This document shows, in pieces, positions 1 to 64,000 of a stretch of DNA of 64,000 nucleotides (positions are counted from its first letter, which is position 1; every line of letters begins with the position of its first letter). Below the pieces are notes generated by a model. The model was given only the letters and a program-made list of their open reading frames with translations. It did not search any database and was not told the DNA's origin. The DNA is from Octopus vulgaris (taxonomy: Eukaryota), in contig OX597821.1 in assembly GCA_951406725.2 (NCBI GenBank), forward strand, positions 26,474,001 to 26,538,000, read 5' to 3'. The translations under genes were made by a program, and so were the position numbers.

Positions 1-459
1 TTTTCTTGCATATTTACTTTCATATTTACCTTCAGCAGTGTAGTGCAAAGTTTTGTGATATTTGGGATTCTATTTATTAAGGAAAGCGATTAAACACAAT
101 TTTTATTTGTTATTTCTTGACGAAAAAAAATTACTTTCGTGACGTCAACACAAACGCACATACAGAATTCACACACATATAATGAATGTCATGGCATATC
201 AATCAACAAAAACACTCGTCTGCTATCTGTGACATGTATACACACATAGTCCTCGCGTTCTCTAAGGAAAAAATCGACTTTTTGACGTACACAATATTCT
301 AAATAATTTAGAAATAGTTTTAACTGAATGCAATTTCCAAACTATAAGTTTTTTGTACAGGAAGTATTTATATTTTAGCTTTCTTTAAACAGACAATATT
401 TTAATGTTTTTTAAAAAATGTTTTCAAGCAAATGGCTAGCTTTTGTTTATCATCCAGAG

Positions 460-528
<69 letters not shown>

Positions 529-530
<2 letters not shown>

Positions 531-690
531 CGTAGAAGTGGGTGTGTGGTAAGTAGCTTGCTTAGCAACCACATGGTTCCGGTTTCAGTCCCACTACGTG
601 GTACCTTGGGCAAATGTCTTCTACTATAGCCTCGGGCCGACCAAACCCTTGTGAGTGGACTTGGTAGACGGAAACTGAAAGAAGCCCGTA
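529..690 (+). mobile_element. tRNA-derived SINE family A, 5' part; other copies at ~2143-2306 (+), 39050-39215 (-) and 40757-40905 (-)
   Basis: tRNA-like head (TGTGTGGTAAG...GGTTC..GTCCCACT) followed by ACCTTGGGCAA and a shared body ending GAAAGAAGCCCGT; recurs in the window. Confidence 0.8.
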
Positions 691-696
691 GTATAC

Positions 697-747
<51 letters not shown>

Positions 748-748
748 C

Positions 749-970
749 GTTTCAGTCATTTGACTGCAGCCGTGCTGGAGCACCGCCTTCAGTCGAACAA
801 ATTGACCCCAGGACTTATTCTTTGTAAGCCTAGTACTTATTCTCTTTTGCCGAACCGCTAAGTTACGGGGACGTAAACATACCAACATCGGTTGTCAAGC
901 GATGCTGCAGGGGCAATTTGTTCGAGTAAAGACGATGCTCCAGCATGGCTGCAGTCAAATGACTGAAACA
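749..970 (-). mobile_element. SINE family A 3' part; other copies at ~20710-20885 (+), 38810-39000 (-) and 58790-58960 (+)
   Basis: Shared CTCCAGCATGGCCGCAGTCAAATGACTGAAAC motif. This copy has the motif at both ends in inverted orientation. Confidence 0.7.
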
Positions 971-1105
971 AATATAAGATTAAAAGAATATATATATATA
1001 TATTTCCAAGGTGGGGAAGCAAAACTTGCAATAATTGCTGTAATGTTTGAAACCCTTTCATTGTGAATTAATAGTTTTAGTAATTAAAAGATTGTTTAAT
1101 AACAT

Positions 1106-1770
1106 TCACATGCAATTACAAAACGAATAATTTATTTTATGTGGCTTCCATTGTTTGTAATTACGGACTCCACACGGACCCGGAAACCCGCAACAAATCT
1201 TCATCACGAAGTCACTGGACATCCTGGCATATTCTTCATTGATGGCAGCCTTCAGAGAGTTGATGTCGGGTTTTGTTGGTAGCATGCTCCAAAAGTTTGA
1301 TTTGCAGAAATTCTGTACCCTCTTGGCAGTATAGCTGGGTGTACCATCCTGGATCCACACATAATTGCCCTCCGGGTAGCTGACCTTGAACCATGGCAAA
1401 TCATGGTATCTCAGCGTCTTGTAGTAGGCTTCAGCATCCATCTTTTCTCCAGGCTTGCAGAAGTAGATGAGCATCTTTCTTCCGTCGGAGGCCCCAACAC
1501 CGAAGGCCATGACATGGGCTGGAAGTTTTGTTCTGACGGTGCCCCTGGCGTCAGCTGTTGATTCCACACTGTACTGGTCGTTTCTGCAGTTCACAACCGC
1601 ATCTACTGTGAAGATTTCTCACCAGAGAAAATTTTCCTAGTGGACCCGTGCTTCTTGAGGTATGTGAGAACCATTCTGCATCTCTTCAATCTCCTGGCCT
1701 TCAAAGGTTCTGTCAGTAGGTGTCTCGGTATCCTGATGTAGGACTTGAGGTCCAAGTCGTTATTCACAAG
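1106..1770 (-). mobile_element. Decayed IS630-Tc1-mariner transposase fragment
   Basis: TKLPAHVMAFG..ASDG...Y..TL...YVWIQDGTPSYTAK matches the xQDxAPxH catalytic region; frameshifts and deletions. Confidence 0.8.
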
Positions 1771-2305
1771 TGTTGAAACAAATTTTGTTGTTTGTGTATT
1801 AAAATTATGATATAAATTTTAGTTATATATGCACACACACCTACATGCGCGCGCACGCACATGTAAGTATACAATAACTTAAGACTGTTTGCTTGCTTGT
1901 AAAATAACAAAGTGAAAAGTGAAATCATAACATAAGGTTAGCGAATTAGAAATACAGAAATGTCACTAATGCATTCAAGCATACATTCACATGACTTAAT
2001 GTTATATACAAAAGCACAATGATATGTCATATACAAACACAATTGTAGGCAAGCATAAACACGTCGCCTAGAACCTGTCGCGATAATGATATAAAATGCA
2101 GTGTAATATAGTGACAGATCAATAAAATATATCTAATAATATAGGCGCAGGCGTGGCTGCGTGGTAAGAAGCTTGCTTTCCAGCCACATGGTTCCGAGTT
2201 CAGTCCCACTGCGTGGTACCTTTGACAAGCGTCTTCTACTATAGCCTCGGGCCGACCAAAGCCTTGTGACTGGACTTGGTAGACGGAAACTGAAAGAAGC
2301 CCGTC

Positions 2306-2347
<42 letters not shown>

Positions 2348-4699
2348 ACAAGGCTGCGTGGCGTTCGATTATAAATAAATATTAAAAAATACACATTAAG
2401 TACAGGACATCACCAACGAGCGAAAAACACATAAACACACGAGAGATAAGTATAGGACAAAATACCTAAAAATGCACAAAAACAGGACATCAACAACGAG
2501 TGAAAGATACGTAAATACATAACGAGAGGCAAGTACGGGACAAAATATCAAAAGAAGTATAATTTCTCCTCAGCTGTCGACTGTTTATTACTCCCTATTT
2601 CGAGCTTTCAACGACAAACTTCATAAGACAGCAGCATCCAGAAATTTTAAAAATATAAAATTTATGGAGAGTTAGGGCTTTGAATGAACAAACAATTACA
2701 GAGTGGACATACAGAGTAAACAATTGACGAGGATAAACATTGAGAGCCGTTAGACCAAGACGCATTGTAATGGGTAATGCCTGGGAGAAATTGTGATATA
2801 GAATAAATAGAAGAGAATAAATAGTAGAAGATAAAAATGTTGGGAGGCGAGAGAAAGGACGTCCAGCTAGGTGGACTTCACGTCCATAAAAGACAGAGGT
2901 AAGAGAAATGGCCAGTAGTCACATGTGAGCAAACAGGCAGAGTGGAGGGGGACAAGAGAGAAGATAAGGAAAAGAAACAAAGGGAGTAAGAAGGAGGGAG
3001 AAGGAACACGAAAGATGGTTGGGAGTGGAAGAAAGACTGGGGACAGCAAAGAACGATGGGAAGAAACGGAAAATTAAGAGGATTATAAAGGGATAGAGAA
3101 AACAGAGTGTGGAGACGCAGAATGTGATATTTGTTTCAGGGGAAAAGTCTGCACAGTACTCAGTCTGTAGTTCATTTCACTACACTGCAGTGCGGCTTTG
3201 CAACTTATTTAAATTCCAGATCTTCCTTCCAGAATGACTTCGGATCACTCCAGGAGGAACATTCACAAACTTCTTATGATATTCCATGCCACAATGCACA
3301 GCAAGTGGGCTTAATGTAAATTTACTAGTGATAATTCTACAATCTTGTAATTCCTTTCGATAAAAATACCTTCGGTTTAATACTCGCAGCTTTAATACCC
3401 GTGAGTATCTTTCATCGGCCCTTCCCGTAGATTTTCTGTTGTCTTGAAAGTATAGCTGGAGGTTAGTGAATTCATTATTTATTTTGCACCTCATGATAAT
3501 ACCTAGTTACGCAGTGGGGTTTTTTTCTGAGCCTGTCGATGTATTTTTTGGAGGAAAATGGTTCAGTTTTGGTTGTATTATTTCCATCTGTTGGCAAATC
3601 CTAATTTCCTCACCATAAAACATCTAACGGCTAGACACTGGAGCCGCAACTTGAACCTGGTGTTCTTTAGCAACTGGATCTATAACATATAACGACTTGT
3701 GTCACTGCCATTCTTTTATTTTAGAAGCATTGCTTAAACCGTGTAGAAAAAATTGTGATTTGATCTCTTGGCATCCTTCACTCCTTTCTATTTATTTGTA
3801 AACTTCGGGTCCGTGTAATAGTTATAGTTCTATTTCCGTTATCACTATTATTTTTGCCTTGGTTGTGTCTTGCATTTTCACCAATTTTTCCAGAGAGCAC
3901 ACTCTACAAGGCCGTTGATATTGTTATTTGCTATGAAAGTTGATTTTGCTAGTTATAGTACTATATTTCTTCGCATTAAAGTAACTTGCTGGCTCACAGG
4001 CTTTGCGCTAAAATATGAATTGTTGGATTATTTTAGACCCCAATGGCACTTTATCCTCTTCACTTAACTGCCCGAATGCATATTTCCTTTTCTTTTCGTA
4101 GAACTAGTGTAAGTCATGAGCCAACCTAACAACTTCACTGGCTTAATTCCTCATTTGCAAAATATGATATTACTCAGTTGCTCTAATGGATTTTTCTGGG
4201 TCTATCGATATCCTTTTTTTTTTTGCAGGCAGGTGGTCCATTTTGGTTGTGTACTTATTTTTTCTTCATCTCTATAACTCGCCATCTGTTGGTGAACAGT
4301 AATTGTCACTCAGTAAGGCATTGATAGGCAGAACCGGGAGCTTTGTACCAATTCCACGACTTGCCATAGATGATCAGGTTTTCGTTTTTGCCAAGTCGAT
4401 TGTAGTAACAGCCCACGCATTCTCTACCAGTTAAATTTCAGTGCTTTCTTATGTTTTATTCAAAAAAGCTAACTTATTTTTTGTCAGAATTGTATCAATG
4501 AAATGTATTGTAATGGGTACTATTAATATCACCAAAAAAAAAAAAAAAAAAAAGACAATACTCTACGTAGACATTTTAGCACCATTACGTACGTTATGTA
4601 TGTATGTTCTGTTCTGTTTTTAATTATGTGAACATTTTCCCTGAGAAACAAGCTGATTACTATAACAAAGATACAAAGCAATGTAAAAAAAAACAAACA

Positions 4700-7100
4700 A
4701 AATAAAAAAAAAACAAATCCACATTTCAAACTCGAGAAAAGTCGTGCATATTTTTACTGCTCCACTTTCAGATTGTATTTGTAATGTGCAAATTAGCTGG
4801 TTGATTTCTTATTCTGAAAACCCTTGTTTATCTAGATTGCCGCTTGAAAATTTACTTAGTGGTATAAATGTGAATTTATAATCTGGGTTTGCATCTAAAA
4901 GTTTCAAAATAGTTCACTTTGATTTTCAGAGATATTCATATCAGCAGGGCAGCCGACTTCTATGACGGTATATACATTTTCATGTTTGTTCCAGACAACG
5001 ACAAAAGGCTTGTTACGTTTACCCTCGACAGAAATTTTGATCGGAATGTCCCACTAGTATACTTGTGTTAATGTTTGTATGTATTCTATAACAACGCGGT
5101 TCTCTCTGTTTATTCCAGGACAGTCCATTTTTTCCGAATGGCATTTTATATTGCTTTAACAGCATGTCTTGTTGCATATGGAGTTAATCCCTTGAGGATA
5201 TTTTTGGGCAGCTGCTAATCAAATGTGTGAGGTCTTCCAAATGAATATAACATAATCTGCTATTTCGTTTGTATATTGGGGCTCCAAGGGTTTCGCTGTT
5301 TCTTTTGATGACCAGGTATTTCGAAGTAATCTTTTGTTCTTGAATTGTAAATGCATCTCCTTCGAAGATATGATTTAACGGTCCAAGTGAGGCTACACTT
5401 CATGTCGACAACACTGTCTTTCTCAAGTCTTCGGTAGACACACTCATGCAAAGTCTTTCTTCGGTATGCTGAACGTTTCTCATCCAGATATTCTTTAAGG
5501 TATGTTAGTCCGGCTGTTTTGGGGTTGTACAGGAGGTCATTAGGAAGAGAGTGCTTCCTGAAAAGCTCACTGCCGACACACAAGATATTGCTCGCTTCAT
5601 TTTTCAGCATTAAGTTTATGTATTTCTTTTTTTTCTCTGCTAATGTTTAGCATGTGCTATCAGAACGAAACTATATGATATAAGAAAACTGTCTACATTG
5701 ATCTCAAGCGATGTTTTCTTAGGTAGAGCTGTTAGTATCACTGTTTCTGTGGAAGTTTCCAGTTGATGTCAGGAGCTTAAGAATTTACTCACAAAAGCAA
5801 GTGTATAAATGTGAATTTATAAACTGGGTTAGAACCTGAAGGTTTCAAACTAGTTGTCTGTAGTTACCCTCTTTCACCTTGAATTTCAAAGAGATATTCA
5901 CATCAACAAGACAGCTGACCTCTATGACGATACATACTTTTTCATGTTTGTCCCAAATAACAATAATAATCTTGGGAAGTTTAGTGTCTATGGACTGGAT
6001 TTCTCCTAAAGACAAATCAAATGTATCCCAAATATAGTTTTCGGTTTTGGAACTGAAAATGCATTGTGGGATATTGTCTTGTTGTAAGAGGAACGTTCCG
6101 ATTACCATAGTTGTCTAAGTTTGGTTTAATACTCTCGGATCATTTTATCTTTATTTACAGAACGCTCGAATAATATATTTTTATCAATGGCTAGGTATTT
6201 GTAGCATTCTTTGTGTAGAACAAAAGAGATAGAGAGACCATTGTTGCACAGGTTTTGGATATGCGAGTCGCATTTTCCACGTACAACTATGAAATACATA
6301 TATTTCTTTTGGCGCTAAATTCCATTCCCATGTCAGCTGAAAATGTTATCAAGTTCAGTTGTTTTTTTTATATTGTTAAGATTTTTAGCATTGATTTTCA
6401 GTTCTTCCATATATAAATTACAAGTTATGTTAATATCACTAGCAGTTGTGGACCGAAGCATGTAGCCATTTGATGTTTGCAGCGGGAATCATAATAAATT
6501 CAATGCCAAAATGAACAGAATTACAGAGAGACTATCTCCTTAGAATATTTCCTTTGGCATATTTATAAGATTGGAGACGATCGCTCCGCTCTCAGTTGTA
6601 AGTGTGAGAATTGTTGTACAGGTGTTTGTGAGCCTGTCATTGAAAGTAGCTAAGATAGCAGATACTTTTGCCAAAAGCAGACTCTTCAGTAGCCATGAGT
6701 GGAGAAGAGAACCAAATGCTTACCTGTAATCAAGCCTTATTGTCAGAAGGTTTCAAGGCTTCTACAGTGTCTCTGACTCCGGACAATACAGCTTTGTTGT
6801 TTAAAAGTTCTTTGGCCTACACCCACACTCCCGTGTTCCACCCGCCTGATATCAGGCACAATGGTCCTACAAGAATTACTTGAGACAGCTTGTGTAGAGT
6901 TTGCGCATAATGTATAGGCAAGCATCAGACCTATAATTTTCTACCAACTCTGTAGTTTCATTCTTGACCGCAGGATTCGTCTTAGGTATAGCAAAATAAT
7001 TCGGTATGTCAATACGACCTTCCATAGTCATTTTGAATATGCTTATTAATAGTTTTCTGTAAAATATTAGCCTCTACTACCAATATCCAGCTATCAGTTA
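4700..7100 (-). mobile_element. Highly decayed non-LTR retrotransposon fragments (RLE-type, R4/CRE-like)
   Basis: IWDKHEKVCIVIEVSCLVDVNI resembles the PD..D/E restriction-like endonuclease region. A related block recurs at ~4860-4995 and ~5800-5960. Confidence 0.5.
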
Positions 7101-7480
7101 CCTATTCCCGGTGCCTTCCTTTTATGTAATTTGCCTACAGCTATAGTCAATCTCGTTTGTTTTACTTTCGATGTTGGTACAATGTTCTCTCCTGCCTGTA
7201 TTTACTCACTATACATTAAGATTGAAATATATTTCCTTTTCATTCCAGATTTTACACCAGAATGATTCAGTTTGTATATATGTATGCCATTATTCAGTTT
7301 ATTTCAAGATTTCTTGCCAATAGTGAAAGAACCGGTTTCTAACCCAGATCCAAGGCTCCTTCATTGGTATTTCATCATCAACAATAGGGTGTTTTTGTAT
7401 GTATGTATGTATGCTTGCATGTGCAGATTTGTATGTTTTATGTGTGTGTTCTCATGCATATAGTTGCATATCTAGACATG

Positions 7481-7552
<72 letters not shown>

Positions 7553-7657
7553 CGTGACCGACCAGGCTATCAGATGTTGCTACACATCGCTGGTCACAAT
7601 GCGCTTCACATTGTCTTAGCCTTCAAATGACGCCACCCCGCTGTCTAAGCGAGCAGG

Positions 7658-7693
<36 letters not shown>

Positions 7694-7861
7694 GAGTAAA
7701 TATATGGCACACACACACATATATATATATATATATGTTTATATATATATATATATATATATATGTTTATATATATATATGTATATATGTTAGTGTGTGA
7801 GAGTGTATATTCTTTTACAAAGTCATACGCATGCATTTGCATATATGCACACACACACACA

Positions 7862-7922
<61 letters not shown>

Positions 7923-8489
7923 ATACTTCTTGAGTTTCGACATCGCAGCCGATACGCTCATTTCCATTGGTCGTCGTATTTGCTTTTTGTGCCCGTTCAC
8001 TGCAATATTTACTTGTGAACACATGTATTGGGAATTTACTTAACTCAGATTTTCTTTATACACTTACTGATACCAGCAACATGTGACTGGTAAAACGACC
8101 TAACAGAAGTGACTAAGTCTTTTTTGTTTATTTATTTATTTATTTATTTTTAAATAGGCCAAAGAAATTCTTTTTTTTTTTCATCAATGTAAAGAATTAA
8201 AATATTTTCCTTTGTTCGTCTCTCTCTGTCTGACAGTTTTAATCTTTATAAGTTGTTGGCGCATTTGTTTGTTTTCTATACCTCCGTTCTCCCTGAAAGT
8301 CTATATATGAACATACATACATATATGAATACATAAACATTCACATGCACACATTAATGTGTACAGAGTATAGATTCTCTCTCTCTCACACACACATATA
8401 TATACATACATATATAAAACTGTCTGATGAACGGCAACGAGAAACTCAGAGTAACAGATTTTGTTGAATTTTCTGCTGCTTAAAATAAA

Positions 8490-8547
<58 letters not shown>

Positions 8548-9258
8548 CTCGGCCTGCTCGCTTAGCCAGCGAGGTGGCGTCATTTGAAGGCTAAAACAAT
8601 GCGAAGTGCCTTGTGACCAGCGATATGTAGCAACATCTGATAGCCTGGTCGGTCACGGTGACGGTGATATATATACTAGCTGAATAGCCCGTCGTTGCCG
8701 GGCAATTTTTACAATAGAATGTTTTGTACAAATTTTTGTTTATTCCATGTCAGACCACGACTTCCCCGACAGATAGGCCTCTTGATTAGGACAGATTTGT
8801 GTAATTTTCCGAAAAAAAAAACAAAAAACACTTCGATGAGGATTTTTCCCTTTTAAAATTATCTACGTCTGTTCGACCATTTCAGATGACTATATTCATT
8901 AAGACTTGTTAAAACTTCAGTTCTTACCACTTTGGTCGTCGTAATGCTTTGCTGTCGTCTGTTTAATAAACATTCCTCCTCGTAATGATTTTGCTTTCAT
9001 CTTGTGATAGGCGGCTATCATGCTGAAAATGCCAGCTTCTAAATCCTGCTTTCTGATTAGGTAAAATTGATTAAATTTTAAACTTCAGTAACATTTCTCT
9101 GCATTTTTCCTGGAACAAATGAATGACAAAATCGGATTTAACGGGTAAAATTTATTTCAATTTACCAAATTTGAAAGTTTTGACGTAATTTTAAAATTTC
9201 ACAATATGTGACAGCAACACGAAAGACCCTACAAAAGTAGAGTGACAGACATTTATAG

Positions 9259-9312
<54 letters not shown>

Positions 9313-9447
9313 TACGCACACACACACACACGCACGCATACACGCATCTACAAGCGTACACAAGAGTTAAATGGTGTATAGTAGACATATATATCTATGT
9401 AGGCATGTATGTATGTATGTATGTATGTATGTATGTATATATGTATA

Positions 9448-9489
<42 letters not shown>

Positions 9490-9493
<4 letters not shown>

Positions 9494-11055
9494 AGGTCAC
9501 TTTCGAGTGCTACTCGTAATATTAACCCAGTACAACCTGTTGCATGGTCGGGTTGTCCGCGACTAATCCGGCAACCCCACCAAGCTTGCTTGGTGAGGAG
9601 GATGTTTATTGGTATGTCTTAACGCTGTATCATGCGCGGGGACATAGAAATAATCGGACTGAATACCCGATCGCGCGGTTAAGCCATTGGGAGTGAAGGA
9701 CTCCTAGCCTTTGTTAGGGCATCCTTCTAGGAGAAGGTAACTCAGGTAACTGGGATAACTCCGACATAAAACCTGCGGCTCAGTGGTTACCGATGATGTT
9801 GACTTGTTCTTCGTTTCGGATTATGGCTGCTGTTGTTTAGTGAGTGGGATTGACTCTGTGCACAGCCTTTCCTCACTTTAAAAAAATCTTCTTGCATAGG
9901 CATTGCACGATAACAACATTGATTAAGCTTCGTGCAATGGCCATACTCGATAACGAGGGGTTAGCCACCATGTATGTATACTAAATCGAGCAGGTGTGCC
10001 TGAAAGAAGATCAGCTCTAGTAACTAAGGAGCCAAGGTGCCTTAATGTTGATATTGCAGCTCTTTCTGAAACAAGATGTTCAGATGAAGATTATCTTGTC
10101 AAAAGAGCAGCAAGTTTCACACTATTCTAGGTTGGGAAGCCAAAGGTAGAGAAAAGGGAAGGTGGTGTTGGGTTTGCAATTAGAAGTGATTTACTAAAAG
10201 AGCTAGAGCAACCACAAAGCATAAATACACGCGTAATGAAACGCCAGATCCCTCTTTCTTGTGGGCCTTTTGGAACTGTTTTCTCTATTTATGCTCCTAC
10301 ACTTTCAGCTAGTGAGGAAAATATCCACGTATTTTATGAGGAGCTTGGAAGAAGTGTCTGGCAGTCCCTTTGAATGAGAAGTTGGTTGTACTTGGAAACT
10401 TTAATGTACGTGTTGGTAGAGGTACTTGGAATGTACTTGAGCATTATGAAATAGGAAAGGTGAACTTACAATGAGTTGCATCTGCTACAAATGTGCTCTG
10501 CGCTAGAACAGATTGTTGGGAATACTGTCTTTCATCACAAGATGAAACATAAAGTTACCCGAATTCACCCAAGATCAAAACAAGGTTACATGATTGACTT
10601 TATATTAACTCGGAAATCTGACTTACAAGATTTGTACAGTTTCAGAGTATTGCGAGGTGCTGATTGTGATACTGATCGCAAAATGGTTAGGGCTAAGTTC
10701 AGGGTCCGTAAGAAGATTCGTATTGCAGGTGTGCGAGTACCAAAGAAAATTGATGTAGAGCAGCTAAAATAACCACAAGCTTTGAAATTGTTTCAGAATA
10801 GATGCAGCAATGTTCCTTTTGAAGGTTCATGGCAATCTTTCCGTGATGGAATATTTAAAATGGGATCAGAGGTGTTATGTTTTAAGAGGAGACAACACCG
10901 AAACTAATTTGATTCCAATGATACAGTGATAAATGAGCTTTTAGCAACAAAGCGGTCCATTCATGAAAAGATTCTTGACCCAAACGTAAGAACAAAGTGA
11001 AAGTAGAAAAGCTGTACAAGTCTCAGAAAGCGGACTTGCAAAAAGAACTCAGGAG
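9490..11055 (+). mobile_element. RTE (BovB-like) LINE 5' part, apurinic endonuclease domain, decayed
   Basis: DIAALSETR-, IYAPT- and HPRSK...IDFIL..K.D...V.RGADCDTD.KMV-like motifs with stops and frameshifts. Confidence 0.8.
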
Positions 11056-11059
11056 TCTT

Positions 11060-11648
11060 TATACTGTACTTCCTCAGACAACAACGTTTGTTTTTGAAAG
11101 TAGTGGTTTTCTGATTGCAGCCCTCCCGTGAAATCCGGCTCTTTGCAGCTCCCGGCGAACAGTTTTTGTGGAAACTGGGTTCTCAAGGTGGTCATTAAGC
11201 TCTGCAGTACTTTTTGGGAGCTGTACTTTTGTGGTCCTTTCTAACGATTCGCGAAGAGTCTGACGGTCCCTATGTGAAAGTTTTAGTTTTCCTCCGAAGT
11301 TTTGTTTCGACGAGGAGGTTTTTCCCTCTTTCTCAAAGGCTGTTATTACTTTCGAGACAGTACTTCTTGATACACCAAACATTTCGGCTGTTTTCTTTAC
11401 GCTAGCGCCTGCCATATGAGCACCAACAATTTTACCTCTTTGAAAGTCCGATAGATGTAATTTTAATGACTTTTAATTACTTTTTCTCTGATGATATCTG
11501 AAAAGAAACAGTAATTTTAGCAAAACATATTAAGCAACACTAATAATAAATCCAAAAGTATAAAAATAAACAAGCTTTTGGCGGTTTTATAGATATTTCA
11601 AAATTATGATGCTATGATGCTAGGTGTTTCCATTATTTTGTCCAACCG
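11060..11648 (-). mobile_element. Tc1 element 5' half (TIR remnant plus paired-like HTH DNA-binding region)
   Basis: IVGAHMAGASVKKTAEMFGVSRSTVSKV...VSTKTVRREL...GFHGRAAIRKPLLSK; TIR-like GGTTGGACAAAATAATGGAAACACC on the minus strand at ~11623-11647. Confidence 0.85.
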
Positions 11649-11990
11649 GCAAGAATAAATATATATATTTATTCTTGCCTGCCGGGACACATGTCAGGTC
11701 CCAAGGTATGTTTTTTGTGTTAATTTGTATGTACAGGAATGTTCTGAAGAGAAGAGTGGAACCGTATTTGTTCCTAACTTTGAAATTGCAATAGAGAATT
11801 AGCCTTTTATTTAAGTTTTGAATTTTATGTCATGTTGCCCACCGTCAGCTTTATTGTGAAGAGATAAAATACGAGTGGCTATAATGGCTTTTAGTGGTTT
11901 CGACTACTATTTCTAGACATGTAAGGGTTTTTGCAACCCTCTCCGATGTATTCATAATTATACACACTTCTTTTATATATATACACACTT

Positions 11991-12030
<40 letters not shown>

Positions 12031-13069
12031 TATGTTGGTGTGTGAGAGTGTACACACTCTTACAAACATATACACATGCATAAGGCATACACGCATACAC
12101 TCACATGCATACACACACACACACACTCACATGCACATACATGCATACTTCTCGAGTTTCTTGATCCTTATCCGCAGCCAATATGCTCACTTTCAGCTGA
12201 TATACAACAACAAATCATAATTCTCACAAGAGAATGTATTGGAATGACGAGAAGAAAATGTTTCAGTTTGTTGACCTGTGATATTAGATTTTTGGCCCAA
12301 TTGAAAAGATATAGATTATGTAATTATTTCACTTCTTACTGTATTTTGCACCAAGATAGGCATTTTATAATATTTCGCTGTCAGGACAGGTACTTTTGAT
12401 ATCTGTACGTATCTTTATTTCTCTTTTTTTTTTTTTAGATAAGCATTATCAACTCTGTCACATGAGACTTACTAGCTTTAAAATAGATAAAAACAATGAA
12501 TGCAAATGATTACAATTGACAAAAAATAAGGAAATCTCTGTTAAAGAGATAAGATTCAGCAAATATTAAATTGAGAACTAGTGACCTGTGATTATGCATA
12601 ACTTTATTATATGGCTGCAACCATAAAATGTTATTAAAATCTTGTGTATTCATCATTACAGGTTTTTACTGAAGATGCCGACGACCGCTCGGTTCAAAGT
12701 CTCTCTTGACCAGAAATGGCCTGAACTCTTTGCATGAACACCCTCCGAGTACATAACTCCATGTCCCCCTACATGGCCTTGTTTTTGCTTTTTGAGCCCC
12801 AAAAATTAAATTAAATTAAATTAAATTAAATTATATGTAAAAATGACGTTTAGAAAAATGAGGGGAAAAGGAACACTGATTTTATTTTTATGAAGCAGAT
12901 GGCTGGTTTATCTTGTTAAAAAAGACTTCGATCTTCAATACCGGTTTTCAAGATTAATTGTCTCGTTGTTCAATAAACGAAACCAAAGAATGATCGAATT
13001 TATATTGTAAATGGCTGAGAATTCCACTTCTACAGGTAGCTTTGTCTTCGAGCAAAATCAGCGTGACAT

Positions 13070-13390
13070 AATGCGTGGATTAGAGGTCAGGATATTCGAT
13101 TGACAATCGTAAAGTTGTGAGTTCGATTTCCAGCGGAACGTTGTGTCCTTGAGTAAGACACTTTATTTCATGTTGCTCCAGTTCACCCGGCTGGCAAATA
13201 TGAGTAGTAACTGTATTTCAAACGGCTAGCCTTGTCACATTCTGTGTCACTCCGAATCTCACTGAAAACTAAGTAAAGGGTACACGTGCCTGTGGAGTGC
13301 TCAGCCACTTGTACGTTAACTTCACGAGCAGGATATTCTGTTGATCTGATCAATTGGAACCCTGATCGTCGTAACGGACGGAGTACCAAT
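13070..13390 (+). mobile_element. tRNA-derived SINE sharing its 3' body with family B
   Basis: B-box GAGTTCGATT, TCCTTGAGTAAGACACTT and a body ending CGTCGTAACGGACGGAGT. Confidence 0.7.
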
Positions 13391-13849
13391 TGTTGCTGAC
13401 ATGCAACGGGCTTCCACACTTTTTCGCCTACACAAACTCACTCGTAAAACTTGGGTCGACCCGAGGCTAAAGTAAAAAAAACAAAACAAACAAAACCAAA
13501 AAACACCACTTGTCCAAGGTGGGATAGAACCCAGATGCCCATACTTGCAAAGTGATATTCCTATTCACTCGGTCATGCTTGCGCTGTATTACTTACCTTT
13601 TGTATCTTTGGATACACGCACTGAATGCTACCCGCTGGGGTTGATTAAACCGCATGTTAGCTCTAACAGAGCTGATATATAATCAAAGACTAACCCGATT
13701 TTGTTTTATATACATTTTATATATATAATTACATTATCGATTGTGTTCTTCCGTATTAAAAGGTCCAGTATAATTTGAGGGAATCAATGCATCGGCATCG
13801 GTATTACATGTCATAAGAAAAAGATTTGCTTTTAGGAGTTGAAATAACA

Positions 13850-14455
13850 TAAAAACCAAGTAGATTCCCTATGTATGTTATGCAAACCAAAAGACGAAAG
13901 TGTTACTCATATAATAAGCGAATGTAGCATGCTAGCACAGAAAGAATACAAGAAACGACATTTCAACCTAGGGAGAGTAATCCACTGGGAATTATGTAGA
14001 GAGTTAGGATTTGAACACACTGATAAATCGTATGAATATGAACTTAGTAAAGTAATAGAAAGTAAGAAATATAAGATGTTGAGGAACTTTAACATTCAGA
14101 CTGACAGAATAATAGAAGCTAGAAGGCCTGATTTAGTAATAGTAGATAAAGACAATAAAAGGTGGCAGATAATTGACTTTGCAGTCTCAAATGATGAGAA
14201 AATCAATATGAGAAGTATGGAGAAAAATAACTAAGTACCAGGACCTAGCCATTGAATTATAGAGACTAGGGAAAGTACGGATAATATATATCCCAGTGGT
14301 TATAGGTTTCATTAGGAACTATCCCTGAAGATTTAAACAAATGGATTGAGGAAATAGGCATAAAACCCAATTTAATACAACTCCAGGAAACAGTGTTATT
14401 AGGGACAGCTAAGATACTTAGGAGGATTTTTGGCATCTAAGATTACTTGTTTTTA
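13850..14455 (+). mobile_element. R4/Dong-like LINE 3' fragment (CCHC and restriction-like endonuclease)
   Basis: C...ESVTHIISEC..LAQKEYKKRH..LG.VIHWELC and RPDLVIVDK...IIDFAV; followed by a long (AAT)n. Confidence 0.85.
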
Positions 14456-14488
14456 GGAATTTTTTCCAACAGTCTGAACTGTTGTGTA

Positions 14489-14853
<365 letters not shown>

Positions 14854-14899
14854 AGCGGGGCTGCATCATAGCCATGTGTGTGTATGGTAGCATCATAGC

Positions 14900-15255
14900 C
14901 ATGTGTGTGTTAGGGGAACATCATAGCCATGTGTTGAGAGCAATTCTTTGGGGTTTGCATAATTCATCTTTGGAAACATGGGTGCTTTGTTCATCATCCT
15001 TAAACAACCCTTATTCAGGGACCTTTTGAGCGGGATGGGCTACTCGCCCTGAAGAAAATGCTAATTGGACTCCACCTGCAAGGTCATGCCCTGTTTATTT
15101 TGATATGAGATCACTATGTCACGCTCATGGTTGAGATGCATGTGCCTAGTGCACCCCTATCATAAGAGTAATCATGATGGGTATACTGGGCTTCGTATAT
15201 TTTACCATTTTACCCCAGTGTCACTTTGATGGCATGCACTGCTCTTTCACTCAAT
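14900..15255. mobile_element. Dispersed SINE-like repeat family C; other copies at ~15600-15990 and ~18710-19145
   Basis: Shared blocks ACAACCCTTATTCAGGG, GATGCATGTGCCTGGT and GGCTTCGTATATTT. Confidence 0.7.
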
Positions 15256-16783
15256 AATAATAATAATAATAATGATGATGATAATAATGATGATGATGAT
15301 AATGATGATGATGAGGATGACGAGGATGATGATGATTTATTCTTTTATTAGCCACAAGGGCTCACATAAAATAACATTAAAAGACATGCAATAACATAAA
15401 AGACAAAAACAGGACGATACAATGGATCTTCCGCGTGTAAACAATATAAATAACAATTAAAGTTGAACAAATTAAAACTATCAATAGGGGAGGCGCTTTA
15501 AGATCCTCGTGGAAAAACACACAAAAGCCATGGGTGCCTGATCAACAAGGCAAGAGCCCTTCTCCATTAATTCCATTTTTTTTCACAAGGGCACGCTCAG
15601 TTGACTGACCTTAACCAGTTGAGCATGTCCCTAATGGCTGACGATATGTGCGTCTCTGATCACAGACAGAAGTAGTGAGGAGCATCATAGCCATGTGTTG
15701 AGAGGAATTCTTTGGGTTTTGAATAAAAAAAAAAACGTATTTAGGGACCTTTTGAATAAACAAACCGTATTTAGGGACCTGAGGAATATTCCAGCTGAGC
15801 CCAGCCTGCATTGTTATGTGCTGTTTATCTTGATATAAAATCACCGTATCACGCACATACGGTTGTGATGCATGTGCCTGGTATACCGTATCAGACGGAT
15901 AGCCATGGTGGGTATATTAGGCTTCGTATATTTGCACTCCGGTGTCACTTTGATATGGCATGCGCTGCTCTCTCACTCAATAATAATAAGGATATTTTGA
16001 TGAGTTATACTGAAAAAAAAATGGATACTTACATATACAGAAGTTTATGAAGTTACAAATTCGATGGAGTAGACATAAAAATGTAAACCCATTGATGCAT
16101 ATATTATCATCGAACGGAAATATAATATGCAAAGATAATTTCGCTTGGGTAAGAAATCAACATAAACGAACATAAATATCGCAAGATCTATTTTATTTAG
16201 GACTTTTGCGACCCACAATCCTAATTTCACCCTAATAATAACGCTTTCTTAGAGATGGATAAAGTTAAAGCATTGTTGAGTAAGGCTTAGTCAGCCAACT
16301 TAAAACTAGTATCATACTGATAGAAAATATGGGACACATAAGTACACTAAATGTCATATGACATTTAGTTGATTACGTAATGGAATAACAACTTCCATTT
16401 CGGGTTAAAGAGCATCACGAAAATAGAAACAACTCTTGGTGGAACGTATCATCGGTTAAGTGGCCTAAAGTCATCGGCGTTTCGGCTCCTTCAATAACAG
16501 ACACCATTGACCAGGCCAGTTAAGGTTCATTATATTCTGACTTGCGTCATTGTATCTCCTCTTCCTCCTCCTCCTATCTAGCATTGAGGCCATAGGATGT
16601 AAGGCGAGATAGAATATCGAGGAATCCAAATAAACCTGACCTGTTGAGCTTGAGCAGCCACGCTTCTAGGTCTTTCTTTGAATGGTAATAGAGAATTATC
16701 ATCACCACCAAGCTAGTCTTTATTGATTGATCTGTAATGATGTCAATGACAAATCTGCATACTGAGTACTAGAATTTATCGAC

Positions 16784-17178
16784 TACTAGCAGTATCGCTC
16801 GGCGTTGCTCGGGTTTGTTTCGACCCTTTAGAATTGGAATTTTTGAAAAGTAAAAATTTTGCATTATGTAGCTTGTTATTCTCTTTAAGTGAACATTTTT
16901 TTGGTTGAAATACACTGAAAAATGGCAACGCAGCAGTCAAAAATCATAAAAAAATAGGGATTTTCATAGAAAAAAAAGCACCTTTTTGATATAAATAACT
17001 TTTGTTGTTAACATGGTCCGATTTGAATTGTTTTTCTACAGAAGGAAGAGCAAGCCTTCTTCTATCATATTCTCAATTTTGGTCAACTTGCGCCGCAGGG
17101 TCTCGGAGGGGATAGTGTTAGTTGAAGGCTATCAAACCTGCCATACACAGACAACTTCAGCTTTATATATAGAGAGAT
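16784..17178 (-). mobile_element. Non-autonomous Helitron-like element; a similar end lies at ~8675-8703
   Basis: The minus strand ends in a GC hairpin CCCGAGCAACGCCGAGCG followed by CTAG|T, the typical Helitron 3' terminus. Confidence 0.55.
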
Positions 17179-17289
17179 TTCTCTCCTTTAGTAGCATGGC
17201 TCTTGACTTGCAAACTTAAAACTACCTCTTGCCCAGGTGTTAGGTTTCTCAGTTTCTTGTAGGATCAGCCTACTCCCCAGGGCCAAAGT

Positions 17290-17486
17290 TATTGTGATGA
17301 GTTAGTGGTCCGACTGACTTGGTCACCATGTACATGGGAATAGTGTAAAGAATAACGAAGGTAGCATAACCTTTCATTATTACATTTTTTTTAGTCGAGA
17401 CCAGTCTTATGTTTCTGACACTATAGACATCTGTGAAGAAATTGCTTCCACTTGGGGGGAAAAGAAACCTCACAAAAAAACACACA

Positions 17487-17576
<90 letters not shown>

Positions 17577-17909
17577 TAGACACACATACACATACATAGG
17601 CACAAACCCACACACAGTCATATACACGCATGTACGCAGACAGAGATATAGGCAGATTCAGTTCTAGCATATAAGATAAATGACACAGGGCATTCATAAC
17701 AATAACCTGTATATTCGGGTTATAGCTTCCACTCGTGTAATTTTATATCAATAGAAAATGAACAAAGTTCAGTCTAATTCATGACTTGCTATTTTTATTT
17801 CTAAATTAACATTAAGAAATTTTGAAATACTAATGAAAAAACATTGTTTTTGCTGGCGTCACTTACTTCCACAGCAAAAGATATACTAATGATAAATGGT
17901 GATAATAAT

Positions 17910-17971
<62 letters not shown>

Positions 17972-18179
17972 TATTCAGACAAATACATAACAAAAACACC
18001 AGGACTTACAAACACATATAACATACAGAAAATTGCACTACTAGACACTGCACACATCCTACGCAGAACACTTTCAATACAGTAACCATCAGAGCATAAC
18101 AACAAATCACAGCACATACCCAAGGCACACAGAGCCGCGCTCGGTAGTGAAGTGAAAGCATGCTATAAAAATAAAACTA

Positions 18180-18230
<51 letters not shown>

Positions 18231-18432
18231 CATAAATGCCCTGATACAGTACCAGGCAGTGGCTTTCATGGCTTCTTATCTTAACTGATTGGAAGTATTG
18301 TCATATACATTGTTTTGTCTTGGTGTAAAAGTGCTAGAACTGAATCTACGTACATCTGTGTCTGAGTACATGCGTGTATATGACTGTGTGTGTGTTTGTG
18401 CCTATGTATGTGTATTTGTGTCTCTGTGTGTG

Positions 18433-18518
<86 letters not shown>

Positions 18519-18705
18519 TTTTTGTGATGTTTTTTTTTCCCCCAAGTGGAAGTAATTTCTTCACAGATGTCTATAGTGTCAGAAACATAAGACTGGTCTC
18601 GACTAAAAAATGTAATAATGAAAGGTTATGCCACCTCCGTTATTCTTTACACTATTTCCATGTACATGGTGACCAAGTCAGTCGGACCACTAACTCATCA
18701 CAATA
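17290..18705. repeat. Inverted duplication of ~380 bp (17290-17669 and 18332-18705)
   Basis: Near-identical reverse-complement arms including a (CA)n/(TG)n tract; mirrored ORFs in the track. Confidence 0.9.
17968..18183 (+). mobile_element. R4/Dong-like 3' end inside (TAA)n
   Basis: Matches the ends of 36262-36777 and 36850-38730 (CTCGGTAGTGAAGTGAAAG...ACTACTGAATAATAA). Confidence 0.8.
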
Positions 18706-19144
18706 TATATGTAAAATATTCTGCTCAATACCCTAGATTTACTTGTCAGTTGTTTGACCTTAACCAGTTGAGCATGTCCCTTAGTGGGAGCAGAAGTAGT
18801 GGGGAGCATTACAGTCATGTGCTGAGAGTAATTCTTTGGGGTTTGGATAATTTACCTCTGGAAACATGAGTGTTTCGTACAACACTTTTAAACAACCCTT
18901 ATTCAGGGACCTTTTGAGTGGGATGGGCTAGTCGACCTGAAGAAAATTCTAACTGGGCCCCACCTGCAAGGTCATGCACTGTTAATCTTGATATGAGATC
19001 TCTATGTCACGCACATATAGGTGTGATGCATGTGCCTGGTGCACCCTTATCAGATAGGTAACCATCATGAATATACTGGGCTTCGTATATTTTACCCCAG
19101 GCTCACTTTGATGGCAAGCACTGCTTTCTCATTCAGTAATAATA

Positions 19145-19950
19145 ATTTTCCCTAGATCTGGTCGTTCTCTTTGAGAGGCAGGTGGGATACAGGACCTACT
19201 CTTCAGTCCACCAGGGTGACACTGTGTGTCTTCGTGCGAGGTCCTTAATTTTTTAATGAGTACCCTAATGCTGGCAAACTGTCTCTCTCTCTCTGTATAT
19301 GGACCACATCTATTAAAATTTCTCAGGTCCTTCTCAACGTGACTGATGGAGACTATTTCAGCTCTCCTACTTTTGTCTGATACGCATCTAAAATAGATTT
19401 TGTAGGTCTTGTCGTTTGCTTTTGTTATTTCGGGAGGTACGAGCTCTGCTACCTTTCCCCACTCAAATTTAATGATGCCTTTCGCTTTTGTGAGTTCATG
19501 CGTTTTGTCATCGAGTGCGATGGCAAACATTTCTCTCTTTGTGTTCGCTACATCAGCAAACCTTTTATTTTTGTTATTGTTTTTTGTTGCTGTCGTCGTT
19601 GTTTTTGTTGTTACTGCTGCTGCTGTTCCTATTGGTGGAGTTGAGGCCACTTCAACCGTTGCCACTCTCATCACCACCATCACCACTATTTCCTTCCACT
19701 CCGCCTTCAATTGTAGCACTGTTTTTTCCCCGCTAAAAGCCGCAGCATTGTTAACAAAAATGCTATCTCTGCTACTATTGTAACTACCACCACCGCTGTT
19801 GCAGTTGTTGCTGTTTCTCGCATTGTTGTTGCTACCACTACTACTATTGCTGCTGCTGTTTGTTTGTTTGATTGTTGAGCGAAGCGGTCTTCGTCCCAGA
19901 TCTCGCAAGATCGCGCCTCAGGATTGTCTGTAGTGGGAGAAGTCCGAAAC
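19145..19950 (-). mobile_element. Possible ORF1/5' end of an L1/Tx1-like LINE
   Basis: 259-aa ORF with a low-complexity N-terminus and a folded-looking C-terminal part, truncated by a repeat. No diagnostic motif recognised. Confidence 0.35.
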
Positions 19951-20016
19951 GTGGTCCTTTGCTGTTCGTAAAACCCGCAGAAGAGAAAGCAGGTCAACCC
20001 CCGACACCGTGAGCAT

Positions 20017-20645
20017 CGACGGATGGATGAATGCGCATCCAGGCTCAAGAAACAGGAAGAAAGAGTGAGAGAAAGTTGGAGCGAAAGAGTACAACAAGGG
20101 TCGCTACCACCCCCCGCCGGAGCCTCGTGGAGCTTTAGGTGTTTTCGCTCAATAAACACACACAACGCCCGGTCTGGGAATCGAAACCGCGATCCTCTGT
20201 GTGTCCTTGTGTACGTGTTTTCATTTATTTTCACCTCTACTTTTTAAGAACGTTGTCTGTGATTTGAGGAAAGATTTGCTGCTATTTCATGCAGCTTGAA
20301 TTATTTCATAGAAGCACCCACATTGTAAAAAAATCAATATATCAGGCGCAAATGGCCCAGTGGTTAGGGCAGTGGACTCGCGGTCGTAGGATCGCGGTTT
20401 CAATTCCCAGACCAGGCGTTGTGAGTGTTTATTGAGCGAAAACACCTAAAAGCTCCACGAGGCTCCAACAGGGGGTGGCGATCCCAGCTGTACTCTTTTG
20501 GTACTCTTTCTCTCACTCTTTCTTCTGTTGGCCTGCTCGCTTAGCCAGCAGGGTGGCGTCATTCGAAGGCTAAAACAATGCGAAGCGCATTGTGACCAGC
20601 GATGTGTAGCAACATCTGATGGTCTGGTCGGTCACGTGATCACGT
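20017..20645. mobile_element. Head-to-head pair of tRNA-derived SINE family B copies (20017-20197 minus; 20344-20645 plus)
   Basis: GGCGCAATGGCCCAGTGGTTAGGGCAG.GGACTCGCGGTCGTAGGATCGCGGTTTC.ATTCCCAGACC tRNA-like head. Confidence 0.8.
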
Positions 20646-21564
20646 GATATATATATATATATATATATACACAGTGTGTGTGTATGTGTGCGTGTGTGTG
20701 TGTGTGTGTGTTTTCCCCCACCATCGCTTGACAACCGATGTTGGTGTGTTAGCAGTTCGGCAAAAGAGACCAATAGAATAAGTACTCGGCCTACGAAGAA
20801 TAAGTTCTGGGGTCGATTTGTTCGACTAAAGGTGGTGCTCCAGCATGGCCGCAGTCAAAGGACTGAAACAAGGAGAAGAGGAAAAGAGTATATACTTATT
20901 CTATTAAGAGCTCAACTTCACATTTGACTGCCGATTGTAAATATTCTTTTCTGCTCTAGTAGTTGCTATATTGAAAGCCATTGAAAAACAGATTTTATGC
21001 CGGAGTTAACCTAGTTACCTGACTTGCCTTCTCCTGACTATAGTGATATCGGATATTTCAGCAGTACCATCATCTATCTTGTTTTCCATCTCAAACAGGG
21101 ATTCATTTTCTGTTTCAATTTGGGACTCATGCCCAGACTCAACCTGAGACTCTTCCTCTGTTTCAACCTGGGACTCCACTTGGGAGTCATTCTCTGTCTC
21201 TGTTATCACTGCTGTTGTGAAGGTTGTCACTGCTACTACTGCAAAGTGGACTTGGTACTTTTTCTCCCCACCTTTTCTCCTCCCCATCTCCTGTATTGTT
21301 GTCGGTAACGGAAGGAAGGGGAGTTACTAGACCTGCGAGAGGGGCAGTTTTTCTTAACTCTTTCAAGTTGGGCCAAATAAACACCGAAACCCAGTGACAG
21401 GTGCCTGGTGTTTCTATTAACAACTTGGAACAAACTGTAAACCGAAAAACGGCACCAAACGGGTGTAAACAAATGTTTTCAAAAGGACTTACTTGGAGCG
21501 TTCGAAAACTCGTCCGATGTACTTCGCAGCAAATATAATAATGATAATAATGATGATGATGATG

Positions 21565-21631
<67 letters not shown>

Positions 21632-21656
21632 TAATAATAATAATAATAATAATAAT

Positions 21657-23510
21657 TAATTCTTTTTATTGGCCACAAGGGCTGACACACATGATTAGTA
21701 AACATAAAGGAACAAAACAGGACGAAAGGTTACAAAGGGTTTTGTCCGTTTTTGAAAAAATTCGAGTAAAAACTGTTTAACAACGAAAGATTATAACAAT
21801 GAAAAACTCCCAATAAGCGGAGGCGCTTCGAAAGGTTCCTGGTGGAAAAAAACCCATAAAAGCCAACGGGAGCCTGGTCAAAAGGGGGGTAGAGAGCCCC
21901 TTTCTCCTTTTATAAAACCTTTTTCAATCACAGGCGAAACCTGAGAACTGGTCCATTTATACTGGCCAGTCTCGCACAATTCACCCACCTTTCATAAAAC
22001 TTGCTATCGGACAGCACTCTCCTCTCTAACCTCATCTTTCTTTCAAGTGAAACTTGAAAAAGTTGATGAGGCCTTGACCAAAGATGAAAGTGTCTGACTT
22101 TAGCCCTTTCAAACGGGTCCACCATACAATCTCTTTCCTCACAGCCACTAGGCACAGGAAAACGGCCTCGCCCTCCTTGTTAAAGGAGGACGGCGGGGCA
22201 ATCTTCACTATGGATTCGGCTGATGGCCAGATCCGTCCTATGCGACATAGCTGTTCGGGCACTGGACGAGTGCGTGCAGAACGGTTTCGTCGTCCTGGCA
22301 ACACCTCGGGTATGCCCGGCTGACGGCACTTCCGTGCCGGTAGAGTTTATCCCGAACAGGCAGAGCCCCTCGGTAGCACTGCCAGGCGAGCGACCTCTGG
22401 AAATTATCCATTGGCCCCGGCATGAAAGTCCTTCCGAACAGACCGCTCAGTTCGTTATCATCAACGCCTAGAGTTTCCCCGAGAACGTCGTCGCATTTTT
22501 CCTCCACTAACCCTCTATAGAACGCTAGAGTGGAACTAAAACCGATCGCATTGCCCGCCTGACGGAGGGCGGAGAGAGCTTGATGGCACTCGAGGTGCCA
22601 AGCGCCCTTTCTCGGTCTACGTTTGATCCAGGTCTGCAGCTCTGTCAAAGAGACGAGCTGCGGAAAGTCGCGTCTGACAAAAGACGACCACACCTGATCA
22701 CCGCCTAGGAAACGCTTGAGATGTCGCAGCCTGAGCGCATGTCTGCGCATCAGTAACCACGGCATGCCAAGGCCTCCGTTCAGCGGTCGTTGACAGCAGA
22801 TGGATCGCCTGACCAGTGGCACCTGACCCTTCCACAAAAAGTCGAAGAGCAGGCGTACCAGCTTAGCCAACCAGCGGTTGGGACAAGGGACGACGGTCAA
22901 GCGGTAATAGATGACGAATGCGATGTATGCATTCGCCACCTCCGCTCGACCTTTCAGGGACAGCTTCCTCTCGGCCCATTTCTGGGTGAGATGTGCCACC
23001 CTGCTCGTCACTTCTTCCCAGTTTTTATCCACCTGGAGGTCTGGACCGAACCAGACTCTGAGCAGTTTAACGGGTCCGTCTGTCCAGCGCCCTACGACGC
23101 TGTTGGACGGCATGGGCTTGCCTCTCCAGGTGCCCAGTTGCAAGCCCACAGACTTTTCCGCGTTAATCTTTGCCCTGTCACCGCTTTGTACTCGTTTAGT
23201 GTCTCGCCAATCAGGCCAATGTGCCTGTGGCTCGACACCACCACGGTGACGTCGTCGGCATAGGCAGACACGCTGTTTCCGCCTCCTAGATCGCGCGGGA
23301 TACCCCTCAAAGCCTCCAACTTGCGCAGTAATGGCTCGAGAGTCAATATGTACAAAAGGGAGGAGAGAGGGCATCCTTGGCGGACCGAACGCGAGATGTC
23401 AAACGGTTCCGAAAGGTAACCGTTCACCCGTATCACCGAGCAGATGTTGCTGTATAAAGCAGCGATCCACCCGCGGAAGACTGGACCGAAGCTGGCTGCC
23501 TTGAGAACAG
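21657..23510 (-). mobile_element. 5'-truncated Tx1/L1-clade LINE (RT and C-terminal domain), few frameshifts
   Basis: SVRQGCPLS, AYADDV, W..RKLSLKGRA.VAN, GGLGMP and C..DDETVLHALVQC motifs; flanked on both sides by (TAA)n. Confidence 0.9.
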
Positions 23511-23511
23511 C

Positions 23512-23559
<48 letters not shown>

Positions 23560-24167
23560 TGAATGCATTTATATGTATTATTCATTCGTTCAATACATAC
23601 TAAATTAGTCGGACAAACTATATAAAAATGAACGTAATGTTGAAAGATGCAATTCATTAAGTGTAGGGACAAGTCTAAAAATTTGATGATGATGATGATA
23701 ATGATAATAATGATGACTTTGGTAATAATAACTATCTTGCAACAACCCACATTCGTATATCCAATAGACTTGTTCCAAAAAGCATACAAAAATTTGAATA
23801 GACACGAGACAAAGTTATATAAAAATAATAGGATCTGACACGTCTCACAAATTTAACTTATATTAAAGTTTTCTTAATTACGCAAATAATTACGCAAAAT
23901 ATTTAGATAAGTATATAAAAACAAAGAAAATGTCTAAAGATATGATTTGAAGAAACAGCAAAACAATTACCACAACTTGCTCAAAAACAAGTGAGAAGCC
24001 CTTTGCTTGGGTTAGAGTATCCCACGGCTTTTCCAACTTGCTACGTCACATATTAGAACTTGCTGCACCCAAAGACTACGAGAAGATGTCTTGCGTTGAA
24101 CTTGGAGAAAGAGAATTAAGCCTTCTCAGAAAATTGCTGTTTTACGGAGTTATAGATCATCCGGGTG

Positions 24168-24547
24168 TGGAGGCGCAATGGCCCACTGGTTAGGGCAGCG
24201 GACTCGCGGTCGTAGGATCGTGGTTTCGATTCCCAGACCGGGCGTTGTGAGTGTTTATTGAGCGAAAACACCTAAAGCTCCACGAGGCCTCCGGCAGGGG
24301 ATGGTGGTGATCCCTGCTGAACTCTTTCACCACAACTTTCTCTCACTCTTACTTCCTGTTTCTGTTGTACCTGTATTTCAAAGGGCCGGCCTTGACACTC
24401 TCTGTGTCACGCTGAATATCCCCGAGAACTGCGTTAAGGATACACGTGTCTGTGGAGTGCTCAGCCACTTACACGTTAATTTCACGAGCAGGCTGTTCCG
24501 TTGATCGGATCAACCGGAACCCTCGTCGTCGTAACCGACGGAGTGCT
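24168..24547 (+). mobile_element. Full-length SINE family B
   Basis: Near-identical to 30978-31360; tRNA head with A and B boxes. Confidence 0.85.
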
Positions 24548-25391
24548 AGAAAAAAAGATCATCCGAGTCACTTTCAATACTTTCCTATCGACTAATGTCT
24601 TTTAAACTCACGTCATATTATATTCTCCCCATTTAGCACATTATCCTTGTAACTGCACTTTACCATGCTCAAGGTTATGCTGCTTATTTGCAGGATCACA
24701 AACTTAATATTGTCCCTTGACGAGAGGAGTCTTTTTCGTGTATTTTACACATATTTTGTTCGGATTTTCCCTTTTACTTTTAAAAATTTTACTCGACATA
24801 CTACCATCTTTCTCTATTCTCCATTTGTCGTCTGCAGCCACAAAATGATGTGGTGACAGACGACAAAGGAGACCCTCTCCTATGAATGGAAAGGGCCTCC
24901 TTTATCTTGGCCGGCTTACTGGTTATCAACTCATGACACCTAGAACACGGTTAGTCCCTCGACTATTCTCGGAGCTGTGACCAAGGATGTCTTCGAAATA
25001 GCGATTTCTATCTCTTGCTATTGTTATGGCAAAGCTAAAGTCTGCAGAACTTGAACCTGGTATGCTATATCGCATTCTGACCGCCAGTGTAACGATGTTG
25101 CCATTCCATTGCTTTGTCTTTTGAAATTGTTTCTAAGTTTGTCACTAGGTAAGCAACTTTGAAGAGATAGGGTCAATCGTATAATAGGAGCCCAGTACTT
25201 GGTTGGTACTTTATTTTATCAAGTACGGAGGAATGAAAAGCAAAATTGCCCTAAGTGGGATTTGAACTCAAAACACAAAGGACTGGATAAAATACCGCAT
25301 TTTCTCCGAAGACGGAAAAGAGAAGAAAAGAAGAAAAAAAGAATAGTAAAAGTAGTAGTGTTAGAAGTGTTAGTAGTATTAGTATTAACAA

Positions 25392-25442
<51 letters not shown>

Positions 25443-25542
25443 CAGTCGAAGAAGGCGAAGAAAAAGAAGAAGAAGAAGGAGGAAAAGGAGGGGAAGAGCA
25501 TGACAAAAAATACCAGTAATAATAATAATAATAATGAGAAAT

Positions 25543-25648
25543 AGAAGAAGAAGAAGAAGAAGAAGAAGAAGAAGAAGAAGAAGAAGAAGAAGAAGAAGAA
25601 GAAGAAGAAGAAGAAGAAGAAGAAGAAGAAGAAGAAGAAGAAGAAGAA
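25543..25648. repeat. (GAA)n microsatellite, preceded by (GTA)n at ~25393-25441
   Basis: Seen directly. Confidence 0.95.
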
Positions 25649-26345
25649 ATGATATAATATATACTGAAACGTTATCACCAAACTTTAGCGTGAAATAATG
25701 TCAATTGTAGGTCACCTGACTTCGAATCCAAGGTTATTATTATTTTTTTAACCATTGAATACGTATATATTAGCTCAACTGTAAGATTGTTTGTCATTAC
25801 ATTGTGGACAACTAAACGGGTAAGTTGGTTTCTTTCAATATTATTTTCTCATAGCTTTTACGACGCAAAAAAAATTTTTAAGTGAATTTTGCAGAGGTGT
25901 GGTCTAAGTGCGCGTGTATGTGTATGTAGTTGATTGACAAGTATTTAAGACACAACTTCATCAACTTACTTGAAAGCAGCACTTAATTGATATTTATTTT
26001 ATCGTCACCGGAAGAAGAGAAGATATAATCAACTTCCGATTGTTTCTGTTATACCACCGCCGCAAATTTACATCTTCACAGGTTCACTGTATATTTAGCA
26101 GTGGCGAGGATGTTAAAGGAATGTGCAAAACTTCCTGAAAAGGGATTCGTTCCGGCAAACAACTTTGATCCTATTGCTTACAAAACATGCTATTTATAAC
26201 AGTTTCCACTTGATTGCTATCGCGTGAGGGGAATTCGGAAGGGGGAAAGCTGTGCAGAGGTTCGTTATGTATGTATGTATGTATGTATGTATGTATGTAT
26301 GTATGTATGTATGTATGTATGTATGTATGTATATATATATACATA

Positions 26346-26499
26346 CTTTATTTAAAAGCAGCAGAAATATAACAAAAGCTGTTACCCAGAGTTTCACATT
26401 CCCATTCGTCGGACAGTTTTGTTAAAACCGTCCGATGAACGGGAACGTGAAACTCGTGAGTAACAGCTTTTGTTATATTTCTGCTGCTTTTAAATAAAG
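26346..26499. repeat. ~75 bp-arm palindrome of a short dispersed repeat
   Basis: The outer 40 bp are perfectly complementary; a single-arm homolog lies at ~8416-8490. Confidence 0.9.
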
Positions 26500-26671
26500 C
26501 ATATTACTCTACTTCTGGTATTTGAGTACTCTTTTTTCCACCTTGTTTCACATTTATGTGCTTACTCCGGTATATATATATATATATAATATAAATTAAT
26601 TAATTTTATGTATTGGCTTAAGTTTTTCATTGTTTGATTTGCCTAATAGTGGTTTTATCTCTAATTTAATA

Positions 26672-26739
<68 letters not shown>

Positions 26740-26799
26740 AGTGCCAACGAACGAGATTCTCGGACCTTGAGTCACCCTGTCACTTCTGCTAAATATTAA

Positions 26800-28000
26800 C
26801 AGAAAACAGTGTTATTAGGGACAGCTAGAATACTTAGGAGAGTTTTTGGCATCTAAGGTTAAACCGATGTTATGAATCTTTCTTTTTCGAGAGTCTAATA
26901 TGTTGTGCGTATATGAAATAACAACAACGATAAAAGTGTCAGGTAAAAAACGAAGCAATACAAATACCAACAAAGAACAAATAATTTTCAGTAAAATAGA
27001 CTCTTCAGGAACAACGAAAGAAAATTCTAAAATTATATAAACAACGGAACAAGGAAGAAGAGCATCTGAAGAAGAGGATATACTGAAACAGAAAGAAGGT
27101 TCTGAGTAGAAATCTGGAGCAAAGAAAGTCTAACATAATATAACCGAAGACTGGTTGCGCGAATTTGAAAGAGAAACAATAACATAACAATTACAAACAA
27201 AAAAGTGAAATAGATGATAAAGAAAATACCAAACTGTGAAGTCCCCTGACCAGATTGAGTTCAGTTGATTCTGGCTAAAAAATCTTCCGCGTGTTAACAA
27301 CCATATACAACTATTTTTACTGCATAGAAAATGGAATGAGAACAAGGATGATAAAAGGAAGGATAGTGCTGATACAGAAGGACAAAATCAAAAAAAAAAA
27401 AAAAAAGAAGAGGAAATCAGCAATTATAGACCTGTTGTATTTTTACCATCAAACTGGATGTTATTAATTGGCCTCGTAGCAGATTAATTATACTTCTAAA
27501 GAGTACAAGAGGGGAGATAGGAAGATGATCGAAGCAAAATTAAATAGAGGAAATATCATTAAAGTAATAAATACACGGGCTTGCCGGTATTGCGATTCTT
27601 TGCTCCCTTTCTGAAATGGATAAAAGCCGAGCTACAGAACTTGGATAGAAGAACTACAATACTGCTCACAATGCACAACATACACCACCCTAAAAATTAT
27701 ACCGATAGACTCTACCTACCAAAAAAAAAAAAAAAAAAAGGAAGGAAACAGGATTACTACACGTAGAAGACAAGGTTAATACCGCGATATTAGGGTTGAA
27801 AAATTATGTTGTGCGAAGTAAAGAAAGAATACCAATGGCAGCTAGAGATGCCCCAAAATTTACTGACATAGTAGGAAGATTCAAAGAGAAAAGGAAGAAC
27901 AATAGAATCTCTTGCGACTTTTCCATAAAGACCGAACATACTACTGAAGCAAGGAAACCAGAAATGAACACAGAGGAGAAAATAAACAAACAGCATGAGA
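26800..28000 (+). mobile_element. Decayed R4/Dong-like fragments
   Basis: 26803-26860 matches the tail of the 13850-14455 element; LDRRT..LLTMHNIHHPK..TDRLYLP is typical of R4-type ORFs. Confidence 0.6.
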
Positions 28001-28191
28001 CCATAGACTTTGCAATGCCATATACGATAAGGAGCATCAGCTGGAAATAACTATTCGTAGCAGCACCAAGAACGATTAAAATCATGAAGGTGGTCGTTCA
28101 GCACCGCTGCAGCCTGATGACTTAAACCAATAACATAATAAAGCAAATGTGTATACATACACACATTCACACACAGACAAGTGCTCTCCCC

Positions 28192-28255
<64 letters not shown>

Positions 28256-28996
28256 GTGAGTGGAATGTATAAGGATAAAATTACGCGGGCGGGTACCGTG
28301 GTAGCTTTCAGATATATTTCAGGTTACTGATAACTTCATCAAGTAATACTAAGTGTCAATAGTCCCTTGGTATTAGCAACTTCGCTGTAATTCATCTGAC
28401 GAGTAACTCCGGGTTTGCTTTTCTGGATTATGAATACCATCCGGAATGTAGATTTCAAGCAATTATAAAGAATACGGAGACTGGCACATCATCAGATTTT
28501 TCTTTTAATTTTATAGTTGGTCATACAGCATAATTATTTGGTTACAATGACCGACACGTTTTTCTACTGCCACACAGTATGTGCAGTTGCACATACAACT
28601 CAGCAAATTCTTCTGTGCACCTTCATTTAGGGTCTTCAACAAACGTGGCTCGAAGCGAACTGAGTTAATTTCTTTATTTGTGGTTAGTTTAAGATACCAA
28701 AGAAAGTGATAGGTGGTTGAAATTTCATGTGGCTATAAAGTTTATTTTTAGGGTGACCTCAATTTAACAGCCGTGCAGTGAAGAAATTTGGAGTTGAATG
28801 TATGTTGAATTAGGTCAATGTATATTTGCGTGTTTTAACAGGCTTTTTTTCCCAGTGTGAAAGGAGATTGAATTGAACTAATGTTTAACAGTTACGTCGA
28901 CGGAGTTCTGTCCATATATTTAGTGGTTGTGCACTTTCTAGTTGAGTTTTTTTTGTCATTAATAAGTTTCCATACGTATATATGCTGCTATGATTT

Positions 28997-29069
<73 letters not shown>

Positions 29070-29544
29070 GGGAGAAAGGAAAATATTACAAGCTAGTGAT
29101 TATCATGCTATTTTGTTGAAATTTAGGCCAGATAATGTCCCGACTTATACCTCCATTCCACCTTTCCCCCTTGTGTATAGGATATCAGTTCACTTGATAC
29201 CAGTATGAAAATGCTTAAAGATTTTTCCATGCATGAATAAACATCTCAAGGCCTGTTCTAGCCTGGTATTTCGATGTAAAAATCTGGTGCATTTCTTCTA
29301 TGCACAAACCACATAACTTTTCCCCTGTTCTGTATAGTGTACCTGTACTAATTTTATCCCATTCTAACTCGCGTTTGTCTTAAGCTACCAGATGAACTTG
29401 CTTAAGCTTGTCCTGTTCATCTTATTTCTATCCTTAAACAACTTACGTGTTTGCCAGTCTCGATTTAAAGCTGTCGAGATCCCACTACCAATAGAGATGT
29501 AAGAATTTCCCCCCGATTTAATCTTACATCGATATATTAAGTTC

Positions 29545-29932
29545 GGATCTTTTCAGTTTGAACGGCAGTTTTTTCTAGCGGTGTCATATGAAATTGTCAC
29601 CCATAATTATGACCCTAGTATCGGGGTGGGAGGCAGGGTATCTTTTTTTCTTCACAAATGTAAATAAACCCAATCTGATTCTTAAACGAGGGACATATTC
29701 ATACGGCACAGAATGTTGTTTTTTTTTTACCTCAATAGACGTCACCGATTGGTTGAAATTTCAGAAATTGAAGAAAAAAAACCCAACAAATATCTTACAA
29801 ACTATAGAATTTTCTCAATAAAGCCAAGAGAAAAAGATGTTTTATAAACACATTCTACCAGTATACGAAGTTTAAAATCTTTTAGTTACCTAGAAATTAT
29901 GTTAAAAACTGCCGTTCAAACCGAAAAGATCC
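29545..29932. mobile_element. MITE with ~29 bp TIRs and an 8-bp TSD (Merlin-like)
   Basis: TIR GGATCTTTTCAGTTTGAACGGCAGTTTTT / AAAAACTGCCGTTCAAACCGAAAAGATCC; TTAAGTTC is duplicated at 29537-29544 and 29933-29940. Confidence 0.88.
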
Positions 29933-30977
29933 TTAAGTTCTTCCTCAAACTTTGTGAATCCAAGGGACAGATTTTAGTTTTCCATAATTACAAATATGTA
30001 ATCCCTTTTATCATTATCTATGTTAGTGGTGCTCGTATTAGATATATTCTATCGGTCTGCTATCATTTATATTCTGGCTACTGTCTAGGGTATCTAGCGA
30101 TTTCTCGGCCCGAGCCTGTCGAGATAGAGGTTGTGGTAGTTGCGTCCCCTGCGCTACTTCTCGGTTCTCTGGTGTTATCTTCCCCACTATTAATAATAGA
30201 CTAGAATAAACCTTGAGATGTTTAGATATGCAAGGAAAACCTTTAAGCACACATGTCAATATTAGGTAAATGCATAAATTTTTGGGTGTGGTCATTAATC
30301 TGATTTTGTATAATACAACATTCTGGTTTGGTATTTTTGACACTCAAGCGAAGATATGACAAAGGAAAATTACTTAACAAAGTCTGACGTGAACGCTTTC
30401 TTTCAACTTCGTAAAACCAACAACTTCTTTTTACCGAGAATAAATTTTACGATCTATAAATCTTATGAGCTTCTCTAGTTCCTTTTAAGTATAGGCTTTC
30501 AAAATTTACTTTTTTAGCTGTTACATGTTAACGGCATTTTTCTCCCTGAAAACAAAACAAAGAAATAGACAAATTAATTAACTAAAAAACAAACAAGCAA
30601 TTTGAAGTTTTCCACACGTACGCAGTTTAACCCTTTTATTTATAAACATTAAAATATTTTTTACTTAGCTTTCGATTTTAGTTGATCTAGAAGAAGGAGC
30701 TTATCCATGGATTTTGAGGAAGAAGCTGGCAATGCACTGTATAAACAGCAGAAGGAGGACGGCTTTTGGAAAAACATACGCAAGAAGGGAATTCTAAACG
30801 GCCGACGTTTGGAGAAGGAAGGAAAATGTACAGGGCTTGGGGGTTGAATACAGCACTGATAAAGAAAAGGAAAAAGTACTTGTGCAGATGGTCGTCACTG
30901 CTACCAAATCAGCATTAGTAGTAGTAGCAGCAGTAATAGTAGTAGTGGTGGTAGTAGTCCTTTGTACTATAAGCATG

Positions 30978-31360
30978 TGGAGACGCAATGGCCCAGTGAT
31001 TAGGGCAGCGGAGTTGCGGTCGTAGGATCGCGGTTTCGATTCCCAGACCGGGCGTTGTGAGTGTTTATTGAGCGAAAACACCTAAAGCTCCATGAGGCTC
31101 CGGCAGGGATGGTGGTGATCCCTGCTGTACTCTTTCACCACAACTTTCTCTCACTCTTACTTCCTGTTTCTGTTGTACCTGTATTTCAAAGGGCCGGCTG
31201 TGGCCCTTTGTGTCACGCTGAATATCCCCGAGAACTACGTTAAGGGTACACGTGTCTGTGGAATGCTCAGCCACTTACACGTTAATTTCACGAGCAGGCT
31301 GTTCCGTTGATTCGGATCAACCGGAACCCTCGTCGTCGTAACCGACGGAGTGCTTCCATC
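30978..31360 (+). mobile_element. Full-length SINE family B
   Basis: Near-identical to 24168-24547. Confidence 0.85.
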
Positions 31361-31519
31361 CACTATAAGCATAAGGGATGACAGTTTGAGAGGAATGGTA
31401 AGTCAACGACACCAGTGCGCAACTGGTACTTAATTCATTGACTCAGAAAGGATGAAAAGCAAAGCTGAGCTCGGCGGAATTCGAACTCAGAACGTAAAAT
31501 TGGAGCATTTTGTCAGACG

Positions 31520-32720
31520 CATTGCTCGACTGAGAGAGGGCTGTGAGCAACTTGATCAGCAATGAAGCAGAACAAGGATCGACGGTCATGCAGCGGTGGA
31601 TGACAAAAGCGATATATGCATTTTCCACTTCCACCCCACCTTTCACGAAAAGCTTCCACTTGGCCCACTTCTGGATGAGACAAGCCACCCCGATCGTACG
31701 TTTCTTGTAAACCTGGAGGTTCGGATCAAACCAGACCCCGAGCAATTTAACTGTTGCTTCCGTCCAGCGTCTTACGACGCTATTGGGCGGCATGGACCTG
31801 CGTCTCTAGGTACCGCCGACTTCTGATTAATCTTTGTTCCTGTCACTGCTTCGTACTACCTTAGGAAAGTGCTGATCACCTGAATTTCCGAGACATCCGG
31901 AACTATTACGGTGACGTCCTTCACATAAATTGACACAATCTTCTGCATCCTAGATCACGTGTGATGCGCATCGAAACACCCAGCTTCCGTAGCAGTCACT
32001 CGAGAGCCAGCTAGTACAGAGGAGGTGAGAGTGGGCATGCTTGGCGGACCGAAACACGCGTTAATAAGTGATTACAATCGTTGGTCCTCATCTTTGACCT
32101 CCGAGTAGACGTCGCCATATATTACCGCGATCTAACCTCTGAAAATAGGACCGAAACCTATCGCTGTGTTGGAAACCTCCAATTTTGATCCAAATCAATC
32201 AAGACTCCATTCATGCCAGATTCTTTACTTCGCATAGGCGGGGCCTACCTGATGTAGCCCGGAATGGATAGATCTGTTTGGGAAAGCGCATGTTTACTCA
32301 TAAGCGACCAGTATATCAACAATAACCTCTTGGCTAACACCTTGGTCAAAAATCTGTAATCTACGTTTATCAGAATTATGGGCCTAAAATTATTGATATG
32401 GTCCCTCTTGTACGGGCCCTTTCTCAGTAGCAACAACTTTACTCCTTTTGCTGCTGCCAACGTCCAGAATCACCACCCTACCGTCCGGGTCTAGGAAGAT
32501 CAGCCTTACCTTGATATCCAGTCCTTTCCGGAACAACAACACCTCTCCTCTCTCCATTCCAGGGGATGCGTAGATCACAAAGTTGTCAAAACTGGTTGCC
32601 GGAATCTTGGTCTTTACCACATCCAAGACCAGTGATCCGAGGTCGTAGAATAGGCGACCCTGCTTGCAAGCCCACCCCAGACCACGTACATCGACACACC
32701 TTTCTCTCAGAGATATCGGG
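31520..32720 (-). mobile_element. Older, deleted copy of the Tx1-like LINE
   Basis: VKLLGVWF.P.LQV and NFRPI.L.NVDYR.L.KVLAKRL; homologous to 21657-23510. Confidence 0.8.
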
Positions 32721-33224
32721 ATGGTAGGAGCGAAAGAGAAAGAAAAAGGGTCACCTACCTAGCGTTTATATTGCAAAGCAAACAGGAGCGTCTGCTTCCA
32801 TGCTTGCTTGGGGGTTCCACGGGAAAGTCTTTCAAAAGCCTAGTGGTAGCTTTGACCTAGGCAGACCCTGCCTCATAAGGAGAACCTTTCTTTCATTATC
32901 TTATAAGTTTTTAAGTGAGCCTAACCATTCGGAGGTCATAAGGGACTGAGATCTTGATTTGGGTTAAAGTTTTTCCTCCTCTTTCTATGTCCCCTCCTTC
33001 CTGCCATTAGATTTTAATTGTTTTCCCCGACTAGCACAAAGTCTGGCTATTATCTTCTGTATGTTTGAGTGCAGTTGTGTACTTTGTATTTGTTGCTGCT
33101 AGTGGAGATGGTGGCGACGGATGGTGGTGATGGTGGATGGTGTTATGTAGGAGGGTAGATGGTGATAATGGATGTTGTTTGTGGATGGTGGTGGTGGTTG
33201 TGAGTGGTGAGGATGTGTTTGTTG

Positions 33225-34943
33225 TAATCCTTAAAATGTCGTTGTTATAACGGCTACTTCGATATAACAGTATTGTTGTTAGGCCATTAAAGACACGACT
33301 ATCTAAGAACGTCTACTTCCTACTCTCTCCTTATATTGACCGACGCCACCTTATTCATAGCGACTAGAATATACCTCTCGTCACGTGGGAGGGGTGTACC
33401 ATTAATACTAATATCGCTACATCTCTCATTTTAAGTTTTTTTTTCTTAGGAAGTATAATTTTATTTCTTTTAATAACAGTAATTTTTATATCACTCCACC
33501 TCCCTTCTTTGAGTTTTTTTTCTTAGTTACACATTTAATATTTTTTTCCGTTTAGCATCCACATCGAGGACGTCCACAAATTTTTTCTTACGCATGTTCG
33601 CCTGGGTTCAATCGCCTGTAATGGCGTCGGTACTTGAAAAGTGTCATATAACCATTCCAATAGTTCTTCCGGTCTCTTGGGTTCGCTGTCAACTAATCTT
33701 ATTTTCAGGTGGTTCATGTGTCTCATGTATACGCCTTTTCTACTTTTTACCAAGTATAGCATTTTTACTATGCGCTTCGTAACCACGCCATCTTCCCGCT
33801 CTTATATGTCCTCACAAATACCTTTTCACAAATTTTGAAAAATCTTGCTGTATTTTCCCTTGCAATTTTTCTTCTCTTGCCCGGTAGCAATTTATCGAAG
33901 ACTGATTTTTACTTTCCTCTCAAACATCAGCTCCGATGGTAACATGCCTGCTGGTGTATTTGGATCTGGTATCGCACGGTACCAAATTGTTGTAGAGTTA
34001 CCTCATCCGTGTCTTCCTTATTCGACTTTCTTAGGGCTGTCTTAAACGTATCGACAAAGCATTCTGCTTGTCCGTTATAGCGCAGTAGTTATATGTTCAA
34101 CCGCGAACATTTTACAAAACTTTTTAAATTCAAAAGACACCAATTGTGTTCCATTGTCAAACACTATCGCGTCTGGGATACCAAATCTTGCAAACAGCTC
34201 ATGTAAAAAAAATTGTCGCAGTTGAGGAGGTTGGTTCTTTACACTTACAAATTTCTGTCCATTTAGAGAAACTATCAACTACCACTAAGTAGTATGAACC
34301 AGCGAAATCAACGTGTTGTCTCGACCACGGAACCTCTACTTTTGGCCAAGGTTCAATTTTTATCGTAGGTAATTTTGTCGCTAGAGTACATCCTCTACAC
34401 CCTTTCGCTAAATTTTCGATTTCTCTATCCTTTTTGGCCAGTACACGCAGCTACGCATTAAAGTTTTCATCCTCGAAATGCCAGGATATCCAACATAAAA
34501 TTCACTCCACATTTTCTTTTGTAGTGTTTCAGGTATCACTACTCTCTGTGCATACATCGGTACACCATCACATATTAATAATTGCTTCTACTATTGTTCT
34601 AGTAGCTGTAGCTGCTGCTGTTGTTGCAGTTTTTGTAACCCGAGCAAACCGGTCCAAAAATTTTCCATAATTTTACGATTTTTTCCCCGTAAAATTCGCA
34701 CAAAAAACGTTTGTGAGTTTCGTAAGTCCTTGTGAGTTTGTTAATTCCTCGTCACCACTGTTGTAACCTATGTCACTAATGTTATATTCCTTAAAGTACC
34801 GAATTATTACAACGTCCACTTCGGTATAGTAGTATAGTTACTGGACCAGAAAAGACACGACTAAGAACGTCTACTTCGTACCCTCCCCTTATACCGACCG
34901 ACGTCACCTAATTTATGGTGACTAGCATATACCACACGTCACT
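33225..34943 (-). mobile_element. Internally deleted Gypsy/Ty3 LTR element relic
   Basis: Integrase LHELFARFGIPDAIVFDNGTQ...EFKKFC. Diverged LTR-like repeats at ~33230-33385 and ~34760-34943. PBS-like TGGTGACGAGGA at ~34746-34757 (minus) and a polypurine tract at ~33492-33512 (minus). Confidence 0.8.
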
Positions 34944-36233
34944 ATTATCCCCAGAACAACGTTGTTGTTGGATCGGTAATACTTGTGGAGTGGTTTTATC
35001 GTTTACACCGGAGTAATTTGTATATGTTTTTATTTATTCCTTTATAATTTTTATTTTGATTTCTTTATTCATTGCAAGATGAGGTTGCTGAATCGGAAAG
35101 CACCGATTTGGACGGGGACAGTGGTATGCTTTCGTGTGTATGAGCGTCTGTTTTTGTGCATGTTGGATGGAGAGATGAAGAGAGAGAGAGAGGAAGAGAA
35201 AGAGGGAGAGAGAAAGAGGGAGAGGGAGAGAGAGAGAGAGATTGTGCGTGTGTGTGTTTGATTGGGATTTTCCTTAGGTGGTGGCTTTAGCTGCTGAAAG
35301 TGTCGTTGCTGCTGTGGCTGCTTTTCATGTTGCTGCTGCTTGTAGCCCTGTTGCGGATGTTCTTACCATTGCAAATATCGGTGCTGCCACTGATGCTATT
35401 ATTGGTGTTGGTGTGTCTTATTGTTACTTTTCTTTATTTCAATTTGCTCTTGTTACTGTTGCTGTTGTGCTTTTTACCACTTGTTGCAGTGATGTTTTGG
35501 CAGTAGTAGGGGTTCTCTCTTTCCTCTCGTTCTCTTGTGTTTGTGGGGGAAGAAATCCTTGAGGTGGTTGTTGGCCTCATATACAAGGCATCTGTTTTTT
35601 CCGCCTTCCACAACCATATCCAGCTCCTCCCAATTCAGGGAGATAGCATCTGCGATTTTTTCCAGACCTCTGGTTTTATATGTAGGAGTGTTTCCAAGTT
35701 GGCTCCAGAAAATATCTACTCCGCTCCTTGGACATCAAGTGGCGCATCATTCAAGATACAAGGCTCCAAATGTCGTATCCTGGTAGGATATTTTGAATTT
35801 TTATTCGGGCTGTACTTCAACCCAAGTGATGCAGATCGTGTGCGTCCGTCTTGACTAGGATATATACTAAATGTCCTTCCACATATTTTAAAGGACCCTT
35901 TTCACCAGAACATTTGATGCCGTCTCCAGGCAACGGCTTCTCTCAGAGCTGAACATGTGGCATACGGTTCTTCTTAACACATCGTTTGTGAAGTCTTCTG
36001 AGAGTTCTTTTAATGCCTTCCTCCTCTCAAACTTTCTATAACGTGCCACCTGCTCTAACCTACGCTGCTTGTCTTCTAGGGAGAGTTAGAACAGTTCTTT
36101 TTGTTTTACTACATTTGCGAAAGAGGGTTTGCAGTCATTGATGTTTGGTGAATTGCTGTTGTTGTTGTTATAGTTGTTGTTAACAACTATTGAAACTGAG
36201 ACTTACATAACTTAAGAAAAGGCGTCCACCGCC

Positions 36234-36261
<28 letters not shown>

Positions 36262-36267
<6 letters not shown>

Positions 36268-38726
36268 GAAAAAAGATGGTATAGGCACACACCAGAAAAG
36301 GTCACAGAAAACGAGAAAGCAACCATACTCTGGGATATGCCAATACACACAGATAGAGAAATTAAGGCCAACAGGCCAGATATAGTTGTCAGAGATCATG
36401 AAGGAAAAAATGCTTTCTAATTGATGTATCAGTACCAACAGATGACAACGTGTCTCTAAAAGAAGTGGAGAAACTTTTAAAATACAAAGATCTAGAAATA
36501 GAGGCAACTCGAATGTGGAATCTAAAAACAGAAACAATTCCTATCTTAGTATGATAAAAAATATTCAGACAAATACATAATAAAAACATCAGGACTTACA
36601 CATACATATAACATGCGAAAATTGCACTACTGTGCACGCACTGCACACATCCTACGCAAAAAACTTTCAATACAGTAACCATCAGAGCATCACAACAAAT
36701 CACAGCACATGCACAAGGCACACAGAGCTGTGCTCGGTAGTGAAGTGAAAGTACGCTATAAAAATAAAACTACTGAATAATAATAATGATAATAATAATG
36801 ATAATAATAATACGAAGAAGAAGGAGAAGGTGGGTCTAACTATGGCCTTGATCGATTACTGAAGGGCTAATGATAGTATTCTCCACACATAGATCTTAGA
36901 AATATTAACCACGAACATGTTAGCACCAATAATCATAAAATATATAAAACATTCCACGAATAAATGGCAGACAGTGTTACAGATGCAGACGAAAGAGAGA
37001 CTTTTAAAAACCAAGGCTATCCCCATTAGAAGAAGAATATTCCCGGAAAACACACTCTCACCACTCATTTTCTGCTAGGCACTGACACCTTTATCTTATA
37101 TGTTAATCAGAATTGGATGTGGATACAACTGTTACGGCAAAACAGTCAGCCACCTCTTATATAGGGATGGTTTAAAACTGTACGCTACAAATGATAAACA
37201 GCTAGAAACATTACTACAGATAGTTGGTGGATTTACTAAAGAAATAAACATGAAATTTGGCTTAGAAAAATGTGCAAAAGCAACTTTGAAAAGAGGAAAA
37301 CTAGTTAAGACTAGCAACATCACACTAAATAAAACAAATGAAATAAGAGAATTAGACCAAAGCCAGACATACAAATACTCAGGAATCAATAAACTAGATA
37401 CAACACGCACAAATAAAAGAGAAAATAAAAAAGAATACTATAGATGAGTTAGATTGACACTGAAAACACAGCTCAATGCGAAAAACAAGATAATAGCTAT
37501 CAACACTCTAGCCGTCCCAGTTAGAGCTACAATTTCCTTAACTGGACTGTAAAGGAACTAACCAAAATAGAAAGGAAGACAAGAAATATAATGACAGGAT
37601 TTAGGATGCGCCACTCAAAGTATGGAAGGTAGTAGCGGCATTATACAGCTAGAAAACTATTACAAAATAACCACCATAGGACTACAAAAATACCTACTTC
37701 AGAAGCGAGGAAACCTAATACAAATAGCCACAAAACACGAAAAAACTCCCAGTTTTCAGGCTTTAAAGGAAACTGACGAATACAAAAAAGAAGTCATAGT
37801 ACCTAACAGCTATGAAGAAAAAGAAGAAACAACAAAAGCTGTTGTAAAATCCGAACGGAAACTGGAACAGCAACGTATCAGGATAAAACGATGGCAAGAA
37901 AAATACCTCATGGCAAATACTGGATGAAACAAAACGCAAAACAATCAGACAGAGCAAAATCCCAACAATGGTTGAGAAGCTCAGGACTCAAAGCAGAGTC
38001 TGAAGGATTTTTAATTGCAGCACAAGACCAAAGCCTCCCCACCAGAAATTACCAAAACCATATAATGAAATGAAACATAACAAGTAACTGCAGAATACGT
38101 GGAGATGGACAAGAAACAATAAACCATATTGTCTCTGGTTGCCCCGTCCTAGCTAAGAAGGAATATGTTCATAGACAAGACAGAGTTGGGATCTACATAC
38201 ACTGGAAGCTATGCCAACACTATGGAATAACAACAGAAAAAAGATGGTATAGGCACATGCCAGAAAAGGTCACAGAAAATGAGAAAATAACCATACTATG
38301 CCAAAACACACAGATAGAGAAATTAAGGCCAATATGCCGGATATAGTTGTCAGAGATCACTAAGAAAAAAATGGTATCTAATCGATGCTCCAATACTAAC
38401 AGATGACAACCTTTCTCTAAAAGAAATGGAAAAACTTTCAAAATAGAGGCAACTTGAATGTGGAGTCTAAAAAGAGAAACAATTCCTATCATAGTAGGTG
38501 CATTAGCTATGAAAAAAATATTCAGACAAATAGATAACAAAAACACAAGGACTAATAAGTATATATAACATACAGAAAATGTCACTACTAGGCACCGCAT
38601 ACATCCTACGTAAGACACTTTCAGTACAGTAACAATAAGAGCATTACAACAAAATACAGCACATACCCAAGGCACACAGAGCTGCGCTCGGTAGTGAAGT
38701 GAAAGCACGATATAAACATAAGACTA

Positions 38727-38730
<4 letters not shown>
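36262..38730 (+). mobile_element. Two tandem 5'-truncated R4/Dong-like LINEs (36262-36777 and ~36850-38730), each ending in (TAA)n
   Basis: SHLLY.D.LKLYA, MKFGLEKCA, LKAESEGFLIAAQDQSL.TRNY and RPDIVV motifs; multiple stops. Confidence 0.88.
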
Positions 38731-38759
<29 letters not shown>

Positions 38760-39277
38760 CCTTTCTGCTAAAGGCACTAGGTTTGAAATTTTAGGGAGGA
38801 ACAATATTTACTCTTTTTACTCTTTTACTTGTTTCAGTCATTTTGACTGCGGCCATGCTGGAGCACCGCCTTTAGTCGAGCAAATCGACCCGGGAATTAT
38901 TCTTTGTAAGCCCAGTACTTATTCTATCGGTCTCTTTTGCCGAACCGCTGAGTGACGGGGACGTAAACACACAAGCATCGGTTGTCAAGCAATGCTCGGG
39001 GTGCCAAACACAGACACACAAACACACACATACATATATATACATATATACGACAGGCTTCTTTTCAGTTTCCGTCTACCAAATCCACTCGCAAGGCATT
39101 GGTCAGCCCGGGGCTATAGCAGAAGACACTTGCCCAAGATGCCACGCAGTGGGACTGAACCCGGAACCATGTGGCTGGTTAGCAAGCTACTTACCACACA
39201 GGCACTCCTGCACCTATATACGAACATTGCTAGTATTATTACATCTTCCCTTCTTACCCTCCCTCTCTATCTTTGTA

Positions 39278-39378
<101 letters not shown>

Positions 39379-39705
39379 CTCACACATAATTTATCATATA
39401 TACTATATTTACAACATATCTGAATGACACAAATGCTTTATCTGTTCAAATTATATCCTTACAACTTAATAGCAGAGAAACGTCCAAATACGTACTTTTT
39501 ATATTGTGAAGACGTCATAGTTCTAAGAACAAATCGGAATGTGATTTTATCCAACTCTATTAATCTTTTCTTTCCTTCTATTGTCGAAGCATATATAGCA
39601 TTTGTTTATGTATTATTGATGTATTTACTTCTTTTTTTATCATTGTGTTAATCTTTCAAAAATGACTCCTCCCCTCCACAGATACTTGGTAGATTAGTAT
39701 ATATA

Positions 39706-39785
<80 letters not shown>

Positions 39786-40695
39786 TTTAAGAGACAGAAC
39801 CACCTTCAAGCAACTCAATCCACATTGAACGACATTATCTATGATAGAGATATATAAGATAAAATTTTATGAAAATTAACATCTACAATTCTTATTCTGA
39901 ATCCTATATTAAATTATATAGACTACGCGCGTTTCATGACAATGTCTATCGGTATTCCTCTCATAGAAGGTCTCGAAATTCAATACCATATCAATCCGAC
40001 TATACTGCTAATCTTCAGGTCTGGATTATATAGAACTATTTTACTATTTACATCAAATATAAAGACATGACAATCAAAATTATACAACTAGAAATTGTCG
40101 AAATAATTTTTCATTACTAAATAAGGAACAAGAATGAGGAATGAAAAATAATAAAAATAAGAAAAAAGAATGTTAACTTATCTTTTTGGTAATTTCCTCG
40201 CCACGAATTAATCATGGCTTCCAAGTGAACAACGTATAATCCAACCTTGAGAGCTCCGGTGTAGGGGAGATAATTCTTACTAACATTTAAGAGTTCTTAA
40301 AATATGTTTGCTATTTTATATATTTATCGTGTAAGGCAAGTGATAAAAAGAAAATAGAAGCCGGAAATAAAATTAGCTACAATTTAGTCATAAGTTTTAG
40401 ATACAATTTATAATCATATTTTATTATTTTAGTATAACTAGAATATATTTTTTTCGTTTTTGGATTTGGTTTGCAAGATTCTTTATATGAGTTCGTGTGT
40501 TGAAGCATATTCTGTTGTGTATGGGGAGAGTCATTTTCTTTTTGTGCCTTATTATTTAACACACTCCACTTTTTTCTTATTTTTATTTTCCTAAAATTTT
40601 CGTTGCGTCTTGCAACCTTTTCAATAGTCTTGAGTCAAAACTATTGAAAAGGTTGCAAGACGCAACGAAACGCACAATCATATACATATACACAC

Positions 40696-40755
<60 letters not shown>

Positions 40756-41555
40756 TCGAAGGGCTTCTTTCAGTTTCTCTCTACCAAATCCACTCACAAG
40801 GCTTTGGTCTGCCCGAGGCTATAGTAGAAGACACTTGACCAGGGTGCCACACAGTAGGACTGAACCCGGAACCATGTGGTTGGCAAATAACCACACAGCC
40901 ACTCCTGAGGATATTTTTATCCAATACATTAAGTACGATAGACCCCGGCTTCTTCAGCTATGGTATGCTTCATGCGGATGGTACTCTTTGGTATTTTCTC
41001 TACACGATATTTCACGATATACATGCAAAAATAAAATTCAGGACAAATCCTGCTGGAAATGAATTAACATTTCACCTTGTTTCCGAAAAAATAAATATTA
41101 GATTCATACAAAAAAAAAAAAAGGAAGGAGCCAATTTCGATGCTTTCCAGTGCTTCCCATTCGCCAAAATATGCGATCTTCTACTTTGGATATAAAACAT
41201 TAATATAATATTTCAATTGTGTATTTAGGCGGTTGTTCTGATCTGACATTGTAATGTACGTGAAGGTGCTCTGTAGGTACTGCTTCTGTTGGCATTTAAT
41301 TAAAAGAAGAAGTTTCTATTTGTTTAAGTCAACATTTTATTTTTTGCTCCTATGTAATAAGAAATGTATTTTGCATTCTTATTACGATGATATAACCATA
41401 ATGAGGAAAGTCAAATGTTCTCTTACTGACGCTTAATTTTATGATTTGTCTCTGATTGTTTAGAAATTAATAAAAGCATAAATTTTATGGTTGTTTAAAA
41501 TGGTTCGTATTAATAGTTCCTGTTTTCTTTTTTTTTTTTTCATGTCTGGTTATAG

Positions 41556-41752
41556 AACAACACCAGTTGATAGAAATAAGAAACGTGAAGTTTGTGGTTT
41601 TTCAAAATGTCGAGTTACCTTCATACAAAAGAGGATTCGCAAATTTCGTATGAGACGATTCCTGAAAGATTGCGTAAGAGAGCTGAAAAATATCCAGACA
41701 GAGTAACAATTGTTTGCTATGATGCAGAATTCAAAAGGCACCAAATAACCAT
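41556..41752 (+). CDS. Shared (constant) first coding exon of an ANL-superfamily acyl-CoA synthetase-like (ACSF2-like) gene; coding part 41607-41752
   Basis: Poly-T tract and AG acceptor end at 41555. ATG at 41607 in an AAAATG context reads MSSYLHTKEDSQISYETIPERLRKRAEKYPDRVTIVCYDAEFKRHQIT plus AT, then the consensus donor GTAAGT at 41753. This resembles the SY..TI...L...A..YPDR...T N-terminus of ACSF2-like enzymes. AT|G joins in frame to every downstream cassette. Not in the ORF track. Confidence 0.9.
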
Positions 41753-41834
41753 GTAAGTATATGCAAAAGTGAATGAAATATTTGAACCCAAAATACGAAG
41801 TCTGATTAGTAAGTATACAAATTGTTGCCATAGT

Positions 41835-42300
41835 AATAAAGGTAAAGCATGCAGAGTGAAGCCGCTTGGCAAAAATTGACCTTGAACTCTGCTGTGCATA
41901 AGCACTAAGTTTTAACGTTTTAGTTCACCTCCGCTGTTTTCAGCAGTGCTTGGTAGGAAGGTGTGTAGCGTGTGATAGCCGCATTGATCATGACAGAGAA
42001 AGCCGTTATGGCGATACCTGCTCAGAGATCTACACAAAGTTGCAAAAAGTGTATGGAGATGGGTGTATGTGCCGCACATGAGTGTACAGGTGTTCCAGAC
42101 GTTTCCAAGATGGCCAAAAAAATGTCAATATTGATGAACGTTCTGGGAGACCAGCAGAACTGCGAAAAATATCGCAAATGTACGTGAAGCTCTGAAGGGA
42201 AATGGTCGAATCACCATCCGTGAGTTATCGGAGGATAGTGCACATGCACAGCAAAGTTCTGTGCCAAGTAACTTTACTCTGCGTTCTTCAGCTTCGTTTC
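41835..42300 (+). mobile_element. Internally deleted mariner element in the intron after the shared exon
   Basis: Inverted ends (~41838-41915 versus ~42237-42300). Transposase N-terminal remnants (VYG..CM.RT.VY.C..RF..G...I.DERSGRP). Confidence 0.75.
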
Positions 42301-43026
42301 TATGGCAAGACTTGATACTTATTGATCAGGCAACGCATGACAGAGCAGGTGACGTGCGACGTTCATTGTACTTGTGTTTGTATGCCAATATATTTTCTTT
42401 TGTGTAGAAGCATAAACATTCATACACGAGTGACGTATTTTCCTCTTAAATGTTTGGCGTACTTAACTTATGGTCTATCAGAAACGGAAATCGATATACA
42501 TTGTTTACACAGGAGGCTTACTAGTAGAGTATTTGAAGAATCGGAAACAATGCCTCGTGGTATTTGTTGCTACTTTCTATTTCTGCATTTAAATCGGATT
42601 GAGTTGATTGTCATCCTTCCAAGATTAATAAAAAGCTTCAGTCCCTGGCGGTAGATTTGTAGAACTGGGAAAATGTTGGCTCACATATCTTGCAGGATTT
42701 GTTCTGTAAATATATTTTTGCGTTCCGATTTTGTATGTCGAAACACTCTACTTGGCCGTAGATTTAATCCTCCAAATGGTATCACCATCTGGCGTCTTAG
42801 ATGTCTGTATCAGAGTCCGTTCTTGTGCATACATTGGGTCAGACTCCAGATTGAGGATATCTACATCAATTTCTGGTTAGTTTTCCTTGCTAGTTCAGTC
42901 AATTATCAACAAAATTCTCTGAGTCCTCTCAAGGAAATGCAGAAATATTAAATATATATAATCTACTATATTATGAAACTATGGATTTAGGAGCATATAT
43001 ATTAAATATGTCACTTTACTTTACAG

Positions 43027-44503
43027 GAAAGAGATGTACGATGGAGCTGTGAAGTTCGCAAAGGCTTTGATGAAACTAGGCATTAAAAAAAGAGACAAGA
43101 TTGCATTGTGTGTTCCTAACTGTGTAGAATGGATGAGCTACGATATTGGAATCATGATGACGGGAGCATATTCTATGAGATTAATGTTTGGATTAGCAGA
43201 TATGAAATCTATTATAAAAGGATGTAGTGCTGTTGTATTTGGATCCAAATCTATTTGGGACAATTTCTTATCCATTGCACAAATAAGCGATAATGGAAAA
43301 GTATCTTGCGAAGCGTGTCTAGATTTGAGGTTTGCCATTGATGTGTCCAATACACACAGACCAGCCAATGCTTTATCTGCTGCTAAATTGATGGCAGAAA
43401 TAAGTGACGATGACGAGGTTGAGTTTCCTTACATTGACCCGGAAGATATTGCATCCATCAATCAGACTTCAGGAAGCACTGGTGTGCCCAAAGGTATCTG
43501 TCACAGCCATTTTGAATGCTTAAACTTACCTGATTCAGATTTTAATGAGAGTTTCCGTTTTATCACATTTAGCGGTCGGCCAATGGGATATATTGGAGGA
43601 TATCCTTTGACTGCGGTAACTAGAGGAACATTGCATGTTAGTGGAGACGTAGAAATGTTGAATGATCCGAAGAACCTCGATTTTGTTATAAAGATATGGC
43701 AGAGTGAAGAATGTAACATGGTTGGTGTTGCACCACAAGATGTGAAGCGACTTAGCGACCGCGATTTCAGTGTCCCTATGTTAATGTCAAGTGGAGACAT
43801 GGTTACCCGGGATACAATAGAAAATGCTTTGAAGCTTACAGGTTATTTCATAGTTGTTTATGGAAGTACTGAATCTTTCACGGTATCGTACAAAGTTTAT
43901 ACTCCAGAAAACATTTCAGAACATCAACAAGGATTGCTCGGGCGACCAGTTGCAGGAACAGAAATCAAAATTGTTGACGAGGAGAAGAGGGTTGTAGATA
44001 TTGGAAAGACAGGCTATTTGTATTTTCGAAGTAAATGGATAGCAAAAACACATCTGGACGGCACCTCATGTTTAGAAAATGGTTGGTATCCAACATCAGA
44101 TGTTTGTTACTTAACTGAAGATGGTGACCTCATAATGGTTGGAAGAAGCACTGATTTTATTAAGAAGTGTACTGTAAAATTATCTATTAAACTTATTGAA
44201 GATTACATCGGACGTCATCCGAGTGTAGATGCTGTGGTTGTTGTACCAATCCCTGACCAGGCGGTTGGAGAACGTGTATGTGCGTGCGTTACCCTTCGGC
44301 CAAATCACGAGTTCAATGAAGAAGAATTGAAAAAGTTTTGTACGGAAACAATGCCGCATCCAGATGACTTTGATTGTGTATCGATGCACCCTGATTATAT
44401 TTTATATTTTCCTTCATTTCCATTTTTGCCCAGTGGCAAGTTTGACAGAAAGACTATAGCAAGTTTGGCCCTTAAGAAAATAAAAAAATGTAGTAATAAG
44501 TAA
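43027..44503 (+). CDS. Terminal exon cassette 1, AMP-binding enzyme (540 aa when spliced to the shared exon)
   Basis: Acceptor ttactttacAG|GAAAGAGATG. Open frame with P-loop QTSGSTGVPKG, YGSTE, GWYPTSD, GRxxDxIK and SGKFDRK. AATAAA at 44578-44583. Confidence 0.92.
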
Positions 44504-45058
44504 AAATTACCAAGATTAACAAACGTGTGTTTTAGATTTCCATGTTTAACATGTTAACGTGCTAAGGTTTCCTTCTAAATAAAAGCGACATGCTTCGTTA
44601 AATATATACATTTATATGTGTATGCTTACATACATATATACATTCATACATACATAGATATATATATACACACACACACATACATACATACATACATTCA
44701 TACATACATACATACATACATACATACACATATATATATATATATATATATGAATATAGGCCCGTAATGTCAAAGACTTATCCAATCTTTCCGTTCATTA
44801 AACTAATACACCTGTTCGTTGTACCGTCACCTGTCGTTGTCTTTTGTTTTTTGTACATTTGAACTATGTATTACATACTTTCACCTGCTTATCACAGTTT
44901 GATCCTACCTGACTGAACTTCCACCACTTATGGGCCGTCATCTCTCTCTTACCTTTTCCTCGAACCTTAGGTATCTATCCTCATCCACCTAACCATCAAC
45001 CCAAATGGATTACCATTGGGAGTTTCTACATTTTCCAACTCTACCACCATGGATCTTA

Positions 45059-45742
45059 GGTGTGTAACGTGTGATATTCGCATTGACCATGTCGGATGAA
45101 GCTGTTATGGCGAAACCCGCTCAAGATCTACAAAATTTGCAAAAGGTATATGGAGAGGGGTGTATGTGCCGCACACGAGTGTACAAGTGTTCCAGACGTT
45201 TCCAATATGGCCGAAAAAATGTCGATATTGATGAACGTTCTGGGAGACCAGCAGAACTGAGAAAAATATCGCAAATGTGCGTGAAGCTTTGAGGGAAAAT
45301 CATCGAATCACCATCCATGAGTTATGGGGCGCTGTGTAGATTAGTTACGGTTCAGTTTAGTCCGTTATCACCGACGATTTGGGTATGATACGCGTATCTC
45401 CCAAGATTGTGCGAAAACTGTTTTCAGCAGACCAAAAAGACACTCGGGTTTCAGTTGAATAAGATCTCTTTGACTGTGTCGAGAACGATGAAAACTTTTT
45501 TGAAAACTTTGCGTAGGCCTTTGAGCAGGTCTCACCAAGCTTTTGGCAAAACTTGATGCAGATTCTCTGCTCAACTTTCTCTATCATGGTCAGAGCGACG
45601 ATCACACACTACACACTTTCCTTCCAGGAACTGTTGTAAACAGGAACTAAGCTAGTATGTTAAAACTTAGTGCACATGCGCAGCAGAGTTCAAGGTCATT
45701 CTGTGCTAAGTAGCTTTACTCTGCGTTCTTCAGCTTCGTTAC
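45059..45742. mobile_element. Rearranged mariner relic between cassettes 1 and 2
   Basis: 45059-45325 parallels 41960-42230; 45500-45742 is an inverted 5' end encoding MIEKVEQRICIKFCQKLG. Confidence 0.8.
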
Positions 45743-46459
45743 TATAGCAAGACTTGATACTTATTGATCAGGCAACGCATGACAGAGCAGGTGACGTGCA
45801 ACGTTCATTGTACCTGTGTTTGTATGCCAATATATTTTCTTGTGTGTAGAAGCATAAACATTCATACTCGAGTCACGCTCATCTTAAATGTTTGGCGTAC
45901 TTATGGTCTATTAGAAATGGAAATCGATGTACATTGTTTATAAAGGAGGCTTACTGGTAGAGAAGTTGAAGCATCGGAAACAATGCCTCGTGGTATTTGC
46001 TGCTACTTTCTGTTTCTGAATTTAAATCGGATTGAGATGATTGTCATCCTTCCAAGATTAGTAAAAAGTTTCAGTCCCTCGTGGTAGATTTGTAGAACTG
46101 GGAAAATGTTGGCTCACATATCTTACAGGATTTGTTCTGTAAATATGTTTTTGCGTTCCGATTTTGTATCTCGAAACACTCTACTTGGCCGTAGATTTAA
46201 TCCTCCAAATGGTATCACTATCTGGCATCTTAGATGTCTGTAGCAGAGTCCGTTATTGTTCATACATTGAGGCAGACTCCAGATTGAGGATATCTACACC
46301 AATTTCTGGGCAGTCTTGCTTGCTAGATCAGTCAATTATCAACAAAATTCTCTGAGTCCTCTCAAGGAAATGCAAAAATGTTAAATATATATAATCTACT
46401 ATATTATGAAACTATGGATTTAGGAGCATATATGTTAAATATGTCACTTTACTTTACAG

Positions 46460-47918
46460 GAAAGAGATGTACGATGGAGCTGTGAAGTTCGCAAAGGCTT
46501 TGATGAAACTAGGCATCGAAAAAGGAGACAAGATTGCATTTTGTGTTCCTAACTGTGTGGAATGGATGAGCTACGATATTGGAATCATGATGACGGGAGC
46601 ATATTCTATAAGATTAATGTTTGGATTAGCAGATATGAAATCTATTATAAAAGGATGCAGTGCTGTTGTATTTGGATCCAAATCTATTTGGGACAGTTTT
46701 TTATCCATTGCACAAATAAAGGAAAATGGAAAAGTATTTTGCGAAGCGTGTCCAGATTTGAAGTTTGCCATTGATGTGTCCAATACACACAGACCAGCCA
46801 ATGCTTTATCTGCTGCTAAATTGATGGCAGAAATAAGTGACGATGACGAAGTTGAGTTTCCTTACATTGACCCAGAAGATATCGCATCCATTAATCAGAC
46901 TTCAGGAAGCACTGGTGTGCCCAAAAGTATCTGTCACAGCCATTTTGAATGCTTAAACTTACCTGATTCAGATTTTAATGAGAGTTCTCGTCTTATCAGG
47001 TTTAGTGGTCGGCCTATGGGATATATTGTAGGATATCCTTTGAATGTGGTAACCAGAGGATCATTGCATGTCAGTGGAGACGTAGAAATGTTGAATGATC
47101 CGAAGAACCTCGATTTTGTTATAAAGATATGGCAGAGTGAAGAATGTAACATGGTTAATGTTGCACCACAAGATGTGAAGCGACTTAGCGACCGCGATTT
47201 CCGTGTCAATATGATAACGTCAGGTGGAGACATGATTACCCGAGAAACAATAGAACATGCCTTGAAGGTTGCAGATTCCTTCTGTGTTGGTTATGGAAGT
47301 ACTGAATCTATTTTGGTATCTTCCAAAGTGTTTACTCTAGAAAACATTTCAGAACATCAACAAGGAATGCTCGGGCGACCAATTGCAGGAACGGAAATCA
47401 AAATTGTTGACGAGGAGAAGAGGGTCGTGGATATTGGAAAGACAGGCTATTTGTATTTTCGAAGTAAACATATAGCAAAAACATATCTGGATGGTACTTC
47501 GTGTTTAGAAAATGGTTGGTATCCAACATTAGATATTTGTTATTTAACTGAAGATGGTGATCTCATAATGGTTGGAAGAAGCACAGATCTTATTAAGAAG
47601 TGTACAGTAAAGCTATCTATTAAACTTATTGAAGATTACATCGGACGTCATCCGAGTGTAGATGCTGTGGTTGTTGTACCAATCCCTGACCAGGCAGTTG
47701 GAGAGCGTGTATGCGCGTGCGTTACCGTTCGGCCAAATCACGAGTTCAATGAAGAAGAATTGAAAAAGTTTTGTACGGAAACAATGCCGAATCCAGATAA
47801 CTTTGATTGTGTATCGATGCACCCTGATTATATTTTATATTTTCCTTCATTTCCACTTTTGGCCAGTGGCAAGTTTGACAGAAAGACTATAAAATGTTTG
47901 GCCCTTAAGAAGATATAA
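46460..47918 (+). CDS. Terminal exon cassette 2, AMP-binding enzyme (534 aa spliced)
   Basis: Same acceptor and phase; intact ORF with TSGSTGVPKS, YGSTE and SGKFDRK; AATAAA at 48014-48019. Confidence 0.88.
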
Positions 47919-48767
47919 AAAATATAGTAATAAGTAAATATAAATTACCAAGATTAACAGACGTGTTTTAGTTTTCCATGTTTAACATGTTAACGTGCTA
48001 AGGTTTCCTTCTAAATAAAGGCGACATGCATCGTTAAATATATACATTTATATGTGTGTCTGCTTAAATACATATATACATTCATACATACATAGATATA
48101 TACACACATACATACATACATACATAGATACATACGTATATATATATATGAATATAGGCCCGTAATATCAAAGACTTATCCAATCTTTCCGTGCATTAAA
48201 CTAATACACCTGTTCGTTGTTCCGTCACCTGTCTTTGTCTTTTGTTTTTTGTAAGTTTGAACTATGTATTACTTACTGTCACGGAAACAAAGCCACGTGG
48301 TATTTGTTGCTACTTTCTGTTTCTGAATTCAAATTCGATTGAGTTGATTATCATCCTTCCAAGATTAGTAAAAAGTTTCAGTCCCTGGTGGTAGATTTGT
48401 AGAACTGGGAAAATGTTGGCTCACATATCTTGCAGGATTTGTTTCTGTAAATATATTTTTGCGTTCCGATTTTGTATCGCGAAACACTCTACTTGGCCGT
48501 AGATTTAATCCTGAAACAGGTATCACCATCTGGCATCTTAGGTGTCTGTAGCAGAGTCCGCTCTTGTGCATACATTGGGTCAGTCTCCGGATTGAGGATA
48601 TCTACATCAATTTCTGGGCAGTTTTGCTTGCTAGATCAGTCAATTATCAACAAAATGCTCTGAGTCCTCTCAAGGAAATGCAGAAATATTAAGTATATAT
48701 AATCTGCTATATTATGCAACTATGTACTTAGGAGCATATATGTTAAATATACTACTTTTCTTTACAG

Positions 48768-50238
48768 GAAAGAGATCTACGATGGAGCTGTGAAGTTCGC
48801 AAAGGCTTTGATGAAACTAGGCATTGAAAAAGGAGACAAGATTGCATTTTGTGTTCCTAACTGTGTAGAATGGATGAGTTACGATATTGGAATCATGATG
48901 ACTGGAGCATATTCTATAAGATTAATGTTTGGATTAGCAGATATGAAATCTATTACAAAAGGATGTAGTGCTGTTGTATTCGGATCCAAATCTATTTGGG
49001 ACAGTTTCTTATCCATTGCACAAATAAAAGAAAATGGAAAAGTATCTTGCGAAGCGTGTCCAGATTTGAAGTTTGCCATTGATGTGTCCAATACACACAG
49101 ACCAGCCAATGCTTTATCTGCTGCTAAATTGATGGCAGAAATAAGTGACGATGACGAGGTTGAGTTTCCTTACATTGACCCAGAAGATATTGCATCCATT
49201 AATCAGACTTCAGGAAGCACTGGTGTGCCCAAAGGTATCTGTCACAGCCATTTTGAATATGTAAACTTACCTGATTCAGATTTTATTGAGAGTTCTCGTC
49301 TTATCATGTTTAGTGGTCGGCCAATGGGATACATTGGAGGATATCCTTTGAATGTGGTAACCAGAGGATCATTGCATGTTAGTGGAGACGTAGAAATGTT
49401 GAATGATCCGAAGAACCTCGATTTTGTTATAAAGATATGGCAGAGTGAAGAATGTAACATGGTTGGTGTTGCACCACAAGATGTGAAGCGACTTAGCGAC
49501 CGCGATTTCCGTGTCAATATGATAATGTCAGGTGGAGACATGATTACCCGAGAAACAATAGAACATGCCTTGAAGGTTGCAGATTCCTTCTTAGTTGGCT
49601 ATGGAAGTACTGAATCTATTTTCGTATCTTACAAAGTGTTTACTCTAGAAAACATTTCAGAACATCGACAAGGAATGCTCGGGCGACCACCTGCAGGAAC
49701 AGAAATCAAAATTGTTGACGAGGAGAAGAGAGTTGTGGATACTGGAAAGACAGGCTATTTGTATTTTCGAAGCAAATATATAGCAAAAACATATCTGGAT
49801 GGTACTTCATGTTTAGAAAATGGTTGGTATCCAACATCAGATATTTGTTACTTAACTGAAGATGGTGATCTCATAATGGTTGGAAGAAGCACAGATCTTA
49901 TTAAGAAGTGTACAGTAAAGCTATCTATTAAACTTATTGAAGATTACATCGGACGTCATCCGAGTGTAGATGCTGTGGTTGTTGTACCAATCCCTGACCA
50001 GGCCGTTGGAGAACGTGTATGCGCGTGCGTTACCCTTCTGCCAAATCACGAGTTCAAAGAAGAAGAATTGAAAAAGTTTTGCACGGAAACAATGCCGGAT
50101 CCAGATAACTTTGATTGTGTTTCGATGCACCCTGATTCTATTTTATATTTTCCTTCATTTCCACTTTTGGCCAGTGGCAAGTTTGACAGAAAGACTATAG
50201 CAAGTTTGGCCCTTAAGAAAATAAAAAACATGTTGTAA
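48768..50238 (+). CDS. Terminal exon cassette 3, AMP-binding enzyme (538 aa spliced)
   Basis: Acceptor tttctttacAG|GAAAGAGATC, so the internal ATG of the other copies is ATC here. Intact ORF; AATAAA at 50519-50524. Confidence 0.88.
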
Positions 50239-50298
50239 TAATTAAATTAATTTACCAAGATTAACAAACGTGTGTTATAGTTTTCCATGTTTAACATG

Positions 50299-50488
50299 GC
50301 ACAAATAAACGATAATGGAAAAGTATGTTGCGAAGCGTGTCCTGATTTGAAGTTTGCCATTGATATGTCCAATACACACAGACCAGCTAATGCTTTATCT
50401 GCTGCTAAATTGATGGCAGAAATATGTGACGATGATGCAGTTGAGTTTCCTAACATTGACCCAGAAGATATTGCATCCATCAATCAGA
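50299..50488 (+). pseudogene. ~190 bp internal fragment of the enzyme exon inserted in the 3' UTR of cassette 3
   Basis: Translates AQINDNGKVCCEACPDLKFAID...IDPEDIASINQ and interrupts the UTR motif TTTAACATG-TTAACGTGCT that is continuous in copies 1, 2, 5 and 6. Confidence 0.9.
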
Positions 50489-50665
50489 AGATGTTAAATG
50501 TGCTACGCTTTCCTTCTGAATAAAGGCGACATGCTTCGTTAAATATAGATTTATATGTGTGTATGCTTACATACATATATACATTCATACATACATAGAT
50601 ATATACACACACATATTTACATATACACATACATACATACATACACACATACATACCTAGATACA

Positions 50666-50701
<36 letters not shown>

Positions 50702-51329
50702 TATATAAATATGAATATAGGCCCGTAATATCAAAGACTTATCCAATCTTTCCGTGCATTAAACTAATACACCTGTTTGTTGTTCCGTCATCTGTCTTTG
50801 TCTTTTGTTTTCTGTACGTTTGAACTATGTATTACTTACTGTCACGGAAACAATGCCACGTGGTATTTGTTGCTACTTTCTGTTTCTGAATTCAAATCCG
50901 ATTGAGTTGATTATCATCCTTCCAAGATTAGTAAAAAGTTTCAGTCCCTGGCGGTAGATTTGTAGAACTGGGAAAATGTTGGCTCACATATCTTACAGGA
51001 TTTGTTCTGTAAATATATTTTTGCGTTCCGATTTTGTATCTCGAAATACTCTACTTAGCCGTAGATTTAATCCTGAAACAGGTGTCACCATCAGGCATCT
51101 TAGATGTATGTAGCAGAGTCCGCTCTTGTGCATACATTGGGTCAGTCTCCGGATTGAGTATATCTACATCAATTTCTGGTTAGTTTTGCTTGGTAGATCA
51201 GTCAATTATCAACAAAATTCTCTGAGTCCTCTCAAGGAAATGCAAAAATGTTAAATATATATAATCTACTATATTACGAATCTATGAATTTAGGAGCATA
51301 TATGTTAAATATGCTGCTTTTCTTTACAG

Positions 51330-52797
51330 GAAAGAGATGTGCGATGGAGCTGTGAAGTTCGCAAAGGCTTTGATGAAACTAGGCATTGAAAAAGGAGACA
51401 AGATTGCATTTTGTGTTCCTAACTGTGTAGAATGGATGAGCTACGATATTGGAATCATGATGACTGGAGCATATTCTATGAGATTAATGTTTGGATTAGC
51501 AGATATGAAATCTATTATAAAAGGATGTAGTGCTGTTGTATTTGGATCCAAATCTATTTGGGACAGTTTCTTATCCATTGCACAAATAAGCGATAATGGA
51601 AAAGTATCTTGCGTAGAGTGTCCAGATTTGAAGTTTGCCATTGATGTGTCCAATACACACAGACCAGCCAATGCTTTATCTGCTGCTAAATTGATGGCAG
51701 AAATAAGTGACGATGACGAGGTTGAGTTTCCTTACATTGACCCAGAAGATATTGCAACAATTATGCAGACTTCAGGAAGCACTGGTGTGCCCAAAGGTAT
51801 CTGTCACAGCCATTTTAATTACTTAAACTTTGCTGCTTCAGATTTTAATGAAAGTTATCAGTTTACCATATTTAGTGGTCGGCCAATGGGATATATTGGA
51901 GGATATCCTTCGACTGTGCTAACCAGAGGATCATTGCATATCACTGGAGATGTAGAAATGTTGAATGATCCGAAGAACCTCGATTTTGTTATAAAGATAT
52001 GGCAGAGTGAAGAATGTAACATGGTTGGAGTTGCACCCCAAGATGTAAAGCGACTTAGCGACCGCGATTTCCGTCTCAATATGCTAATGTCAGGTGGAGA
52101 CATGATTACCCGAGATATAATAGAAAATGCTTTGAAGGTTGCAGATTCATTCTTTGTTGGTTATGGAAGTACTGAATCTATTTTTGTATCTTACAAAATG
52201 TTTACTCCAGAAAACATTTCAGAACATCAACAAGGAATGATCGGGCGACCAGTTGGAGGAACAGAAATCAAAATTGTTGACGAGGAGAAGAGAGTTGTGG
52301 ATATTGGAAAGACAGGCTATTTGTATTTTCGAAGCAAATATATAGCAAAAACATATCTGGATGGCACTTCATGTTTAGAAAATGGTTGGTATCCAACATC
52401 AGATATTTGTTACTTAACTGAAGATGGTGATCTCATAATGGTTGGAAGAAGCACAGATTTTATTAAGAAGTGTACAGTAAAGCTATCTATTAAACTTATT
52501 GAAGATTACATCGGACGTCATCCGAGTGTAGATGCTGTGGTTGTTGTACCAATCCCTGACCAGGCAGTTGGAGAACGTGTATGCGCGTGCGTTACCCTTC
52601 TGCCAAATCACGAGTTCAATGAAGAAGAATTGAAAAAGTTTTGTACGGAAACAATGCCGGATCCAGATAACTTTGATTGTGTTTCGATGCACCCTGATTA
52701 TATTTTATATTTTCCTTCATTTCCACTTTTGGCCAGTGGCAAGTTTGACAGAAAGACTATAGCAAGTTTGGCCCTTAAGAAAATAAAAAACATGTAG
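51330..52797 (+). CDS. Terminal exon cassette 4, AMP-binding enzyme (537 aa spliced)
   Basis: Same acceptor and phase; intact ORF; AATAAA at 53082-53087. Confidence 0.88.
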
Positions 52798-52860
52798 TAA
52801 TAATTAAATTAATTTACCAAGATTAACAAACGTGTGTTATAGTTTTCCATGTTTAACATG

Positions 52861-53052
52861 GCACAAATAAACGATAATGGAAAAGTATGTTGCGAAGCGT
52901 GTCCTGATTTGAAGTTTGCCATTGATGTGTCCAATACACACACAGACCAGCTAATGCTTTATCTGCTGCTAAATTGATGGCAGAAATAAGTGACGATGAC
53001 GCAGTTGAGTTTCCTAACATTGACCCAGAAAATATTGCATCCATCAATCAGA
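52861..53052 (+). pseudogene. Same exon fragment in the 3' UTR of cassette 4 (2-nt CA insertion)
   Basis: Same junctions as 50299-50488. Confidence 0.9.
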
Positions 53053-53260
53053 AGATGTTAACGTGCTACGCTTTCCTTCTGAATAAAGGTGACATGCTTC
53101 GTTAAATATAGGTTTATATGTGTGTATGCTTACATACATATATACATTCATACATACATAGATATATACACATACATATACACATACATACATACATACA
53201 TACATACATACATACCTAGATACTCACATACATACCTAGGTACATACATACATACATACA

Positions 53261-53296
<36 letters not shown>

Positions 53297-53921
53297 TATA
53301 TATGAATATAGGCCCGTAATGTCAAAGACTTATCCAATCTTTCCGTTCATTAAACTAATACACCTGTTCGTTGTACCGTCACCTGTCTTTGTCTTTTGTT
53401 TTTTGTAAGTTTGAACTATGTATTACTTACTGTCACGGAAGCAATGTCTCGTGGTATTTGTTGCTACTTTCTGTTTCTGAATTCAAATCCGATTGAGTTG
53501 ATTATTATCCTTCCAAGATTAGTAAAAAGTTTCAGTCCCTGGTGGTAGGTTTGTAGAACTGGGAAAATGTTGGCTCACATATCTTGCAGGATTTCTTCTG
53601 TAAATATATTTTTGCGTTCTTATTTTGTATCTCGAAACACTCTACTTGACCGTAGATTTAATCCTGAAACAGGTATCACCATCTGGCATCTTAGATGTCT
53701 GTAGCAGAGTCCGCTCTTGTGCATACATTGGGGCAGACTCCAGATTGAGGATATCTACATCAATTTCTGGTTAGTTTTGCTTGCTAGATCAGTCAATTAT
53801 CAACAAAAATGCTCTGAGTCCTCTCAAGGAAATGCAGAAATATTAAGTATATACAATATACTATATTATGAAACTATGTACTTAGGAGCATATATGTTAA
53901 ATATACTACTTTTCTTTACAG

Positions 53922-55388
53922 GAAAGAGATGTACGATGGAGCTGCGAAGTTCGCAAAGTCTTTGATGAAATTAGGCATTGAAAAAGGAGACAAGATTGCA
54001 TTTTGTGTTCCTAACTGTGTAGAATGGATGAGCTACGATATTGGAATCATGATGACGGGAGCATATTCTATAAGATTAATGTTTGGATTAGCAGATATGA
54101 AATCTATTATAAAAGGATGCAGTGCTGTTGTATTTGGTTCCAAATCTATTTGGGACAGTTTCTTATCCATTGCACAAATAAGCGATAATGGAAAAGTATC
54201 TTGCAAAGCGTGTCCAGATTTGAAGTTTGCCATTGATATGTCCAATACACACAGACCAGCCAATGCTTTATCTGCTGCTAAATTGATGGCAGAAATAAGT
54301 GACGATGACGAGGTTGAGTTTCCTTACATTGACCCAGAAGATATTGTAGCAATCAATCAGACTTCAGGAAGCACTGGTGTGCCCAAAGGTATCTGTCACA
54401 GCCATTTTGAATGCTTAATCTCACATGATTCAGATTTTAATGAGAGTTCTCGTCTTATCATGTTTAGTGGTCGGCCAATGGGATATATTGGAGGATATCT
54501 CCTGAATGTGGTAACTAGAGGATCATTGCATGTCAGCGAGACGTAGAAATGTTGAATGATCCGAAAAACTTCGATTTTGTTATAAAGATATGGCAGAGTG
54601 AAGAATGTAACATGGTTGGTGTTGCACCACAAGATGTGAAGCGACTTAGCGACCGCGATTTCCGTGTCCCTACGTTATTGTCAAGTGGAGACATGATTAC
54701 ACGGGATACAATAGAAAATGCTTTGAAGGTTGCAGATTCATTCTTAGTTGTTTATGGAAGTACTGAATCTTTCACGGTATCGTACAAAGTTTTTACTCTA
54801 GAAAACATTTCAGAACATCAACAAGGAATGCTCGGGCGACCAGTTGCAGGAACGGAAATCAAAATTGTTGACGAGGAGAAGAGGGTTGTGGATATTGGAA
54901 AGACAGGCTATTTGTATTTTCGAAGTAAGCATATAGTAAAAACACATCTGGATGGTACTTCGTGTTTAGAAAATGGTTGGTATCCAACATCAGATGTTTG
55001 TTACTTAACTGAAGATGGTGATCTCATAATGGTTGGAAGAAGCACTGATTTTATTAAGAAGTGTACAGTAAAATTATCTATTAAACTTATTGAAGATTAC
55101 ATCGGACGTCATCCGAGTGTAGATGCTGTGGTTGTTGTACCAATCCCTGACCAGGCAGTTGGAGAACGTGTATGCGCCTGCGTTACCCTTCGGCCAGATC
55201 ACGAATTCAATGAAGTAGAATTGAAAAAGTTTTGTACGGAAACAATGCCGCATCCAGATGTCTTTGATTGTGTATCGATGCACCCTGATTATATTTTATA
55301 TTTTCCTTCATTTCCACTTTTGGCTAGTGGCAAGTTTGACAAAAAGACTATAGCAAGTTTGGCCCTTAAGAAAATATCAAAAATGTAG
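53922..55388 (+). pseudogene. Terminal exon cassette 5, frameshifted (pseudo-exon or sequencing error)
   Basis: Acceptor intact. A 1-nt deletion near 54537 (AGCGAGAC versus AGTGGAGAC in paralogs) splits it into ORFs 53929-54546 and 54549-55388. The conserved AATAAA is AATATA (55473-55478). Confidence 0.8.
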
Positions 55389-55556
55389 TAATAAGTAAAA
55401 ATTACCAAGATTAACAAACGTGTATTATAGTTTTCCATGTTTAACATGTTGACGTGCTAAGGTTTCCTTCTGAATATAGGTGACATGCTTCGTTAAATAT
55501 ATACATTTATATGTGTGTATGCTTACTTACATATATACATTCATACATAGATATAT

Positions 55557-55597
<41 letters not shown>

Positions 55598-55869
55598 CAT
55601 ATATACATAGATACATACATTTATTCTTACATACATATATAGACACATACATATATACACTCATACATACATACATACATACATACATACATACATACAT
55701 ACATACATACATACATACATACATACATACATACACTCACACACACACATATATTTCATTCGATTAAGACTATAATCTCGAAGGTGATGCCCCTTGAAAC
55801 AAATAAACGATACAAAATACCACACAGATATGTAAGTATTTGTGTGTGTGTCTGTGTGTGTTTATTCAT

Positions 55870-56725
55870 CAAGAATAGTAGCTGTTAGATCATGTGAACT
55901 CAATAAAGCCATCCATACAGTTCACAATGGAAGAGGAAAAAGACCATCAGCTAGCATTCCTGGCCTTATTAATAACACGCACCAAGTATGGATTCAGGAC
56001 ATCCGTATACCGCAAGCCGACTTTCACTGGACGATACCTCAACTTCAAATCCCACCATCCATATAGTGTAAAGAAAGGGATTGCTCAGTGCCTAAAACAT
56101 CGAACAAAGAATATAAGTAGCGATCATGATACACACCACTAAGAAATGATCAAGCTCAACAACAATCTTTTAAGCAACAACAATCCCAAAAGCATACTCT
56201 CCACTCCAATTATGAAGAAAAGAGAAGATGAAACGAATAAGCTGTCCACAGTCTCTCTGTCCTATGTGAAAGACCTCTCCGAAAAGATACAAAAGATATG
56301 CGGCCCATATGACATCAGGAAAGTATTCAAGAGTAATACAACACTTCGCAAATATCTCCTTCGAGTAAAACCACCAATAGAAGAGAATATGACTAAGAAC
56401 TGCGCGTACTCCATCCCATGCAGTTGTGGTAGGTTATACAAAGGCGAAACATGCCGCCCCCTCAAAATAAGTGTAGAGGAACATCACAAAGCTGTGGCAC
56501 GTGGAGATATTGATAAATCGGGTATAGCTGATCATGTATGGAAAAATGGAGACCACTTCTTCCTGTGGGATGAAGTTAAAATAATAGACAGTGAACACCA
56601 CTGGAAAATACGAAAACTAAAAGAAGCAGCAAATATACTAGGAAACAACAAGCTCCTAAACAGACCGAGTGCAGATATGAACAGCATATGGGAACCGGTA
56701 TTAAGGAAGGATAATAGAATATTAG

Positions 56726-56768
<43 letters not shown>

Positions 56769-56945
56769 TCGAAAAATACCTTAGGAATGAGAACCCAGGT
56801 TCGAAATTTCCACAAGACACCCGATGAAGGCTGGAGGGTATATCAGCCGAAACGGTGTGTTAACAACAAACAAGATGAGGACAAATATCCGTCAGTTGTA
56901 AATAACGTAAATAATGTACATAATTCATCATCTCTTATATATAGA
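55870..56945 (+). mobile_element. Penelope-like element 3' part (RT C-terminus and GIY-YIG endonuclease) with terminal repeat remnant
   Basis: VYRKPTFTGRYLNFKSHHP..VKKG, AYSIPCSCGRLYKGET.R.L....EEH and KS.IADH. Confidence 0.88.
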
Positions 56946-57339
56946 ACTGAAGAATAGGATTCACAGTGACTACGAAGTTTCGGCTAGCTAAGCCATCATT
57001 GGGTAGTCCAACTCTTCGAAGTCACTATTTTTGTTAAAAAATAACATATTTACACTTTTCAGAATTATGGAGTAACCTTTCAGATTAATGTAAAAATGTT
57101 TTCATTACACTTAAATATTAAAATATACATTTACCTATACTTCACCTACACTTTTGAACCATCATGTCATCTGATGTGGCTATTTAAACCGGACAATGTT
57201 TTGAAAAGACACCTACATAGATTGTATATCCAATTTGGGCCACCAAGAGCTGTAGTTAAGTTCTGATGTTTTTAGATCTTAAAATGTCGTTTGAGGCCTC
57301 CGTTAGATTTGTAGACCTTCTGGAATAACATATAGGCAC

Positions 57340-58200
57340 TATAGGTGGTGGAAATACTTCTACGAATTCAAAGTGCAGCACAAGCATTTGCTGGTTTGGC
57401 GTCACGCTTTTGGCGCCAACGACATGTAAATAACAATACAAAATTGGCTCTTTACAAATCATTTGTCTTACCATCCCTGGTGTATTCTTTTGAAACGTGG
57501 ACTTGTTATGAAAGACATTTCATACTGTTAGAACAATTCCACCAAAAATGCCTTCATCGCATTTTAAACATTAAATAGAGTTCTTTTACTCCAAAACAGA
57601 TGTCCTTGCGTCAGCTGGCATCACCTCAATTAAAGCGATGATTCGGAAAACCCAAATGAGATGGAGTGGCCATATTGTTCGAATGGCGCAAGAACGCACA
57701 CACACACATACATACATATATGCATACATACATACACAACACCCCGTGGACTAATTTTTAAAGGTCTGTCAGGAATTCAGCCTATCAGTCTGAAGAAGAC
57801 CAAAGTGCTGGGCCAAGGTGCTAAGCACCTTTCTCCACCATCAATATCACCATCACCATCAACAACTACAAGCTGGAAGTAGTCCATGAATTCACCTACC
57901 ATCACTGATGACCTCTCCATGGACCCTGAGATCAAAGGGAGAATTGAACGAGCGTCCTCCATATTTGCCGGGCTCACAAAGAGAGACTAGAAAAATAGAA
58001 AACTAGCTGCAAACACTAAGATTGCTGTCTATACGGCGTGCGTCCTTAGCACGCTACTTTACGGCAGTGAGACATAGAGCTTCTACTCCAGATAGGAGCG
58101 GCGTCTTAACGTCTTCCACCTTCGTAATTTGAGACGCATCTCGGATAACAAGTGGACCGACCACATCATCAACATCGAAGTCCTCAGCTGCACCAGGATA
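57340..58200 (+). mobile_element. Two RTE LINE 3' fragments
   Basis: TKLALYKSFVLPSLVYSFETWT...LEQFHQKCLHRILNI and the TKIAVYTACVLSTLLYGSET-like segment at ~58015-58075. Confidence 0.8.
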
Positions 58201-58450
58201 CCCAGACTGTGTATAAAATTTCAAGAAAATCGGTTGAAAACTTTAAAAGTTATGGCAGAAAATAACATTTATACGAGAATTTGCATTGAAATGTCCTATC
58301 GATTTTATTCTCAGATTTACACACTTTTTGCAGCTACCTTCAGTTTTTTTAAGCCTTGTAACTGAACACGGGAGGCTGGGCCTCCAGTGTTGCCTCTCCC
58401 GATGCATTTAAAGCCATGAAATTTTTAGGCTGGCTCGGGTAAAATAACAC

Positions 58451-58493
<43 letters not shown>

Positions 58494-59262
58494 CACATAT
58501 ATATATATATAAAGTTAATCCAAACAAGAAAGCACAAAAAAAGCACAAAAAAACACAACAACGCGAGGACGTGGAACAAATATAGTATTATTGGACGCTC
58601 AGGAAAGAAGGAGGGTTTAACGTTTCGAGCGGAGCTCTTCGTCGGAAACATAGGAGAAGGAAAGATCCAGAGAAGGGAAGACAGAGGAAAAAAAATCGTC
58701 AACGGTACACACGAGGTCACATTATATATATATATGTGAATATATATGTGTGTGTGTGTGTGTTTGTATCTGTGTATTTTCATTTGTGTTTGTTTCTTCC
58801 ACTGCTTGACAACTGGTGTTGAATTATTTACGTCCTCGTGACCTAGCGGATCAGCAAAGAGACGGATTGAATAAAAACAGTACTGTTGCTGATTTTATCG
58901 ACTTCAAGCTAATGTCTCAGTATGGTTGCTTTCAAATGACTGAAAAAACTAAAAGATAAAAGCTATAGACATACATACATACATACATACAAACAAACAC
59001 ATGTGTGTATGTTCAGTTGGTTAGAGGGCGTGGGGTGAGGGTGGAGTCGAAGAGTACGGTGGGGGGAGTTTACTGTGGTGTTAGTGAATTCAGAATTTAC
59101 TATCTTGACCATTGATATCGCTGAGATTTCTGTTGGTAGATTAAACTATTATCATCTAAGATATCTGCACTTTCATAATATAATATAGAAATGTAAATAA
59201 CTTATATCATGAAACTACTTGTTTAGCAACATACATGTTAAATATGTCACTTTTCTTTGCAG

Positions 59263-60727
59263 GAAAGAGATGTGCGATGGAGCTGTGAAATTCGCAAAGG
59301 CTCTGATGAAACTAGGCATTGAAAAAGGAGACAAGATTGCATTTTGTGTTCCTAACTGTGTGGAATGGATGAGCTACGATATAGGCATCATGATGACGGG
59401 AGCATATTCTATGAGACTGATATTTGGATTAGCAGATATGAAATCTATTATAAAAGGATGCAGTGCTGTTGTATTTGGTTCCAAATCTATCTGGGACAAT
59501 TTTTTATCCATTGCACAAATAAGCGATAATGGAAAAGTATCTTGCGAAGCGTGTCCTGATTTGAGGTTTGCCATTGATGTGTCTAATACACACAGACCAG
59601 CCAATGCTTTATCTGCTGCTACATTGATGGCAAAAGTAAGCGACGATGTCGCAGTTGAGTTTCCTTACATTGACCCAGAAGATATTGCATCCATCAGTCA
59701 GACTTCCGGAAGCACTGGTGTGCCCAAAGGTATTTGTCACAGCCATTTTGAATACTTAAACAACAAGGATTTAGATTTTAAAGACACTTCTCTTGTCATA
59801 TTTAGCAGTCGGCCAATGGGATATGGTGGAGGATATCCTTTGTCTGTGCTAACCAGAGGATCATTGCATGTCACTGGAGATGTAGAAATGTTGAATGATC
59901 CGAAGAACCTCGATTTTGTTATAAAGATATGGCAGAGTGAAGAATGTAACATTGTTGGTGTTGCACCACAAAATGTGAAGCGACTTAGCGACCGCGATTT
60001 CCGTGTCAATATGATAATGTCAGGTGGAGACATCATTACCCGGGATACAATAGAAAATGCTTTGAAGGTTGCAGATTCATTCATAGTTGTTTATGGAAGT
60101 ATTGAATCTTTCTACATAACTAATAGAATTTTTACACTAGAAAACATTTCGGAACATCAACAAGGAATTTTGGGTCGACCACTTGAAGGAACGGAAATCA
60201 AAATTGTTGACGAGGAGAAGAGAGTTGTGGATATTGGAAAGACAGGCTATTTGTATTTTCGAAGTAAATGGATAGCAAAAACATATCTGGATGGCACCTC
60301 ATGCTTAGAAAATGGTTGGTATCCAACATCAGATATTTGTTACTTAACTGAAGATGGTGATCTCATAATGGTTGGAAGAAGCACAGATTTTATTAAGAAG
60401 TGTACAGTAAAATTATCTATTAAACTTATTGAAGATTACATTGGACGTCATCCGAGTGTAGATGCTGTGGTTGTTGTACCAATCCCTGACCAGGCAGTTG
60501 GAGAACGTGTATGCGCGTGCGTTACCGTTCGGCCAAATCACGAGTTCAATGAAGAGGAATTGAAAAAGTTTTGTACGGAAACAATGCCGAATCCAGATAA
60601 CTTTGATTGTGTATCGATGCACCCTGATTATATTTTATATTTTCCTTCATTTCCACTTTTGGCCAGTGGCAAGTTTAACAAAAAGATTATAAAATGCTTG
60701 GCCTATCAGAAAATTAAAGAAATGTAG
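59263..60727 (+). CDS. Terminal exon cassette 6, AMP-binding enzyme (536 aa spliced); most divergent copy
   Basis: Acceptor ttttctttgcAG|GAAAGAGATG. Intact ORF, one codon shorter in the first variable block, with YGSIE; AATAAA at 60811-60816. Confidence 0.88.
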
Positions 60728-61499
60728 TAATAAATTAAATTACCAAGATTAACAAACGTGTATTTTAGTTTTCCATGTTTAACATGTTAACGTGCTAAGG
60801 TTTCCTTCTAAATAAAGGCGACATGCTTCGTTAAATATATTTATATGTGTGTATGCTTACATACATACATACATACATACGTATATGCATATATTCATAC
60901 ATACATACATACATACATACATACATACATACATACATACATACATACATACATACATACATTCACTCTTATTATCTCCCCTTCACTCAACCTCTTTCTT
61001 CGGGTCATTTCATCATGTTGAACAATTAATCTCAACAAACAATTTTTGCTGTTTCCGTTTTTTAGCTGTCTTTCCATTTCTCCCCCTTATCCCTTTCTGC
61101 CAAAGACTTCTCCATTGTTCTGGGGCTACTTGTTGTTCTCTCACCTGTCATTGACTTTAGTTTTCTGTACATTTGAACAATATATATATATATATATGTG
61201 TGTGCGTGTGTGTGTGTGTGTGTGTGAATCTCTGTGCGCATGTGTGTGTGTGTGATCATTACAACATTCAACTCAATGGTATTTGGTTTTAATTATCGTA
61301 TAATTTAATTAATAATGTGATTTAATTTACTTACGTAAAACGATTTGTGTATGTACATGTGTGTTTATACTCATTAATATTTTTAAAATTGACAGTGAGG
61401 TTACAATTAAAAGTATCCGGTTACTTATTAATCTATTTATGAAATTAAATTATGACTAGTATTAATATAATCTATATCTAATTAATATAAACTATAATC

Positions 61500-63310
61500 T
61501 ATATTTGATTTACATTAACAGCTACTGTTTCATCAGGGATTCCAGATGCCTTAAGGATTTCTACCGTCATATCTCTGTGTAGAGAGTCAAAGGCATTGGA
61601 AAAATCAACAAAGAACAAAACTGCATTAAGGTTTTTGGCTCGTACCTCTTCCAACATCCTCCTAACTATGAGAATTTGACCTGATGTAAAGCGGCTCTTC
61701 CCGAATACATTTTGATTTTTCCTAAGAACTCTTTCAATTTGAGGTTGGATTCGATTGAGTAGCAATGCATTGTAAATCTTCGCTGCAATTGGTGTTAATG
61801 TAATTCCTCTGTGGTTTAAGGCAAGGCCCAGATTCCCTTTTAGCGGAGAAAGGCAGAATACATCCTCCTGTTCAGACTTTTATCTCGCTTTGATGATATA
61901 CTGAGTTGCACGTGTTGAGAAGAATGTCATTGAAATCGCCAGACTTCAGGAGGGATGTCATCAAATCCTGCAGCCTTTCGGTTTTTGGTCTTCCTCAGTA
62001 CGACTTCAAGCTCTTATATCGAGAAGGGCCCCTGCTTGATATCTAGGACCTCCTCAACTATACGATGGATGAGCTGGTTTGATGTATTCGGTGATTTCCC
62101 AAGAAGGTTTTGAAAATGGTCTTTTCACTTACTCAGTCCCTCCTGTGGCCTAGAGGCTTTCAACGTCTCTTTGGAAGATTTCTCCCGACTACTCACTTGG
62201 TTTACTGTCTGCCACGTCAAAGAAGACGCTTTGTTGTCTGCTGCGTTTTTGATTTTGTCGATTTGACTTTGAATGTATTTTTGCTGTTTCATCTGATATA
62301 GTACGTCAAGTTCTTTCAGTACCTTCGTTTTTCTGTTTAAGTTTCTTCTCGTAGGATTCTTTTGTACTGTTTGGTTATTTCCTTTATGTTAATTCTTTTT
62401 GCAAGCACTGTGTCGCTTTCCCAAGGGGCTCTTCGTTTCAATTTTGTTCTCAAAGGGATGCATTTTTCAGCAGCCTCATAAAGACCTTGGACGAAGTTAA
62501 GATATATTGGTTTGGGGTGTGATCTTCGATTGAATCTTGTATCGCATGGAAGCGATTTCTGAGTTTGATCGCGAAATCATTTCGGACTTTCTCGTTGTAT
62601 GTCAGAATATGCCAATTTTAGGGCGGTCTTGAGGTTGCTTTTATCGTATACCTGAAGCTTAGATGTTATTACTCGATGGTCATATGATACACCAAAGAAA
62701 GTGTTGCATGCTTCACAGTTGTGGCAGCTGTTAATCCAATTTATGTTCATGACAAGATAGTATAGCTGAGCTTTGAATCCGTTTGGGGAAGTATGGGTCC
62801 ACTTCTTTCCCGATCGCTTCTGAAAATAAAGTGTTCAGGCATTGAAGTTTGTTTTCTACCAAGAAGTGCTCTAAGTATTCTCCATTTCACTTTGAGGTTT
62901 TGATGGAACGAGTATTTATGATGGGGTATTTATCATGGCCTATTGTGCATTCATATCTCCGCCAATGATGAGGATGTTGTGTTTTCTTATAGATCGTACA
63001 AGAGACGATAAATCGCTGACATTTGTTGGGCTGTAGCAGCGGGAGACTTTAGTGGAAGGTTTACCGTTGAAATTGGCAACTATTATTCTAGATGTTATTT
63101 TCTCAATGCTGGAGAAGTAAAGAACTTGTGAGTAATGTGTTGCTGTGGACACCAAATCATGGTACCACAGTGGTTGGAAGACCCCGAAAGACCTATATAG
63201 AACAGCTTGCAGAACATGCTGGATTCCAAGTTAAAGACCTGAACACATTAATGAAAGATTGGGAGGGATGAAGAGAGGTAGTCAGGCAGTCCCGGGCAAT
63301 TAGCCTGACT
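61500..63310 (-). mobile_element. Decayed RTE-X-like LINE (endonuclease and RT N-terminus)
   Basis: YSPTN, LIIGGDMNAQ and LLNRIQP.IE.VLRKNQN.F...R.T..QI...RR..E....KNL.AVL.FVDFS.AFDSLHR. Confidence 0.8.
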
Positions 63311-63621
63311 AGATGATGCCGCGATGAAGACAAGAAGAGGTACTGTATAATCTTACGATCTAATTTATTTACGTAAAACTATGTGTTTGTGTATATGTAT
63401 GCTTATATTCATAAATATATATATATATATAGTTGAATATGAGTTTACAATTAAAAGAGTTTGATTATTGATCAACTATTTATGAAATTAAATATAATAT
63501 ATATGTTAATATAATCTATATGTTACAATTAAATTATGTATATATATATATACATACATACACACACACATTTATATATATATATATATATACATATATA
63601 TATACATATATATATATATAC

Positions 63622-63676
<55 letters not shown>

Positions 63677-64000
63677 CATACATATATATATACATATACG
63701 CACATACATAAATACATACATATAGACACATTATTATAAGAGATATAATATTCTGTTATTTATGAATATAGATTAAGCCTATTCTTTACGAAAACTTATG
63801 ACCTCAATGGATTCAGAAAATTCATCCAATAAAGAGGAACTTTGTATTACTTTATAACAATTTTATAGTTCAATTAAATTTAGTAAAAACACATTTCGCG
63901 GCGAGAACAGAAGACAATTTTTTTCATTCTTTAAGTTGAAAAGATGGTTCTTAGACATAAGAATTTTGTATGTTTCCTCTGTACACAACTCACATCGTTT

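Follow-up and report, generated by a model that had tools for sequence, protein, structure and literature searches.

The window, a 64-kb stretch of the Octopus vulgaris genome, contains a gene in which a single front coding exon (E1) stands ahead of six tandem catalytic bodies (C1 to C6), all on the forward strand. E1 (41556..41752) comprises 51 nt of 5' UTR and, from the ATG at 41607, a coding part of 146 nt (41607-41752) that holds 48 codons plus AT and ends at the donor GTAAGT at 41753; start, length and donor are all as originally predicted. The same prediction had taken E1 for the first exon. Our analysis instead makes it an internal exon, since it is preceded by an acceptor (41555/41556) and contigs continue upstream of 41555, by 13 letters in run X1 and by 196 in run X3, with sequence that does not lie on the stretch compared. 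There are also contigs that begin at 41555 and bridge E1 to a body. Comparison of the regions upstream of this gene and of its nearest paralog did not locate the upstream non-coding exon.

The six bodies begin at acceptors of the form CAG|GAAAGAGAT at positions 43027, 46460, 48768, 51330, 53922 and 59263, and both the acceptors and their common phase agree with the original prediction. Joined in frame to E1, C1 to C6 give proteins of 540, 534, 538, 537, 256 and 536 amino acids. C1 (43027..44503) is an intact body of 491 amino acids. Its 3' end signals (44578..44860) include AATAAA at 44578 and ATTAAA at 44797, and an A-run forms a loose contig end at 44829 (run X13) with a GU/U-rich stretch behind it. 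C2 (46460..47918; 485 amino acids; AATAAA at 48014, ATTAAA at 48195), C3 (48768..50238; 489 amino acids; AATAAA at 50519, ATTAAA at 50758), C4 (51330..52797; 488 amino acids; AATAAA at 53082, ATTAAA at 53349) and C6 (59263..60727; 487 amino acids; AATAAA at 60811) are likewise intact. C5 (53922..55388) is broken by a 1-nt deletion near 54537 that leads to a stop at 54546, either a real break or an assembly error; the contig alignments list no indel at this site. Because of this frameshift, five of the six cassettes in the window are intact. The proximal signal of C5 is changed from AATAAA to AATATA and its distal ATTAAA site is absent.

A seventh body, C7 (G000 C8:26549004-26550471; L004:1004-2471), lies 11 kb past the end of the window, is intact (488 amino acids) and has no front exon of its own. 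The predicted count of six thus stands for the window, with one member broken and another beyond it. The next paralog after C7 that has a front exon (C8:26583984) also has its own body, and the ratio of front exons to bodies is 1:1 in all seven other paralogs found, as against 1:7 in this gene. The shortest spacer between a stop and the next acceptor measures 850 nt (47918 to 48768), as estimated before, and the claim that no spacer holds a copy of E1 was borne out by blastn, by tblastn and by unfiltered profile HMM searches at the protein and DNA levels. Tandem terminal cassettes behind a common 5' exon, each with its own acceptor in the same phase and its own 3' end, give this locus the layout of a 3' variable region.

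Enzyme family and variation among the bodies

The AMP-binding and AMP-binding_C domains score above the curated cut-offs in all four bodies scanned (C1, C2, C4 and C6), with 125-151 bits for PF00501 and 35-37 bits for PF13193, respectively, which places the gene in the ANL superfamily of adenylate-forming enzymes. The P-loop, YGxTE, the catalytic Asp, the hinge GR and the C-terminal Lys occur in all six intact cassettes (C6 has YGSIE), the core motifs fall among the invariant alignment columns, and the ANL fold is confirmed on the predicted structure, with TM-scores of up to 0.81 to firefly luciferases. Judged by its sequence, the gene is a member of the ANL family that is predicted to encode an ACSF2-like acyl-CoA ligase, or squid luciferase-like protein. 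The name ACSF2 is an automatic RefSeq label, and squid relatives are reported to be 24-26% identical to human ACSF2 (PMC4899746). E1 contributes the first half of motif A1, and in the Pfam AMP-binding model it covers positions 1-24; this part is predicted as a confidently folded helix and two strands, with pLDDT block means of 81-94 over residues 1-50.

Among the five intact bodies other than C1, dN/dS is 0.41 (bootstrap 0.31-0.53), a signal of purifying selection that gene conversion among the copies could inflate. The ratio is 0.25 (0.16-0.37) outside residues 201-360 and 0.65 (0.45-0.93) inside them, and it is well below 1 in the C6-C7 pair (dS 0.24). No region has a dN/dS above 1, the highest value being 0.97 at residues 205-250, and positive selection is therefore not shown. 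Variation is concentrated in residues ~201-360, which line the acid-binding pocket, and the predicted enzymes would have the N-terminus and the nucleotide-binding motifs in common. This pattern suggests that the enzymes probably adenylate different small carboxylic acids, a reaction that would most likely lead to CoA thioesters.

Transcripts, gene models and possible separate use of the bodies

The transcript data are contigs of four runs (X1, X3, X5 and X13), which are presumed to be RNA although no run is recorded as such; each has a GT..AG joint. The expected junctions from 41752 to the six acceptors were recovered in part: a contig of run X5 (record 25) bridges E1 to bases diagnostic of C1 (41752-43027), which is the sole diagnostic junction, and in none of the four runs is E1 bridged to a base diagnostic of another cassette. 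A joint of 41752 to 46460 was considered as E1-C2 splicing and set aside, because the 57 nt that it covers are identical in C1, C2 and C7 and so do not prove it; the X3 joint covers 41 nt that are likewise identical in these three bodies, and the X13 joint covers only 30 nt. The other bodies first depart from C1 at body base 10 (C3), 12 (C4 and C6), 24 (C5) or 58 (C2 and C7), and the core bases that tell the cassettes apart lie at residues 205-345. All four runs also have contigs that match C2 or C3 and are set apart from C1 by 17-29 sites, and one of them spans a C2-type stop and 3' UTR. In run X1, the contig that bears E1 is unbroken to body base 57 and stops where C1 and C2/C7 diverge, and two contigs begin at body base 28, one of C1 type and one not; these ends and starts hint at the use of more than C1. 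Depth in X1 is 15.5 on the E1 contig and 8 and 7.5 on the two contigs that follow, and the spacers upstream of the acceptors are thinly covered; contig depth cannot rank parts in either case. A search for short database proteins that span the junction gave two candidates, neither of them significant.

Gene models extend this picture to other species. In RefSeq, isoforms X1, X5, X2 and X4 of O. sinensis share one identical N-terminus and continue into the counterparts of C1, C2, C3 and C6, and isoforms X1 and X2 of O. bimaculoides share one identical N-terminus and continue into two bodies that differ already at the third codon after the junction. These isoforms are automatic models, and X3 and X6 of O. 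sinensis are chimeras of two cassettes. In the O. vulgaris annotation itself, each downstream body appears as a protein in its own right that lacks the N-terminus (483, 446, 486, 205, 485 and 486 amino acids), which is the miscall that had been foreseen. Annotations of octopus genomes based on Iso-Seq and FLAM-seq exist and may already contain these isoforms (10.1101/2023.05.16.540928).

The single diagnostic junction would be expected if only C1 were used with E1 and the other bodies were promoterless partial duplicates, expressed by read-through or at a low level and still intact because they are recent and subject to gene conversion. The broken C5 also fits this explanation, as do the upstream flanks of C1-C5, which differ by just 4.5-8.5% and mark the units as young or homogenised. 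We nevertheless consider it unlikely: the low dN/dS holds among pairs that exclude C1, C6-C7 included, the RefSeq models of two species attach E1 to at least two bodies each, and the counterparts of C6 and C7 have been conserved in O. bimaculoides almost as well as ordinary genes. Identity to these counterparts is 90.8% for C7 and 86.4% for C6, compared with 89.5-90.1% for three ordinary paralogs, in a comparison that spans about 34 My (10.1101/2023.05.16.540928).

Another explanation is that each downstream body is transcribed as a unit of its own, from a first exon that is non-coding or derived from a repeat, and that the resulting proteins start at a Met just inside the body and miss about 50 residues. 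Most bodies do have an in-frame ATG at the third codon, and C7 is the body for which this is most plausible. RefSeq models of its counterpart lack E1 and have other 5' ends in both O. sinensis and O. bimaculoides, the O. sinensis counterpart being a separate gene with several 5' variants, and one upstream piece of these models is found here at C8:26545745, 3.3 kb before C7. Such proteins, however, would be without Pfam positions 1-24 and half of motif A1, that is, the confidently predicted helix and two strands, in a family whose front exon is kept in all seven ordinary paralogs, and the RefSeq models for C2, C3 and C6 use E1. We hold this explanation to be very unlikely.

Origin of the array and proposed choice of cassette

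The duplicated units start at positions corresponding to 41959, 42542 and ~42950 of intron 1. Each of these lies past the E1 donor, and what was duplicated to form the cassettes was the terminal exon and not the 5' exon. Intron 1 contains a high-copy element (41802..42329) with an internal deletion and terminal inverted repeats of ~200 nt, which we take to be mariner-like from translated fragments. The breakpoint of the C2 duplication lies inside it, at ~41959, 206 nt past the donor, and the C2 unit opens with a duplicated copy (45058..45771) whose right arm (45575-45771) is reverse-complementary to 41802-42002. C6 shares with C1-C5 only ~77 nt upstream of its acceptor. Further upstream of C6 on the forward strand is a retroelement fragment (55927..56730), presumably Penelope-like; in an older gene model of O. 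bimaculoides, the matching piece (85% identical) is fused to the C6 counterpart, which makes the fragment a marker of synteny.

The breakpoints also bear on whether each body has a front exon that the assembly dropped or collapsed. ONT R9.4.1 reads went into the published O. vulgaris assembly (10.1101/2023.05.16.540928), the array is 90-95% identical, and in O. bimaculoides another complete gene carries a second E1 of slightly different sequence (XP_014790470), all of which would suit an artefact. Yet the C3, C4 and C5 units share the 42542-equivalent breakpoint directly after the preceding poly(A) region, there is no N in the window or in the downstream loci L003-L022, and the same shared-exon models come from assemblies of two other species. 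Loss in assembly is accordingly highly improbable.

The best explanation, to which we give a probability of about 0.8, is that one N-terminal exon is spliced to alternative whole catalytic last exons, as had been proposed. It is supported by the RefSeq models in two Octopus species, purifying selection, conservation across species and the cassette-specific contigs; for C2-C7 in particular, the joining to E1 is supported rather than proven. Tandem duplications would have multiplied the last exon together with its acceptor and poly(A) site, and the front exon would have stayed single. In a transcript from one upstream promoter, the E1 donor would be spliced to one of the near-identical acceptors, and cleavage at the poly(A) site of the chosen cassette would yield mutually exclusive mRNAs. 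The output would be up to six full enzymes (C1-C4, C6 and probably C7), with C5 a dead cassette.

Since it is the last exon that varies, the choice must fall in RNA processing, where competition between polyadenylation and splicing would be the likely means. A search for docking/selector pairing between 41753-41960 and the 90 nt before each acceptor gave duplexes no better than shuffles in all seven cases; with 500 nt, six of seven were no better, and the C6 duplex, in one test among 14, was better than all 10 of its shuffles. Strong pairing was formed only by repeat-derived arms, and only before C1 and C2. A fuller scheme is possible, though doubtful: one promoter and E1 may feed all six intact bodies, the last of them 33 kb away, under tissue or cell regulation and each with a different acid specificity, as a substrate library of the squid-luciferase-related ANL family held for at least 34 My, and pairing of the transposon-derived inverted repeat in the RNA (41802-42002 with 45575-45771, or locally with 42236-42329) may switch the choice between the first two cassettes.

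Comparison with known systems

The cephalopod relatives of the gene include the squid luciferase-like proteins. Watasenia scintillans wsluc4 is 38% identical to C4, and this gene has a close paralog in O. bimaculoides, XP_014790470, that has been placed with the squid proteins wsluc1-4 (PMC4899746). The likeness is one of clade and fold within the cephalopod ANL proteins, and light production is not implied. The cassettes offer a ready-made set in which residues of the pocket could be matched to substrates, among the octopus relatives of firefly-squid luciferase. In Argonauta, the same clade is represented by four database models with consecutive numbers, among which there are three distinct front exons, so that duplication of whole genes and of last exons can be compared. 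The literature searched gave no description of this architecture in the ANL family, and the available text of PMC4899746, of PMC7708342 (in which 'exon' does not occur) and of PMC4654499 has nothing on gene structure.

UGT1A and the clustered protocadherins also draw many isoforms from a tandem array and constant exons, but in those loci it is the first exons that differ, and each has a promoter of its own, whereas the octopus locus has one 5' coding exon and multiple last exons. This mirror arrangement is less rare than the original prediction implied, since 3' variable regions are known from Drosophila pipe and PGRP-LC and Anopheles GSTS1. Pip encodes a sulfotransferase, and GSTD1/aggst1-alpha of Anopheles gambiae, another enzyme gene of this layout, has four 3' exons. 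Drosophila Pip, CG42235 and PGRP-LC likewise combine common 5' exons with one of several tandem 3' terminal cassettes and alternative polyadenylation, Pip having 10 cassettes (PMC6191721). They are regulated by docking/selector pairing, of which none was found for octopus C3-C7, and the cassettes of Pip and CG42235 have 2-8 exons, in contrast to the single octopus exon that holds ~90% of the protein (PMC6191721). GSTS1 and SOD3 of Anopheles gambiae are, like the octopus gene, enzymes with a common 5' exon or N-terminus and alternative 3' parts, but they have two variants each, belong to other enzyme families and are found in insects, as opposed to six or seven in a mollusc (PMC1797171). The architecture is thus known from insects and already modelled automatically by RefSeq in two Octopus species. 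If our reading is true, the truncated genes of the O. vulgaris annotation would be corrected, and a mollusc gene of the ANL family would provide an exceptionally clear 3' variable region, with ~90% of the enzyme exchanged in one exon.

Layout of the array

The shared front coding exon (E1, 41556..41752, plus strand) has its ATG at 41607 and provides 146 coding nucleotides ahead of a GTAAGT donor at 41753. All six acceptors of the original prediction (43027, 46460, 48768, 51330, 53922 and 59263; cassettes C1 to C6) were found, and joining E1 to them computationally gives in-phase products of 540, 534, 538, 537, 256 and 536 residues, respectively. The 256-residue product is that of C5, in which one nucleotide is deleted near 54537 and the poly(A) signals homologous to those of the other cassettes are lost as well. 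The window spans C8:26474001-26538000 of a 2.8-Gb genome. Of the 17 matches from a genome search, 14 are bodies and 3 are partial pieces; among them is a seventh body of the array, C7, 11 kb past the window end (contig C8:26549004-26550471).

Across the window and 36 loci of 10 kb each, profile searches found eight front exons: one for the cassette gene and one each for seven other bodies, three on contig C8 and four on contig C5. The front exon to body ratio is therefore 1:7 here and 1:1 in the other paralogs found. Three ordinary paralogs, two on the plus and one on the minus strand, lie after the cassette gene (C8:26583984-26647274, loci L007-L013), and a second cluster (C5:98810885-98879732, loci L025-L031) contains four genes of this family with two coding exons apiece; each has a front exon of its own, and the intron position is the same.

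E1 is not the first exon that it had been taken for: contig matches start at 41555, behind a pyrimidine tract and AG, and two contigs carry extra letters upstream. A non-coding first exon probably lies in window 1-41500 or further upstream. Window 1-41500 consists mostly of simple repeats and transposon fragments, and its ORF list holds no other clear protein-coding gene.

Origin of the cassette units

Every unit start maps within intron 1, downstream of the E1 donor. The equivalent positions are 41959 for C2 and 42542 for C3-C5; C6 and C7 have only ~77 nt ahead of the acceptor in common with C1. The C2 breakpoint falls within a high-copy inverted-repeat element. On the C2 side its copy resembles the one in the intron at 89% and none of the full-length copies from elsewhere that were scored (40 of 5507 first-look candidates) at more than 83%, so the C2-side copy came with the duplication. 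In C1-C4, the unit ends right after an ATTAAA site that is followed by a GU/U-rich stretch, and for C1 a 25-A loose end occurs at 44829, 27 nt past the ATTAAA, in contig dataset X13 (among 24 of 90 loose ends listed). From these limits, each of these four units comprises an acceptor, a whole body and a 3' end, without a start.

Between the non-coding stretch 42542-43026 and the corresponding 485 nt ahead of C2-C5, divergence is only 4.5-8.5% with 0-2 indel columns, less than at synonymous sites in most pairs; either gene conversion or constraint may account for this. Also, the 3' UTR regions of C3 (50295-50488) and C4 (52857-53052) both contain ~194-nt internal copies of the coding sequence for residues ~130-195, which marks C3 and C4 as one sub-duplication.

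Conservation and the substrate pocket

The intact cassettes share 85-95% protein identity. For the five intact non-C1 bodies, Nei-Gojobori dN/dS (non-independent pairs, gene conversion left out of the model) is 0.41 (0.31-0.53) overall; residues 201-360 alone give 0.65 (0.45-0.93), the flanks 0.25 (0.16-0.37). Identity to the O. bimaculoides counterpart is 90.8% for C7, 86.4% for C6 and 89.5-90.1% for three ordinary paralogs. Bodies without their own start are thus conserved like working genes.

RefSeq lists O. sinensis isoforms X1-X6 under one name, of which X1, X5, X2 and X4 have the same N-terminus and group, with starred support in a tree omitting the chimeras X3 and X6, with C1, C2, C3 and C6 (99.3, 97.3, 96.8 and 96.3% identity). 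O. bimaculoides isoforms X1 and X2 likewise have one common N-terminus; in X1 the pocket segment is of the C6 type and shows the same one-residue deletion, though the tree leaves the position of X1 open. In older O. bimaculoides models the intron-1 element lies between E1 and the X2 body (matches 42030-42180/45133-45277), and a retroelement piece lies ahead of the C6-type body (matches 55927-56397). At least three bodies that lack a front exon or share one are therefore older than the species split, placed at ~34 My in 10.1101/2023.05.16.540928. Against this stands that the models are automatic, that two of them are chimeric, and that neither species has E1 in its model of the C7 counterpart. 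For this counterpart, RefSeq O. sinensis uses L003:7745-7858 (C8:26545745) as an alternative 5' coding piece, which partial copies at L003:8587 and in locus L022 suggest to be a repeat. O. bimaculoides carries one more complete gene as well, whose own E1 is slightly different. In Argonauta hians, the neighbouring models P0011 and P0070 have identical N-termini and near-identical bodies; their protein sequences fit duplication of the whole gene as well as a front exon in common.

The PF00501 match of the bodies begins at profile position 25, so positions 1-24 come from E1; the junction lies within motif A1. In the E1+C1 structure model (database protein P0059, mean pLDDT 86.8), the E1 part is a confident helix plus two strands, and the model matches luciferases, 4-coumarate:CoA ligases and aryl-adenylating enzymes. 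Residues 201-360, a stretch of 160, hold 70 of the 128 variable columns among the six intact cassettes. Residues 245, 326 and 334 align to Ser240, Val329 and Val337 of DhbE. The first of these, Ser240, has been described as a pocket residue (PMC10296737), and EntE Val331 and Val339, which we infer to be equivalent to DhbE Val329 and Val337, form the base of the pocket (PMC11661926). Across C1-C7, position 326 is V, G, G, G, V, V, A and position 334 is T, L, F, F, T, Y, L; this variation suggests that the cassettes are likely to act on different substrates. In octopus, this family is the sister of the crystal proteins of the firefly squid (PMC4899746); wsluc4 of that squid is 38% identical to C4.

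Transcripts and the probable choice among cassettes

Four of 24 datasets were compared (X1, X3, X5 and X13), all contigs of presumed RNA origin, and the results are drawn from 32 listed pieces (1971 more exist) and 24 of 90 listed loose ends. A GT..AG joint starting at 41752 occurs in 4/4 datasets. Among the pieces listed, X5 record 25 is the only contig from this joint to reach diagnostic bases; it fits C1 with 3 differences, over a stretch where every other cassette has at least 10 differences from C1. Of the junctions predicted from 41752 to six acceptors, E1-C1 is thus diagnostic. A 41752-46460 joint is not, and we rejected it as proof of E1-C2 splicing because the 57 nt covered are identical in C1, C2 and C7. 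Non-C1 bodies are present among the contigs: X5 record 30 is C2 (24 differences from C1), X3 record 22 is C3 (27 differences), X1 record 6 is C2 with C3 one base off (17 differences), and X13 records 13 and 14 are C2-type, stop and 3' UTR included. In X1, the E1 contig ends at body base 57 and two contigs begin at base 28, only one of which is C1-type; this hints, but only hints, at a fork behind one shared junction. At 47293, X13 has an A>G change in the codon for the Tyr of the conserved motif YGSTE; no paralog has this change, which may be an allele, a contig error or RNA editing.

In the simplest mechanism, cleavage at one cassette's poly(A) site would race against E1 splicing to a later acceptor; the acceptors are near-identical, and the poly(A) site with evidence of use has ATTAAA, the weaker variant. 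A search for shared docking/selector pairing found none. Repeat arms at 41802-42002 and 45575-45771 pair at -236 kcal/mol versus -77 for shuffles, and this pairing would loop out C1; its strength is as expected of any inverted repeat, and it touches only C1 and C2. Trans-splicing may also join E1 to the bodies.

The layout, the RefSeq isoforms in two species, selection and the non-C1 contigs support the original prediction of alternative last exons, and we take the array as real, with a probability of about 0.8 that it works as a cassette gene. The literature covered (main texts, mostly outside subscription journals) holds no description of the locus or of such an array in cephalopods. Among known systems, Anopheles GSTS1 and SOD3 are enzyme examples (PMC1797171).

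Follow-up and report, generated by a model that had tools for sequence, protein, structure and literature searches.

A shared start exon and seven terminal enzyme exons with divergent predicted substrate pockets in Octopus vulgaris

How might a gene with a single start exon make use of seven closely similar enzyme exons, and do the copies differ where substrates would bind? These questions are raised by a locus of Octopus vulgaris lying largely within the 64,000-nucleotide stretch of DNA analyzed here (the window; unprefixed coordinates refer to it, and all features are on the + strand). From sequence comparison we consider it probable that last-exon duplication gave one start exon and seven spliced-in enzyme exons with diversified pockets and differing substrates. 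Within a gene for an adenylate-forming enzyme, only the large last exon would have been duplicated in tandem. One start exon would then face seven enzyme exons, with the choice likely made by alternative splicing and polyadenylation, and each mRNA would carry exon 1 and one cassette.

The gene comprises one start exon of 48 codons followed by seven near-complete terminal enzyme exons of ~1.46 kb, here termed cassettes. Shared coding exon 1 (41556..41752) has its ATG at 41607, contributes 48 codons plus 2 nt and ends at a GT donor at 41753; the AG preceding 41556 implies a non-coding exon further upstream, itself not seen. Its translation is the N-terminus of P0045. Exon 1 is single-copy within the array and serves seven cassettes, whereas all seven other full-length paralogs found in G000 carry their own. 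Cassettes 1 (43027..44503), 2 (46460..47918), 3 (48768..50238), 4 (51330..52797) and 6 (59263..60727) are intact terminal exons inside the window. Cassette 5 (53922..55388) is broken in the assembly examined, with a 1-nt deletion near 54538 and a stop at 54544-54546, and cassette 7 lies outside the window at G000:C8:26549004-26550471. AG acceptors matched in phase are present for all seven, each cassette has its own stop just after the AMP-binding_C domain, and catalytic motifs are intact in six. Cassettes 2, 3, 4 and 6 are each distinguishable from all others within 10-100 nt of the acceptor. Two orphan pieces of the exon also occur: a 194-bp copy of codons ~80-146 in the 3' flank of cassette 3 (50295..50488) and a fragment with a 2-nt insertion (52857..53052).

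The copies are 89-96% identical in DNA, as might be expected of an assembly artefact arising from collapsed haplotypes or duplicated contigs. The array region contains no N, and one-to-one cassette orthologs in O. sinensis and O. bimaculoides, together with shared intronic markers, led us to reject an artefact, the probability of which is negligible. A decayed, retroelement-like remnant 5' of cassette 6 (55927..56730) finds an 85% match in the N-terminal portion of O. bimaculoides model P0055 and serves as a synteny marker; a Pfam search of it gave no match. No tRNA was found in the window.

The enzyme belongs to the ANL superfamily, with Pfam AMP-binding (PF00501, 148.8 bits, cut-off 29.9) and AMP-binding_C (PF13193, 36.7 bits, cut-off 24.5) domains. 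In the motif names used for ANL residues (P-loop, A5, A7, A8, A10), the P-loop, A5 Glu, A7 Asp, A8 Arg and A10 Lys are found in all seven cassettes, with cassette 6 reading YGSIE for YGSTE in A5. Across 47 aligned sequences G198, T200, G201, P203, K204, E331, D407 and R422 are invariant and K520 nearly so. The predicted model (pLDDT 86.8) adopts the two-domain ANL fold, with Foldseek matches to luciferase and aryl-acid ligases (E 5e-38) and a best structural Z of 40.4 (rmsd 4.2, 485 aligned). Exon 1 is predicted to contribute strands and one helix to the N-terminal domain (residues 1-50, pLDDT 84-96).

Asp235, the residue that binds the alpha-amino group in NRPS A domains (PMC11253843, in excerpt), is absent, being Ile in six cassettes and Gly in cassette 6. 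Pfam analysis of P0045 gave two families only, neither of them a carrier or a condensation domain. With these and Asp235 lacking, the amino-acid code is unable to predict substrates. The lack of Asp235 and the small residues at 236, 301 and 322 point instead to a hydrophobic acyl or aryl acid, which ATP would adenylate. The A8 glycine, which contacts the pantetheine beta-alanine in acyl/aryl-CoA ligases (PMC4667280, in part), is Thr in all 22 octopod C8-clade rows and in two chiton rows, Asp in wsluc4 of the squid Watasenia scintillans and Ala in P0019; it is retained in bivalve-type rows and 16 of 17 environmental rows. Its replacement by Thr makes CoA ligation uncertain, and the adenylate may pass to CoA or to a different nucleophile.

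A sequence-only reading of the locus had proposed that cassette differences concentrate in the substrate pocket. The blocks it quoted (post-P-loop, A4, VNV/VGV, pre-GD and A5) are all as written in cassettes 1-6, and the KLSIK...VCACVT stretch is invariant in these six, with one change in cassette 7. Clustering was beyond chance: in tree-free counts across the seven cassettes, core codons 140-310 carry 126 nonsynonymous and 60 synonymous changes and the flanks 66 and 67, respectively (Fisher P 0.0012). Core nonsynonymous changes far exceed the 66.8 expected (P 5e-18), and synonymous changes are mildly raised (46.3 expected, P 0.013). Synonymous changes are thus not equally clustered, rising 1.4-fold from flanks to core against 3-fold for nonsynonymous change. 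Over the 36 codons of the original blocks the nonsynonymous rate is 0.55 (0.14 outside) and the synonymous rate 0.46 (0.41 outside), a ratio biased by the choice of blocks by eye. The variable pocket core of cassette 1 spans 43490..43927 (codons 155-300, the same codons in every cassette).

Specificity codes are described for NRPS A-domains and for 4CL and aryl-acid ligases (PMC11253843, PMC7419483, both in excerpt). GrsA-PheA shares the fold of the cassettes (1amu, Z 38.0, rmsd 4.2, 479 aligned), and the equivalent positions vary. All nine non-lysine positions matching its code are variable, compared with 133 of 485 sites overall (P 7e-6) and 44 of 98 within the span of the code positions (P 5e-4). 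The pocket assignment therefore holds at nine of nine code positions, as placed by alignment to solved homologues at ~20% identity rather than by 3D contacts. The codes read IGP/LGMSVTVK (cassette 1), IVP/LNTGGLVK (2), IGP/LGMGGFVK (3), IGP/SGMGGFVK (4) and GGP/LGMGVYIK (6). The 10-residue codes of cassettes 3 and 4 are identical in one register and one residue apart in the other; the post-P-loop helix of cassette 4 reads NYLNFAA. Elsewhere 8-9 of the nine positions vary in O. sinensis, 7-8 in O. bimaculoides and 6-7 in Argonauta, depending on register. Separately duplicated Argonauta genes vary at the same sites (odds ratio 4.6 inside the core, P 9e-6). Codon 167 may correspond to firefly luciferase R218.

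Diversifying selection, likewise proposed earlier, was borne out in part. Comparison of M2a with M1a in the core identified a site class with omega 6.6 (LRT 22.1, 6% of sites), and the same comparison found no positively selected class in the N-terminal flank. Allowing multi-nucleotide changes lowered the LRT to 8.8 (P 0.012); with cassette 5 removed, leaving the six intact cassettes, it was 5.9 (P 0.051). Under such changes a class with dN/dS >1 thus stands at P 0.012-0.051, and flank conversion explains part of the contrast between core and flanks. Recombination as sole source of the signal was rejected, as none of 45 neutral mosaic simulations, run without multi-nucleotide changes or real starting codons, reached 5.99. 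The top-ranked selected sites fall mostly outside the classical code, with strong ones also in the post-P-loop helix and at position 320. One C-terminal site (codon 337) likewise comes out as selected, which means that the site test is not pocket-specific.

Judged by AU tests, cassette 6 markers and a compatibility test, gene conversion is homogenizing the flanks while pocket types last across species. The pocket rejects grouping by species (AU p 0.018) and the flanks reject grouping by cassette (p 0.003), and compatibility of nearby sites indicates mosaicism (P 5e-4). A Sawyer-type tract test gave a weak signal over all sites (11 of 21 pairs at nominal, uncorrected P<0.05) and none at silent sites alone (0 of 21, best P 0.068, uncorrected). 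Between O. vulgaris and O. sinensis, codons 140-310 of cassettes 1 and 7 show no differences, compared with 3 and 8 differing sites in the respective flanks. The pocket region of cassette 1 is identical to that of O. sinensis isoform model X1, and cassettes 2 and 3 pair with X5 and X2. Pocket types 6 and 7 also persist in O. bimaculoides. Orthology of cassette 6 is further backed by a one-codon deletion that this cassette has in common with O. sinensis X4 and O. bimaculoides X1, and by the shared upstream remnant. The scaffold would be kept uniform by gene conversion, with pocket types kept and diversified by selection.

Conversion might also suffice without adaptive change. The chromosome-C5 paralogs q2 and q3 are a reverse mosaic, with no difference across codons 136-269, so block patterns can arise from conversion alone. 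Expressed but redundant cassettes, whose pockets drift under relaxed constraint while conversion erases flank differences, would also fit the overall core omega of 0.63, the code-site omega of 1.53, which is not significantly >1 across the nine sites (P 0.15), and the borderline selection signal in the six intact cassettes. The unchanged cores of cassettes 1 and 7 amid differing flanks speak against this, as do the persistence of types 6 and 7 and the 18 nonsynonymous changes at code sites, where the local synonymous rate predicts 10.7 (P 0.025). Variation along strand 322-327 alternates residue by residue, a pattern that conversion tracts cannot produce. We hold drift without a change of substrate to be rather unlikely and favor selected divergence of the pockets.

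Because the copies differ mainly at predicted pocket-lining positions, alternative splicing of exon 1 to the cassettes would likely yield several enzymes with different substrate preferences from one gene, as the anatomy and RefSeq models suggest. In O. sinensis, four of six isoform models combine a single exon 1 with one or another complete cassette, and so do both O. bimaculoides models (X1 and X2). The remaining O. sinensis models, X3 and X6, are chimeras of two cassettes, showing the annotation to be imperfect.

These chimeras would also suit use of exon 1 with cassette 1 only, the later copies being non-productive or serving as conversion donors of pocket variants to the active copy. The first poly(A) signal (~44578) precedes every later cassette, cassette 5 is disrupted, and there are orphan fragments. 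However, of the six downstream cassettes all but cassette 5 are intact and carry both an acceptor and a poly(A) hexamer (no AATAAA/ATTAAA was found in the scanned 3' flank of cassette 5), and shared-exon models occur in two species. The derived changes private to one cassette in the flanks of cassettes 2, 3, 4, 6 and 7 (31 synonymous and 26 nonsynonymous, giving omega 0.29, P 5e-6) indicate purifying selection. This was individually significant in cassettes 6 and 7 only (P 0.001-0.005), borderline in cassette 2 and not significant in cassettes 3 and 4; cassette 5 appeared neutral-like (2 synonymous, 7 nonsynonymous). The earlier view that the downstream cassettes are functional thus gains support from cassettes 6 and 7 and fails for the frameshifted cassette 5. 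We judge exclusive use of cassette 1 quite improbable.

RefSeq joins O. sinensis cassette 7 not to exon 1 but to a local upstream exon, and one annotated local 5' exon maps 3.1 kb upstream of this cassette. Downstream cassettes might accordingly have their own promoters, yielding N-terminally truncated proteins or acquiring exon 1 by trans-splicing, as at Drosophila mod(mdg4) and lola. The cis route to cassette 7 would require read-through of five upstream cassette ends with poly(A) hexamers. In contrast, all cassettes lie on one strand in cis order, and cassette 3 lacks the internal ATG of the others (its codon 3 is ATC). Exon 1 encodes well-predicted N-terminal domain elements, so truncated products would likely misfold. 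Own promoters are therefore very improbable, and splicing of exon 1 in cis remains our preferred route.

Similar arrangements exist elsewhere. In Anopheles gambiae GSTS1 and SOD3, a common 5' exon and alternative 3' exons likewise give enzyme variants (PMC1797171, in excerpt). Those are other enzyme families; in the octopus array, each of seven exon copies encodes ~90% of an ANL enzyme of 540 residues and contains its entire active site. Anopheles gambiae GSTD1 reportedly has four alternative 3' exons. The vertebrate UGT1A, Gcnt2 and protocadherin clusters similarly combine tandem variable exons with a constant part; UGT1 has a hypervariable acceptor pocket with positively selected codons, and gene conversion acts in protocadherins and is not predominant in UGT1 (PMC1885805, in part). 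Those clusters place variable exons first and, at least in UGT1, select them by promoter, whereas the octopus array is reversed, its variable exons being last and a cassette likely being chosen by its 3' splice site and polyadenylation site. It is a UGT1A-like architecture of reversed polarity, found in a mollusc. The array further provides a near-isogenic natural panel of six intact ANL enzymes differing mainly in the pocket, from which an animal acyl-adenylation specificity code should be directly readable. Tandem enzyme duplicates commonly diverge in the pocket, which limits the surprise. The literature searched, with subscription journals outside its scope, held no earlier description of the array, and PMC4899746 was its only cephalopod ACSF2 match.

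The most plausible biological roles are the activation of acids from the diet or of xenobiotic acids, and the synthesis of small molecules. Improbable is a splice-selected library of adenylation enzymes making cephalopod small molecules without CoA. The clade-wide A8 Gly loss would then route the acyl-adenylate to an amine or oxygen, and the selected pocket positions would be those letting the squid branch accept coelenterazine disulfate; if true, the array would be a living series for studying luciferase origin. The array also makes available for testing non-luminous relatives of wsluc1-4, the candidate luciferases of the firefly squid. Light emission by wsluc with coelenterazine disulfate had not been shown recombinantly as of PMC4899746 (in excerpt), and the portions of PMC4899746 and PMC7708342 drawn on describe neither a shared-exon array nor pocket diversification. 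The ACSF2 label is an automatic annotation; wsluc and ACSF2 share 24-26% identity (PMC4899746, in part), and vertebrate ACSF2 was left out of our tree. In that quick tree, with long-branch warnings elsewhere, the cephalopod wsluc clade contains 25 rows including wsluc4 (SH-aLRT 100). The cassettes are 36% identical to wsluc4 and share its clade; wsluc4 is on a long branch and is not sister to these cassettes in particular. XP_014790470, an O. bimaculoides member of the octopus group, is placed with squid crystal proteins in the excerpted PMC4899746.

The plus strand of the window (G000:C8:26474001–26538000) carries six long frames, each encoding an AMP-binding enzyme (cassettes 1–6, starting at 43027, 46460, 48768, 51330, 53922 and 59263). 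Another 11 kb beyond the window end is a seventh, intact cassette (G000:C8:26549004–26550471, locus L002), which lacks a private exon 1. The common 5' coding exon (exon 1, 41556–41752, plus strand) provides an ATG at 41607 and 48 codons plus 2 nt, and is followed by a GT donor. Each of the seven cassettes opens at a phase-matched AG and finishes with its own stop; a scan of 360 nt 3' found a poly(A) hexamer in six and none in cassette 5. No further copy of exon 1 was found from its donor up to the next paralog. At least eight exon-1 matches were obtained in the genome search, all eight of which were scored, and at least seven further full-length paralogs were identified, every one with an exon 1 to itself; both counts are lower bounds. 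Orphan exon fragments of 194–196 bp (50295–50488 and 52857–53052) are inserted 3' of cassettes 3 and 4, after the stop and before the homologous poly(A) hexamer. Every cassette motif quoted in the sequence-only reading was located; a frameshift in cassette 5 near 54538 had been overlooked.

O. sinensis RefSeq models join exon 1 to the equivalents of cassettes 1, 2, 3 and 6 (isoforms X1, X5, X2 and X4, respectively), and O. bimaculoides RefSeq models join it to two cassettes. Together with the array anatomy, these models suggest splicing of exon 1 to individual cassettes. Exon 1 would thereby complete the N-terminal domain, with a single cassette picked through competition between 3' splice sites and poly(A) sites. 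Against this, O. sinensis models X3 and X6 (proteins P0052 and P0053) are two-cassette hybrids joined near codon 196 and are probably annotation artefacts; the first half of X6 is cassette 5-like and ends before the point where O. vulgaris cassette 5 breaks. Also against it, the cassette 7 ortholog in O. sinensis RefSeq is modelled with local 5' exons, and the joined local exon maps 3.1 kb upstream. More similar copies of that exon lie nearby.

The pattern of change, like the anatomy and motifs, was observed directly. Mean pN/pS over 21 cassette pairs was 0.031/0.111 for codons 1–139, 0.106/0.171 for codons 140–310 and 0.033/0.130 for codons 311–485. Tree-free counting found 126 nonsynonymous changes alongside 60 synonymous ones in the core (codons 140–310), versus 66 and 67, respectively, in the flanks (P 0.0012). 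Synonymous changes therefore do not cluster equally in the same blocks, though they are mildly enriched in the core (60 versus 46.3, P 0.013).

The predicted structure is a confident ANL fold; the pocket was mapped by alignment, not by coordinates of the structure model. The ten GrsA-PheA code positions were those given in PMC11253843. They were anchored by motif on HMMER alignments to LgrA and DhbE, and both possible registers of position 239 were tested. PheA numbering was carried over to the LgrA motifs on our assumption of their correspondence. All nine non-lysine code positions were variable, compared to 133/485 sites overall (P 7e-6) and 44/98 within the code span (P 5e-4), which agrees with the earlier placement of the substitutions in the substrate pocket. 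Eight or nine of the nine vary among the six intact cassettes alone, 8–9 in five O. sinensis proteins (the chimeric X3 and X6 excluded), 7–8 in four O. bimaculoides proteins and 6–7 in three Argonauta proteins (within-span P 0.016–0.076). The Argonauta genes form a separate clade with their own first exons, and their variable sites coincide with those of O. vulgaris (odds ratio 4.6 in the core, P 9e-6). Whole-gene duplicates that each carry a first exon (proteins P0010, P0011, P0056 and P0057 of Argonauta; P0046 of O. bimaculoides) show this pocket-biased divergence. Alternate residues of strand 322–327 are variable in O. vulgaris. The code of cassettes 3 and 4 is identical in one register, and most of their differences fall in the post-P-loop helix, indicating that the classical code misses some differences.

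Selection was tested with a GY94/F3x4 codon model written for this analysis (not PAML). Comparison of M2a with M1a over codons 155–300 gave an LRT of 22.1, with 6% of sites at omega 6.6; among the top-scoring sites (167, 168, 180, 275 and 285), 285 (position 330) alone belongs to the classical code. LRT exceeded 5.99 in 0/45 neutral simulations (five fully shuffled blocks). The same comparison gave no signal in the N-terminal flank and a single site, 337, in the C-terminal flank (LRT 17.4). This codon (about 49777–49779 in cassette 3) switches between W, H and Y outside the mapped pocket, and its signal may be homoplasy from conversion. As a fixed class, the nine code sites had omega 1.53 (P 0.15 against 1); a simpler count found 18 nonsynonymous changes where the local synonymous rate predicts 10.7 (P 0.025). 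When double and triple changes were allowed, LRT dropped to 8.8 (P 0.012), with 11.5 when the six in-window cassettes were used and 5.9 (P 0.051) when the set was the six intact ones. Doublets occur in introns as well (4 among 62 polymorphic sites). Positive selection on the core is thus likely but not firm: the diversifying selection proposed earlier finds support in the core scan, is not significant for the code sites as a fixed class, and is borderline in the intact six once double and triple changes are allowed.

In core protein trees, cassette 6 falls with O. sinensis X4 and O. bimaculoides X1 (bootstrap 88) and cassette 7 pairs with XP_014777840 (bootstrap 93), versus grouping by species in flank trees (bootstrap 77). 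For the core, AU tests on 19 sequences (without Argonauta, X3 and X6; cassette constraint derived from the core tree) rejected trees grouped by species (p 0.018); for the flanks, they rejected trees grouped by cassette (p 0.003). Two further observations back this independently. Cassette 6, O. sinensis X4 and O. bimaculoides X1 have a one-codon deletion in common. In O. bimaculoides, the ab initio model for X1 starts in a remnant that also sits upstream of cassette 6, and that of X2 takes in a remnant from between exon 1 and cassette 1. Tree discordance, deletion and remnants together indicate that the shared-exon array is likely older than the divergence from O. bimaculoides, and that cassettes 1–5 likely expanded afterwards. 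Flank near-identity is partly homogenisation by gene conversion, a point absent from the sequence-only reading. The chromosome C5 paralogs q2/q3 (L018–L020, G000:C5:98839400–98857755) present the reverse mosaic, with no amino-acid difference in codons 136–269 and many in the flanks, a caution that block patterns alone prove little.

Functionality of the downstream cassettes had also been argued. Private derived flank changes in cassettes 2, 3, 4, 6 and 7 (31 synonymous, 26 nonsynonymous; omega 0.29, P 5e-6) favor this as a pool, but individually only cassettes 6 and 7 reach significance, and the frameshifted cassette 5 (2 synonymous, 7 nonsynonymous) does not fit. Overall, the cassette observation is confirmed and the enzyme-specificity interpretation partly supported.

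The product would use ATP to adenylate a hydrophobic acid. Ser301 and Val322 would narrow the putative pocket of cassette 1; a different pocket shape would result from Gly235 plus Tyr330 in cassette 6, and from Val236, Asn278 and Thr299 in cassette 2. The conserved A8 glycine touches pantetheine (PMC4667280). Within the A8 motif (about 49908–49925 in cassette 3), this residue is Thr in the octopod C8 clade as a whole and in two chiton proteins, and Asp in the Watasenia scintillans protein wsluc4. The cassettes lack this one CoA-ligase feature; loss of CoA use does not follow.

The cassettes belong to the same family as the Watasenia crystal proteins. Watasenia transcripts 81000_c2_seq1 and seq2, two wsluc2-like transcripts arising from splicing or paralogs (PMC4899746), could reflect a similar shared-exon layout in squid. 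Splicing of one shared 5' exon to alternative 3' exons is already known from Anopheles GSTS1 (PMC1797171), and a variable-exon enzyme array with selected pockets from UGT1 (PMC1885805). The literature searched held no earlier account of this octopus locus.

A transposon-like remnant in the intron (41959–42231) is duplicated before cassette 2 (45058–45328) and is also present in O. bimaculoides model P0049; we take it to be mariner. Decayed mobile elements at 19132–23568, 11077–11472 and 61502–61879 (minus strand) and 13848–14231 (plus strand) match RVT_1 and zf-RVT (LINE-like) and a Tc3-type transposase HTH.
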